From Cupriavidus necator (GTDB lineage Bacteria > Pseudomonadota > Gammaproteobacteria > Burkholderiales > Burkholderiaceae): DNA of 32,000 nt. The stretch spans positions 3,450,001 to 3,482,000 of the forward strand of contig NZ_CP066018.1 of assembly GCF_016127575.1 (NCBI RefSeq). Reading direction: 5' to 3'. Below are positions 1-32,000 of this stretch, piece by piece. Below the pieces are notes generated by a model that had not been told where the DNA came from, searched no databases, and saw nothing but the letters and a program-made list of their open reading frames with translations. The position numbers were made by a program, and so were the translations under genes. Positions within the stretch are counted from its first letter, which is position 1; every line of letters begins with the position of its first letter.

Positions 1-758
1 AGCAGCTTGAGCACCTGGATCAGGTAATGCCCGGTTTCCATCGCGAGCGCGAAGATATTGCCGTAGGTAGACCGGTCCAGCGCATAGCGCAGGTCGAGCC
101 CGATGCGCTGGATGGTGCCGACGCTGCCGAAGGGACGCTGGTCGATCAGCTGTCCGCCCCGGATGACTTCGCCGATCAGCAGATCGCGGAAGTACTGGCC
201 CATCGCCACCATGAAGCCGACCATCTGGCGATGGAAATTGCGGTTGACCACTGCGCCGGCCGGGGCCTGCGCGGTGCCATAGTTGAAGGCGCGCCGATAG
301 GCCACCATGCGGTCCTGCCGGGTGTAGCGCAGTGGCCGCCATTTTTCGAGCAGATAGAGTCCGCGCGCGCCGGGGCCGCGCTGGATGCGCATCTTCCCCA
401 GGCGGAACAAGCGCAGCAGGGTCTCGACCACCTCAAAGATCTTCATGCGCTCGTGCTGATAGATAAAGTACAGCTCGGCAGCCGCATGCAACTGGCTCGG
501 GATGATTGAATCGTCGAAGTCAGGCTGTACATAGGGATAGCCGATCTTCTCGAAGCCGACTGCCCCCTGAGGACCGAGGCCGAGCAGATCGAAGAAGCCT
601 TCCTCCCCGCTGCCATTGGGTTTGGACAACAGTTCAGAGTAACGCTGCTCGAACTGCGAGGCGAAGGCGTCGCGCTGGTCGGGCGGCAGGCTGGCCAGCT
701 GCTCCTGCAGAAAGGTCTCCCACAGGCGCTGAATGGTTTCGGTGGTCTGGAAGTTCAT
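1..758 (-). CDS. hypothetical protein, first 252 codons only (gene runs off the left edge); last visible gene of the unknown operon
   Basis: Absent from the ORF track because it has no stop inside the window. Reverse-strand ATG at 758-756, GGAG (revcomp of ctcc at 765-768) 6 nt upstream, open to position 1. My translation begins MNFQTTETIQRLWETFLQEQLASLPPDQRDAF and continues ...AELYFIYQHERMKIFEVVETLLRLFRLGKMRIQRGPGARGLYLLEKWRPLRYTRQDRMVAYRRAFNYG... Composition is globular-looking. Start lies 21 nt after the stop of the 692-aa gene. No family recognised. Confidence 0.6.
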   Translation of the reverse strand, partial: MNFQTTETIQRLWETFLQEQLASLPPDQRDAFASQFEQRYSELLSKPNGSGEEGFFDLLGLGPQGAVGFEKIGYPYVQPDFDDSIIPSQLHAAAELYFIYQHERMKIFEVVETLLRLFRLGKMRIQRGPGARGLYLLEKWRPLRYTRQDRMVAYRRAFNYGTAQAPAGAVVNRNFHRQMVGFMVAMGQYFRDLLIGEVIRGGQLIDQRPFGSVGTIQRIGLDLRYALDRSTYGNIFALAMETGHYLIQVLKL

Positions 759-779
759 GATGCGCTCCGTCGTCGGGGG

Positions 780-2858
780 TCAGGCCTTGGCAGGGCCGCC
801 GTCGGGACCCGCAGGGCCCGCTCCGCTACCGTCGGCGCCAGTACCTTCGGTGCCGTCGAAGGCATCAGCCGCACCGGGAGTGAGAGGGGCGGGGGCAGCG
901 GCGGGCGGCACGGCGGACGTGCCCGGCGTAAGGAGTCGCCGGCGATTCCGTTCCCCCAACTCGTGCGCGATACGATCGATCGAGCCGTCCGGATGTGGCG
1001 GAATCTGCGGGGCGTGCTCGCGATAGTCGCGGTTGCGCCGGTGCCACTCGGGCACGCGCTGCTCGATCATCATCAACGCGCCGCGCTGGTATCCCGGCAG
1101 CATTCCGATATTGCCAAAGGTCCCCATATGTGGCGGACTGTGATAGACGGGGGCGAGCGTCGCATCTGCAAGCATATCCGAGGCCGGAATGCAGCCGGAT
1201 GTCATCTGTTCGACGATGGGCCGCAGTGCGCGCTCGGCCTGCAGCTGGAGCACAAGCTCGCCATGCATCAGCCAGGCGAGCGGTGTCGGTCCTGCCGGCC
1301 CCGTCAGATCGAAGTGATCAATGGTGTGCTTGTCCCATACACGCCATTGGGGCGCGGGGATGACCGGATCCTGCGGGGCGGCGAAGCTGACCCCTGCCGG
1401 GATCAGCAGTGCGGCCATTTCCGACAGCATTGCGCCCGTCGGGTTGTCGGGATTGGTGATGTCCTTCATCGGTGCAGCGGCATCGAGCCAGACATCGGGG
1501 TAACGCAGCGCCAGCGCAAAGATGGCGTGGGCGGCGGCACGCTGTTCCGGCATGCCAAACTCTTCGGTGCCGTTGGCGTAGAGATCGATTGCGCGGTCGA
1601 GATCGTGCAGGACACGGTCAAGCAGGACCTGCAGCTTGAGCGTATCGGGGTCGCAGTCGCAACGGGTGACACAGTCGATGGTCGAAGCAAATCTGCCGCG
1701 CAGACTGACCAGATTCATCAGACGCTGCTCGGCAAAGGTGGTGCCGCTCCCTCCGTAAAGGCCATACATCAGTACGCTGGGACGCGCAATGCGCAGGAGG
1801 CGCAGGCCGCCGGAAGCCTGGAAGCCGTCCACGAACAACTGCAAGGCGTCCTGAAACGCCAGCAGCGGTGGCGCGTCGCGGACCGGCAGGTGCAGCGTCA
1901 CCTGCACGAAGCGCGAGAACCGCCCGAGCATGTTCCATGCGGTCGCGCCGACCCGGCGCAGCCCGTCGCTCGAGCCTCCCGCACACAGCTGGATCATTTC
2001 GTCCATCGCACGGGAAAGGTCGGCTTCGTGGAGCAGTGCCCGCAGGTCCGACTGGCCATGCGCTTCGAGACTGGCGTGCAGGCCGCGATAGGCGGCCAGG
2101 CCTCGCGGCATCGTGTTCTGGTCCAGCGATTCCTGGGCCACGCCCGACATATTGCGCAGGCACACCAGCACCTGGTCGCGCCGCGCCTGCAGTTCAGAGT
2201 AGGGCACGCGCAGTAATGTGCGCCCGCCCTGGAAGCCTGTATTGGCGAGCGCCTCGCCCATCAACACCAGAAGCACCGCAGCCACTTCGTCGAGGCTCTG
2301 CCCGAGATTGCGATAGCTTTCGTTCAGCTCGGTGGACAGCGCGCCCACCATCCGCGCCAGCCTGGCATATTCGCCCAGGCGCCGCCGTGCGGCGAAAGCC
2401 CGGTCCCGGCTGTAGGGGTCGAGGGACTGGCGTGCCGCCGCGACGCCATCGTCGATGGTGAGGGACAGGGTCTGATGCCACCCCTCCAGCTCTGGCCGGA
2501 TGTCCTTGGTCAGGTTGCTCGCGATCAGTTGCTGCAGATCCTGCTCCACATCCGCCCGGGCCTGATCCAGATCCAGATTGGTCGCGGTCGCCTCCGGCGC
2601 AGCGATGGCCGAGGGCCGTGGAGCCGCGGTATTCAGGAACGGCAGTCCCTGAGCCTCGCCGCCGATACCCTGCGCGCGCGCGTCGGACTGGTAGCGGTCC
2701 AGCAATGCTCTCGCGATCTGCTGGGCGTCGTTGGGATCTCCGATCTTCAGTTCGCGCCGCAGCAGGGTATCGAAGGCGAGCCGCTGGCTGTTTCCGATGC
2801 TCATGGGTTTGCCGTCGGAGCCGGACGGAACCGGTTGGGGAATCGCGGGATAGGCCAT
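780..2858 (-). CDS. hypothetical protein, 692 aa, no recognised domain; Pro/Ala/Gly-rich C-terminal tail
   Basis: ATG at 2858-2856 with GAGGA a few nt upstream. The track ORF has ordinary protein-like composition, whereas the overlapping plus-strand ORFs (963-2216 etc.) are R/H/Q-rich shadow frames. Same orientation as its neighbours with short gaps (51 nt upstream, 21 nt downstream). Confidence 0.7.
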   Translation of the reverse strand: MAYPAIPQPVPSGSDGKPMSIGNSQRLAFDTLLRRELKIGDPNDAQQIARALLDRYQSDARAQGIGGEAQGLPFLNTAAPRPSAIAAPEATATNLDLDQARADVEQDLQQLIASNLTKDIRPELEGWHQTLSLTIDDGVAAARQSLDPYSRDRAFAARRRLGEYARLARMVGALSTELNESYRNLGQSLDEVAAVLLVLMGEALANTGFQGGRTLLRVPYSELQARRDQVLVCLRNMSGVAQESLDQNTMPRGLAAYRGLHASLEAHGQSDLRALLHEADLSRAMDEMIQLCAGGSSDGLRRVGATAWNMLGRFSRFVQVTLHLPVRDAPPLLAFQDALQLFVDGFQASGGLRLLRIARPSVLMYGLYGGSGTTFAEQRLMNLVSLRGRFASTIDCVTRCDCDPDTLKLQVLLDRVLHDLDRAIDLYANGTEEFGMPEQRAAAHAIFALALRYPDVWLDAAAPMKDITNPDNPTGAMLSEMAALLIPAGVSFAAPQDPVIPAPQWRVWDKHTIDHFDLTGPAGPTPLAWLMHGELVLQLQAERALRPIVEQMTSGCIPASDMLADATLAPVYHSPPHMGTFGNIGMLPGYQRGALMMIEQRVPEWHRRNRDYREHAPQIPPHPDGSIDRIAHELGERNRRRLLTPGTSAVPPAAAPAPLTPGAADAFDGTEGTGADGSGAGPAGPDGGPAKA

Positions 2859-2909
2859 GGTGATCCTCTGTTGCGTTGAACGGCGTGATGCGTGTGTTGT
2901 CGTGCGCGC

Positions 2910-4208
2910 CTACGACACCAGGTGCAATAGCGCAGGCTGCGGCTCGTACGGCGCTGCGCGCGGGCGTCGCGAGGCCATGCGCGCGCTCAGCTGGCCGATC
3001 ACGCAGTGCGCGAGGCGCCTCGGCGGGATGCGCCCGTCCACTATCGCGTAGTGCGCGGCGCTCACGAGGTGGCGGGGAGGCAGTCCGGTTTCACGTTCGG
3101 ACGCAAGCAGCCGCGCGCCTTCGCGAATGGCCGCCTCGTCGTCACGCGAGAAGGGAATGATGTCGGCCAGGGCGCGCTGGGCGAGGTTGCGGCGCGTCTG
3201 GAACGCAATCTCGTCGACGACGTCCGGGACGATGCGCGGCACGCTCAGCATCAGCGCGGCGGGTATGCGGTGCCCGGCGGAGGGCTGGTACAGGTTTTGC
3301 CAAACCCGTAACAACCGTGCGGCGTCGCGCGCGAAGCCGAGCCGGCGTAGCATTTCGGCCAGCAGGTAGACACGCAGGTAGGCGGTGGGATGCGCGCCGC
3401 CGGGCCGGTAGGTCATGGTGCGCGGCTGGGGGTGCGCGAGGAAATCCGCCATGCCCCAGGCCGCCGCCGGGCCACCGAGCAGGATGGCCGCGAGGTCCGC
3501 GAAGATCTCCTTGTGCCAGCGGCCGTAGACGGTGGCGAGGAAGGGATCGCGCGTCTTGCCCATGGTGCGCCTGAGTACGGCCTGGCGGTTTTCCCTCCAG
3601 ATGCCGAGGTCGGCCTGCAGGTTGTGGGCGACTTCATGCAGGAAGACCGATTGCCACGGCTGGTCTCGGTCCCAGGGTATGCGGATCAGCGGAAAGGGAT
3701 TGGCCTCGCCGAGCAGCCGCGACAGCGCCACGCCACGGCGCATCGTCGCGGGAGAATAGCCGTGCTCCATGTAGCAGACCGGCTTGAGCAGCGGGCCATC
3801 GAAGACGCGTGGCGCGGCGCGTCGAACGGCGCGGTAGCAGTCTTCGGCGATGACGTCGTGCGCGGCGAGCGACGGGCCGAAGCTCGTGCCCCGCTGCGCG
3901 AACACTTCGTAGAACATGCCGAACAGCCGCCGCGCGCGGTCAAGTTCGCGCTCGACCAGCGCCACGTCGATCAACACCCGTTGCGCAGGCCTCTGCTGCC
4001 AGTCCGGCAGCATCTGATCGAAGCGCGCGCGGATGCGTTGCTCGGCCTGGGCCAGCCGCGCGTTGGCCGTGTCGAAATGTTGCTGCGAAGGCGCATGGGG
4101 CATGTCTTGCGGGCGCAGTCCGACAAAGGCGTTGTCGACCCGGGCCAGCCGCGACAGGCGCGCGGACAGGCCGCGAATCTTCGCGCTCAGGAATCGCTGC
4201 AGGTTCAT
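2910..4208 (-). CDS. putative zinc metallopeptidase (HExxH motif), 432 aa, family not recognised
   Basis: ATG at 4208-4206, G-rich SD-like stretch upstream. HEVAH (residues 191-195) is encoded by revcomp of 3624-3638 in the context SVFLHEVAHNLQADLG. A possible third-ligand Glu lies in WHKEIFADLAA about 40 residues downstream (gluzincin-like spacing). No signal peptide visible. Confidence 0.7.
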   Translation of the reverse strand: MNLQRFLSAKIRGLSARLSRLARVDNAFVGLRPQDMPHAPSQQHFDTANARLAQAEQRIRARFDQMLPDWQQRPAQRVLIDVALVERELDRARRLFGMFYEVFAQRGTSFGPSLAAHDVIAEDCYRAVRRAAPRVFDGPLLKPVCYMEHGYSPATMRRGVALSRLLGEANPFPLIRIPWDRDQPWQSVFLHEVAHNLQADLGIWRENRQAVLRRTMGKTRDPFLATVYGRWHKEIFADLAAILLGGPAAAWGMADFLAHPQPRTMTYRPGGAHPTAYLRVYLLAEMLRRLGFARDAARLLRVWQNLYQPSAGHRIPAALMLSVPRIVPDVVDEIAFQTRRNLAQRALADIIPFSRDDEAAIREGARLLASERETGLPPRHLVSAAHYAIVDGRIPPRRLAHCVIGQLSARMASRRPRAAPYEPQPALLHLVS

Positions 4209-4246
4209 GGCCGGCCCCCGTTCCGATCGGTGTCACTGGCGACGAT

Positions 4247-5323
4247 TCATGCGCCACGGACGATGATGGTCACCGGCCCACGCACATGCATGCGACGGCC
4301 GCCGCAGTGTGGGCAGCCGACGCCATGGCCGCCATAGTTGCGGGACTGGGCGCGCGGGCCGGTTGCCGCGACACGGCGCGCTAACGGCGCTATCGTGCGC
4401 GCGGCGGCCTGCGCGCCGCGGCCGCGCGGCGTGGCCCGGCGCGCCGCAGGCACCAGCGGCTGCGACAGCTGGCGCGCCGCCTGGGGTCGCCGTGCCACGG
4501 CTTGCGCGGTGCGGGTGGCGGTACGCACAGCGGCGCGCGGCGGCAGCTGGCGCGCCTGCACTGTGCGTTGCGTGGCGCGCACCGCGCGTGCAACCGCGCG
4601 TGCCGCGGGGGCGCCGCTGGTGCGGGTGGCCGTTCGCACCGCCTGGGCCACGCCGCGCACCGCGGCGCGACGCACGGCGGGCGCGGCGCGCGCGACCGAG
4701 GGGAGGGCGCGGCGGAGCACCATGCCGGCCAGCACCGGCGCGGCGGCGTCGATCGCATCCTCGTCGAGTCCATCCACCAGTTCGTCGAAGGTCTCATACT
4801 CGTCGGCGCCGTCGGCGAGCATGCGCCCGGCCACATTGGCGATGCGCCCGATCAACTGCGCTTGTGGAAGAGGAATCATGCTGGCGATCGGTCCCACCAC
4901 ACGCGCGGCCTGCCCAATGCCTTGCCCCACGCGGCGCGCGACATTGACCGCGCCGCTCGCCATGCGCCGCAGGCGGCGGAAGAACTCGTCGGCGTCACCG
5001 GCTTCCATGGCATCGGCCACGGCGTCCTCCATGCCGTCCAGTTCGTCGTAGGCGGCCTCGTATTCGTCGACGGAGTCGATGCCGTCCACGTCCTCGTAGG
5101 TATCGCCCTCGTCCTCGCCTTCGTCATACTGGGTCGCGCCGCCTGCGAGCACGCGGCCGACGAAGTTGTCCTCGCCTTCATCCCATTCGTCGTAGCTGTC
5201 GTTGCCCTCGTCGGATTCGTCGTACCCGTCGTCGTGCATCAGGTCCATCGCGCTGCCTCGAGTGGGGCCCTCGGCGGCTTCATCCATCAGCTCGTCCATT
5301 ACATCGGCCTCGAATCGGTCCAT
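4247..5323 (-). CDS. lysine-free charge-bipolar protein A, 358 aa (acidic N-terminal third, Arg/Ala-rich remainder)
   Basis: ATG at 5323-5321 with AAGGAG 6 nt upstream. By my hand count about 45 D/E in the first ~113 residues, then about 40 Arg and no Lys anywhere. Paralogous to the upstream gene: shared DEFF/DEFL-RRL block, an internal acidic DG(L/I)DE block and a C-terminal GPVT motif. Ends ...CPHCGGRRMHVRGPVTIIVRGA. Confidence 0.65.
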   Translation of the reverse strand: MDRFEADVMDELMDEAAEGPTRGSAMDLMHDDGYDESDEGNDSYDEWDEGEDNFVGRVLAGGATQYDEGEDEGDTYEDVDGIDSVDEYEAAYDELDGMEDAVADAMEAGDADEFFRRLRRMASGAVNVARRVGQGIGQAARVVGPIASMIPLPQAQLIGRIANVAGRMLADGADEYETFDELVDGLDEDAIDAAAPVLAGMVLRRALPSVARAAPAVRRAAVRGVAQAVRTATRTSGAPAARAVARAVRATQRTVQARQLPPRAAVRTATRTAQAVARRPQAARQLSQPLVPAARRATPRGRGAQAAARTIAPLARRVAATGPRAQSRNYGGHGVGCPHCGGRRMHVRGPVTIIVRGA

Positions 5324-5359
5324 GGTGTGCTCCTTGGTGTGCGGCTCAAGTTGATTGGC

Positions 5360-6502
5360 TCAGCGGGGTGCGACCGTCAGCGTCACAGGTCCGCCGAAGT
5401 GGAAGGTCCGGGGTCTTCTCGGCCGGATGGTGCGCACGCCGCGGCCGATGCCTGTGGGGCGGGCCATCGGCCCAGGGGGAGCGGGTTGCGCCAGGCGATC
5501 GAGCATGCGGGGATTGGCGACGACGCGGCGCGCGGCCTGGGGCAGCCCACGGCGCAGCGCCCGCGCGGCCTGGTTCGGCGGTTGCTGGCGTTGGCGTGCG
5601 ACGCGGGTGGCGGCGCGCGCCAGCGGTGCCAGGGCGCGTGTGGCCCCGGGTCCGCCTGCGCGCGCCAGTTCGCGTGCCGCGCTGGCGACGCCGCGCACGA
5701 GTTGCCGCCGGCCCGCGGCCGATAGTTGCGCCACATTTGACAGGCCGAGTCCGCGCGCGGCGGCTCGCGTGGCGAGCGCCACCGCTGCGGGCAGGGCCTC
5801 GTCGATGCCGTCGTTGGCATAGAGATCGATCATCGCGTCCATGCCCTGGCTCGCGCTGGCCTGCGAGGCGAGCAGTTGGCTGATCTGCGCGAGCATGTCC
5901 TGAGTGCCGCCGCCAAGGGTGCCGAGGGCGCCCGCCTGCCGGCGCGCCTGGCGCGCCGCGTGGCTGACGTCCCCGGCAAGGCGGCCAGCGGTTTGCAGGC
6001 CGCGCGCAAGGTTCGGCGCGCCCAGCATGCGCGCAAGGGCGGCCGCCGCGTTGGCGGTGGGGGAAGCAGCCTGCGCCACCCGGCCCACCTGTCCCGCCAC
6101 GCGGCCCGCCCTTCGTGCGACGCCCTGCATGCGTCCGGCCTGGCGGCTTATCACCCCGGCCGCGCGGCCGAGGCCGCCCAGCAGGCGGCCGAGAAATTCG
6201 TCGTCGTCGGCGGCGTCGAGGCCGTCGGCTACTTCTTCCTCGAAGGCGTTCCATACGGCCATCTGGTCGATGTGGTCGCCGATGTCGGTGTCTTGCGCGG
6301 CCGCCATATCGGCCGAATCTGTCTCGTCCGTGAAAGCATCGTCGCCCCCGTCCTCGTCAAACGGGGACGCGGTCCGCGCCAAGCCCGATTGCAGCGCGGC
6401 ATGATCGGCGGCGTCGTCGGCCGTGTCGCCGTAGTCCGTGCTACTGGCGTATTCGTCCAAACTGAGGTCTTCCATCAGGTCATTGTCGAATTGGTCGCTC
6501 AT
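5360..6502 (-). CDS. lysine-free charge-bipolar protein B, 380 aa, paralog of protein A; first gene of the operon
   Basis: ATG at 6502-6500 with GGAGG upstream. About 34 D/E and one Arg in residues 1-102 (hand count), then an Arg/Ala/Gly/Gln-rich region with heptad-like units (ARRAGRV AGQVGRV). No Lys in 380 aa. Ends ...RPRTFHFGGPVTLTVAPR. Confidence 0.65.
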   Translation of the reverse strand: MSDQFDNDLMEDLSLDEYASSTDYGDTADDAADHAALQSGLARTASPFDEDGGDDAFTDETDSADMAAAQDTDIGDHIDQMAVWNAFEEEVADGLDAADDDEFLGRLLGGLGRAAGVISRQAGRMQGVARRAGRVAGQVGRVAQAASPTANAAAALARMLGAPNLARGLQTAGRLAGDVSHAARQARRQAGALGTLGGGTQDMLAQISQLLASQASASQGMDAMIDLYANDGIDEALPAAVALATRAAARGLGLSNVAQLSAAGRRQLVRGVASAARELARAGGPGATRALAPLARAATRVARQRQQPPNQAARALRRGLPQAARRVVANPRMLDRLAQPAPPGPMARPTGIGRGVRTIRPRRPRTFHFGGPVTLTVAPR

Positions 6503-6956
6503 CGCATGCCTCCACGCGGCCGTGTGTCATGCCGCTGTCATGGCCACTCTAGATGCGGCGAGGTGCCCGCCGCATCGCCCGATGCCTCTGGCACGGCGGG
6601 ATTCGCGCGACCGGCCGGGCGCGACAGGACCGGCGCATCGGGGTACGGCACAACGGGCCCGCAAGGCGGGGCGTGCCGCCTTGCCGTAGCCGGAATGGGG
6701 TAGCCTGCTTGCGCTCTCGCTTTTTCCTTGCAAAGTCACCGGCCATATGCCAAAACAAAGAAGTTTCGAGCGGCCTGTGTCAGGGAAAAGTGCAGCGGGG
6801 GCACTGCAGCCTGACTCAGGGGAACGCAGCTTGTCAGCGCGCACGGATACGAATGCGGACTCGAAGCCGGCAGTTGAGCTGTGCCGTCATGCGGGCATCC
6901 GGCGTGCCGTTCGCTCGTCGTCGTGTTGCCAGGCGGAACGACAAGAAGGAAAAACC
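6503..6956. promoter_or_regulatory. 454-bp divergent intergenic control region between the unknown operon and the LuxR-type gene
   Basis: No convincing ORF. Contains the only AT-richer patches in this part of the window (about 6715-6765). Both flanking genes start here and point outward. Promoters are not mapped; this is positional inference only. Confidence 0.4.
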
Positions 6957-7493
6957 ATGCTTCACAGATTCCGCCGGGGGGCGCTGCTGGCACCGTACAG
7001 CGCATTAGGGGATTCGCCCACGGCCGGGTACGGGGCGGCGGCAATCCGGTCGGGCAGTTGGGGGAGAGAGGTCTGCGAGGTCGAACTGGGCGGCCGGCGA
7101 TGTCGGTTGCTGCAGGTAGGCGGCCTGCGTGCGCCACGCGGGGGGGCGTACGGGGAAGGCGAGATTACCCAGTTCGAGTTCGAGGGGAACTATTACGCCC
7201 TGATCGCTGATCCGGTGGCCGTGCCGGCGGCCGCGCCGCTGCCGGCCGGCGAGCCGCGTCCCGCCGTCCCCGATGTGCGAAGCGTGTTGACCGTGCGCGA
7301 ACTGCAGATCGTGCAACTCGTCTGCATGGGCTATTTGACTAAGCAGATCGCGGGCCGGCTTCATATCAGCGAATTTACCGTCCGCTCGTATCTCAAGACG
7401 ATCTACTGCAAACTCGGTGTCCGATCGCGCGCGGCGATGGTGTTCTGCTATATGCAGGCATGCGCTGGAGGCGCGGACGGCGCCCAAACCTGA
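6957..7493 (+). CDS. LuxR/GerE-family helix-turn-helix transcriptional regulator, 178 aa, with unrecognised N-terminal domain
   Basis: C-terminus LTVRELQIVQLVCMGYLTKQIAGRLHISEFTVRSYLKTIYCKLGVRSRAAMV is a classic GerE/LuxR HTH. I chose the ATG at 6957 (AGGA about 8 nt upstream) rather than the track start at 6747, whose extra 70 residues look like non-coding read-through. Confidence 0.8.
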   Translation: MLHRFRRGALLAPYSALGDSPTAGYGAAAIRSGSWGREVCEVELGGRRCRLLQVGGLRAPRGGAYGEGEITQFEFEGNYYALIADPVAVPAAAPLPAGEPRPAVPDVRSVLTVRELQIVQLVCMGYLTKQIAGRLHISEFTVRSYLKTIYCKLGVRSRAAMVFCYMQACAGGADGAQT

Positions 7494-7572
7494 CAGCGGT
7501 CCGGTATCGGCTAACCGGAAGGAACGACACGATTTTTCAGGCAGACATCGACGGGTGCACGAAAGACTGCAT

Positions 7573-9441
7573 TCACAGGAACCCGATCGAGAACCAAGGC
7601 ACCAGTGTCAGCAGCAGCAAAGCCACCAGCAGCGCCGCCATGTGCGGCCAGACCCGCGGCATGGCCACGTCAGGCGAGACCCGCCCGATGGCGCAAGCCG
7701 CGTAGAAGCCGACGCCGAACGGTGGCGCAAACAGGCCCAGGCCCATGGCGAAGATCACCACCATGGCGTAGTGGACTTCATGCACGCCGACGATCTTTGC
7801 GATCGGGAACAGAAGCGGGCCGAACAGCACGATGGCCGGGATGCCTTCAAGCAGGCTGCCGAGCAGGACGAATGCCAGCGCCGACACCAGCAGGAATCCG
7901 GTCTTGCCGCCCGGCACGGCGGACATGATCTTCACCAGGTCGCCGGCGAAGCCCGATTGCGTCAGCGCCCACGCCATTGTGGTGGCGCAGCCGACGATCA
8001 GCAGGATCGCGCCGGACAGCGCAGCGGTATCGACCAGCATCGGGTAGATGCTGCGCCAGTGGAAGCGCCGGTAGACGAAGATGCCGGCGAGCACTGCGTA
8101 GAAGATGCCGATGGTGGACACTTCGGTCGCGGTGGCCACGCCTTCCACTACCGCGGTGCGGATGATCACGGGCAAGGCCAGGGCCGGCAGGGCCACCAGC
8201 AGCGATTTCACGATCACGGCGCGCGTAGGGCGTACCACCGTGCTCATGTCTTCCTTGCGCGTCTGGAACCAGCCTACGCAGGCCATCATGACCAGGCCCA
8301 CGGCCGCAGGCATCAGGCCGCCGATGAAGAGCGAGGTGATCGACACACCGGTGACCGATCCCACCGTGATCAGCACGATGCTGGGCGGGATCGTTTCGGA
8401 CATCGCGCCGGACGCCGACAACAATCCGATCAGGTCACCGTCCCTGGCGCCGCGCTGCTTCATTTCCGGGAACAGCGCGGGCGCGACCGCTGCCATGTCG
8501 GCTGCCTTTGCGCCGGAGATGCCGGACACGATATACATCGCGCCGAGCAGCACGTACTGCAGGCCGCCGCGCACATGCCCGATCAGGTTGGCGAGGAAAC
8601 TGATCATGGCGCGCGCCAGTCCGGTCATCTCGATCAGCGCGCCCAGGAAGACAAAGAGCGGCACGGCGAGCAGGATCAGGTGCGACATGCCTTCCTGCAT
8701 GCGGTTCGGGACGATCGACAGCGGGGTCGTGGTGGTGAAGGCCAGGTAGCACATGGTGGCCAGGCCGAAGGCAAAGGCGATCGGCACGCCAATGGCGACG
8801 CATACCACCAGCACCAGCAGGAAGAAGATCACCAGGTTGATGTTGCCGAGTTCTGCCAGCACCGGGGACAAGGCCCACAAGATTGCCCCGATTACGCCCA
8901 CCGCCACGCCGCTGACGAGAACCCGTTTACAGTCGGCCTGCGCGACCAGCCGGATGACGGCCGTCGCCAGCATCAGCAGCGCGCCGGCGAGCACCGCCGC
9001 GGAGCGATAGCCCTCGCTGATCTCCAGCGTTGGCGACGAGACTTCGATGTGTTCACTCAGGTGCTCGTAGGCCGGCCAGACCAGCATCAGCAGGAACGCC
9101 ACCACCAGCCACATGCCAAAGGCATCGAGCCACGCGCGCCTGCCCGGCGCCAGGTCCTTGATGAAGGTGGTCAGTTGCATATGCGCGCTGCGCTGCAGCG
9201 CAATGATGGCGCCCAGCATGGCCAGCCAGAGGAACAGGATGCTGGCCAGTTCATCGGTCCAGGGGATCGGCGCATGCAGGACATAGCGCGCGAAGGCGCC
9301 ACCGCCCAGGATGGCGATCTCGGCAAGCACGATCAGCGCGGCCGGAATCTCCACGGCCCAGCGCATGGCGCGGCCCCACACGGCAAGGGCGGCGCCTGGT
9401 TCCTGCGGTGCGCCAGCGAAGGTTTCGGCAGTGTGCTCCAT
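7573..9441 (-). CDS. TRAP transporter fused permease (DctQ-like small plus DctM-like large subunit), 622 aa
   Basis: Highly hydrophobic multi-span sequence with DctM-type blocks (ISGISGAKAADMAAVAPALFPEMKQRG, LLEGIPAIVLFGPLLFPIA). Start set at ATG 9441-9439 (MEHTAETF..., GGAG upstream). The track ORF runs on to 10074, but that part overlaps the upstream binding-protein gene. Confidence 0.9.
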   Translation of the reverse strand: MEHTAETFAGAPQEPGAALAVWGRAMRWAVEIPAALIVLAEIAILGGGAFARYVLHAPIPWTDELASILFLWLAMLGAIIALQRSAHMQLTTFIKDLAPGRRAWLDAFGMWLVVAFLLMLVWPAYEHLSEHIEVSSPTLEISEGYRSAAVLAGALLMLATAVIRLVAQADCKRVLVSGVAVGVIGAILWALSPVLAELGNINLVIFFLLVLVVCVAIGVPIAFAFGLATMCYLAFTTTTPLSIVPNRMQEGMSHLILLAVPLFVFLGALIEMTGLARAMISFLANLIGHVRGGLQYVLLGAMYIVSGISGAKAADMAAVAPALFPEMKQRGARDGDLIGLLSASGAMSETIPPSIVLITVGSVTGVSITSLFIGGLMPAAVGLVMMACVGWFQTRKEDMSTVVRPTRAVIVKSLLVALPALALPVIIRTAVVEGVATATEVSTIGIFYAVLAGIFVYRRFHWRSIYPMLVDTAALSGAILLIVGCATTMAWALTQSGFAGDLVKIMSAVPGGKTGFLLVSALAFVLLGSLLEGIPAIVLFGPLLFPIAKIVGVHEVHYAMVVIFAMGLGLFAPPFGVGFYAACAIGRVSPDVAMPRVWPHMAALLVALLLLTLVPWFSIGFL

Positions 9442-9503
9442 CGTCGTGTCTCCATGCGGCACGCGCTGAGGCGCGGCTTCTCGTTCAGTCTGGTGGTATG
9501 GCG

Positions 9504-10523
9504 TCAGGCCAGGCGGCCCGCGTATTTCTCGAGCTTGGCCCAGGCTTCCTCGCCGTACTTCTTCTTCCACTCGGTGTAGAAGCCCGCGCTTTGCAGCAAC
9601 TGGCGGAAGGGCGCGGGATCGGGCCGGTTCAGCGCGATGCCGAGCTTGCCCAGTTCCGCCTGCGCATCGACATTCAGCCTGGCGATGTCTTCGCGCTGGC
9701 GCAGCGCCGCGCTGTTGAAATGGGTGGCGATGGTCGCCTGCACTTCCTTGGGCAGCGCCTGGAATTTCCTGGCGTTGCCGAAGATGAAGTGGCCATCCCA
9801 GGTATGCGCGGTAAGCGAGCAGAACTTCTGGACTTCGTACAGCTTGGCGCTGCGGATCAGGGCCAGCGGGTTTTCCTGGCCGTCCACCACCCGCGTCTGC
9901 AGCGCGGAGTAGAGCTCGCCGAACGGAATGGCGGTGGGCGCGGCGCCAAGCGCCTTGAACATCGAGATCCAGAGCGGGATGCCGGGAACGCGGATCTTGA
10001 AGCCCTTCAGGTCCGCAGGGGTCTGAACCGGCCGGCTGGCCGAGGTGATATTGCGGTAGCCGTTGTCCAGGCACTTTTCAAACACGTGCAGGTTGACCTT
10101 GCCCAGCGCTGCCCGCACGTGCGCGCCGACGTCGCCATCCATGGCCGCCCAGACCGTGGCGTAGTCCTTGAAGGCAAAGGCGACACCGTTGATGCCGGCG
10201 GTCGGCACCAGCGTCTGCAGGTTGGTGCCGGCAGTGGACATGAAATCCATGGCTCCGGCGCGGGTCTGCGAGATCATGTCGGGCTCGCTGCCCAACTGGC
10301 TGGCGGGATACACCTGGAGATCCACCTTGCCGCCGGTGTCCTTGCGGATGGCCTCCGCGGCTTCCTTGATGCGCAGTGTGCCCGGGTGGTCCGCAGGAAA
10401 CGCCGTGCCGTACTTGAGCCGGATGCCGGCGCCCTGGGCAAGGCCGTGGCGTACCGGCAATGCGAGCGCGAGACTGCCTGCGGCCAGGGCGCCGAACTGG
10501 CGGCGTGTCAGGGAGAAGGTCAT
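9504..10523 (-). CDS. TRAP transporter substrate-binding protein, DctP family, 339 aa
   Basis: N-terminal signal (MTFSLTRRQFGALAAGSLALALP) and DctP-family blocks (KGFKIRVPG, GELYSALQTRVVDGQENPL). Sits immediately upstream of the permease gene. Confidence 0.9.
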   Translation of the reverse strand: MTFSLTRRQFGALAAGSLALALPVRHGLAQGAGIRLKYGTAFPADHPGTLRIKEAAEAIRKDTGGKVDLQVYPASQLGSEPDMISQTRAGAMDFMSTAGTNLQTLVPTAGINGVAFAFKDYATVWAAMDGDVGAHVRAALGKVNLHVFEKCLDNGYRNITSASRPVQTPADLKGFKIRVPGIPLWISMFKALGAAPTAIPFGELYSALQTRVVDGQENPLALIRSAKLYEVQKFCSLTAHTWDGHFIFGNARKFQALPKEVQATIATHFNSAALRQREDIARLNVDAQAELGKLGIALNRPDPAPFRQLLQSAGFYTEWKKKYGEEAWAKLEKYAGRLA

Positions 10524-10559
10524 GGTGATGTGTGCTCCTGTATTGAAAGATCTGGCGCC

Positions 10560-12056
10560 TTATTGGCGCGGCGGCATGGACAGCAATGCCGCCGCGCCGC
10601 GGTTTGCCAGTGCCGCCAGGTAAGCGGCAAGGCGGGCGGCAAGGGGCGCGGGCCACGGCGTGGTGCCAAAGACGGCGGCATGGCCGAGCGCCTGGCGCGC
10701 GGCATCGGCGTCGCAGCCTGCGCTGCGCAGGCGATCGGCCAATGCCGCGGCGCCGGGGTCGCTGATCGCAAGTACCTCGCCGCAGTCGCTGCGGCCGGTT
10801 CGCAGGTAATGCAGCCACATCGCCAGCGCACGCTCAAGGAATGGCCGTTCGACGCCCGCGCTGCAGCTTTCGCGCAAGGCGGGCAGCCAGCGCACGGGGA
10901 TCTTCTGCGTGCCATCCGTCGCGATCTGTGCGGTCAGGTGGGCGAGGGCGGTATTCTCGAAGCGATGCAGCAGTTCGCGACAGTAGCGGTCGACGTCATA
11001 GCCTGGCGGCGCCGCAACAGTGGCGCGCAAGTCTTGCATTACGCCCCGCGCGAATGCGGCGGCAGCGGGATTCGCCATGACGTCTGCGATGCTGGAAAAT
11101 CCGCCAAGCTGACCGGCATAGGCCATTGCCGAATGGGTGCCGTTGAGCAGGCGCAGCTTCATTGCCTGGTAAGGCCGGACATCGGTCGTCAGCAGCGCGC
11201 CACCGGCTTCCCATGCGGGCCGTGGTCCCGCGAAACGGTCTTCGATGACCCATTGCGTGAAGGGCTCGCACACGACGGCGGCTTCGTCGCGCACGCCGAG
11301 CAGCCGGCTGGCCAGGTCGAGCGATGCTGTGCTGGCGGCCGGCACGATCCGGTCGACCATTGAATTGGGCAGTGCGATCTCGTCCTCGATGCGCCGTGGC
11401 AGGTTTGGATCGGACAGTTCCGCGAACTGTGCAAGCAGCCGACGCAAGGTGTCGCCGTTGCCCGCCATGTTGTCGCAGCACACCACGCTGAGCGGGGCGC
11501 CGCGCGGCCGGCGGCGTATGCCCGCCGCAAGGATGCCGAGGGTGCTGCGGGGGCGCTCCGGGTTGGCCAGGTCGTGGCGGATGTTTTCATCGCCGAGGTC
11601 GAGCCCGGTCGTTGACGGGAGCTGGCTGTAACCCTTCTCGGTCACGGTGCTGGTGACGACGCTGACCGCCGGGTCAGCGATGGCGTCGATTACCTGCTTC
11701 AGGGCCTGTGGCGCATACAGCGACGCAACCACGGCACCGACGATCCGTGTGTGGCTGGCATCGCCATGACGCTCGGTGACCGAATAGAGATGGTCCTGGG
11801 CTTGCAGCGTGTTGCCCGTGGCGGGGCTGCGCAAGCTGACGCCGATGATTCCCCACCGGGTATCGCCCTGCGCCAGGGCGGCTTCGGTGTACAGCGCCTG
11901 GTGGGCGCGGTGGAATGCACCCAGACCCAGATGCACGATGCCCCGGCCCAGGCCGGAGCGATCGTAGCGAGGACGCTCGACCCCGGCACGCACCTTGAGA
12001 AGGGCTTCTTGTGAGAGGCGCTGATGGCGTGCTGCCGTGGCGGAAATGGGCTGCAT
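10560..12056 (-). CDS. uxuB: mannitol dehydrogenase family oxidoreductase, fructuronate reductase / D-mannonate oxidoreductase-like, 498 aa
   Basis: N-terminal GIVHLGLGAFHRAHQALY dinucleotide-binding block and VTEKGY motif typical of the long-chain mannitol dehydrogenase family. Co-oriented, 36 nt upstream of the TRAP genes. Confidence 0.8.
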   Translation of the reverse strand: MQPISATAARHQRLSQEALLKVRAGVERPRYDRSGLGRGIVHLGLGAFHRAHQALYTEAALAQGDTRWGIIGVSLRSPATGNTLQAQDHLYSVTERHGDASHTRIVGAVVASLYAPQALKQVIDAIADPAVSVVTSTVTEKGYSQLPSTTGLDLGDENIRHDLANPERPRSTLGILAAGIRRRPRGAPLSVVCCDNMAGNGDTLRRLLAQFAELSDPNLPRRIEDEIALPNSMVDRIVPAASTASLDLASRLLGVRDEAAVVCEPFTQWVIEDRFAGPRPAWEAGGALLTTDVRPYQAMKLRLLNGTHSAMAYAGQLGGFSSIADVMANPAAAAFARGVMQDLRATVAAPPGYDVDRYCRELLHRFENTALAHLTAQIATDGTQKIPVRWLPALRESCSAGVERPFLERALAMWLHYLRTGRSDCGEVLAISDPGAAALADRLRSAGCDADAARQALGHAAVFGTTPWPAPLAARLAAYLAALANRGAAALLSMPPRQ

Positions 12057-12084
12057 ATCGATATAGGATCACATTTCTCTGGTT

Positions 12085-12194
12085 ACTGCCATGGTAGTGC
12101 GGCGGTGTTGTGCACTGTAGTCGCGAGTATTTGGCGAATCCATGCGGGTTTACGCCGAACGATTGGGAAAATGGCGACGTGCTACCATGGCAGT
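12085..12194. promoter_or_regulatory. pair of inverted 13-bp boxes (ACTGCCATGGTAG at 12085-12097, CTACCATGGCAGT at 12182-12194), candidate GntR operator sites in the divergent promoter region
   Basis: Read directly. The two boxes are exact reverse complements, and each is itself a near-palindrome around CCATGG. They bracket the AT-richer uxuB / GntR intergenic region. Confidence 0.45.
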
Positions 12195-12217
12195 GACACT
12201 CAAATAACCGACCCCAA

Positions 12218-12982
12218 ATGCGCGCCTCCCGTATCTCGCTTGTCCGCGAAAATTCCCAGGAAGCCTTCAATGCCGAAGAGGTCCTGACCCGTGCGCTGGC
12301 TGGCTTCCAGCTGGAAAAGGACCGCTCCTACACCGCCCAGGTCCATGCGATGTTGCAGCGAGCCATCGTGCGCGGCACGCTGCCCCCGCGCATGGCGCTG
12401 TCGGAGGCGGCGATCTCCCAGGCAATCGAGGTCAGCCGCACGCCGGTACGTGAAGCGCTGGCCATGCTGGCAGACGAGCAGCTGGTGCAGATCTACCGGC
12501 AGGTCGGCACCATCGTTGCGCCGGTGCGCACTTCGCTGATCGAGGAGGGACGCTTCGTGCGCTGCACGCTGGAATGCGCCAATCACGTGCAGCTGGCGCT
12601 GTCCATCACGAGCGAGCAACTGGCGGAGTTCGGCAGCATCGTCGAGCGCCAGCGCGCCGCCGTCGCCGGCAACCAGACCGACTTGTTCTCGGAGCTGGAT
12701 GAGCTGATGCACCGCAGGCTGTTCGAGTTTGCGGGCCGGCACAACGTCTGGGCCATGCTCGAGCCCATCAAGCGGCATTTCGACCGGGTGCGCTGGCTGC
12801 TGCTGGGCCGGGTGGCCGACCACGCCAGCCGCGCGCTGCAGGAGCACGAGCAGATGCTGGCGCAGATGGCGGCACGCGATGTCGCGGGCCTCGGGGCCAG
12901 CGTCGCTTCGCATATCAACCACATCACCGAGCACCTCCAGGCGTTGCGCAAGCAGGCGCCGGAGAGCTATTTCACTGACTGA
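12218..12982 (+). CDS. GntR-family (FadR/FCD-type) transcriptional regulator, 254 aa
   Basis: Winged-helix block [40 protein letters not shown] followed by an all-helical FCD-like C-terminal domain. The start codon is uncertain because there is no clear SD at 12218. Confidence 0.8.
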
Positions 12983-13001
12983 CCTCGCGGGGGAAGGCGA
13001 C

Positions 13002-14210
13002 TTGAAGATCGAATCGGTACAAACCATTGTCACCTGTCCGGGGCGCAACTTTGTCACGGTCAAGGTGATGACGGATGAAGGCGTCCATGGCCTGGGCGAT
13101 GCCACGCTCAACGGGCGGGAACTGGCGGTCCAGGCCTATCTGGACGAGCACGTGATTCCATGCCTGATCGGGCGCGATCCCCGCAACCTCGAGGACATCT
13201 GGCAATACCTGTATCGCGGCGCCTACTGGCGCCGCGGCCCGGTCACGATGACCGCCATCGCAGCCATCGACATGGCCTTGTGGGATATCAAGGGCAAGCT
13301 GGCCGGCATGCCGGTGTACCAGTTGCTGGGCGGCAGAAGCCGGTGGGGGCTGATGGTGTATGGCCATGCCAACGGGCGCGACCACGCCGAGGCCGTGGAG
13401 GCCGTGCAGCGTCATGTGGAGCAGGGCTACAAGGCCATCCGCGTGCAGTCCGGCGTGCCCGGCCTGGGCAAGGTGTATGGCGTGGGCAAGGGTGGCGGGC
13501 ATTATGAGCCCGCCGAGAAAGGCCTGCCGTCGGAAGAGCCCTGGGATACTTCGCTCTACCTGCGCCATACGCCTGAACTGTTCCGCAAGGTGCGCGACGC
13601 CGTGGGTTTCGGGCCCCTCCTGCTGCACGACGCCCACCATCGCCTGACGCCGATCGAGGCCGCGCGGCTCGGCAAGGCGCTAGAGCCCTTCAGCCTGTTC
13701 TGGCTGGAAGACGCCACGCCGGCAGAGAACCAGGAGGCGTTCCGGCTGATCCGCCAGCACACCACCACGCCGCTGGCCGTGGGGGAAGTCTTCAACTCGG
13801 TCTGGGACTGCAAGACGCTGATCAGCGAGCAACTGGTCGACTACATCCGCGCCACCATCGTGCACGCGGGCGGCATCACCCATGTGCGGCGCATCGCGGA
13901 TTTTGCGGCCATGTACCAGGTGCGTACTGGGTTCCATGGGGCGACCGACCTGTCGCCGGTGTGCATGGCGGCCGCGGTCAACTTCGGGCTGTGGGCGCCC
14001 AACTTCGGCATCCAGGAACTGATGCCGCACAGCGAACTGACTGATGCGGTCTTTCCCCACAACTACCGCTTTGAAGACGGCTACCTGGTCATGGACGAGG
14101 TGCCGGGCCTTGGTGTCGATATCGACGAAGCACTGGCCGCAAAGTATCCCTACGAACGTGCCTACCTGCCGGTTGCGCGGCTGGCGGATGGCGCGATGTG
14201 GCACTGGTAG
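13002..14210 (+). CDS. rspA: D-mannonate dehydratase of the enolase superfamily (ManD subgroup; RspA-like), 402 aa
   Basis: (M)[42 protein letters not shown]...[33 protein letters not shown] matches ManD/RspA proteins as I remember them. Start taken as TTG 13002 (GGGAAGG upstream), because the family begins MKI. The track ORF start at 12729 overlaps the GntR gene. Confidence 0.9.
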
Positions 14211-14222
14211 CCGGAGTTTCCG

Positions 14223-15257
14223 ATGCTTAGCATTGTTGTCGAAGAACCCAACAGCATGGCCGTATGCGAGCGGCCAATGCCGGAGCCCGCTGCCGGCGAG
14301 GTGCGCGTACGCGTGCGCTATGCCGGCATCTGCGGTTCCGACCTGCATATCTTCCGCGGTCACAATCCGTTCGTGGCGTATCCGCGCGTCATCGGCCACG
14401 AGTTCGTCGGCACCATCGATGCCGTGGGTGCCGGGGTGGATGCGTCGCGCATCGGCCAGCGCGTGGTGGCGGATCCGGTCATCAGTTGCGGACAATGCCA
14501 CGCATGCCGGATCGGCCGCCAGAACGTGTGCAGCCGGCTCCAGGTGATCGGGGTGCATCGCGACGGAGGCTTCAGCGAGTACGCCTGCGTGCCGGCCGGC
14601 AATGCCTATGTGATTCCGGACGGCATGCCCGAAGCCAGCGCTTCGGTGATCGAGCCGTTTGCCGTGGCTGCCAATGTCACGCACCGCACCGGCGTGCTTG
14701 CGCAGGATGTGGCATTGATCTATGGCGCGGGGCCGGTCGGGCTCAACCTGATGCAGGTACTCAAGCGCGTCCATGGCATCCGCGCCTTCATCACGGATCA
14801 CCTCGACGAGCGCCTGGCGCTGGCGCGGCAATGCGGTGCGGGAGAGGACGAAGTCATCAACACCGCGCGCGAGCCCCTCGAACAGGCGCTGGCGGCGCGA
14901 GGCGTGGAAGGCGGTCCGACACTGATCTTCGATGCCGTATGCCATCCGGCCATCCTGGAGGAGGCCGTGAGCATTGCGGCACCGGCCGGGCGTATCGGGT
15001 TATTGGGCTTTTCACCGACGCCATCGGCGATCCCGCAGCAGGAACTCACCAGGAAGGAATTGACGCTGTATGCCTCGCGGCTTAACTGCGCGATGTTCCC
15101 GACGGTGATTGACTGGATCGCGAAAGGCCTGGTCAATCCCGGGAAAATTGTCACGCACCACGTCGATTTTCGCGATGTTGCCGGCGCGTTTGCACTGGCC
15201 GAGGGCAATCCGGGCAAATGCTGCAAGGTGCTGCTTGACTTTGGCCATGGTGGCTGA
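14223..15257 (+). CDS. rspB: zinc-dependent MDR dehydrogenase, RspB-like (possible L-gulonate/L-idonate 5-dehydrogenase), 344 aa
   Basis: AGEVRVRVRYAGICGSDLHIFRGHNPFVAYPRVIGHEFVGTIDAVG and the C-terminal CCKVLLDF are near-collinear with E. coli RspB as I recall it. GGAG SD. Starts 12 nt after the ManD stop. Confidence 0.9.
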   Translation: MLSIVVEEPNSMAVCERPMPEPAAGEVRVRVRYAGICGSDLHIFRGHNPFVAYPRVIGHEFVGTIDAVGAGVDASRIGQRVVADPVISCGQCHACRIGRQNVCSRLQVIGVHRDGGFSEYACVPAGNAYVIPDGMPEASASVIEPFAVAANVTHRTGVLAQDVALIYGAGPVGLNLMQVLKRVHGIRAFITDHLDERLALARQCGAGEDEVINTAREPLEQALAARGVEGGPTLIFDAVCHPAILEEAVSIAAPAGRIGLLGFSPTPSAIPQQELTRKELTLYASRLNCAMFPTVIDWIAKGLVNPGKIVTHHVDFRDVAGAFALAEGNPGKCCKVLLDFGHGG

Positions 15258-15592
15258 CATGGCGGATTTCGGGCTCATCGGGCTTCCTCACGCAGGTGAG
15301 TTGCCGGGCGTACGGCGCAGCTTGCATAACCTGGCCCAGCGCTCGGCCGCCAAGCGGCAGGCGGATCGTCGCGAGCTGGAACAGACGTTGGCGCGGCTGA
15401 CAGGGCGGGGTGTCTGAAGCGTCGACGACCCTTGCGTAATCAGCAGGTGGCGCTTGACGCGCATTCTCTCTTCGTTCACCTTATGTCCCCGGCAGGGCCG
15501 GCGTCCCATTGCGGCGCCAGGCTTTGTGCGGCGATCGCGCCAGCGCAGCCCGCGGCCGAACAACAAATGGTGACCAAAGGGAGACCATCGCA

Positions 15593-17363
15593 ATGAGCAA
15601 GCTACTGCTCGGACCCGTGCTGTCGTTTCGTGGCCTCGGAACGGATGGCTCATGGAAGGTGACGGCGCTCATCGGCATCGAAGATCAAGCCAGGGTTCCT
15701 CCGGTCACCGTGGAGGGCCGCAAGGCCGGCAAGCCGGTGATCCTGCTGCAGCATGCGGGCCACACCTATCTGCGCTACGACTTGTCCTGCAAGCTGCGCA
15801 AGAACGAACGGCGGGTACCGTACAGCATCGAAGGTGTCGGGGAAGCGTGGCACTTTACCGTGCCCGGCAAGGGCTACGCGCCGCGCATGGCCTATGTTTC
15901 GTGCAACGGATTCTCCGACCCGAGCGGCATGCGCAAGCTGGTCAAGGCTGAGAATGCGGTTTGGGCGGACTTGCTGTGCAACCACGACAAGGACATCCGT
16001 CCGGCAGGCTATGAGCTGGACAAGGAGCAGCTCTGGCACGAGGCGCGTACCCATGACCAGGGCAACCAGCGCTTCCATCTGATGCTGATGGGCGGCGACC
16101 AGATCTACTTCGATTCGATCTGGGAAGACCTCAAGCTGCTGAAGCGCTGGATCGGGTTGACGCGCGAGGAGCAGCTGCAGTACCCGGTGGATGCTGACCT
16201 CGAGAAGGAAATCGAGGACTACTATTTCAAGCACTACAGCGAGCGCTGGCTGCCTCATGCAAGGTCAGGGTGGGGTAGCGCAGACAAGCCGCTCGATGCT
16301 GCCCAGGCCATGGCACGGATCCCCACGGTGATGATGTGGGATGACCATGACATCTTCGACGGCTGGGGTTCCTATAGCTCCGAGATGCAGCGCAGTCCGT
16401 TGTTCCAGCGGCTGTTCTTCCATGCGCGCCGGGCCTTCTGGGTGTTCCAGATGCAGCATGCTGTCGAGCAGCTTCCCGACCTGGTGCCGCGCACTGACGT
16501 CAGGGTCCGGTCTGACGATCCATTGTTCGAACCGGTCAAGTGGTCTCAGGTGCTGTCCAGCGACAAGCTTGCGCTGCCGTTGCTGGACGAGCAGCCGGGG
16601 TTCACGTTCGCGCATTCGGCTGGCCCAGTCAGCGTGATCGTTGCCGACCTGAGGACCGAACGATCCCAGGAACAGGTGCTTGGACCCGGTACCTGGGGCG
16701 CACTGCAGCGGTGGCTGTCGGGGATCGAGTCGGGCGATGCCGCCAGCCCCGGCGGCATCAATTGCCAGCATCTGCTGCTGATGTCTTCCGTGCCCGTGGT
16801 GCATCCCAAGCTGTCGCTGGCCGAAGCCTTCCTGGACAACTTTGGCCAGGATCATGTGCTCGACAGCTGCCGATGACCTCAAGGACCACTGGACCCACGA
16901 CGACCACGAGGGCGAGAGGAAGCGCCTGGTGGAGACCTTGCTCAAGACCGCCAGCCAGAAGCAGCTGCGGGTCACGATCATCTCTGGCGATGTCCATGTC
17001 GCGGCCTGGGGTGTCGCCTGCAGGAAAGATGTGGGGCCGAAGGACAACTGGGCGCAGATACAGCAGCTGACCAGTACTGCCGTGGTGCATCCCTCGCTGG
17101 TCGGGGTCATGGAGCGTCTGTTCTTCCATGTGCTGAACAACGTCGCTCAGTCGAAGCAGGCGCTTGATGTCAACTTGTCCGCGGAAATGATGCTCTTCCC
17201 CGGATCCAACCGGTACGTGATGCCGGCCAGGAACTGGCTTGCGATCGAGTTGGACCGGGGCACGGACAACCCGAACGGCTGCAAGCTGTGGGCGACGTGG
17301 CGGTGCGAGACCAAGGCGGCGTTCACCAATCACCTGCTGGCTACCGATCCGGTGAACTTATAA
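15593..17363 (+). pseudogene. PhoD-like metallophosphatase family gene interrupted by a frameshift near 16862-16872 (two track ORFs, 15509-16876 and 16842-17363)
   Basis: Metallophosphatase motifs are split across the two frames: GGDQIYFD and MMWDDHDIFDGWGS in the first, ISGDVHVAAWG in the second. The first frame ends ...FGQDHVLDSCR*. The +1 frame continues ...AADDLKDHWTHDDHEGERKRLV with no plausible independent start. ATG 15593 has AAAGGGAG upstream. Confidence 0.7.
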
Positions 17364-17544
17364 TCTGGATCGAGTCAGAGAGTAGGGCGGGGCGGTGTGC
17401 TCAGGCATGCGTGCCCATGCCTCGCCGATTCAAACCCCATCCGCGGAGGATTCATACCATGCGCCATTGATGCCGCCGTCTGCATGACGGCCAGTCTCCA
17501 CCGCCCCCAAGCAGGGGGAGTTCCTGGCATCCCTGGAATCCCGC

Positions 17545-19158
17545 ATGTCAAATCCCAAGCTGACGCTGGAAAGCGTTTCCTACGTCCTGCCCGACGGCCG
17601 GACGCTCTTCTCTGAACTGTCCGAGCAATTCGACGATCGTCCCACCGGCCTGGTCGGGCGCAACGGTATCGGCAAGTCCGTGCTGGCACGCATCCTGGGC
17701 GGGGAGCTGGAGCCCTCCGCGGGGCGTTGCGTGCGGTCGGGCAGCGTGCATTACCTGTCCCAGCAGGCCGCGCATGCCGTGCAGACGTCGGTGGCCGGGC
17801 TGGCTGGCGTGCAATCGATGCTGGATGCGCTGCAGCGCATCGAGGCCGGCAGCGCCGCGGCGCAAGACTTCGATGACGTCGGCGAGCACTGGAACATGCC
17901 GCAACGGTTGCGGCAGGAGCTGGAGCGCAATGGCCTGGGCCACCTCCAGGCGCACACCCCGGCGAGCACCCTGAGCGGCGGCGAAGCCATGCGCGTGGCA
18001 CTGATCGGTGCGTTGCTGTCGGATGCCGATTTCCTGATCCTCGACGAACCCAGCAATCATCTGGACCGGCCGAACCGGCTGGCGCTGATCGCGCAACTGC
18101 AACGCTGGCAGCGCGGCCTGCTGGTGGTCAGCCATGACCGGCAGTTGCTTGAGGGCATGGCGCGCATCGTCGAGCTGTCGTCGCTCGGACTGCGCAGTTA
18201 TGGCGGCGGCTATTCGTTCTATGCGCAATGCAAGGCGCAGGAGCGCGAGAACGCCTTGCAGCAGCTGGATCAGCGCAAGCTCGAACGCAAGCGGGAAGAG
18301 CAGTCGCTGCGTGCGCAGCGTGAGCGCCAGGAGCGGCGGCAGGCCCGTGGCAACCGGCAGGCGCGCGATGCCAACCAGGCCAGCATCCTGCTGGGCCGGC
18401 AGAAGGAGCGCAGCCAGGCCTCGGCGGGCAGGCTGCGCCTGCAGCAGGCCGCCACGCGCGAAGCGCTCGATGCGCGCGTGCGCGACGCCGCGCAACAGGT
18501 GGAGGACGATGCCGCGATCGTATTGCTCGCGTTGCCTGTCAGTCAGGCCGCGCAACGCCGCGTGGCTGAACTGGACGAGGTCGACCTGCCGTTCGTGCCG
18601 GCCGCCACGCGCCGCATCAGCCTGATGCTGACGGGCCAGCAGCGCGTGGGCGTCGTCGGCCCCAATGGCTGCGGCAAATCCACCTTGCTCAAGCTGCTGG
18701 CCGGCCAGTTGCAGCCGCTTGCCGGCCGCTGCGCGGTGCATGCCGAGCGCGCCTATCTCGACCAGCAACTGGCCGGCCTGCTGCCGCAGCGCTCAACCAT
18801 CGAACAGATGCTGGCCGCCAACCACACCGCCGGGGAGGCGGCATTGCGCACGCGGCTGGCGCTGCTGGATCTCGATGCGCAGAAGGCCACCGCGCCCAGC
18901 GGCCTGCTCAGCGGCGGCGAGCGCCTGAAGGCCGCGCTGGCTTGTACCTTGTATGCCGATCCGCCGGCACAGCTGCTGTTGTTCGATGAACCCAGCAACC
19001 ACCTGGACCTGCCGTCCGTGCAGGCGGTGGAGACGATGCTGCGCGGCTATCAGGGCGCATTGGTGGTGGTGTCCCACGACGATGTGTTCATGGGCAGCCT
19101 GGGGCTGACCCATCGCCTGGCGGCAACGCCGGACGGGTGGAAGCTGGAACCCTGGTAG
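17545..19158 (+). CDS. ABC-F family ATPase (two ABC domains, no membrane domain), 537 aa
   Basis: Walker A GRNGIGKS and GPNGCGKS. Signatures LSGGEAMR and LSGGERLK. Walker B LILDEPSNHLD and LLFDEPSNHLD. Arg/Gln/Glu-rich interdomain linker. Confidence 0.85.
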   Translation: MSNPKLTLESVSYVLPDGRTLFSELSEQFDDRPTGLVGRNGIGKSVLARILGGELEPSAGRCVRSGSVHYLSQQAAHAVQTSVAGLAGVQSMLDALQRIEAGSAAAQDFDDVGEHWNMPQRLRQELERNGLGHLQAHTPASTLSGGEAMRVALIGALLSDADFLILDEPSNHLDRPNRLALIAQLQRWQRGLLVVSHDRQLLEGMARIVELSSLGLRSYGGGYSFYAQCKAQERENALQQLDQRKLERKREEQSLRAQRERQERRQARGNRQARDANQASILLGRQKERSQASAGRLRLQQAATREALDARVRDAAQQVEDDAAIVLLALPVSQAAQRRVAELDEVDLPFVPAATRRISLMLTGQQRVGVVGPNGCGKSTLLKLLAGQLQPLAGRCAVHAERAYLDQQLAGLLPQRSTIEQMLAANHTAGEAALRTRLALLDLDAQKATAPSGLLSGGERLKAALACTLYADPPAQLLLFDEPSNHLDLPSVQAVETMLRGYQGALVVVSHDDVFMGSLGLTHRLAATPDGWKLEPW

Positions 19159-19170
19159 GCGGTTTATTTA

Positions 19171-19211
19171 TACCCGGATGATATTGACATCGTATTTTAT
19201 CCGGGTAATAT
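19171..19211 (+). promoter_or_regulatory. sigma70-like promoter (TTGACA 19184-19189, 16-nt spacer, TAATAT 19206-19211) embedded in a 9-bp perfect inverted repeat (TACCCGGAT 19171-19179 / ATCCGGGTA 19199-19207)
   Basis: Read directly in the AT-rich 81-bp gap between the ABC-F stop and the DUF2239 start. The -10 element lies about 29 nt upstream of the ATG at 19240. Confidence 0.45.
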
Positions 19212-19239
19212 TCGGAAATCGTCTCCCAGGGGCATCCGC

Positions 19240-19860
19240 ATGACCAACGCAACGCTTCACAGCTACACCACCTTCGACGGCCACCGGCGTATCGCCACGG
19301 GCCCGCTGCAAGCCAATGCGCTGGCGCTCAAGCGTGCGCTGGAAGCCGGCGCGGGCGGACCCGTGCTGGTTTTCGACGACGGCACCGGGCGCTCGATCGA
19401 CCTGGATACGAGCGGGACGGAGGCCGCCGTACTTGAGCGCACGGCAGAGCGCGCCGCGCAGCTCGAAGCCGTGCGGCAGCCCGCCGGCGACAACGACGAA
19501 GCAGCGGACGTGGCCGAGCCCCGGGGCCGCGGGCGCCCGAAGCTTGGCGTGGTGTCGCGCGAGGTGACGCTGCTGCCGCGCCATTGGCAATGGCTGGCCG
19601 CCCAGCCAGGCGGGGCATCGGTGGCCCTGCGCAAGCTGGTCGAGCAGGCGCGCCGGGACCACGCGGACAAGGACCGCAGCCGCCGCGCCAGCGAACGGGC
19701 CTACCACTTCATGGTGGCGATGGCGGGAGATTTGCCCGGCTTCGAGGAAGCCACGCGGGCCTTGTTCGCGGGCGATGTGGCGGGCTTTGCGCAGCGGCTC
19801 GAGGCATGGCCGGCGGATATCCGCGAACACGCGATGCGCCTTGCGGACAGCAACGCCTGA
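19240..19860 (+). CDS. DUF2239-family protein, 206 aa
   Basis: The block RGRGRPKLGVVSREVTLLPRHWQWL and the overall length match what I remember of DUF2239. Family assignment is from memory only. Confidence 0.65.
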   Translation: MTNATLHSYTTFDGHRRIATGPLQANALALKRALEAGAGGPVLVFDDGTGRSIDLDTSGTEAAVLERTAERAAQLEAVRQPAGDNDEAADVAEPRGRGRPKLGVVSREVTLLPRHWQWLAAQPGGASVALRKLVEQARRDHADKDRSRRASERAYHFMVAMAGDLPGFEEATRALFAGDVAGFAQRLEAWPADIREHAMRLADSNA

Positions 19861-19878
19861 ACGGCTCCGCGGGCCTGG

Positions 19879-20295
19879 TCAGATGCCGCCCAGCAGGTCA
19901 TGCGCATCCACGATCGCATAGGCGATCTCGGGATGCTCTTCCATGCTGCGGCGGATGGCGGCTGGGATCGACTGGCGGATCTTGCGGCACAGGCCGGGCT
20001 GCTCCTGCACCTGGATGCTGATGCCGCGCACCGTGCGCACGCCGCGCGCGCTGGGGGTAATGGTGAGCACGATGCCCAGCTGGGTCTGCATCAGGCTTTC
20101 CATGCGCTGCAATTCAGCCAGGCTGGTCAGGCGCTCAAGCCGTTCGACCAGCCGCTTTTCTTCGGCCCGGGTGAGCCGCAGCACGCGCAGGTCGGCGTTG
20201 GGGTCACTCAGCAAGGCTTCGCGCCCGCAGATACAGGCGCCGGGCGGGCATTCCGTGCGAAGAGGGAACGGCGCGTTCATGTGGGGCGCGGCCAC
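19879..20295 (-). CDS. hypothetical protein, 133-138 aa
   Basis: The track ORF starts at GTG 20295; an alternative ATG lies at 20280. Protein-like composition (…LTRAEEKRLVERLERLTSLAELQRMESLMQTQLGIV…). No SD seen and no family recognised. Confidence 0.5.
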   Translation of the reverse strand: MAAPHMNAPFPLRTECPPGACICGREALLSDPNADLRVLRLTRAEEKRLVERLERLTSLAELQRMESLMQTQLGIVLTITPSARGVRTVRGISIQVQEQPGLCRKIRQSIPAAIRRSMEEHPEIAYAIVDAHDLLGGI

Positions 20296-20434
20296 AAGGC
20301 CGCAAGATAGCGGGGACGATGACCGGATATGTTAATTCAGGTTGCCGGTCGCCGGTTGCCCGTTGCGGGCACGCCATCTTTCCCGCAGGCCCTCAGGTCT
20401 TCCCTCTGGCAATGTCTGGTTGCGCGGGCATGGT

Positions 20435-20890
20435 TCAGTCCAGCTGCTCGATATGGGCCGACGTAATCGGGGCACGCCACTTGTCGGTCTCGGCATCGAT
20501 CAGCTGCCGGAGCTGCGCGGGCGAGCCGCCGGCAGGCTCGGCGCCCAGCGCGGCCAGGCCCTTGCGCACGTCCGGCGCCTGCAGCGCAGCTTGCAGCGCG
20601 GCGTTGATCCTGTCGATCACCGGCGCCGGCGTGCCGCGCGGCGCGACCACGCCGCCCCAGGCCACGGTCTCGTAGCCCTTCAGCCCGGACTCGTCGAGCG
20701 TCGGCACCTCGGGCAGCAGCGCAAGGCGTTTCAGGCTGCTGACGGCCAGCGGCCGCACCTTGCCGCCGCGGATCAGCGGCATGGCCTCGGAGGTATTGCT
20801 GAACATGAAGTCGAGCCGGCCGCCCATCAGGTCCTGCAGCGCGGCGGGGCCGCCGTTGTACGGGATAAAGGCGACATCAGTGGTGCCGGA
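20435..20890 (-). pseudogene. C-terminal ~150 codons of a Bug/TctC-family periplasmic binding protein; 5' half missing
   Basis: TDVAFIPYNGGPAALQDLMGGRLDFMFSNTSEAMPLIRGGKVRPLAVSSLKRLALLPEVPTLDESGLKGYETVAWGGVVAPRGTP...ETDKWRAPI is the conserved C-terminal half of Bug proteins (full length about 320 aa). Similarity stops abruptly near 20885, where the LysR remnant begins on the other strand. The 30 upstream residues of the track ORF look like noise. Confidence 0.7.
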
Positions 20891-21631
20891 CGCATGCTGC
20901 ATGTGTCGCAGCCCGCGGTCAACCGGGTGCTGGCGCTGACCGAAAGCCGGCTCGGCTACCCCTTGTTCGAGCGCGCGCGGCAAGCTGTTGCCGACGCCGG
21001 AAGGGCGGCGCCTGTTTGCCGAGGTCGAGCAGGTCTATAGCGGCGTACAGCGCGTCAACGACCTGGCTGCGGCGTGCCCACGCGCGTCGACTACCGCAGC
21101 GTCACCTTCGACGAACTGGTCGGCATTTTCCTGAGCGGTCGGGCCGATGTCGGCGTGTCGATGGTGCCGGCGGGGCATCCGACGCTGTCGTCCACGCTGC
21201 TCGGGCGCCAGCCGATGCTGTGCGTGTTGCCGCCGGACCATCCGCTCGCGGGCCGCGAGGTGGTGACGCCGGAGGATGTTGCCGGCAGCGCGTGGATCGG
21301 CTATCCGCCCGACACGCCGCTGGGCCGTGCGCTGGCCGGCTTCTTCGGCGACAGCGACAGCGGCGCCCCCGCCATCGAGGTGCATTCGCCGGTCACGGCA
21401 TGCGCCTTTGTGCAGCAGGGCCTGGGGCTGGCGCTGGTGGATGCGTGGAGCGTGACGCCAGCCATGCGCGCGGCGCTGGCGGTGCGGCCGGTGTTGCCCG
21501 CGGTCGGCCTGGAAATCTGCGCGACCCATTCCGGCCTGGCGCCGCTGCCATTGGCGGGGCGCCGCTTCCTGGCCTCGATCGGTAAAGTGCTACGCGACAT
21601 CCAGCCGCCTGCCGCGTGCGCGCAGGGGTAA
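20885..21631 (+). pseudogene. LysR-family regulator remnant: 5' truncated, one frameshift (about 20975-20982), one internal deletion (about 21068-21076)
   Basis: LHVSQPAVNRVLALTESRLGYPLFERAR (frame 2) continues as GKLLPTPEGRRLFAEVEQVYSGVQRVNDLAAA in another frame. It then jumps to VDYRSVTFDELVGIFLSGRADVGVSMVP... (track ORF 21074-21631, substrate-binding domain). About the first 20 HTH residues and about 35 residues of the linker/early effector domain are missing. Confidence 0.7.
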
Positions 21632-21732
21632 TCCGGCAGCAAATGCCGATCCGGTCTATGCTCGCGGCAGCGGTGCGGCCCGACGGCCCCCGACCACAGG
21701 AATTTCCAACCAAGGCCTGCACAGGAGACCCC

Positions 21733-22239
21733 ATGGCACTCTCGATGTACGAAGTCTCGATTCCCTTGTTCATCCGCGCGCTCGGCAATCTCGCCGCGAT
21801 CCTGGACAAGGGCGCGGCCCACGCCCAGGCGCAGGGCATGGACCCGGCCGACCTGATCCAGACCCGCCTGATCGCCGACATGGATGCGCTGCCGGCACAG
21901 GTGCAGCGCGCCAGCGACGCCGCCAAGGGCTGCGCCGCGCGGCTGGCAGGCATCGAGGTGCCTTCGTTCGCCGATACCGAAACCACCTTTGCCGAACTGC
22001 GGGACCGCATCGCCCGCACCATCGGGTTCCTGGAGCAGGTCACGCCTGAGCAGCTGGAAGGCAGCGAGCAGCGCGCGATCGAGCTGAAGCTGCGCCAGGG
22101 GCCGATGACATTCGACGGCAAGTCCTACCTGCTGGGTTTTGCGCTGCCCAACTTCTATTTTCACGTGACCACGGCCTATGACATCCTGCGCCACAAGGGC
22201 GTGCAGATTGGCAAGCGCGACTACCTGGGGCTGAAGTAA
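21733..22239 (+). CDS. DUF1993-family protein, 168 aa
   Basis: MALSMYEVSIPLFIRALGNLAAILDKGAAHA...GFALPNFYFHVTTAYDILRHKGVQIGKRDYLG matches DUF1993 proteins as I recall them. ATG 21733 has AGGAGA 5 nt upstream, and the track ORF start at 21616 lies upstream of that SD. Confidence 0.8.
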   Translation: MALSMYEVSIPLFIRALGNLAAILDKGAAHAQAQGMDPADLIQTRLIADMDALPAQVQRASDAAKGCAARLAGIEVPSFADTETTFAELRDRIARTIGFLEQVTPEQLEGSEQRAIELKLRQGPMTFDGKSYLLGFALPNFYFHVTTAYDILRHKGVQIGKRDYLGLK

Positions 22240-22261
22240 GAAGCCGAGCGGGGCCAGTAGG

Positions 22262-22290
22262 AAAAAGCCGGGCGCGGATCCCGGCTTTTT
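22262..22290. terminator. rho-independent (bidirectional-looking) terminator after the DUF1993 gene
   Basis: AAAAAGCCGGG (22262-22272), 7-nt loop, CCCGGCTTTTT (22280-22290). GC stem flanked by an A-tract and a T-tract. Confidence 0.7.
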
Positions 22291-22322
22291 CATTGTCGAA
22301 CAGCAGCTTGGGCGGCAGCCGC

Positions 22323-22349
22323 CGGTCAGCGCGGTCAGCGCGGTCAGCA
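22323..22349. repeat. 3 x 9-bp tandem repeat (CGGTCAGCG CGGTCAGCG CGGTCAGCA) in non-coding DNA
   Basis: Read directly. Lies in the 450-bp gap upstream of queE. Confidence 0.6.
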
Positions 22350-22742
22350 CCGGGGCGCCGATGGCGGCCCTTTGCAGCAAAACCGGGTGATCTGCAGGAG
22401 ATATTTGCCGCGCGCCTGGCCGGCGGCCGGGACCGCATCCCGCCAGCCTCTAAGCGGAAACCCTGACCCCTCTGGTATACTTGCATTACGTCCGGACAGG
22501 CCGGACGCAGCCTGCGACAGGCCACAGGCGGTTCCTCCGGCAGTGCCCGGAGCCATGCACGGAAAACCCGGTGCACACCGCCCGCGCTGCCAGCCATGCG
22601 GCGCCGATCCGGGAGCCCGAGCCCAGATCCGTGATACTTGTTATCCGGCCTTTGCCCAATACCTGTTGAAACCCCGGCCAGCCCAAGGGCGGCCGAATGC
22701 CCGTTAACGGTCCCCAAACGGTCCCAGAGAGACCCCCCACGC

Positions 22743-23378
22743 ATGACTTACGCCGTCAAGGAAATCTTCTATACGCTGCAGGGCGAAGGCGCCAACGCCG
22801 GCCGCGCCGCGGTGTTCTGCCGCTTTGCCGGCTGCAACCTGTGGAGCGGCCGCGAAGAAGACCGCGCCAGCGCGGTGTGCCAGTTCTGCGATACGGATTT
22901 CGTCGGCACCGATGGCACGCGCGGCGGCAAGTACCGCACGGCCGAGGAACTGGCCGCAGTGGTCGCGTCGGAATGGCCGCAGGGCGCCGGCGGCCAGCCG
23001 CTGGTGGTCTGCACCGGGGGCGAGCCGCTGCTGCAACTGGACGCGCCGCTGATCGACGCGCTGCATGCGCAGGGCTTCGAGATTGCGATCGAAACCAACG
23101 GCACCATCGCCGTGCCGCCGGGCATCGACTGGGTCTGCGTCAGCCCCAAGATGGGCTCGGAACTGGTGGTCACGCGTGGTGACGAGCTCAAAGTCGTGAT
23201 CCCGCAGGAGGGCCAGGACTTTGCCGCATACGAGCAGCTTGATTTCCGCCATTTCCTGGTGCAGGCCATGGATGGCCCGCTGGCGAGGGAAAATACCGCC
23301 GCCGCGGTGGCGTTCTGCCAGCGCCATCCGCGCTGGCGGCTGTCGCTGCAGACTCACAAGCTGCTCGGCATCCGCTGA
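22743..23378 (+). CDS. queE: 7-carboxy-7-deazaguanine synthase (radical SAM), 211 aa
   Basis: MTYAVKEIFYTLQGEGANAGRAAVFCRFAGCNLWSG...CQFCDTDF...VCTGGEPLLQ is the QueE signature region. Followed by queD. Confidence 0.9.
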   Translation: MTYAVKEIFYTLQGEGANAGRAAVFCRFAGCNLWSGREEDRASAVCQFCDTDFVGTDGTRGGKYRTAEELAAVVASEWPQGAGGQPLVVCTGGEPLLQLDAPLIDALHAQGFEIAIETNGTIAVPPGIDWVCVSPKMGSELVVTRGDELKVVIPQEGQDFAAYEQLDFRHFLVQAMDGPLARENTAAAVAFCQRHPRWRLSLQTHKLLGIR

Positions 23379-23501
23379 GCGGCGCGGCATCCACGGTATC
23401 GACAGGTCGCCCAACGGGCGGCAAAACGTACACAATACAGGCTTCGGACGCGCGCGCAGTGTCCGTCCCAACGCAGGCGGCCGGCACCGGCGCCGGTACA
23501 C

Positions 23502-23978
23502 ATGAGCAAACAAGTTTCCATTACCCGCCGGCTGGAGTTCGACTCCGGCCACCGCATCCCGAACCACTGCGGCCAGTGCCGCAATATCCACGGACACCGC
23601 TACCGGCTGGACCTGACGCTGTCGGGCGAGGTCCTGCACCGCGAGGGCGCGTCGGATGACGGCATGATCCTGGACTTCGGCGACATCAAGGCGCTCGCCA
23701 ACGAGCACCTGGTCAACAAGTGGGACCATGCCTTCCTGATCTACCGTGGTGACACCGCGCTGCTGAACTTCCTGCAATCGATGGAAGGGCACAAGACCGT
23801 GGTGCTGGACGCGATCCCGACGGTCGAGAACCTGGCCCAGGTTGCCTTCGACATCCTGGCGCCGGTGTTCAAGGACTGCTTCGGCCACCACCTGCAGCTG
23901 ACCAGGCTGGTGCTGTTCGAAACGCCCAACTGCTGGGCGGAAGTGAGCGCGCCCGCGGTGCTGCCGGCGCAGGACTGA
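23502..23978 (+). CDS. queD: 6-carboxy-5,6,7,8-tetrahydropterin synthase, 158 aa
   Basis: RRLEFDSGHRIPNHCGQCRNIHGHRYRLDLTLSG shows the PTPS/QueD zinc-ligand histidines and Cys. Confidence 0.9.
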   Translation: MSKQVSITRRLEFDSGHRIPNHCGQCRNIHGHRYRLDLTLSGEVLHREGASDDGMILDFGDIKALANEHLVNKWDHAFLIYRGDTALLNFLQSMEGHKTVVLDAIPTVENLAQVAFDILAPVFKDCFGHHLQLTRLVLFETPNCWAEVSAPAVLPAQD

Positions 23979-25546
<1,568 letters not shown>

Positions 25547-25819
25547 CCGGCCGCATCGTCCGATGCCGCGCATCCGGGTGCAAGGAATGCGTCCGGATGA
25601 TAGAATGTGCGGTTATTTCCTGACTTCCTGCCGGGTTCTCGCATGAACCGGGCGCGGCCCGTGCCGCATCGCCAGCCATGGCCGCCGGATGACTCCGGGC
25701 CAGCGCGATGCATCTCCGGCAAGGCCCGTCCCTGAGCGGCATGGGGTGCGCCTCGTGTGCAAAACCGGCAAGCCGCGGCCAGCGCCGCGGCGCCACAATC
25801 TCCAGACAAGGTTCAAGAC

Positions 25820-27442
25820 GTGCTTTCTACCGCAAACATCACCATGCAGTTCGGCCCCAAGCCGTTGTTCGAGAATATCTCGGTCAAATTCGGCGAGGGC
25901 AACCGCTACGGCCTGATCGGCGCGAACGGTTGCGGCAAGTCCACCTTCATGAAGATCCTGGGCGGCGACCTGGAACCGTCGTCGGGCAACGTCATGCTGG
26001 AGCCGGGCGTGCGTCTGGGCAAGCTGCGCCAGGACCAGTTCGCCTATGAAGACATGCGCGTGCTGGACGTGGTGATGATGGGCCACACCGAGATGTGGGC
26101 CGCCGCGCAGGAGCGCGACGCCATCTACGCCAACCCGGAAGCGACCGACGAAGACTACATGAAGGCCGCCGAGCTGGAGGCCAAGTACGCCGAATACGAC
26201 GGCTACACCGCCGAGGCCCGTGCCGGCGAACTGCTGCTGGGCGTGGGCATCCCCACCAGCCAGCACCAGGGCACGATGAGCGACGTCGCCCCCGGCTGGA
26301 AGCTGCGCGTGCTGCTGGCGCAGGCACTGTTCTCGAACCCGGACGTGCTGCTGCTGGACGAGCCGACCAACAACCTGGACATCAACACGATCCGCTGGCT
26401 GGAGACCGTGCTCAACGAGCGCAACTCCACCATGATCATCATTTCCCACGATCGCCACTTCCTGAACTCGGTCTGCACCCACATGGCCGACATGGACTAC
26501 GGCACGCTCAAGGTCTACCCGGGCAACTACGACGACTACATGGAAGCGTCGATGCAGGCCCGCGAGCGCCAGGTTGCCGCCAACGCGCGCGCCAAGGAGC
26601 GCATCAGCGAGCTGCAGGACTTCGTGCGCCGCTTCTCGGCCAACAAGTCCAAGGCCCGCCAGGCCACCTCGCGCGCCAAGCAGATCGAGAAGATCAAGGT
26701 CGACGACATCAAGCCGTCGTCGCGCCAGAACCCGTTCATCCGCTTCGAGTTCGAGAAGAAGCTGCACAACCTGGCCGTGGAAGTGGAGAACATCACCAAG
26801 ACCTACGACCGCAAGATCATCGACGGCCTGTCGCTGGCGATTCAGGCCGGCGAGCGCGTGGCGATCATCGGCGAGAACGGCGCGGGCAAGACCACGCTGC
26901 TGCGCAGCCTGCTCAACGGCGCGGTGCAGACCGGCGTGCAGCGCGGCGTGGAAGTGGACCGCGGCACGGTCAAGTGGGCCGAGAACGCCAACGTCGGCTA
27001 CATGCCGCAGGATACCTACGAGGAATTCCCGGACAACCGCGACGTGATGGACTGGATGAGCCAGTGGACGCAGGCCGGCGACGACGAGACCTCGCTGCGC
27101 GGCACGCTGGGCCGCCTGCTGTTCTCGGCCGACGACATCAGGAAGTCGGTCAAGGTGCTGTCCGGCGGCGAGAAGGGCCGCATGATCTGGGGCAAGCTGA
27201 TGCTGGGCCGCCACAACGTGCTGGCCATGGACGAGCCGACCAACCACATGGACATGGAGTCGATCGAATCGCTGCAGATCGCGCTGGACAAGTTCACGGG
27301 CACGCTGATCTTCGTTTCGCACGACCGCGAGCTGATCAGCGGGCTGGCGACGCGCGTGATCGAAGTGCGCACCGACGGCACGCTGACGGACTACCTGGGT
27401 ACGTATGACGAGTACCTGCAGTCGCAGGGTATCGACGGCTGA
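25820..27442 (+). CDS. ybiT: ABC-F family ATPase, YbiT ortholog, 540 aa
   Basis: (V)[52 protein letters not shown]... is collinear with E. coli YbiT as I remember it. I therefore chose GTG 25820 rather than the upstream ATG at 25757. Confidence 0.9.
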
Positions 27443-27466
27443 GCGTCGGGACGTTGACGATGAGAG

Positions 27467-27491
27467 AAGGCCGCCTCCGGGCGGCCTTTTT
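27467..27491. terminator. rho-independent terminator between convergent ybiT and the 202-aa gene
   Basis: AAGGCCGCC (27467-27475), loop TCCG, GGCGGCCTT (27480-27488), then TTT. Confidence 0.75.
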
Positions 27492-27509
27492 CATTGGTGC
27501 GCCGGAATC

Positions 27510-28118
27510 TCAGCCGGCGGCGATGCGATCTGTGATCTGGTCGAGCTGGCTCGTGATGGCACGCGCGGTGATGTCGCCCTTGGCCTTGAGCAGCGCCGCA
27601 TGCAGCGGTTCGCGCAGCGCCAGCAGCGCGGGCAGGTCGGTGGCCCTTTCGACCTTCACCTGCAGCATGTAGCCGCGCAGGCCGAGGTGCTGCCCGATCA
27701 CGTCGGTATAGAAGTGATACAGGCTCTCGAAGGCCGCGATGTCGGCGGGCGAAGGGGCCGCGGTATCGGTCGGTTGCGGCGTCTCGGGCACCTCGGGGGC
27801 GCGTGCGTGCCGCATTGCATACACGGAGAACATATTGGTGTCGGCGGCAGGCGTGACCCGCGCCGGTGCCTGTGCCGGTGCCACCGCAGCGGGCGGCCGT
27901 GCCGGCTCCGGGACGGCTTCGACCAGCCCTTGTGCCACCAGTGTGTCGATGGCCTCGGGTGCCACCCCCATGCCGGCCACCTGCGCCAGCAATTCCTGCC
28001 CGCGGCGCTCGCCGTTGACCATCAGCAGCAGCGCGCGCAGCTTGTGGTCAAGCTTGCGTGCACGCGTCCGGATCTCGTCCTGTCCCGCATCCGTCTTGCG
28101 GTAGATCGGATCGACCAT
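27510..28118 (-). CDS. hypothetical protein, 202 aa, two helical domains joined by a Pro/Ala-rich linker
   Basis: ATG at 28118. Sequence: [40 protein letters not shown]... then a P/A-rich middle, then ...[29 protein letters not shown]... No family recognised. Confidence 0.6.
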
Positions 28119-28324
28119 GTCTCACCCCTTGTTATGTCCGACCGCCTTTGGCTAGAGTCCCTGTCAGGTGGTGCGGCCGATTATCGCCACCTTCTTGCCC
28201 GGAGCGGTATGCGCGGCTTCCCGCGGCGCAAAAACATAGTCCCGAATCCGCTCTACAATGTGCGTGCACCATAAAAGTAACAAAAAATTGCAATCGCCAA
28301 TTCACCAAACCGAGAACTGTGGCC

Positions 28325-29758
28325 ATGCAACAACGAGACAAACTCTTTATTAACGGCAAGTGGGTCGCTCCACACGGCAACGGCACGATCGACGTCATCC
28401 ATTCCGCCACCGAGGCGGTGATGGGCACCATCCCCGAAGGCTCGGCGCGCGACGCCGAGGATGCCATCCAGGCGGCCCGCGCGGCCTTCGACAGCTGGTC
28501 GGCCACGCCGCCGGCGGTGCGTGCCGGCTATATCGCCAAGATCGCCGAAGGCCTGAAGGCGCGCAGCGAAGAGCTGGCCCAGCTGATCGCCGGCGAAGTC
28601 GGCATGCCGATCAAGCTGGCGCGCGCGATCCAGGTGGGCGGGCCGGTCTACAACTGGGGCCAGGCCGCCAAGCTGCTGGACGGTTTCCGCTTCGAGGAAG
28701 AGGTCGGCAACTCCCTGGTGGTGCGCGAGCCCGTGGGCGTGGTGGGTGCCATCACCCCGTGGAACTACCCGCTCAACCAGATCACGCTCAAAGTGGCGCC
28801 GGCCCTGGCCGCCGGCTGCACCGTCGTGCTCAAGCCCTCCGAGGTGGCGCCGCTCAATGCCTTCGTGCTGGCCGAGGTGATCGAGGCCGCCGGCCTGCCG
28901 CCGGGCGTGTTCAACCTGGTGACCGGCTATGGCCCGGTGGTGGGCGAGGTGCTGGCCAGCCACCCGGAAGTCGACATGGTGTCGTTCACGGGTTCGACCC
29001 GCGCCGGCAAGCGCGTGTCGGAACTGGCCTCGCAGACCGTCAAGCGCGTGGCGCTGGAGCTGGGCGGCAAGTCCGCTTCGGTGATCCTGGACGACGCCGA
29101 CTTGCCGTCGGCGGTAAAGGGCACCATCAATGCCTGCTTCCTGAATTCCGGCCAGACCTGTTCGGCGCATACCCGCATGCTGGTGCCGCGGGCCCGTTAC
29201 GATGAAGTGAAGGCGATCGCGCAGAAGGTGGTCGAGGGCTTTACCGTGGGCGATCCGCTGCAGGAAGCCAGCAAGCTGGGACCGCTGATCTCCGCGGTGC
29301 AGAAGGACCGCGTGACCGGCTATATCCGCCGGGGCCTGGAAGAGGGTGCCGAGCTGGTAGCTGGCGGTCCGGACACCCCGGAAGGGCTGGACAAGGGCTT
29401 CTTCGTCAAGCCGACCGTGCTCGGCAACGTGGAGCCGCGTGCCACCGTGGCGCAGGAAGAGATCTTCGGGCCGGTGCTGTCGATCATCTGCTATGACACC
29501 GAGGAAGACGCGGTGCGCATCGCCAATGACAGCATCTATGGCCTGGGCGGCGGGGTCTGGTCCGGTGACGAGGCACGCGCGATCCGCGTGGCGCGCCGCA
29601 TCCGCACCGGGCAGGTCGATATCAACGGCGGCCCGTTCAATATGCAGGCGCCGTTTGGCGGCTACAAGCAGTCCGGCAACGGACGCGAAGCGGGCAAGTA
29701 CGGCCTGGAGGAATTCCTGGAGTACAAGTCGCTGCAGCTGAAGAAGCCGGCGGCCTGA
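28325..29758 (+). CDS. NAD(P)-dependent aldehyde dehydrogenase, 477 aa
   Basis: [38 protein letters not shown] and NSGQTCSA (catalytic Cys) motifs. ATG 28325 is in frame with track ORF 28058-29758. Confidence 0.9.
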
Positions 29759-29790
29759 TGCGGCGCTGAGCGGCGTTGATGCAATATGGG

Positions 29791-29818
29791 AAATGCCCGG
29801 CTGGCCCGGGCATTTTTT
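29791..29818 (+). terminator. rho-independent terminator after the aldehyde dehydrogenase gene
   Basis: AAATGCCCGG (29791-29800), loop CTGGC, CCGGGCATTT (29806-29815), followed by a T run. Confidence 0.7.
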
Positions 29819-29877
29819 CGTGCGGATAATGTGCGGAAGACACGCACAACATAACGAGAGTCATTGGGGGAGCAACG

Positions 29878-32000
29878 ATGCGCTGGTTTGGTCGGCTGAC
29901 CAGGTTTGTGGCGGGGCTGCTGATGCTGGCGGTGGCCGGCGCTGCCGCGGCCCTGGTCTGGTATCGCCATGCGGCGCAGCCGCCTGCATCCGGCCAGGAA
30001 GCGCTGGCGGGTTTGCGCGGCCAGGTCACGGTCGTGCGCGACGGCCATGGCGTGCCGCATATCCGCGCCGCCAGCAAGGCGGACGCCTGGTTCGCGCTGG
30101 GCTACGTCCATGCACAGGACCGGCTGTGGCAGATGCAGATGAACAAGCGCGTCGTGGCAGGCCGGCTTGCGGAGATCCTGGGACCGTCCGCGCTCGATAC
30201 CGACAAGTTCCTGCGCACGCTGGGCGTGCGCCGCAATGCCGAGGCCATCCTGGCGCAGGCCTCGCCCGAGACCCGTGCCGCGCTGCAGGCCTATGCCGAC
30301 GGCGTCAATGCCTGGATCGACCATCGCAAGGGCCCGCTGCCGCCTGAATTCCTGCTGTTGCGCGCGCAGCCCGAGCGCTGGGAGCCGGCCGATACGCTGG
30401 GCTGGCAGACCATGATGGCCTGGGACCTGGGCGGCAACTGGACCCAGGAAACCCTGCGCATGCGGCTGGCGCAAGTGCTGCCGGTGGCCCGCATCAGCGA
30501 GTTGCTGGCGCCGTATCCGGGCGAGCAGCCGGTGCGCACCATGGATTACGGCCATCTGTACCAGCAACTGGCACCGCTGGCGAATGCCATGGCCAGCGTC
30601 GGCGACAAGGCGCCGCCGGGTTATGTCGAGGGCATGGGCTCGAACAACTGGGTGGTGTCGGGCGCGCATACGCAATCGGGCAAGCCGATGCTGGCCAATG
30701 ACCCGCACCTGGGGCTGCAGGCGCCCGCGCTGTGGTATTTCGCCAGGATGACGGCGCCCGGCCTGGACGTGACCGGCGCCACGCTGCCCGGCATGCCGCT
30801 GGTGGTGCTGGGGCACAACGACCGCATCGCCTGGGGGCTGACCAATACCGCGCCCGACGTGCAGGACCTGTATATCGAACGGCTGCGCCCCGGCAACGAC
30901 ACCCAGTATCAGACCCCGGACGGCTGGGCCGCATTCGAGACCCGCACCGAGACCATCCGCGTCAAGGGCGCCCCGGACGTGGTGCTGAAGGTCCGCGCCA
31001 CGCGCCACGGCCCGGTGATTTCCGATGTGGCCGAGCCGCTTTCGGCTGCCGCAGGACCGCTGGGCGCACAGTATGTGGTGGCCTTCCAGTGGACCGCGCT
31101 GCGCCCGGACGACCGCACCTTCCAGGCGGGGCTGCGCATGAACGAGGCGCGCGACTGGGCCGGCTTCACGGCGGCGCTGCGCGACTTCCATTCGCCGCAG
31201 CAGAACATTGTCTATGCCGATGTCGACGGCAATATCGGCTTCTATGCACCCGGACGCGTGCCGCTGCGCCGGGCCGACAACGACCTCAAGGGGCTGGCGC
31301 CGGCGCCCGGCTGGGATGCGCGCTACGACTGGACCGGCTTTATTCCGTTCGAGGCACTGCCGCACCGCTACAACCCGGCCGACGGCGTGATCGTGACGGC
31401 CAACCAGCGCATCGTCGCACCGGACTACCCGTACTTCATCACCAGCGAATGGACCGTGCCGTATCGCTTTGACCGGATCAAGGCGCTGCTGGCGGCCACG
31501 CCCAGGCACAGCTTCGACAGCTTTGCGGCAATCCAGAAAGACGTGGTCTCGCTGGCCGTGCGCGATGCCTTGCCGCTGCTGCTGGCCGCGCCCGTCAGCC
31601 GCGATGCGGCGCGGCCCGAGCGCGAACGCGCCTTGCTGGAGGCGCTGCGCAAGTGGGACGGAAACATGGACCCGGGGCGCGCCGAGCCGCTGGTCGTCAC
31701 CGCCTGGCTGCGCGAGCTGTCGCGGCGGCTGTTCGAAGAGAAGGCGGGCGAGGCGATCTTTGTCCGCCTGTGGGACCAGCGTAACGTGCAGCAGCCCATG
31801 CTCAACATCCTGCGCGATCCGCGCACGCTGGGCGCGTTCTGGTGCGACCGGCAGCATACGCGCGCGGCAGAGACCTGCGACGACGCCATCGCGGACGCCT
31901 GGACCCGGGCCATGGCGGACCTGTCGCGCCGCTACGGCGACGACGCCGCCCGCTGGCGCTGGGGCGAGGCGCACACGGCCCGCTCCGAGCACAAGCCCTT
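29878..32000 (+). CDS. penicillin acylase family Ntn-hydrolase (AHL-acylase / aculeacin-acylase-like), first ~707 codons, 3' end outside window
   Basis: Not in the track because it has no stop in the window. ATG 29878 with GGGGGAG upstream and a membrane-anchor/signal-like N-terminus (MRWFGRLTRFVAGLLMLAVAGAAAALV). Family blocks: VVRDGHGVPHI, ALGYVHAQDRLWQM. Autoprocessing site GMG-SNNWVVSG has its nucleophile Ser codon at 30640-30642, followed by ANDPHL. Confidence 0.85.
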   Translation, partial: MRWFGRLTRFVAGLLMLAVAGAAAALVWYRHAAQPPASGQEALAGLRGQVTVVRDGHGVPHIRAASKADAWFALGYVHAQDRLWQMQMNKRVVAGRLAEILGPSALDTDKFLRTLGVRRNAEAILAQASPETRAALQAYADGVNAWIDHRKGPLPPEFLLLRAQPERWEPADTLGWQTMMAWDLGGNWTQETLRMRLAQVLPVARISELLAPYPGEQPVRTMDYGHLYQQLAPLANAMASVGDKAPPGYVEGMGSNNWVVSGAHTQSGKPMLANDPHLGLQAPALWYFARMTAPGLDVTGATLPGMPLVVLGHNDRIAWGLTNTAPDVQDLYIERLRPGNDTQYQTPDGWAAFETRTETIRVKGAPDVVLKVRATRHGPVISDVAEPLSAAAGPLGAQYVVAFQWTALRPDDRTFQAGLRMNEARDWAGFTAALRDFHSPQQNIVYADVDGNIGFYAPGRVPLRRADNDLKGLAPAPGWDARYDWTGFIPFEALPHRYNPADGVIVTANQRIVAPDYPYFITSEWTVPYRFDRIKALLAATPRHSFDSFAAIQKDVVSLAVRDALPLLLAAPVSRDAARPERERALLEALRKWDGNMDPGRAEPLVVTAWLRELSRRLFEEKAGEAIFVRLWDQRNVQQPMLNILRDPRTLGAFWCDRQHTRAAETCDDAIADAWTRAMADLSRRYGDDAARWRWGEAHTARSEHKP

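Follow-up and report, generated by a model that had tools for sequence, protein, structure and literature searches.

Cationic proteins held neutral by a pro-peptide or an autoinhibitory acidic tail are represented by the pro-defensins, the cathelicidins and HMGB1 with its acidic tail. Disordered scaffold proteins serve in bacterial organelles, among them CsoS2 of alpha-carboxysomes and McdB, and encapsulins use C-terminal cargo-loading peptides. The locus described here, from chromosome 1 of Cupriavidus necator H16, encodes a pair of proteins that bear comparison with both groups, each joining an acidic N-terminal half to a basic C-terminal half and here termed bipolar. The window (the whole 32,000-nucleotide stretch analysed) carries five of the eight genes of the operon H16_A1941-A1948, those nearest its promoter, together with a GerE/LuxR-type regulator gene (Table 1); the names g1 to g8 are labels of the present analysis, in operon order. 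Besides the regulator, the products are two bipolar proteins, an HExxH protein, proteins of 692, 361, 288 and 224 aa, and a DUF4438 protein.

Table 1. Features of the locus, in window coordinates
Feature	Coordinates	Strand	Basis
g1 (H16_A1941, CAJ93042), bipolar, 380 aa	5360..6502	-	ORF; g1-type paralog without CxxC; family alignment A5
g1 acidic N-terminal module, residues 1-104	6191..6502	-	closes with conserved 'DAxDxDEF' boundary motif (alignment A5)
g1 C-terminal strand motif R-T-F-H-F-G-G-P-V-T-L-T-V	5369..5410	-	conserved in most type-1 orthologs
g2 (H16_A1942), bipolar, 358 aa	4247..5323	-	ORF; g2-type paralog with CxxC
g2 acidic N-terminal module, residues 1-115	4979..5323	-	alignment
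g2 CPHC (residues 337-340) and C-terminal strand motif RRMHVRGPVTIIV	4259..4315	-	alignment
g3 (H16_A1943, CAJ93044), 432 aa, predicted gluzincin-like zinc metallopeptidase, new family	2910..4208	-	motif, alignment, AF2 model
HEVAH zinc-binding/catalytic motif (predicted) of g3, residues 191-195	3624..3638	-	ORF, alignment, model
g3 E234, candidate third ligand	3507-3509	-	near-invariant in alignment
g4 (H16_A1944), 692 aa, acidic, type-1 specific	780..2858	-	ORF; alignment A6
g5 (H16_A1945), first 252 of 361 codons	1..758	-	hyper-conserved core component
Divergent control region, 454 bp, between g1 and LuxR gene	6503..6956	.	coordinates of both starts
-10-like hexamer TAGAGT, operon promoter, within conserved CTAGAGT	6546..6551	-	about 45 nt upstream of g1 ATG
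Imperfect dyad GTGCCAGAGGCATCG-GG-CGATGCGGCGGGCAC, overlapping -35 position	6563..6594	.	inverted repeat I2; candidate regulator site
GerE/LuxR-type regulator (H16_A1940), 178 aa	6957..7493	+	Pfam GerE E=2e-14; SD-supported start

The initial annotation had described five co-oriented minus-strand genes separated by gaps of 36, 38, 51 and 21 nt, each with its own SD-like element, and both coordinates and elements (GGAGG, AAGGAG, GGGGG, AGAGGA and ACGGAG ahead of g1 to g5) were recovered, g1 to g4 as complete ORFs of the lengths tabulated and g5 as an open frame interrupted by the window edge. Its proposal of a single five-gene transcription unit holds in that no convincing internal terminator was found in the operon (four terminator-like sites, where chance alone predicts 3.5) and falls short in gene number, since in the complete chromosome genes for 288-, 224- and 351-aa proteins follow g5 before a convergent cluster ends the operon, giving eight genes in all. 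Likewise, its statement that no product belongs to a characterised family stands for the five in-window proteins, which gave no matches in Pfam, NCBIfam, PADLOC, PHROGs or PDB sequences, and is amended by the last gene, g8, whose product matches both DUF4438 Pfam domains (E=2e-54 and 4e-47); this family, itself without known function, is the sole assignment among the eight operon proteins. With seven of eight proteins outside known families and conservation across several phyla, the cluster ranks as a strong candidate for a cytoplasmic protein machine not yet described, and the view of it as a candidate novel system is supported by HMM searches of four libraries, searches of PDB by sequence and by profile, and Foldseek with a pLDDT-94 model, which placed none of the five proteins in a known pathway. 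The cluster proteins carry no hydrophobic or signal-like segments and the loci no secretion genes, which disfavours the earlier suggestion of a secreted or injected effector pair; the cluster specifies a soluble, self-contained multi-protein module, probably a cytoplasmic one.

The conservation survey returned 164 genome hits, and the gene order is conserved in the 80 loci analysed, which come from Proteobacteria, Cyanobacteria, Planctomycetota and Desulfobacterota; at least six bacterial phyla keep the cluster syntenic and almost intact. The neighbourhood comparison advised by the initial annotation gave near-perfect co-occurrence: g3 is immediately preceded by a bipolar gene in 61 of 63 loci (the two exceptions being start-calling artefacts), g4 is present in 70/71, g5 in 64/65 and DUF4438 in 58/58. 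Cross-phylum identity reaches 58-84% for g3, 57-91% for g5 across all sampled phyla and 56-80% for DUF4438, whereas g6 in the same loci shows only 24-57%, a disparity that argues for an old divergence with strong selection on g3, g5 and DUF4438. Two variants were distinguished. Type 2 retains both bipolar proteins together with the HExxH protein, the 361-aa protein and a GerE regulator, has an M20 peptidase in place of the g6, g7 and DUF4438 of type 1 (the window form), and also lacks g4; one type-2 locus has g3 fused to an Amidase_2 domain. Seven loci encode an S1 protease after DUF4438, and remote g5-like domains occur in operons alongside S8 peptidases, a muramoyl-alanine amidase and a PG-binding protein. 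By these sequence comparisons, the deeply conserved core has four components, namely the bipolar proteins (one or two per locus), the HExxH...E protein, g5 and the GerE regulator.

The charge pattern of the bipolar proteins (-20 to -57 in the acidic half, +8 to +39 in the basic, helical half) is kept across phyla. The initial annotation had called the latter domains Arg-rich; they are indeed basic, but arginine is not constant, giving way to lysine in low-GC lineages. The boundary motif, in which F103 of g1 is invariant and A97, D99, D101 and E102 are near-invariant (alignment A5), and the central basic domain are common to types 1 and 2. The pattern R-x-hydrophobic-x-hydrophobic-x-GPV-x-[IL]-T-[IV] lies at the very C-terminus in most type-1 orthologs and is missing from type 2. 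HMM library searches gave no family match for g1. In g2 the N-terminal module runs from a start motif, MDRFEADVMDEL, through an acidic linker to the boundary motif DAVADAMEAGDADEFF; loci with a single copy mostly have the g2-like form, so this paralog is probably the ancestral type.

The only recognisable catalytic signature, as noted at the outset, is the HExxH motif of g3. Among 50 sequences, down to 21% identity, the invariant positions are H191, E192 and H195, with E234 and D238 near-invariant. The AF2 model (pLDDT 93.9, pTM 0.91) places HEVAH on a helix (187-201) preceded by a small beta-sheet (strands 144-148, 154-156 and 174-178), with the conserved Glu on a downstream helix. Foldseek found no significant neighbour of this model in structure libraries, and g3 has no Pfam, NCBIfam or PDB sequence match, even with the 50-sequence profile. 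From motif and model we predict a zinc metallopeptidase, gluzincin-like and of a new family, although g3 could instead be a pseudo-peptidase or act on another substrate. Its strongly basic character (+21, pI 10.9) is confined to the close family, the superfamily median being -6 (alignment A1).

In g4 the N-terminal ~440 residues are conserved, with 35 invariant columns (alignment A6), and the tail is variable and Pro/Ala/Gly-rich; it has no Pfam or PDB match and shows no homology with the large protein of type 2. Predicted to be mostly helical, g5 has no match in Pfam or PDB and has homologs in type 2 (E=5e-51) as well as in the remote operons. The g7 product carries a charge of +16, and g4 and g6 are acidic. 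The median charge of cluster DUF4438 proteins is +14.5, compared with -9 among 120 stand-alone homologs. Genes for Rhomboid or CPBP proteases adjoin stand-alone DUF4438 genes.

The SD-supported regulator start and length agree with NCBI records and fix the control region at exactly 454 bp, the value first reported. Dedicated control, proposed at the same time, gains from the regulator's travelling with the cluster: the LuxR gene lies nearby, either upstream and divergent or downstream and codirectional, in 35 of 39 fully visible loci. The TAGAGT element occurs in 22 of 61 upstream regions, mainly of Burkholderiales and Rhodocyclales, with a weak -35 at a 17-nt spacer, and its k-mer enrichment is p~1e-30. 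The dyad core ATCGGGCGAT is common to Burkholderia loci, with different dyads at the same place in other lineages, and in the window this dyad may be the binding site of the regulator. TAGAGT, the weak -35 and a lineage-specific dyad lying over it point to an activator-type operon promoter. In one H16 RNA-seq study, H16_A1941-A1948 were not among the differentially expressed genes.

Our first choice of mechanism, and a tentative one, is a protease-gated module in which the basic domain of the bipolar proteins is unmasked once the basic peptidase has acted on their acidic half. These proteins would be synthesised as charge-neutralised pro-forms, the acidic half covering the basic one; g3 would dock electrostatically on the acidic half and cleave at or near the conserved 'DAxDxDEF-x-x-RL' boundary, and the released basic domain might bind nucleic acid or some other polyanion, or else g4 and g6, its acidic partners. 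In type 1 the GPV-x-I-T-I C-terminal strand would anchor this domain to a type-1-specific partner, with DUF4438, beta-rich and turned basic in type-1 clusters, as the foremost candidate. The acidic fragment would be removed by accessory peptidases, which are M20 in type 2, S1 in those type-1 loci that have it and perhaps DUF4438, and the LuxR-type protein would respond to a signal by activating the weak -35 promoter. The catalytic signature of g3, the recurring peptidase genes, the conserved electrostatic pattern and the partitioning of motifs all argue for such a switch; against it, g4, g5 and g6, which account for over 40% of the coding capacity and include the most conserved protein, are left without a role, the neighbourhood of DUF4438 and peptidases is drawn from three contexts, and the conserved motifs in both halves and at both termini of the bipolar proteins fit a permanent scaffold at least as well.

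Nearly as likely, and held with similar reserve, is a scaffolded assembly of several proteins, whether a large complex, a condensate or a compartment-like body, in which the bipolar proteins would be permanent diblock scaffolds, the acidic half recruiting g3, g7 and DUF4438 and the basic half g4 and g6, with g5 a self-associating structural subunit and the peptidase engaged in maturation or turnover. The unusually high cross-phylum conservation of g5, the docking-like motifs at both bipolar termini with a conserved central domain, and the complementary, conserved charges of the components, the charge inversion of DUF4438 included, are consistent with this; obligate partners would co-occur near-perfectly, as the cluster genes do, and TM1086 crystal entries with 5 or 30 chains hint at an oligomer. 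On the other hand, HMM, PDB and Foldseek searches found no component resembling known shell, cage or filament proteins, the complete absence of g4, g6 and DUF4438 from type 2 would limit any common assembly to a small core, and the invariant catalytic motif of g3 suggests an enzymatic, not purely structural, role. Propeptide masking of a cationic domain and charge-driven assembly, both raised in the initial annotation, are the two leading explanations, each compatible with the data.

We consider it unlikely that the cluster is a conflict system (anti-phage, abortive-infection or another protease-activated toxin), with the basic half a toxin restrained by the acidic half and freed by the peptidase on a danger signal. 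Its patchy distribution across phyla with signs of horizontal transfer (copies from Massilia and an uncultured betaproteobacterium are no nearer to other Burkholderiales than cyanobacterial copies are), the variants on large plasmids or chromids, and the recurring proteases, reminiscent of gasdermin-type and other protease-triggered defence, speak for this; yet no component matches PADLOC or PHROG, phage homologs were not found, identities of 60-90% across phyla contrast with the fast evolution of defence genes, and the neighbours are ordinary metabolic genes that vary between genomes, not defence islands. A dedicated activator and weak promoter also suggest condition-specific expression rather than constitutive surveillance. 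Less probable still is cytoplasmic processing of peptides or cell-wall fragments, with g3, DUF4438/M20 and the Amidase_2 fusion as catabolic hydrolases and the rest accessory: the AmpD-like amidase domain on g3, the M20 peptidase and the company kept by remote g5-like domains would fit, but the cluster has no transporter or further metabolic enzyme as a conserved companion, type 1 has no amidase, and the bipolar proteins, universal and always beside g3, go unexplained. Chance arrangement or spurious ORFs, long examples of which are common in high-GC DNA, are refuted by ordered orthologs in 80 loci of several phyla, GC3 of 0.78-0.86 in the cluster genes and homologs numbering hundreds to thousands for the cluster proteins. 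We are highly confident that the module is real, conserved and uncharacterised.

Compared with known systems, g3 resembles gluzincins (clan MA(E)) of the M48/M56 type, HExxH ... ExxAD, in its invariant HExxH, in the near-invariant Glu and Asp of 'HKEIFAD' ~40 residues downstream, and in the small beta-sheet before the active-site helix. M48 peptidases are its best, non-significant, fold matches in both libraries (BepA, E=3.5; a pithovirus M48, E=0.16), but TM-scores are <=0.2, nothing there corresponds to its large helical N- and C-domains, and g3 is soluble, very basic and without a membrane anchor. The regulator is like LuxR 'solo' or GerE-family activators in its C-terminal helix-turn-helix and in adjoining the operon it presumably controls; its N-terminal ~110 aa carry no autoinducer-binding, REC or other domain recognised in HMM searches. 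The g8 protein matches TM1086 (PDB 3DCL, 3N99) over its whole length (E=3e-65), yet it is basic, with Arg-rich N- and C-terminal extensions, where stand-alone members are acidic. Like pro-defensins, cathelicidins and HMGB1, the bipolar proteins combine strongly anionic and cationic segments in one polypeptide, here with an adjoining protease gene; they differ in being cytoplasmic, 280-420 aa long, with motifs in both halves and no sequence relationship. The cluster lacks shell, Rubisco, encapsulin and ParA-type genes and BMC or encapsulin Pfam matches, and its GPV-x-I-T-I terminus is distinct from known targeting peptides, but it shares with the CsoS2, McdB and encapsulin systems low-complexity, highly charged proteins whose short conserved terminal motifs could dock on folded partners encoded in the same operon.

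The genes H16_A1941-A1948 of C. necator, transcribed from the minus strand, constitute a real, ancient and tightly co-inherited module of soluble proteins with its own regulator, one that lies outside the description of present family or fold libraries. The four complete ORFs and the fifth open frame from which the initial annotation had built a five-gene operon were reproduced to the nucleotide (table below), as were their intergenic gaps of 36, 38, 51 and 21 nt and the SD-like element before every start codon from g1 to g5. The unit formed by these genes stands, but its supposed end at the fifth gene does not: g6, g7 and g8 (288, 224 and 351 aa) come next, and leftward extension on the complete chromosome located the end of the operon after g8, at a convergent gene cluster. 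Exact protein matches assign the window to chromosome 1 of strain H16 and of close strains. The locus tags, with H16_A1940 as the regulator, follow from the gene order next to sbm2 (H16_A1949); the operon proteins are CAJ93042-CAJ93049, and GC3 of g1-g5 is 0.78-0.86. Terminator-like sites show no excess in 1-7600 (4, against a chance expectation of 3.5), and no structured RNAs, tRNAs or tandem repeats of relevance were found. An imperfect 14-nt tandem repeat of 3.7 copies at 4396-4447, within the g2 coding region, reflects the repetitive Ala/Arg-rich part of its product.

Coordinates of the operon genes, control elements and compared loci (unprefixed positions refer to the window; L numbers are the loci compared, L001 being the home locus in strain H16)
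Feature	Position or loci	Strand	Remark
g1 ORF (bipolar protein)	5360-6502	-	380 aa
g2 ORF (bipolar protein)	4247-5323	-	358 aa
g3 ORF (HExxH protein)	2910-4208	-	432 aa
g4 ORF	780-2858	-	692 aa
g5 open frame	1-758	-	cut by window edge; full protein 361 aa
TAGAGT, -10-like	6546-6551		
Dyad overlapping -35	6563-6594		
H16_A1949-A1954 cluster	L001:16044-22079	convergent to operon	directly left of window in genome
ORF of ~166 aa between g5 and g6	L012, L015-L017, L021, L025, L027, L028		
S1 protease gene after DUF4438 gene	L073, L080-L083, L085, L013		
Stand-alone DUF4438 contexts	L091:6001-7525; L094:5044-8339		
Type-2 cluster	L087:6558-17971; L088:3766-13222		
Remote g5-like operons	L089:6608-16779; L090:1323-17480		Tolypothrix plasmid; B. 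pyrrocinia plasmid

The convergent cluster beyond g8 is that of sbm2/trkA2, H16_A1949-A1957, which is reported from RNA-seq to be strongly induced in the PHA-production phase of H16 (PMC3734047). Its members H16_A1949-A1954, a cluster of "nitrogen-starvation response" type, encode the methylmalonyl-CoA-mutase-like Sbm2, a Pnap_2097/LnmK-family protein (TIGR04099), the flavoprotein TrkA2, an MSMEG_0570-family protein (TIGR04042), an AIRS-type protein and a GNAT. Five genes of the regulator and operon that were sought in the differential-expression lists of the same H16 RNA-seq study (A1940, A1941, A1943, A1945 and A1948) are absent from them, and co-regulation of the operon with this neighbour is unsupported by that one data set. 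To the right, at 7573-10074 and beyond (L001:1-5286), the neighbourhood is the ordinary catabolism that had been described: sugar-acid or polyol genes, including a fused DctQ/DctM TRAP transporter, DctP, a mannitol-dehydrogenase-family enzyme and a GntR/FCD regulator.

Scanning a single genome for each species gave 164 matches, a lower bound because exact peptide patterns were used. The best 80 of these 164 loci, on which our comparison is based, fall in Beta-, Gamma- and Alphaproteobacteria, Cyanobacteria (including a Gloeobacter-related lineage), Ca. Kuenenia (Planctomycetota), Desulfuromonas and Desulfobacterales; a further homolog occurs in Polyangiaceae. The gene order kept is bipolar(s)-g3-g4-g5-g6-(g7)-DUF4438, the last being g8. 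When counts are confined to loci whose contig extends far enough to show the neighbour in question, a bipolar gene lies immediately upstream of g3 in 61 of 63 (both exceptions being start-calling artefacts), g4 is present in 70 of 71, g5 in 64 of 65, g6 in 58 of 65, with divergent copies in several of the remainder, and DUF4438 in 58 of 58. A LuxR-type gene is nearby in 35 of 39, divergent upstream in Burkholderiales and co-directional downstream elsewhere, and the co-occurrence of bipolar gene, g3, g4 and regulator is thereby confirmed. Identity across loci reaches 57-91% for g5, 58-84% for g3 and 56-80% for DUF4438; since that of g6 in the same loci is only 24-57%, the divergence must be old and the first three proteins under very strong constraint. 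A g7 could be recognised in four loci. The genes around the module vary from genome to genome, so it is autonomous. In the Roseateles/Rhizobacter group and related MAGs, eight loci have a lineage-specific unannotated ORF of ~166 aa between g5 and g6.

Searches of Pfam, NCBIfam, PADLOC and PHROGs gave no meaningful match for g1-g5, those of Pfam and NCBIfam none for g6 and g7, and those of PDB sequences none, either with single proteins or with profiles of g3, g4, g5 and g6. The judgement that the five proteins in the window belong to no characterised family is therefore upheld, profile searches with g1-g5 and Foldseek with the g3 model alike yielding no assignment. An ortholog-by-ortholog Pfam scan, distant relatives included, produced isolated chance matches and one Amidase_2 fusion. 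Among the names carried by automated records ("tail tape measure", "PD-(D/E)XK", "Tyr recombinase", "DUF3800" and "Peptidase MA-like"), only the last fits any reproduced result; the others are without HMM or profile support, as is a reading of g6 as a PIN or other nuclease from its conserved acidic residues. Derivation from a phage apparatus (tail, tailocin or eCIS), as the name "tail tape measure protein" given to g1 in some records would have it, was rejected: neither PHROGs, phage nor BFVD comparisons were significant, the best PHROGs matches of g1-g5 and the LuxR protein having E>=0.0046, and no g5 homolog occurred among 50,697 phage records. Comparison by hhalign gave no paralogy among g3, g4 and g5. 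The AlphaFold model of g5, for which the alignment was at least 75% identical throughout, is unusable (pLDDT 41). A search of open-access full text by family name, structure and sequence identifiers, locus tags and keywords gave nothing on the operon.

Across phyla, the N-terminal third of the bipolar proteins carries a net charge of -20 to -57 and the C-terminal half one of +8 to +39, and in low-GC cyanobacteria and Kuenenia Lys stands in place of Arg, which argues that charge itself is under selection. The family alignment has a fixed order of modules: an N-terminal "FExDVMDDL" motif, an acidic linker of variable length, an "EEAVADALDAxDxDEF" boundary with an invariant Phe, a basic helical domain (P238, R246, R265 and V269 invariant), a variable Arg/Gly-rich stretch, an optional CxxC, and an extreme C-terminal R-x-hydrophobic-x-hydrophobic-x-GPV-x-[IL]-T-[IV] strand. 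Judged by this alignment, g1 and g2 are more than mere low-complexity sequence; many distant loci have a single, g2-like copy. Of the remaining components, g3 (+21, pI 10.9), g7 (+16) and DUF4438 (+15 to +18) are strongly basic, and g4 (-13 to -16) and g6 (-12) acidic, values that hold across orthologs, the basic charge of g3 being specific to its close family. No component has a TM-like segment (maximal 19-residue Kyte-Doolittle hydrophobicity <=1.8) and no secretion genes are conserved near the operon, so that the secreted or injected effector pair once suggested is disfavoured.

The only member of the operon with an established family is g8, a full-length DUF4438 protein (PF14505, 183.2 bits against a cut-off of 24.9; PF20999, 159.6 against 27) homologous to TM1086 of Thermotoga (PDB 3DCL/3N99; E=3e-65), which was a structural-genomics target and for which open-access full text gave no published function. 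Stand-alone DUF4438 proteins (n=120) are acidic (median -9, pI 5.5), whereas those of the cluster are basic (median +14.5; domain core alone, +9). This inversion is specific to the system and points to polyanion binding, the nearest candidate partner being the acidic half of the bipolar proteins. A gene for a trypsin-like (S1) serine protease stands on the same strand, 30-1400 nt downstream of the DUF4438 gene, in seven loci of the architecture found in the window (type 1), namely the alphaproteobacterial ones and those of Ca. Kuenenia and of two MAGs, from Chromatiaceae and Burkholderiaceae; an apparent fusion of the two genes in L080 proved to be a low-complexity tail. In Thermotoga a stand-alone DUF4438 gene is followed after 5 nt by a Rhomboid gene, and in Zhenhengia one is flanked by genes for an Rce1-like CPBP protease and a Peptidase_S11; a third context, in Caloranaerobacter, is uninformative. 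The position of DUF4438 beside intramembrane or cell-wall peptidase genes offers a possible functional lead for the orphan TM1086 family.

The HExxH motif attributed to g3 is genuine. Exhaustive HMMER searching gave 985 relatives, some full-length at 21-37% identity; in 50 of them H191, E192, H195, P143 and P274 are invariant, and E234, D238 and H273 nearly so. The AlphaFold model built on this 50-sequence alignment (pLDDT 93.9, pTM 0.91) places the motif on helix 187-201, preceded, as in the zincin fold, by a beta-sheet (strands 144-148, 154-156 and 174-178), and E234, by its position in sequence and secondary structure a candidate third zinc ligand, on helix 222-245; large helical domains flank the active-site region. 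Foldseek returned no significant neighbour (best E=0.39 in PDB, TM<0.2; best E=0.16 in BFVD), M48 peptidases being no more than marginal matches in both libraries. Sequence and model together suggest that g3 probably represents a new family of zinc peptidases.

A second architecture (type 2) was reached through distant relatives of g3; it occurs in L087, a metagenomic contig, and in L088, a Paraburkholderia replicon of 2.4 Mb. It comprises one or more GerE regulators (observed in L087), two bipolar proteins (e.g. -42/+42 and -35/+31), a g3 homolog, to which an Amidase_2 domain is fused in L087, two further proteins of ~170 and 650-935 aa, an evident homolog of g5 (E=5e-51 to 3e-56) and, at the operon end, an M20 peptidase. 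It is without g4, g6, g7 and DUF4438, and its large protein is unrelated; as hhalign profile comparison detected no homology of g4 or g6 to the proteins at equivalent positions, the deeply shared core is reduced to bipolar protein(s), g3, g5 and a GerE regulator. Acidic repeats, a DEF[FL]xxL boundary and the central basic domain recur in its bipolar proteins. The C-terminal GPV strand is absent from them and therefore co-varies with the type-1-specific genes. The link to peptidases seen for DUF4438 and for the type-2 M20 is consistent, as an association only. More remote domains resembling g5 (~24% identical) make up the C-terminal half of proteins of ~600 aa encoded on plasmids of Tolypothrix and B. 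pyrrocinia. The operons concerned also encode S8 peptidases, a muramoyl-alanine amidase of 1254 aa, a PG-binding protein, DUF3467 and many products that lack annotation; no bipolar protein was found in either, and these may represent a third, related system.

The divergent GerE/LuxR gene and its 454-bp control region were recovered as annotated when the gene is read from 6957 (SD AAGGA, 178 aa), the start in NCBI records; the longest ORF, from 6747 (248 aa), has no SD at that start. Unbiased k-mer enrichment identified CTAGAGT(G) in the region preceding the first bipolar gene (p~1e-30); the 22 loci that have it, out of 61, belong for the most part to Burkholderiales and Rhodocyclales. Its TAGAGT reads as a -10 element, 17 nt downstream of a weak -35, over which lies a lineage-specific dyad: ATCGGGCGAT in Cupriavidus and Burkholderia, ATCGCGCGAT in Aromatoleum and CAAAACACGTTTTG in Roseateles. 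This layout fits a promoter of the activator-dependent type and, by inference, dedicated control by the adjacent LuxR-type protein. Closer to the LuxR gene, at 6774-6820, are two 11-bp palindromes 36 bp apart, CCTGTGTCAGG and CCTGACTCAGG. As a LuxR box such paired CCTG-N3-CAGG palindromes were rejected, being unconserved (1 of 60 upstream regions); their absence from the equivalent region of 59 other loci makes them C. necator-specific, and they may serve to bind a different regulator or the LuxR protein in controlling its own gene.

What the module does can be framed with varying confidence. The evidence seems to us evenly balanced as to whether it is an unrecognised cytoplasmic machine, under a LuxR-type activator of its own, kept in at least six phyla and at least two architectures. 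In this reading a zinc peptidase of new fold would organise or process the charge-segregated bipolar proteins in company with g5, whose conservation across phyla would equal that of core housekeeping proteins. As a mechanism we tentatively prefer a protease-gated switch. The basic g3 peptidase would dock on the acidic half of the bipolar pro-proteins and cut near the conserved boundary, unmasking the basic domain; in type 1 the C-terminal strand would then anchor that domain to a type-1 partner, DUF4438 being the leading candidate, and accessory peptidases would remove the released fragment. Nearly as likely, though itself doubtful, is a permanent charge-organised assembly with the bipolar proteins as scaffold and g5 as structural subunit; no Pfam match to BMC-H/BMC-P or HK97-type shell genes was found in the eight proteins, nor any such gene among conserved neighbours. 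The propeptide masking and the charge-driven self-assembly envisaged earlier map onto the switch and the assembly, respectively. A role in conflict or defence is improbable, being less consistent with the conservation pattern and gene content; PADLOC returned no defence match for g1-g5 and the LuxR protein, the latter matching at the HTH level only. Peptide or muropeptide catabolism likewise fits that pattern and content less well and is very unlikely.

Seven of the eight module proteins are without family, fold assignment or, in open-access full text, literature, in a system ranging from Burkholderiales to Cyanobacteria, anammox Planctomycetes and Desulfobacterota. For one of them the AlphaFold model is near-perfect yet lacks any structural neighbour, and another shows ~75% identity between phyla, constraint of a kind that normally denotes machinery with many simultaneous interactions. 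Strain H16 is a genetically tractable industrial model, and deletion, LuxR-driven induction and biochemical reconstitution are therefore directly feasible; solving the output, be it a proteolytic switch, charge-driven assembly or conflict system, would annotate thousands of "hypothetical proteins", including those of the TM1086/DUF4438 family.

H16_A1940 has a C-terminal GerE helix-turn-helix (PF00196, 53.4 bits against a cut-off of 23.5), and Pfam and NCBIfam detect no N-terminal autoinducer-binding or receiver domain (residues 1-170 without match); it shares with quorum-sensing LuxR proteins and two-component regulators of the NarL/FixJ type the HTH only, without their N-terminal domain. The predicted layout of g3, with three short strands, the HExxH helix and the helix bearing the candidate ligand E234, is that of the gluzincins of clan MA(E). 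Like them it has an HExxH helix and a preceding beta-sheet, but unlike them it displays no sequence or fold similarity detectable in Pfam, NCBIfam, PDB or Foldseek searches to any established peptidase family.

Follow-up and report, generated by a model that had tools for sequence, protein, structure and literature searches.

The protein encoded by gene C of Cupriavidus necator H16 is read here, at a probability of roughly 45%, as a divergent protease of M48-like type that inhibits itself and that processes A and B, the two proteins encoded upstream of it, at a conserved junction; the zinc binding, the catalysis, the homology with M48, the plug mechanism and the cleavage site are what we infer for C. 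The window, i.e. the whole stretch of 32,000 nucleotides that was analysed, carries C in an operon whose genes lie on a single strand and are spaced 21-51 nt apart: C starts 38 nt downstream of B, which in turn lies 36 nt downstream of A, and both neighbours are bipolar in charge, just as an earlier note on this DNA had described them. The gene and the three motifs on which its interpretation turns are the following:

2910..4208, minus strand: gene C (CAJ93044.1), 432 aa with an ATG start; putative divergent M48-like zinc metallopeptidase
3624..3638, minus strand: HEVAH, in predicted helix 187-201; putative zinc ligands H191 and H195, putative general base E192
3495..3509, minus strand: EIFAD, in predicted helix 222-245; putative third zinc ligand E234, followed at +4 by D238
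3372..3392, minus strand: HPTAYLR (HPx4R; H273, P274, R279), in the loop before helix 276-289; putative counterpart of the M48 active-site plug

The translation of the gene confirms both HEVAH and the EIFAD segment downstream of it, to which the earlier note had drawn attention, the latter being immediately preceded by HK. About 190 residues precede HEVAH and 194 follow EIFAD, in agreement with the ~190 and ~200 flanking residues that had been given, and E192, the residue that had been named as the catalytic glutamate, coincides with the conserved glutamate of the HExxH. The protein begins with MNLQRFLSAKIRGLSARLSR, and it recurs, annotated and without a change, in public genomes of C. necator. 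Sequence prediction bears out the absence of a signal peptide from C and finds no membrane segment in it (the maximum Kyte-Doolittle mean over 19 residues is 1.51), both features being likewise absent from A, B and D; C is predicted to be a soluble, cytosolic protein.

C had been regarded as an orphan, a description that has to be given up: the protein belongs to a large, cross-phylum, hitherto unclassified family of more than 1000 homologues. A word-indexed search has returned 1129 matches, 985 representatives are found at E<=1e-3, and, in a collection with one genome per species, 553 C loci from a genome scan (with a profile built from an 11-sequence alignment) are confirmed by tblastn. Homologues that are 59-85% identical occur in Proteobacteria, Cyanobacteria, Planctomycetota, Bacteroidota and Desulfobacterota; between Betaproteobacteria and Cyanobacteria, the identity to the C. 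necator protein is 64-66%.

Given the composition of C, the chance expectation for one HExxH is 0.018, so that the motif by itself means little, and the question of a chance occurrence is settled by the conservation of the motifs across the homologues. Among 45 diverse homologues (21-81% identity), H191, E192, H195 and D238 are invariant, which is the outcome of the test of HExxH conservation that had been set beforehand; E234 is kept in 44 of the 45 and A237 in 41, P274 and R279 are present in all of them, and H273 is present in 41, its place being taken by a tyrosine in the other four. The complete arrangement, HExxH...ExxxD...HPx4R at fixed spacing (38 and 34 residues), is found in 162 of the 170 homologues of at least 400 aa, and outside the family and M48, only about four of 3576 six-frame ORF segments carry HExxH..HPx4R. 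This DNA is high in GC and abounds in long spurious ORFs, and one might suppose that the HExxH is a chance motif or that the ORF is not a real gene; the conservation data refute this supposition, to which we give a negligible probability, and the identical public protein, the great number of homologues with conserved motifs, the confident AlphaFold model and the cross-phylum synteny stand equally against it.

The AlphaFold2 model of C (pLDDT 94.2, pTM 0.91) is made up of an N-terminal helical domain of 130 residues, a putative catalytic part and, according to the predicted secondary structure, a helical C-terminal domain. The HExxH helix is preceded by a long helix and three short strands, and the order of the elements, i.e. 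helix 111-131, strands 144-148, 154-156 and 174-178, and helices 187-201, 204-219 and 222-245, is, as modelled, compatible with that of the zincin core. The gluzincin pattern consists of HExxH and a downstream glutamate with an aspartate at +4 (ExxxD). The gluzincin-like arrangement of motifs that had been noted in C is upheld: these residues are nearly invariant across the family and the two motifs are placed on separate helices of the model; the thermolysin-type gluzincins (MEROPS clan MA, subclan E) share with C the HExxH and the ExxxD on a separate helix, but beyond the motifs no similarity of sequence or fold is detectable. The metzincin signature HExxHxxGxxH is not present in C, which reads HEVAHNLQADL, with neither a glycine at +3 nor a histidine at +6 after the second histidine.

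The closest likeness is to family M48, in which the HExxH, the zinc-binding glutamate and the HPx4R are conserved throughout the Pfam family (Bryant et al. 2020, PMC7950410); the M48 enzymes of E. coli are retrieved by the pattern H-E-x-x-H-x(30,140)-H-P-x(4)-R (PMC7950410). C shares the three motifs with M48 (PF01435: BepA, HtpX, LoiP, YcaL, Ste24/ZMPSTE24, Oma1), their order and internal spacing included: its ExxAD aligns with E201-x-x-A204-D205 of BepA and of the paralogues of BepA (ExEAD/EFHAD in E. coli), and, in the greedy alignment, its H273-P274...R279 is in register with H246-P247...R252, which is invariant in the M48 alignment. In M48 peptidases, the histidine of the HP pair acts as an autoinhibitory plug; in BepA, H246 is the fourth zinc ligand, and the H246N variant appears to be deregulated (PMC7950410). 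A TPR domain follows the catalytic part of BepA, and the helical C-terminal domain of C would take a similar place, a likeness that concerns secondary structure only.

The two families also differ in several respects. The known M48 enzymes are membrane-bound or periplasmic, whereas C is predicted to be cytosolic and has unrelated flanking helical domains; 61 residues separate the second histidine from the glutamate in BepA, but 39 (H195 to E234) in C; the NAFA-type strand motif is not evident in C; and the neighbours of C (the bipolar proteins, D, F, G and a DUF4438 protein) are unlike the context of any described M48 enzyme. When the core of the C family is compared by hhalign with a profile of the four E. 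coli M48 paralogues, the probability is 64%, with the HExxH and the ExxAD in register, and under the greedy setting the alignment extends and brings the HPxxxxR into register as well. The score of this comparison is 38.0, against a maximum of 35.8 over 35 block-shuffled controls, whose mean of 32.7 indicates that the HExxH block alone supplies most of it. Other settings give 45% over 20 columns only, HtpX alone gives 31%, and the global mode fails; we do not treat these scores as proof of homology. We favour the reading of C as a gluzincin-type zinc metallopeptidase whose most probable kinship is a remote one with M48 (BepA, HtpX, Ste24, Oma1).

That the regions flanking the HExxH of C match no recognised peptidase family, as the earlier note had stated, holds for the scans with Pfam, NCBIfam, PHROGs and PADLOC, all of which are without a match, and does not hold at the level of the signature, where the M48-like HPx4R had been overlooked. 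Pfam M48 (PF01435) itself has no match to C or to the 45 relatives, even at E<=10. The YpfJ-type families (PF04228 / NF050010) give weak matches, well short of the cut-offs, to three to four of the 45 relatives (best E 0.018 and 0.011). One public source names CAJ93044.1 “Peptidase MA-like domain-containing protein”; the candidate family Peptidase_MA_2 (PF13485) is absent from the matches of C at E<=10, and the listing obtained with the 45 relatives, which names 25 families, does not contain it either. Foldseek finds nothing significant in the PDB for the full model (best E 0.63, BepA at rank 9) or for the separately predicted core of residues 105-310 (best E 1.6, BepA outside the top 50); in the viral library, the top match of the full model is an M48 peptidase, below the threshold (E 0.23). 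Comparison of C with the PDB sequences, by single sequence and by profile, yields coiled-coil noise and a motif-level match to ADAM10 (E 0.28).

This lack of an HMM or fold match to active peptidases would also suit a non-catalytic, zinc- or peptide-binding scaffold, i.e. a pseudo-peptidase around which the other proteins of the cassette are organised; the conflict systems of bacteria often contain peptidase domains that are inactive (PMC7159879, PMC8195603), and E234 is lost in one homologue (P0196), as the histidine at position 273 is in the four with tyrosine. Against such a scaffold stand the invariance of E192 among the 45 homologues and the retention of the full motif set in 95% of the full-length ones. 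Pseudo-enzymes usually lose such residues as the general-base glutamate, and we consider a scaffold improbable. If C is instead an active enzyme of the M48 type, the zinc ion would be held by H191, H195 and E234, E192 would act as the general base, and D238 would brace the site; the H273-P-x4-R279 loop would be the plug, with its histidine in the fourth zinc position, keeping C off until a substrate or a partner displaces it.

The proposed substrates are encoded immediately upstream of C:

4247..5323, minus strand: gene B, 358 aa, bipolar; putative substrate or pro-protein
4979..4990, minus strand: DEFF junction of B (residues 112-115); region that C is proposed to recognise or cleave
5360..6502, minus strand: gene A, 380 aa, bipolar, a paralogue of B, with the C-terminus GPVTLTV
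6191..6202, minus strand: DEFL junction of A (residues 101-104)

The N-terminal 114 residues of B are acidic (pI ~4) and the remainder is basic and rich in alanine and arginine (pI 12), with a CxxC and the C-terminus GPVTIIV; A is divided likewise, with a pI of ~4 for the N-terminal part and of 12 for the C-terminal part. Similar proteins next to the homologues of C are 150-430 aa long and have GPVTITI-like ends, and among 113 distinct A/B-like proteins the best-conserved block is the acidic/basic junction itself, avADaLdA.D.DEFfrRl. One public source calls A a “tail tape measure protein”, a name that no result of the present analysis supports. Neither Pfam, above its threshold, nor PADLOC yields a match for A or B, so that neither resource links them to gasdermins.

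In canonical loci with enough upstream sequence, A/B-like genes lie directly upstream of C across the phyla. Four divergent loci (L004, L087, L094 and L099), in which C is 33-36% identical and the regulators and other neighbours differ, still have one or two bipolar genes preceding C; in every inspected locus with upstream sequence, those with CHAT genes excepted, the bipolar proteins are the immediate upstream neighbours of C. We infer from this comparison that A and B are the most plausible substrates of C. C would be dedicated to the one or two bipolar proteins encoded immediately upstream of it, recognising or cutting the junction A-D-x-L-x-A-x-D-x-D-E-F-[FL]; the cut would free the basic, Ala/Arg-rich part, as the active product, from the acidic N-terminal ~100-115 aa. 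The suggestion that A and B could be substrates of C, which had rested on adjacency, gains from the persistence of that adjacency at 33-36% identity and from the conserved junction, and it keeps the standing of a suggestion: a distant branch of the C family is without bipolar neighbours, and C might be the partner of A and B in some other way.

The members of this distant branch are found beside CHAT caspase-like proteases; genes for a TIR-NB-ARC-TPR protein, for patatin and PLD proteins and for an ATPase of 1595 aa also occur around them, and neighbours of these kinds are typical of bacterial conflict systems (a concept taken from PMC7159879). Such surroundings would be expected if C were an active M48-like metallopeptidase for which A and B, with a separate role of their own, are not the substrates. 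Its targets might then be D, F, G, the DUF4438 protein, the LuxR-type regulator or a factor that controls this regulator, or else host or invader proteins, with C as an effector or a relay in a conflict-type system. F is by synteny as good a partner of C as A and B, since it co-occurs with C even in the divergent loci. We hold other targets to be rather unlikely, given that the bipolar genes keep their place directly upstream of C outside the CHAT loci, and that conservation in A and B is highest in a short linear motif where the charge changes, which resembles a processing site.

A different kind of substrate, i.e. a non-protein amide or a small peptide, such as a muropeptide derived from the cell wall, is suggested by one homologue (P0132) that has an N-terminal AmpD-like Amidase_2 domain (Pfam E 1.2e-20; NCBIfam AmpD E 8e-12), and by two divergent loci in which an M20 peptidase gene directly follows the F-like gene. 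The amidase fusion occurs in one representative only, amidase and M20 genes are both missing from the canonical cassette, and the M48 enzymes are endopeptidases (PMC7950410); hydrolysis of such small substrates, rather than of proteins, appears quite unlikely to us.

The conserved cassette consists of the LuxR-type regulator, A, B, C, D, F, G and the DUF4438 protein, and its remaining members with coordinates in the window are as follows:

780..2858, minus strand: gene D, 692 aa, Pfam-negative
1..758, minus strand: gene F, the 5' part only, the remainder lying beyond the left edge of the window
6747..7493, plus strand: LuxR/GerE-family regulator, divergent, with an uncertain true start (Pfam GerE E 2e-14)

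The helix-turn-helix of the regulator is located at about 7281-7442, and in most related loci a GerE gene is found either upstream and divergent or downstream. D follows C in every canonical locus with enough downstream sequence; its weak match to EAD7 (E 0.067) was rejected, since it does not recur in eight other D-like proteins. F is the most conserved protein of the cassette, with 63-86% identity across phyla; between Betaproteobacteria and Cyanobacteria it is 74-78% identical to the Azoarcus protein, on a par with many housekeeping proteins, and it matches neither Pfam nor, by profile search, the PDB. G likewise finds nothing in the PDB by profile search, and the idea that it may be PIN-like comes from its invariant acidic residues alone. 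The DUF4438 protein has a solved homologue, TM1086, whose two PDB entries list 5 and 30 chains.

The DUF4438 protein and the regulator are the only cassette proteins with a Pfam family: the scans of A, B, D, E, F, G and H with Pfam, NCBIfam, PHROGs and PADLOC have given nothing above threshold, and none of the anti-phage defence models of PADLOC-DB matches A, B, C, D, F, G, H or I. A PADLOC match of the 209-aa E protein to BrxA (E 0.022) was treated as noise. The GC content of the operon tracks that of the host genome, and an origin of the cassette from a mobile element is unsupported, as there is no phage match and there are five weak plasmid or chromid matches only. The window has no Rfam families; in the scanned region, no promoter-like sites were found and terminator-like sites are not commoner than in shuffled sequence, and from the start of A to the end of D the minus strand is free of terminator-like sites. 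Our literature search has found nothing on the cassette and nothing relevant on DUF4438, PF14505 or TM1086, the sole mention of PF14505 concerning another family, CAP_assoc_N.

Among the systems that have been described, the FxSxx-COOH / HEXXH systems, in which a zincin-type peptidase stands beside a rapidly diverging precursor that is thought to be its target (PMC7159879), are arranged like C with A and B. They differ in that C has no match to their NCBIfam models, and in that A and B have a conserved internal junction and are not small precursors with a short C-terminal peptide. In bacterial gasdermin-protease operons and in the precursors of cationic antimicrobial peptides, which carry an acidic propiece, the removal of an inhibitory segment by a neighbouring protease frees the active product. 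By analogy, the same logic may apply to A and B, with a strongly cationic product; the cassette of C lies on the chromosome, does not occur in phages and is hardly ever seen on plasmids.

Taken as a whole, the cassette could be an undescribed multi-protein system that strong selection keeps in about 550 species of at least five phyla, and in which a plug-inhibited cytosolic protease gates the release of highly basic proteins from their acidic pro-domains, a proposal that we put forward tentatively and regard as somewhat doubtful. It may take the form of a regulated self-harming or anti-invader effector system, related through its protease to the CHAT/TIR conflict systems, or it may be the maturation step of a new intracellular assembly formed from the near-invariant F and the DUF4438 protein. 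If C is what we propose, M48 and its autoinhibition by a histidine plug would extend to a soluble, cytoplasmic lineage that is missed by HMM libraries and by Foldseek, and C would offer a testable way into an entire cassette of dark proteins; the genetics of C. necator H16 are tractable, which makes direct experiments on the cassette feasible. The CHAT/TIR/NB-ARC neighbourhoods of the C family suggest, lastly, a protease module that is common to a housekeeping-like cassette and to conflict systems.

Gene C, whose product carries the HExxH motif, is located downstream of the genes of two bipolar proteins, A and B, and upstream of the genes of two proteins without annotation, D and F; A, B, C, D and the start of F are on the same strand, 21-51 nt apart, and a GerE/LuxR regulator gene is located upstream of A in divergent orientation. 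In Azoarcus and Azotobacter, the cassette goes on with G (also without annotation), in some cases additional small genes, and a DUF4438 protein. L001 denotes the Azoarcus locus.

5360-6502, minus strand: gene A
4247-5323, minus strand: gene B
2910-4208, minus strand: gene C (432 aa, ATG start)
3624-3638, minus strand: HEVAH of C (H191, E192, H195), translation checked
3495-3509, minus strand: EIFAD of C (E234, D238), translation checked
780-2858, minus strand: gene D
1-758, minus strand: 5' part of gene F, which runs beyond the left edge of the window (full gene at L001 13997-15085)
L001 15102-16079 and orthologues, outside the window: gene G
L001 16862-17911 and orthologues, outside the window: DUF4438 gene, the last of the cassette

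The ORF of gene C is real, and the numbering of H191, E192, H195, E234 and D238 agrees with that of the earlier note; an identical sequence is found in Cupriavidus necator H16 (CAJ93044.1). The signal peptide that the note had reported as absent is indeed absent, as is any membrane-spanning stretch (maximum 19-residue hydropathy 1.51). Long antisense ORFs, e.g. opposite C (3390-4337, plus strand, 315 aa) and opposite D (417 aa), are not counted as genes; such ORFs are usual in DNA of 65-74% GC. A non-coding stretch of about 500 nt (6503 to ~7010) separates A from the divergent LuxR gene and contains several short palindromes (e.g. 6563-6594 and 6661-6684); this stretch matches no Rfam family, and a simple scan finds no sigma-70-like promoter in it. 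Past the regulator (7573-12056, minus strand), there are long ORFs that appear to be unconnected with the cassette; from the look of their sequences, we take them to encode a fused TRAP-transporter membrane protein, a TRAP solute-binding protein and a mannitol-dehydrogenase-like enzyme.

Since one HExxH is expected 0.018 times by chance in a protein of the composition of C, the motif alone is weak evidence. The description of C as an orphan does not hold: a word-indexed search has returned 1129 relatives, and an exhaustive HMMER search of cluster representatives has returned 985 at E<=1e-3. Among the matches listed, proteins with about 80% identity to C occur in Burkholderia, Azoarcus, Azotobacter, Paracidovorax and others, all of them named "hypothetical". 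In an alignment of 45 family members (21-81% identity), there is no variation at H191, E192, H195, D238, G246, P274 and R279, while 44 of the 45 sequences have E234 and 41 have H273; the remaining four (P0198, P0245, P0254 and P0268) have Tyr at this position, i.e. YPx4R instead of HPx4R, with the other signature residues intact. Of the 170 homologues that reach 400 aa or more, 162 have HExxH, ExxxD and HPx4R in colinear order, spaced by 38 and 34 residues; two of the other eight carry a frameshift.

The statement of the earlier note that the residues flanking HExxH match no recognised peptidase family has stood for the HMM libraries, as C has no match in Pfam, NCBIfam, PHROGs or PADLOC, and scanning 45 relatives at E<=10 has given only weak matches to YpfJ-type zinc peptidases, in three or four of them; the M48 model PF01435 itself matches neither C nor any of the 45 at this threshold. 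The statement has not stood for the residues themselves, which carry the full sequence signature of the M48 metallopeptidases (Pfam PF01435; BepA, HtpX, Ste24). The decisive lead to M48 is the comparison of invariant residues: in the four aligned E. coli M48 paralogues (HtpX, BepA, LoiP and YcaL), H136, E137, H140, E201, A204, D205, H246, P247 and R252 are invariant, and these blocks correspond, with the same internal spacing, to H191/E192/H195, E234/A237/D238 and H273/P274/R279 of the C family. According to Bryant et al. 2020 (PMC7950410), HExxH, the zinc-binding Glu and an "active-site plug" of the form HPx4R are conserved across the whole of Pfam M48, and H-E-x-x-H-x(30,140)-H-P-x(4)-R retrieves the four E. 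coli M48 enzymes together with three other proteins. Among 3576 six-frame ORF segments, about four have this pattern besides those of the C family and of the four E. coli M48 genes.

With hhalign, the C-family core has aligned with an M48 mini-profile at 64% probability over 60 columns, with HExxH and ExxAD in register, and a greedy setting extends the alignment so that HPxxxxR is also in register; a different column rule has given 20 columns only, at 45%. An unrelated family scored 7.8% and column shuffles at most 0.8%, and in block shuffles that keep HExxH intact the mean was 33% and the highest score 35.8, compared with 38.0 for the real alignment; therefore, most of the score comes from the HExxH block.

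In the confident AlphaFold2 model of C, built from the 45-sequence alignment (pLDDT 94.2, pTM 0.91), the chain is predicted to begin with five helices that end by residue 131, followed by three short strands (144-148, 154-156 and 174-178), the helix with HExxH (187-201), a further helix (204-219), the helix with E234 and D238 (222-245), and the H273-P274 loop, after which come about eight more helices; this predicted order fits a zincin core. Foldseek searches with the full model have given no significant match in the PDB (best E 0.63, BepA at rank 9) or among viral models (top match a Pithovirus M48 peptidase, E 0.23), and a PDB search with the separately predicted core 105-310 (pLDDT 90) has given none either (best E 1.6). 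A metzincin identity is ruled out, because the motif reads HEVAHNLQADL. Judged by its signature residues, the C family is probably a very divergent relative of M48, and C is best filed as an M48-signature gluzincin that is new in architecture, location and context and is missed by current models.

A pattern scan with one genome per species has confirmed 553 C loci. The best 80 of these belong to Beta-, Gamma- and Alphaproteobacteria and, beyond Proteobacteria, to many Cyanobacteria (Microcystis, Leptolyngbya, Acaryochloris), Candidatus Kuenenia, Desulfuromonas and a Bacteroidota MAG; across the phyla of the best loci, C is 59-85% identical, and tblastn finds A, B, C, D, F, G, DUF4438 and the LuxR gene in almost all loci with enough flank. 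The GC content of the operon tracks that of the host: it is 45-50% in Kuenenia and Microcystis and reaches 74% in Azoarcus. The cassette has no match in phages and only five weak matches in plasmids; therefore, its conservation reflects selection rather than recent transfer.

F (~362 aa) is the most conserved member, with a mean column identity of 82% in an 11-sequence cross-phylum alignment and 63-86% identity to the Azoarcus protein across phyla; it has no match at all in Pfam or among PDB sequences. D of Cupriavidus necator (692 aa) has a C-terminal tail rich in Pro, Ala and Gly. In the slot after D, Azoarcus has a separate 209-aa gene (L001 13366-13995) that is missing from the window, Microcystis has one of 342 aa and Kuenenia one of 183 aa. 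In G, the acidic residues D20, D54, D102, E122 and D154 are invariant, C-V-L-D-P is conserved near the N-terminus and F-W-Y is found at the C-terminus; its residue pattern is reminiscent of a PIN-like nuclease, a reading that no Pfam or PDB match backs. Thermotoga TM1086 is a homologue of the DUF4438 protein (E 5e-67 to PDB 3DCL and 3N99), and because the chains listed (5 in 3DCL, 30 in 3N99) are multiples of five, a pentameric assembly is hinted at.

A and B are paralogous. They share a short N-terminal motif (M-D-R-F-E-x-D-V-M-D-D-L), an acidic part of ~100-115 low-complexity residues (pI ~4), a conserved junction block (A-V-A-D-A-L-D-A-x-D-x-D-E-F-[FL]-R-R-L), a basic Ala/Arg-rich part (pI 12) and a conserved strand-like C-terminus (R-G-P-V-T-[IL]-T-[IV]), directly preceded by CxxC in B-type copies; no other element is as well conserved as the junction block among 113 distinct A/B-like proteins. 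The name "tail tape measure protein", which A has in one public source, is not backed by any result here. The pairing of A/B with C persists through deep divergence: in L004, L087, L094 (Paraburkholderia chromid) and L099, C has an identity of 33-36% and still comes after one or two bipolar proteins with a junction of the DEFLG or EEFF type. The regulators of these loci differ (sigma-54 activator or GerE proteins), as do the other genes; an F-like protein is kept in L087, L094 and L099.

The best-supported reading of these sequence patterns is that C would be a plug-inhibited zinc endopeptidase acting on A/B, which the earlier note had proposed as substrates. H246 of BepA serves as the fourth zinc ligand and blocks the active site, and the H246N variant behaves as deregulated (PMC7950410). 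By analogy, the His-Pro plug would keep C inactive, engagement of the junction of A or B would release it, and C would then cut the acidic pro-part away from the basic part; zinc binding, catalysis, regulation by the plug and the identity of the substrates are all steps that we infer from the motifs. Rival readings are that C acts on another substrate, or that it is a non-catalytic scaffold, against which stands the invariant general-base Glu. A further rival, a role as a small-molecule amidase or peptidase, is hinted at by one homologue, P0132 (L099 8001-9941), in which an AmpD-like Amidase_2 domain is fused N-terminally to the HExxH domain, and by the M20 peptidase genes that directly follow the F-like gene in L094 and L099.

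The most distant C branch (~23-28% identity) has no bipolar neighbour; in five independent settings (L005, L092 on a Bradyrhizobium plasmid, L093 on a Sinorhizobium plasmid, L095/L096 and L097/L098), it adjoins one or two CHAT caspase-like proteases. Its proteins all retain HExxH, with E234 missing only in P0196, and its neighbours include a TIR-NB-ARC-TPR protein, patatin and PLD genes, S8 and C25 peptidases and a 1595-aa ATPase. Such neighbours are typical components of the conflict systems of Kaur et al. (PMC7159879), and the surroundings of this branch look like a conflict or immunity locus.

In public records, the cassette proteins are "hypothetical", DUF4438 excepted, with one source naming C "Peptidase MA-like domain-containing protein"; the searchable literature has yielded no description of the C family or the cassette, and the whole cassette may be something new. 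The protease motif of C is unsurprising by itself; it is the cassette, strongly conserved across phyla, lacking annotation altogether and offering a clear way into experiments in a tractable organism, that is worth following.

Follow-up and report, generated by a model that had tools for sequence, protein, structure and literature searches.

The window analysed here is a stretch of 32,000 nucleotides from Cupriavidus necator, in which two tandem genes on the minus strand encode proteins without a single Lys. Gene 1 (5360..6502, minus strand) encodes protein B (380 aa), supported by its ORF, its composition, 116 homologue clusters and an AF2 model, and gene 2 (4247..5323, minus strand) encodes protein A (358 aa), supported by its ORF, its composition and 266 homologues. 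They are the first two genes of a conserved eight-gene operon, which extends beyond the left end of the window and in C. necator encodes, in order, B, A and an HExxH protein, then a 692-aa protein and a highly conserved one of 361 aa, followed by proteins of 288 and 224 aa and a DUF4438 protein. Across the syntenic loci, the genes for uncharacterised proteins between the HExxH and DUF4438 genes number three or four. The operon is found in beta- and gamma-proteobacteria and some cyanobacteria, with a common gene order in Azoarcus, Nitrosomonas, Burkholderia, Roseateles, Steroidobacter, Lysobacter, Pseudomonas, Methylococcales and C. necator. It was syntenic in every complete locus examined, genes 3, 6 and 9 being very highly conserved, and no obvious signal peptide or membrane segment was seen when the operon products were read by eye.

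Shine-Dalgarno sequences, GGAGG and GGAG, lie 6-7 nt 5′ of the ATGs of both A and B, that of B being the GGAGG at 6509..6513 (minus strand). A -10-like hexamer, TAGAGT, is located 49 nt upstream of the B start codon (6546..6551, minus strand). The comparison of loci revealed C-TAGAGT-G 49-176 nt upstream of gene 1 in eight of them, with a conserved CAACGCGG-like element farther upstream, and the hexamer is inferred from this conservation to be the putative operon promoter. It emerged from the locus comparison only, a generic sigma-70 scan having detected no promoter, and an Rfam scan of the whole window gave no match. A divergent gene on the plus strand (6957..7493) encodes a GerE/LuxR-family regulator (GerE domain, E = 2e-14); the gene call in the C. 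necator contig L023 gives it 178 aa, whereas the mechanical ORF starts at 6747. A GerE gene adjoins the operon in the window and in L023, and it does so in 11 of 13 further distinct loci that gave a match.

Gene 3 (2910..4208, minus strand) encodes a predicted zinc metallopeptidase-like protein of 432 aa. It carries HEVAH at residues 191-195 and WHKEIFAD at residues 231-238, that is, the gluzincin combination of HExxH and a downstream Glu as the predicted third zinc ligand. HEVAH and EIFAD (the third-ligand Glu, ExxxD) are invariant in orthologues, and distant relatives of about 26-33% identity keep HE[VLT]xH and E[IV]FxD. The sequence has no Pfam or PDB match. The AF2 model reaches a pLDDT of 64, with the stretch before HExxH below 50, and a Foldseek search of PDB with this model returned nothing with E < 1, the model being too poor to inform. 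Among the distant relatives, a Pfam scan found a single fusion, to an Amidase_2 domain. These relatives also occur without A/B-like partners, and a plasmid scan found only remote relatives of gene 3, amid CHAT, ATPase and phospholipase genes.

Gene 4 (780..2858, minus strand) encodes a conserved protein of 692 aa, syntenic in all complete loci and without a family or PDB match. The gene between genes 4 and 6 is hypervariable. The 5′ part of gene 6 (1..758, minus strand) is cut by the left end of the window; its full-length product, 361 aa in L023, is the most conserved protein of the operon, with 84% identity to the Azoarcus orthologue and 57% of columns invariant across 13 genomes. The last gene of the operon, which C. 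necator possesses beyond the window, encodes a DUF4438 protein matching both Pfam domains (PF14505 and PF20999, E = 6e-54 and 1e-48) as well as TM1086 (PDB 3dcl and 3n99, E = 5e-67). The two TM1086 entries contain 5 and 30 chains, and the crystal was reported to hold more than 1 MDa per asymmetric unit (PMC2661377).

Proteins A and B and the products of genes 3 and 4 gave nothing above threshold in Pfam, NCBIfam, PADLOC and PHROGs, and Azoarcus genes 5-9 yielded DUF4438 alone in Pfam and PHROGs. The PADLOC defence models gave no match at E <= 1 for these four window proteins. Sequence and profile searches of PDB with A, B and the products of genes 3, 4 and 6 returned only compositional coiled-coil matches, for B. 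Phage genomes scanned with gene 3 and IMG/VR viral contigs scanned with gene 6 gave no match, and literature searches yielded nothing relevant on the A/B family, on DUF4438, on TM1086 function, on 3DCL/3N99 or on lysine-free, arginine-rich operons.

Proteins A and B have the same overall design, an acidic N-terminal block followed by an Arg/Ala-rich remainder. B contains 42 Arg and no Lys, with 34 Asp/Glu and 1 Arg in residues 1-102; A contains 44 Arg and no Lys, with 45 Asp/Glu in residues 1-113 and 41 Arg after residue 113. The recount bears out the hand counts of the initial annotation, which had also described the two proteins as tandem paralogues. Their kinship is borne out by BLASTP (E = 2e-9 over the C-terminal halves) and by motifs common to both in the joint alignment. 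A second internal acidic patch is present in both proteins, at A170 and B221, and the quoted repeat strings lie at B129 (ARRAGRVAGQVGRV), A228 (AVRTATRT) and A241 (ARAVARAVRATQRT).

In B, residues 1-78 (6269..6502, minus strand) form an acidic and aromatic block predicted to be disordered (AF2, pLDDT 44-57). According to the alignment, it starts with a conserved motif, M-x-x-F-D-x-D-(V/L)-M-(D/E), followed by an acidic tract of variable length; family-wide, the block is 37% D/E and 9.4% F/Y/W. Residues 84-113 (6164..6253, minus strand, pLDDT ~88-90) hold a junction motif common to A, W-x-AFEEEVADGLDAxDxDEF(L/F)GRLLGGLGR, in which A- and B-types alike keep D101, E102 and F103 without exception and the flanks almost without. 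The Gly/Ala/Arg heptad region that follows (residues 114-215, 5858..6163, minus strand) is antiparallel coiled-coil-like and helical at low confidence in the AF2 model, and its length varies through indels across the family. PDB matches of the family profile to designed antiparallel coiled coils and to a chemoreceptor coiled coil are compositional only. Residues 217-340 (5483..5854, minus strand) comprise the second acidic helix and an Arg-lined helical-repeat domain, modelled as six helices with a pLDDT of 93-98. Foldseek searches with the B model found only generic designed helical repeats in PDB, all with E > 0.7, and a best match of E = 0.12 in BFVD. Finally, residues 363-380 (5363..5416, minus strand) form a conserved C-terminal tail, R-x-F-x-(I/F)-x-G-P-V-T-L-T-(I/V)-x-P-R, modelled by AF2 as a beta-hairpin carrying GPVTLTITPR (strands 365-369 and 373-377, pLDDT 80-84).

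The tail motif is kept in nearly all A/B homologues, and in the examined loci it is confined to the C-termini of genes 1 and 2. In A, the acidic block (residues 1-113, 4985..5323, minus strand) counts 45 D/E, 3 Arg and 9 aromatic residues, and the C-terminus (residues 337-358, 4250..4315, minus strand) consists of a CPHC motif followed by the tail RRMHVRGPVTIIVRGA. A CxxC precedes the tail in 66 of the 114 A-type clusters, and many A-types have a second copy of DEF(L)xR(L/I)(L/I)GG within the acidic block. In the AF2 model of B, the acidic head is disordered and leads into a coiled coil, after which come the helical repeats and the terminal beta-hairpin. The repeat strings described earlier are there, but the basic part as a whole is no loose repeat: it is predicted to comprise the coiled coil and a confidently folded helical-repeat domain, closed by the conserved beta-hairpin.

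The 738 residues of A and B together include 86 Arg and no Lys. With a crude set of window genes as reference (2.4% Lys), the chance of such a result is ~2e-8, and the chance of finding no Lys among 86 basic residues is ~3e-10 (K/(K+R) = 0.23, same crude set), so that the absence of Lys noticed at first sight is indeed more than chance. It is also conserved. The homologue set comprises 116 B-type and 114 A-type clusters, about 230 in all, with 94 Lys against 9812 Arg (K:R ~1:100), and 191 of the 230 clusters are without Lys, which makes the absence very strong and not absolute. The 42,480 aa of the B family include 31 Lys and 4709 Arg (95 of 116 clusters Lys-free), and the 38,257 aa of the A family include 63 Lys and 5103 Arg (96 of 114). 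In variable Arg columns of A/B the replacement is Gln in 42% of cases and Lys in 0.8%, whereas Lys reaches 8-10% for genes 3 and 4 of the same genomes. Two A-type lineages, P0431 and P0499, carry 13 and 17 Lys, with many Arg-to-Lys replacements throughout the basic part and an intact operon. These exceptions suggest that Lys is a liability rather than Arg a chemical necessity. They also show that function can be maintained with Lys in some hosts and that the source of its cost is not universal.

Several ideas about A and B were discarded. Depletion of tRNA-Lys is at odds with the normal use of Lys in other operon genes, the composition of A and B is insufficiently extreme for a role in nitrogen storage, and a secreted effector evading host ubiquitin fits neither the environmental bacteria that carry the operon nor the absence of a secretion signal. 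Escape from Lys-directed modification or degradation, which the initial annotation put forward as speculation, is a candidate cause. Within the operon proteins, Pfam, NCBIfam and PADLOC revealed no ubiquitin-, Pup- or transglutaminase-like domain, and no Lys-directed enzyme was recognised. Whatever the cost of Lys is, it is probably not intrinsic to the proteins that the operon encodes.

The separation of charges is equally marked. Compared with shuffled sequences, the sequence charge decoration of B lies 22 SD and that of A 36 SD away, whereas the two downstream proteins fall within 1.4 SD; the acid/base split pointed out by the initial annotation is thus real in A and B, and it is conserved in homologues. 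The net charge per residue of both proteins is nevertheless ~0. Across the family, the N-block averages -37.5 +/- 5.8, the C-block +30.2 +/- 4.4 and the total -7.2 +/- 4.4. The charges of the two blocks are correlated (r = -0.67, n = 190; -0.80 in A-types and -0.45 in B-types), in sequences that are related to each other and with a block boundary set by a motif regex; sister-pair contrasts, a crude correction for kinship, still give r = -0.32 (p = 0.003). Because the acidic and basic charges co-vary, each protein remains near neutral, and compensation acts inside the single polypeptide, not between the paralogues A and B. As judged from these comparisons, the charge balance within A and B is under selection.

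The reading that we favour, tentatively and at somewhat less than even confidence, sees in A and B self-neutralising subunits that scaffold or tether a cytoplasmic assembly, with Lys excluded from them as a liability. Each is predicted to begin with a disordered stretch of ~80-110 residues in which Asp, Glu, Phe and Tyr abound (net charge about -37). A coiled coil and a folded helical-repeat domain follow, in which Arg is almost the sole positive residue (net charge about +30), and two conserved short elements mark the ends, the N-terminal motif and the C-terminal beta-hairpin. The acidic block may pair electrostatically with the Arg-coated body, in the same chain or between copies, keeping a very basic surface masked or self-associated. 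The terminal motifs would dock A and B onto other operon products, the two acting as a paired, non-enzymatic scaffold or tether in a multiprotein assembly of the cytoplasm. In such abundant, charge-dependent proteins, Lys could be a liability through acylation, cross-linking or a Lys-directed protease.

A more specific extension, which we consider quite unlikely as a whole, is that the operon gives rise to a protein body of the cytoplasm that has so far escaped notice. Its large oligomeric shell or core would be formed by the DUF4438 protein, and the HExxH protein would be its maturation protease. A and B, anchored via their C-terminal hairpins, would organise or condense the interior, and lineage-specific cargo would come from the hypervariable gene that separates gene 4 from gene 6. 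The exclusion of Lys could then shield the scaffold from Lys-reactive chemistry or cross-linking inside the body.

Among the alternatives, a minor possibility is that A and B are pro-proteins, in which the HExxH protein cuts off the acidic pro-domain near D-E-F-(L/F) and frees an Arg-rich effector that binds polyanions or membranes. The conserved HExxH...ExxxD protein is always encoded directly downstream of A and B, the D101-E102-F103 junction is invariant in both paralogues, and many A-types have the second DEF(L)xR(L/I)(L/I)GG copy in the acidic block. A thermolysin-like gluzincin would be expected to accept a bulky hydrophobic P1′ residue (Phe/Leu) preceded by an acidic run, as at the junction. 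The charge match between the basic and acidic parts is also what an inhibitor/effector pair would display. However, the AF2 model of gene 3 is poor and matched no peptidase fold, the junction is predicted as a confident helix (pLDDT ~90) rather than an exposed linker, the distant relatives of gene 3 can do without A/B-like partners, and the exclusion of Lys is left unexplained.

It is unlikely that the Arg-lined domain binds a polyanion such as RNA, DNA or polyphosphate, with the acidic tail as an autoinhibitory mimic and guanidinium preferred over Lys for phosphate. The C-block is 16.5% Arg, located on predicted helical surfaces, and charge compensation within one chain would fit such a mimic; DNA- and RNA-binding proteins often have an acidic tail that competes with the nucleic acid. 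Nevertheless, the family and fold searches gave no match to nucleic-acid-binding proteins, the operon encodes no recognisable nucleic-acid enzyme, and Arg is replaced mostly by uncharged residues (Gln, Gly, Ala and Ser). In addition, the free replacement of Arg by Lys in P0431 and P0499 counts against a strict guanidinium requirement.

A reading of A and B as unremarkable low-complexity hypothetical proteins, from which high GC content and GC-rich repeat expansion have removed Lys incidentally, is highly improbable. The window does have 62-74% GC with only 1-4% Lys in neighbouring genes, the Arg codons of A and B are mostly CGN and so two steps removed from those for Lys, indels make the coiled-coil region variable, and Lys-free stretches are common among high-GC bacteria (PMC10665810). 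This explanation is largely refuted by homologues of lower GC content. There are no Lys in 710 aa in Nitrosomonas (GC 50%), where flanking genes average ~4.9% Lys and operon genes 4 and 5 have 20 and 16 Lys, none in 696 aa in Methylococcales (GC 51%), where gene 5 has 16 Lys in 181 aa, and none in 658 aa in a Microcystis-labelled MAG (GC 48%). These low-GC homologues use AGA/AGG codons for Arg, one transition away from Lys codons, and their GC3 of ~0.5 argues against recent transfer from high-GC donors with unameliorated composition. Since Lys is absent at 48-51% GC next to genes with ~5% Lys, neither chance nor GC drift accounts for it. The ten-fold higher Arg-to-Lys exchange in the control families of the same genomes, the conserved motifs, the confident folded domain, the synteny across classes and the charge co-variation likewise oppose the by-product explanation. 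The sequence comparisons thus indicate that the avoidance of Lys in A and B is under selection. A GC-rich ancestor could nonetheless have passed on some of the Arg bias; genes 3 and 9 are Lys-poor too.

The chance that the A and B frames are untranslated and that the true gene lies in a different open frame of 4247-6502 is negligible: several long alternative ORFs are present there, and the in-register antisense ORFs, having the same GC1/GC2/GC3 pattern as the sense frames, are not excludable by GC per codon position alone, but at ~50% GC the antisense frames of homologues hold 7-34 stops and the sense frames alone stay open. This dispels the worry about alternative frames raised at the outset. 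Together with the Shine-Dalgarno sites and more than 230 homologue clusters, it identifies the A and B frames as the real ones; the in-frame indels between conserved protein motifs and the calling of both genes in many independent assemblies agree with this.

Should the scaffold/tether reading hold, A and B would combine the near-total exclusion of one amino acid with a quantitative balance of acidic and Arg-rich blocks, maintained across bacterial classes. Two questions become testable: why Lys is costly in a Gram-negative cytoplasm without ubiquitin or Pup, and how block-charged proteins mask themselves or self-assemble. The operon, eight syntenic genes with no functional annotation at all, is carried by the tractable organism C. 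necator H16. It provides the first genomic context for DUF4438, a structural-genomics orphan, and brings to light the unclassified HExxH family of gene 3, with more than 1000 cluster representatives.

Comparison with known systems reveals partial likenesses. The H16 orthologue of B is named "phage tail tape-measure protein" in some database records, and B does resemble such proteins in its Ala/Gly-rich helical and coiled-coil composition. This identity was rejected, as B has no tape-measure Pfam or PHROG match, has non-phage neighbours and is far shorter than is typical; the label looks like a compositional mis-annotation. Protamine-type, Arg-rich polyanion binders pair with acidic chaperones, and A and B share with them a basicity due to Arg only, neutralised by a polyacidic partner. 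Unlike in those binders, AF2 predicts folded helical repeats for the Arg-rich part (pLDDT 93-98), not a disordered tract.

ESCRT-III subunits consist of a basic core and an acidic autoinhibitory tail. A and B similarly combine a basic helical part with an oppositely charged acidic part in one chain, for which masking or controlled self-assembly is proposed, but the acidic part comes first and there is no similarity in sequence or fold. The only match near this group, to the PspA-associated domain PspAA (PF22743, E = 0.025), does not reach the cut-off. Cargo proteins of encapsulins and BMCs, as well as phage scaffolding proteins, have short conserved terminal peptides and are otherwise variable and partly disordered. 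The conserved N-terminal motif and C-terminal hairpin of A and B are reminiscent of such cargo, as are the putative protease encoded alongside and the large crystal asymmetric unit of the DUF4438 homologue TM1086, a DUF4438 cage being hypothetical. In contrast to those systems, the operon proteins contain no encapsulin, HK97-fold or BMC shell domain, and scans of the phage and viral collections with genes 3 and 6, respectively, gave no match.

Lysine deserts are Lys-free regions described in components of the ubiquitin-proteasome system and in the proteomes of pupylating bacteria (PMC10665810, PMC10169902). A Lys-free stretch counts as a desert when it spans 150 aa or more, or half of the protein or more, and B and A are Lys-free over 380 and 358 aa. 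They differ from deserts in that the whole protein is Lys-free and that this is tied to a charge-balanced diblock, with no tagging domain (ubiquitin-like, E1/E2, Pup-ligase or deubiquitinase) in the operon; to our knowledge, the Gram-negative proteobacteria and cyanobacteria that carry A and B have no Pup. Nonetheless, A and B share with lysine deserts a long, conserved and partly disordered Lys-free sequence, enriched in Ala, Gly and Pro, with Arg as the positive charge, and the usual reading of such deserts, the avoidance of a Lys-directed reaction, is the one considered here for A and B.

The two tandem ORFs described in the initial annotation, B (5360-6502, minus strand, 380 aa) and A (4247-5323, minus strand, 358 aa), were borne out at their positions, and the earlier hand counts of their residues proved exact. 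Neither protein contains a single Lys, with 42 Arg in B and 44 in A. Residues 1-102 of B hold 34 Asp/Glu and one Arg, residues 1-113 of A hold 45 Asp/Glu, and the peptides quoted from both proteins are all found in the translations. Their proposed paralogy also stands (BLASTP E = 2e-9, spanning the C-terminal halves), and a joint alignment reveals in both an N-terminal motif, the junction motif (a shared D-E-F-containing block between the acidic N-block and the Arg/Ala-rich C-block), a second acidic patch and a tail. A and B have a net charge per residue of about 0, and their charges are strongly segregated, as sequence charge decoration departs from shuffled sequences by 22 SD for B and 36 SD for A; the next two operon proteins lie within 1.4 SD. 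B is 100% identical to one C. necator protein, and its orthologue in C. necator H16, Q0KAC9, belongs to the same 90%-identity cluster.

A and B are fixed at the head of an uncharacterised conserved operon, with the B-type protein encoded by gene 1 and the A-type by gene 2. They are followed by gene 3 (420-440 aa, with invariant HEVAH and WHKEIFAD; 2910-4208, minus strand), gene 4 (575-800 aa), a variable slot (0-345 aa), gene 6 (~361 aa; 1-758, minus strand, and 16243-17352 in another locus, L001), gene 7 for an acidic protein, an optional gene 8 for an Arg-rich protein and, last, a gene for a DUF4438 protein, located outside the window (17261-18316 in the C. necator contig L023; 19129-20178 in L001). 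The window contains the GerE regulator, genes 1-4 and, cut off by its left end, gene 6 up to codon 253. Most hosts are beta-proteobacteria; others belong to the gamma-proteobacteria, and at least one, Nodosilinea, is a cyanobacterium. The operon genes were absent from phage genomes, searched with gene 3, and from IMG/VR viral contigs, searched with gene 6, and no literature on the operon was found.

Of the 13 other distinct loci with a match, 11 have a GerE regulator adjoining the operon, as do the window and L023. The mechanical ORF of the window's regulator (6747-7493, plus strand, 248 aa) is probably over-extended: similarity to orthologues starts at about residue 90, and in the same C. necator region the gene is called as 178 aa with a start near 6957, so that the divergent intergenic region would be ~450 nt. 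A conserved -10-like element, C-TAGAGT-G, precedes gene 1 by 49-176 nt in eight loci, namely the window (6551-6546, minus strand), L001, L004, L005, L006, L007, L011 and L017; it was not picked up by a generic promoter scan. Further upstream come a -35-like element that contains TTG and a conserved motif resembling CAACGCGG; these may form a site for the adjacent regulator. Beyond it, window positions 7573-12056 (minus strand) encode a fused DctQ-DctM TRAP transporter, whose listed ORF of 833 aa is over-extended (622 aa in the gene call), together with a DctP solute-binding protein and an enzyme of the mannitol dehydrogenase family, and these ordinary neighbours are not conserved beside the operon in other genomes.

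The gene 3 family is large and unclassified (1111 representatives at E <= 1e-3), with the motif HExxH...W-x-x-E-(I/V)-F-A-D, of which HExxH...ExxxD is retained in relatives of 26-33% identity. Remote relatives on alpha-proteobacterial plasmids (L018 9818-11206, L019 9872-11293) adjoin genes for CHAT proteases, a 1595-aa ATPase, C25 and S8 peptidases, phospholipase D and patatin, surroundings that resemble those of a conflict system. One relative carries a fused Amidase_2 (N-acetylmuramoyl-L-alanine amidase) domain. The AlphaFold2 model of the gene 3 product (pLDDT 64) is too poor for fold assignment. The slot between genes 4 and 6 is the sole non-conserved position of an otherwise rigid operon: across L001-L022 it is hypervariable (e.g., L002 15297-15830, L015 10230-11267), with genes that are non-homologous between genomes, normal or high in Lys and, in several loci, predicted to form coiled coils. 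It is vacant in C. necator, where gene 4 stops at 780 and gene 6 starts at 758. Gene 6 has 57% invariant columns, and its orthologues in beta- and gamma-proteobacteria and in a MAG labelled as cyanobacterial are 75-87% identical; it had no match in Pfam, PHROG or PDB. The DUF4438 protein has a close homologue in Thermotoga, TM1086 (E = 5e-67). The PDB entries for TM1086 comprise 5 and 30 chains, and its full-length crystals exceed 1 MDa per asymmetric unit (PMC2661377), which hints at a large oligomer. No published function was found for DUF4438 or TM1086.

The acidic/basic split is kept among 190 full-length homologues cut at the junction motif. The N-block (37% Asp/Glu, 9.4% Phe/Tyr/Trp, 0.05% Lys) has a net charge of -37.5 +/- 5.8, the C-block (16.5% Arg, 20% Ala, 12% Gly, 0.13% Lys) one of +30.2 +/- 4.4, and the total is -7.2 +/- 4.4. 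With the boundary set by a regular expression, the two charges are correlated at r = -0.67 across all homologues, -0.80 among A-types and -0.45 among B-types, and the total has a much smaller variance (19) than the two blocks added together (53). After a crude phylogenetic correction by 80 non-overlapping nearest-relative contrasts, the correlation is r = -0.32 (p = 0.003). Compensation occurs within one polypeptide (r = -0.92 for A) and not across paralogues in 13 loci. These comparisons indicate that the balance between the blocks is selected.

In the AlphaFold2 model of B (76-sequence alignment, mean pLDDT 72), residues 1-78 are predicted to be disordered (pLDDT 44-57), followed by helices at 80-136 that include the invariant D101-E102-F103 junction (pLDDT ~90 at 80-110), a low-pLDDT helical region of Gly/Ala/Arg heptads of variable length (137-215), a six-helix repeat domain (220-340, pLDDT 93-98) and a beta-hairpin (365-377, pLDDT 80-84). 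In a PDB profile search the heptad region matched only designed antiparallel coiled coils and one chemoreceptor coiled coil. The most recognisable family signature is the tail R-x-F-x-I-x-G-P-V-T-L-T-I-x-P-R, confined to the C-termini of genes 1 and 2 in the loci examined and preceded by CxxC in 58% of A-types among the matches listed. Scans of A and B against Pfam, NCBIfam, PADLOC and PHROGs gave no significant match, and Foldseek with the B model against PDB and BFVD reached a best E of 0.12; the predicted fold is new.

On the favoured reading, the disordered, aromatic-rich acidic block would neutralise the Arg-coated helical body of its own chain or of like copies, and the conserved termini would dock onto operon partners; A and B would therefore serve a cytoplasmic assembly as scaffold or tether subunits. 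Alternatively, they could be pro-proteins cut at the D-E-F junction by the HExxH-bearing gene 3 product, which we consider unlikely, or polyanion binders in which the acidic block acts as an autoinhibitory tail, which is slightly less likely still.

On a crude expectation from the window's gene set (2.4% Lys, K/(K+R) = 0.23), the complete absence of Lys from 738 residues would arise with a naive P of ~2e-8. Lys absence is conserved: the B family (116 clusters) has 31 Lys and 4709 Arg in 42,480 residues, with 95 clusters lacking Lys, and the A family, among the 114 of 266 matches listed, has 63 Lys and 5103 Arg in 38,257 residues, with 96 clusters lacking it. Base composition provides the decisive control, and the absence extends to hosts of 48-51% GC. 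Genes 1 and 2 have no Lys in 710 residues in a Nitrosomonas locus (GC 50%), where flanking genes average ~4.9% Lys and operon genes 4 and 5 hold 20 and 16; none in 696 aa in a Methylococcales locus (GC 51%, GC3 ~0.5), whose 181-aa gene 5 has 16; and none in 658 aa in a Microcystis-labelled MAG (GC 48%). In these homologues AGA and AGG, one transition from Lys codons, serve as Arg codons. At variable Arg-majority columns of A and B, Arg gives way to Gln in 42% of replacements, to Gly in 14%, to Ala in 9% and to Lys in 0.8%, compared with 8-10% Lys for genes 3 and 4 of the same genomes. Because of the low-GC homologues and this replacement pattern, Lys is taken to be under negative selection specifically in A and B, and a compositional artefact is a very improbable explanation.

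Exclusion is not absolute. Two A-type homologues, P0431 (L022 1140-2147, whose contig has 71% GC and the complete operon) and P0499 (L021 1004-2071), carry 13 and 17 Lys all along the basic part, at positions that are Arg in other homologues. Lys is therefore structurally tolerated, and selection against it seems to vary from lineage to lineage. These exceptions argue that the guanidinium group counts for less than the positive charge; if so, Lys would be shunned as a liability and Arg chemistry would not be indispensable. The gene 1 protein of L021 is also divergent, being not Arg-rich and ending in RLTIRRPAEITIRYLD. In all loci genes 3 and 7 and the DUF4438 gene are Lys-poor as well (K/(K+R) ~0.05-0.2, even in ~50% GC hosts); genes 4, 5 and 6 are not. 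Behind this gradient could lie a pressure that these genes share, or ancestral Arg positions held under constraint.

The concern that alternative frames are open across A and B was checked in the ~50% GC homologues, which keep the sense frames alone open, with 7-34 stops in the antisense frames. GGAGG or GGAG, Shine-Dalgarno-like, lies 6-7 nt upstream of both starts, motifs are conserved and indels are in-frame; codon-position GC did not separate the sense frame from in-register antisense ORFs. This evidence points to real frames and a pair of conserved, translated proteins, and that A and B are misread frames is hardly credible.

Automatic annotation has given members of the A and B families names that disagree with one another and lack support, including 'Tail tape measure protein', 'serine/threonine-protein kinase', 'ABC-type transporter Mla subunit MlaD' and 'plasmid stabilization system protein ParE'; the first looks like a mis-annotation. 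The likeness to ESCRT-III-type charge-segregated autoinhibition, to cargo-targeting peptides (for the termini) and to protamine/acidic-chaperone pairs goes no further than functional analogy. Among described concepts, the one that comes closest is the 'lysine desert', found in ubiquitin-proteasome components and in pupylation-using proteomes (PMC10665810). A and B show two of its three defining features; the third, a Lys-directed tagging pathway, was sought within the operon and not found. In sequence, structure and context, the A/B family and its operon fall outside every described kind tested.

Follow-up and report, generated by a model that had tools for sequence, protein, structure and literature searches.

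Head-to-head remnants of a Bug/TctC gene and a LysR gene form a very probable deletion scar on chromosome 1 of Cupriavidus necator H16

Results

Two gene fragments lying head to head on chromosome 1 of Cupriavidus necator H16 are, on comparison with intact relatives, very probably a non-functional deletion scar made of two pseudogene remnants. One is the C-terminal part of a Bug/TctC periplasmic binding-protein gene, on the minus strand, the other what is left of a gene for a LysR-type regulator, on the plus strand. Both lie in a stretch of 32,000 nucleotides, the window, whose positions are used throughout unless another sequence is named. The features of the locus are the following.

20356 to 20434, minus strand: scrap of a D-aminoacylase gene; the start codon (CAT on the plus strand at 20429-20431) and a few codons are left.
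20435 to 20878, minus strand: Bug/TctC periplasmic binding-protein remnant, codons 180-326 of 326 and the stop codon TGA (20437-20435).
20877 to 20878: junction of a 799-bp deletion (7340-8138 in the intact locus L001), with 2-nt 'TC' microhomology.
20879 to 21631, plus strand: LysR remnant as a whole, starting at codon 47 and broken into three frame segments.
20879 to 20978, plus strand: LysR fragment 1, S47 to ~R80, second half of the winged helix-turn-helix (translation, HTH_1 match, alignment with the full-length LysR P0001).
20971 to 20979: GC dinucleotide tract short of one unit, reading GCGCGCGCG where intact genes have GCGCGCGCGCG; a -2 frameshift.
20979 to 21075, plus strand: LysR fragment 2, G81-A112, end of the helix-turn-helix and linker helix, in a second frame (translation, alignment with L001 8241-8337).
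21069 to 21075: junction of a 100-bp internal LysR deletion (L001 8338-8437), with one GCGGCGT copy left.
21076 to 21631, plus strand: LysR fragment 3, residues ~146-330 and stop, most of the effector-binding domain (LysR_substrate match).
22243 to 22466: second scar, scraps of a divergent aldo/keto-reductase-MFS transporter / LysR module (blastn against L001, L044 and L042).

Two truncated genes

Bug proteins have ~325 residues, an identifiable signal sequence and a two-lobe Venus-flytrap fold, and Cupriavidus species carry more than 100 Bug genes, often adjoining regulators (PMC2864759). The minus-strand open reading frame 20435-20983 matches the Pfam family TctC (PF03401; TTT family, TC 2.A.80) at profile positions 124-270 of 274 only (E=4.7e-32). 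A full-length match would take in all ~274 positions and a protein of ~325 residues; the remnant offers 147 homologous codons. The matching part consists of the ~147 C-terminal residues of the frame (DVAFIPYNGGPAALQDL...HIEQLD). At the DNA level window 20437-20878 corresponds to L001 6898-7339 with 91% identity (blastn), and residues 180-326 of the L001 TctC protein are 90.5% identical to the remnant (tblastn). N-terminal of residue 180 the frame runs on as antisense LysR (MPRALEQGVAEPAFGQRQHPVDRGLRHMQHASGTT) and contains no hydrophobic signal peptide; the intact TctC ortholog begins MLRTLASGLALALAAITLPCAAA. Open reading frames of 155 or 182 aa are kept on the minus strand. What remains corresponds by homology to the C-terminal lobe of the family, yet with 179 N-terminal codons gone, and with them the signal sequence for periplasmic export, it is best classed as a pseudogene fragment and not as a member.

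The LysR remnant matches HTH_1 (PF00126) from profile position 19 of 60 (E=5.9e-11) and LysR_substrate (PF03466) at positions 38-206 of 209 (E=5.5e-26). The Pfam matches of both remnants are well beyond chance, and in NCBIfam the LysR pieces give LysR-family matches only, all of them sub-threshold. The first residue kept is S47 (SGAGRMLHV...); codons 1-46 of the ortholog, and with them half of the helix-turn-helix, are missing. The plus strand reads as LysR from 20879 (SGAGRMLHVSQPAVNRVLALTESRLGYPLFER), then from 20979 in another frame (GKLLPTPEGRRLFAEVEQVYSGVQRVNDLAAA); the third stretch is the 185-aa open reading frame 21074-21631, with a GTG start at 21074, which lacks the first ~37 LysR_substrate profile positions. 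A helix-turn-helix, linker and effector domain of ~300 aa in one frame can therefore not be read, since a 2-nt loss and the 100-bp deletion break the frame twice. Relative to working LysR-type regulators the remnant has also lost residues 113-145 and its operator/promoter region. Its DNA is 94-96% identical to the intact 330-aa gene of L001 (95.6% for fragment 3 against L001 8431-9605), and a homology search with the reconstructed LysR as query returned P0001, a 330-aa protein encoded at L001, which is 82% identical along the full query length.

The lesions, base by base

The boundaries of the lesions were taken from blastn against the intact L001 locus and from a three-way alignment of both intact flanks with the window. 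LysR homology begins at window 20877, which equals L001 8137. The original prediction, made from the sequence of the window, was of two truncated genes, Bug/TctC and LysR, fused head to head at about 20885; the partial Pfam matches and the blastn alignment bear out the fusion and place it at 20877/20878, ~7 nt further left, with S47 and not A49 as the first LysR residue. It also held that a divergent LysR/Bug pair had lost both 5' ends and the shared promoter region, and this stands as well: the intact pair is present in two loci, L001 and L005, and a contiguous block of 799 bp is absent from the window. The block comprises 537 nt of TctC (codons 1-179), the 124-nt intergenic region and 138 nt of LysR (codons 1-46), and 'TC' is the sole homology between its two ends. 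A single step would be the most parsimonious origin of the gap, no intermediate occurring among the limited sample of strains.

In intact genes a 100-bp segment is bounded by two copies of the 7-bp direct repeat GCGGCGT; its loss from the window removes LysR residues 113-145 (33 codons) and shifts the frame. An internal deletion of ~35 codons at 21068-21076 had been proposed; the deletion is real, but its 100 bp do not make up a whole number of codons. The frameshift proposed at 20975-20982 is likewise real, and is the loss of 2 nt in the tract at 20971-20979. A gap in the same protein position as the 100-bp deletion is seen in P0007, an Achromobacter-like LysR ortholog from a Logan contig, as an in-frame deletion of 25 aa (SGAGMLKIVASASFGQRLIPMALDR, compared with P0013). 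On the other side of the TctC remnant ~1.4-1.5 kb of the D-aminoacylase gene are missing, L001 5398-6897 being without counterpart in the window. The right-hand junction of this scar is the same in the window, in strain CP313 (L044) and in the H850 group (L036), with nested further losses in the alignment.

Microhomology, short direct repeats and the loss of a simple-repeat unit are textbook signatures of deletion and slippage in bacteria. All three are found here, as 2 nt of microhomology, a 7-bp repeat and a lost dinucleotide unit, and nothing in them differs in kind from known routes of pseudogene formation. The locus is an ordinary and well-understood kind of gene decay, and involves no new biological principle.

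The intact counterpart and the lost module

Related genomes do carry the intact LysR/Bug pair, as the original prediction anticipated, and the deletion end-points could thus be defined against L001. In L001 and L005 the gene order is p133 (minus strand), an amidohydrolase of 489 aa (minus), TctC of 326 aa (minus), a 124-bp spacer, LysR of 330 aa (plus) and DUF1993 (plus). The window has the same p133 and DUF1993 genes on either side of the remnants and is thus syntenic with the two intact loci; the sequence that it lacks completes the TctC and LysR frames exactly. Intact orthologs between the same flanks, with extra sequence that restores the frames, are what is expected if the window holds pseudogenes. 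L005 (CP158803.1) is titled Ralstonia pickettii strain RAL3, a species label that looks doubtful: over 5 kb the locus is 97% identical to the C. necator-like L001, and a protein named Cupriavidus necator shares 98% identity with its LysR.

Eight Achromobacter and Bordetella genomes carry the same module of D-aminoacylase, TctC and divergent LysR, with amino acid identities of 60-75%, from which it follows that the intact arrangement is the ancestral one and that of the window is derived. The amidohydrolase of L001 matches D-aminoacylase (N-acyl-D-amino-acid deacylase) of Alcaligenes faecalis DA1, PDB 1M7J, over its full length with E=6e-157. This is the enzyme gene that follows TctC in the intact loci, of which just ~80 nt of scraps (20356-20434) are left in the window. 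Given this match, the lost module probably served the uptake and use of N-acyl-D-amino acids.

The ancestral arrangement is a classic divergent pair of LysR-type regulator and target operon, with a T-N11-A-like dyad in the intact spacers. We find in the TctC/LysR spacer a motif conserved in Cupriavidus, Achromobacter and Bordetella, ATCGAAaAATGT...(C/T)ATAATC-N5-GTTATCG(A/G)T. It lies at ~7944-7976 in L001 and at the same position in L005, L007-L013, L019, L042 and L044, the rest of the spacer being unalignable between genera. From its conservation and T-N11-A-like form it is probably a LysR operator. A strict T-N11-A dyad scan of the Cupriavidus spacers returned no match at ≥4/5 complementary positions; the motif is conserved, and its dyad is imperfect in Cupriavidus. 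The 124-bp spacer with the ATAATC-N5-GTTATCG motif falls wholly inside the 799-bp deletion, which leaves the remnants with no promoter or operator of their own.

Parallel inactivation in other lineages

No fewer than five C. necator-group lineages carry an inactivated module, namely the H16 clade, the H850 group, A5-1, EM36 and DF5525; in L001 and L005 it is intact. Outside the H16 clade the lesions are the following.

H850 group: a 925-bp deletion (L001 7067-7991) and the same GC contraction as in the window.
A5-1 and L046: a ~1.6-kb deletion, from within the D-aminoacylase gene to LysR nt ~138-142.
EM36: a 3,168-bp deletion (5476-8643) and a 76-bp deletion.
DF5525: D-aminoacylase and LysR frameshifted, TctC intact.

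The 925-bp deletion of the H850 group arose independently, because it overlaps the H16 deletion and is not nested in it. The LysR-side ends of the A5-1-type (~1.6-kb) and H16-type (799-bp) deletions lie no more than 5 nt apart (L001 8137-8142, equal to window 20877-20882; L006 6000-6006), and their left ends 800 bp apart. No hairpin was found at this recurrent LysR end-point, the DNA of L001 8105-8175 folding no better than shuffled sequences (z=0.15). The coincidence may be due to chance, which by our own estimate would produce it in ~1% of cases for the pair and perhaps in 5-10% over all pairs compared, or to a local deletion hot spot. The GC tract, (GC)5 minus one unit, is contracted in the window, in the H850 group (L036 ~3980) and in A5-1 (L006 ~6090). 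Slippage homoplasy, by convergence in length or by re-expansion, would be the simplest reading of this three-lineage contraction, though recombination is evident at the locus.

A question that arises is whether so many losses are random. With at least five lineages carrying different lesions, two deletion ends no more than 5 nt apart and the GC contraction found three times, one might argue for non-random loss, adaptive or steered in parallel by mutational hot spots, or both, in place of neutral erosion. We regard such non-random loss as improbable.

Functional status of the remnants

Could the remnants be functional short genes, the 185-aa product acting as a ligand binder or dominant-negative partner and the 155-aa Bug C-lobe as a new small protein? 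Both frames are open and are deposited as CDSs, the 185-aa frame is unchanged in several H16-group strains, and dN/dS ratios relative to L001 do not reach 1 (TctC remnant 0.27, C-terminal part of LysR 0.25, from few substitutions, 18 and 11 of them non-synonymous). For the intact neighbours DUF1993 and p133 the corresponding values are 0.10 and 0.07. The contrast fits a partial relaxation of constraint, on small counts and with ratios still well below 1, and low ratios in the remnants would mostly reflect the time before decay, when each was a working gene. Against function also stands the lack of recognisable expression signals. A scan of 20200-21800 found no sigma-70-like promoter, no Shine-Dalgarno-like sequence can be read upstream of GTG 21074 or ATG 20902, and a terminator scan of 20200-21800 gave two weak terminator-like matches, at about chance level. 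At E≤0.1 no Rfam family matches in 19800-22800, and neither an RNA gene nor a riboswitch accounts for the region. The Bug fragment has antisense LysR for its N-terminus in place of a signal peptide and the LysR effector domain is incomplete; both remnants suffer further disruptive indels in close relatives, and the same parts are deleted outright in other lineages. Function as short genes is thus very unlikely, and the reading of the locus as two pseudogene remnants is retained.

The junctions in other strains

Mis-assembly and faulty base-calling can yield deletions at short repeats and altered dinucleotide tracts, and the 2-nt tract length is supported just by L033, which is possibly the same assembly as the window. 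That the junctions are artefacts of this sort, and that the real genome holds intact genes, is nonetheless scarcely credible. L033 (CP196472.1, a complete chromosome) agrees with the window at every position of a 6,558-bp stretch (100% identity). L034 and L035 are separate strains that differ from the window by 24-33 substitutions scattered over 6.5 kb (~0.3-0.5% divergence); both carry the 799-bp and the 100-bp junction. The exact 185-aa frame occurs in 134 blocks of a public collection, many of them independent read-set assemblies, and the exact 155-aa and 185-aa products occur in several NCBI records. Because the junctions recur in independent strains and assemblies, the deletions are not assembly artefacts; for the 799-bp and 100-bp deletions recurrence in distinct strains rules this out. 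The original prediction had itself raised an artefactual junction as a possible fault, along with intact frames in the same arrangement, and the orthologous regions show no such frames.

The converse history, in which the window keeps an ancestral short state and L001-like relatives gained DNA by insertion, has next to no probability. Large segments present in some strains and absent from others can reflect gain as well as loss, and the islands on the flanks (AbiE, AKR-MFS-LysR) do differ from strain to strain. Against such a history, Achromobacter and Bordetella have conserved the module in full, the pieces in the window are partial Pfam domains, and insertion is ruled out by the way in which the missing segments complete the frames (TctC codons 1-179, LysR 1-46 and 113-145).

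Order of events

Strain CP313 (L044) has intact TctC (323 aa) and LysR (334 aa) although it shares the D-aminoacylase scar, and for this reason the loss of the enzyme gene probably came first, leaving a receptor and a regulator without a job. In the multiple alignment L034 and L035 have the 100-bp deletion, and the H850 group, A5-1, L001 and L005 do not. The GC tract has its full length in L001, L005 and L034, and in L035 its full length with one substitution. Since L034 and L035 keep the full-length tract, the 2-nt loss is the youngest lesion, or else the tract fluctuates in length; judged from these close relatives the two deletions are probably older than the 2-nt frameshift, which would have come last. 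The order implied at the outset, a deletion followed by frameshift and internal deletion, is in this respect to be revised. Decay appears to be continuing: in L034 the TctC remnant has lost one more nucleotide, at window position 20853, and P0125, from another H16-like variant, has a 1-nt indel that re-joins the LysR frames across the 100-bp gap.

Local identities around the locus are mosaic. Within window 19768-22242 the LysR-DUF1993 part is ~95% identical to L001 and ~79-82% identical to CP313, and the p133 flank is 91.5% identical to CP313 and 86% identical to L001, which points to recombination between lineages of the C. necator group. Because of this mosaic the strain tree of the flanking genes, on which the order of events rests, is only partly usable, and it was relied on just for very close relatives (L034, L035) and for shared junctions. 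The locus is chromosomal, a megablast of 19200-22300 giving no match in a plasmid collection.

Discussion

Taken together, the comparison suggests the following course. The ancestor would have carried a small catabolic module in which a LysR regulator stood divergent from an operon of Bug/TctC and D-aminoacylase, across a 124-bp spacer with a conserved operator-like motif. Deletion of the D-aminoacylase gene presumably opened the decay. The 799-bp segment, whose loss is plain from the alignment, would then have gone, apparently in one event, at 2 nt of microhomology, and a 100-bp deletion between 7-bp direct repeats, also read from the alignment, put the LysR frame out of register. The GC dinucleotide tract, in which the loss of one unit is likewise directly read, would have been the last to change, to judge from the close relatives. 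Lacking a signal peptide, a complete DNA-binding domain, a recognisable promoter and a ribosome-binding site, the outcome could hardly give a working protein, and the sequence would now drift neutrally.

In the literature searched we found no prior description of the pseudogene pair or of the Bug/D-aminoacylase/LysR module. Gene callers and the deposited H16 annotation give both remnants as ordinary CDSs. In Cupriavidus necator ATCC 17699 / H16 the exact 155-aa product is CAJ93029.1, 'Extra-cytoplasmic solute receptor', and the exact 185-aa product is CAJ93028.1, 'Transcriptional regulator, LysR-family'; RefSeq-style names are also in use for sequences identical or nearly identical to these. 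It had been expected that annotation would report several short hypothetical ORFs, and separate short CDSs are indeed reported, under family names and not as hypothetical. The main value of the present analysis is therefore annotation hygiene in a biotechnological model organism: CAJ93029.1 and CAJ93028.1 should be flagged as pseudogene remnants and should leave the counts of Bug receptors and LysR regulators as well as regulatory and metabolic models. The comparison also provides a clean, datable decay series of one catabolic module across C. necator-group strains, which could mark strain relationships. A further prediction is that the D-aminoacylase route kept by strains such as RAL3 is missing from H16.

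The surroundings of the pair had been described as an otherwise intact region, and this description fails: besides the missing D-aminoacylase gene, the MFS/LysR module at 22243-22466 is reduced to scraps, and the tail of an AbiEii gene lies at 15229-15408. That tail (plus strand) corresponds to the final 60 codons of an AbiEii-like toxin gene (residues 252-311 of 313), with 72% amino acid identity to the intact AbiEii of L001; neither AbiEi nor the remainder of AbiEii was found in the window, and the tail is probably another remnant. The scraps of the MFS/LysR module form a second scar directly after DUF1993, where ~3 kb were lost in at least three pieces. They comprise a 5' piece of the MFS gene (22299-22366), an intergenic piece (22371-22407) and, from 22407, the last ~60 nt of the LysR gene of an aldo/keto reductase-MFS/LysR module that is intact in L001, L005, L042, L044 and L046. 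L034 and L035 have a further 9-bp deletion in this scar, at 22323-22331. In the H850 group (L036-L041) the place of the module downstream of DUF1993 is taken by a gene for an ECF sigma factor together with several unannotated ORFs; across the C. necator group the interval between DUF1993 and queE is a site of variation.
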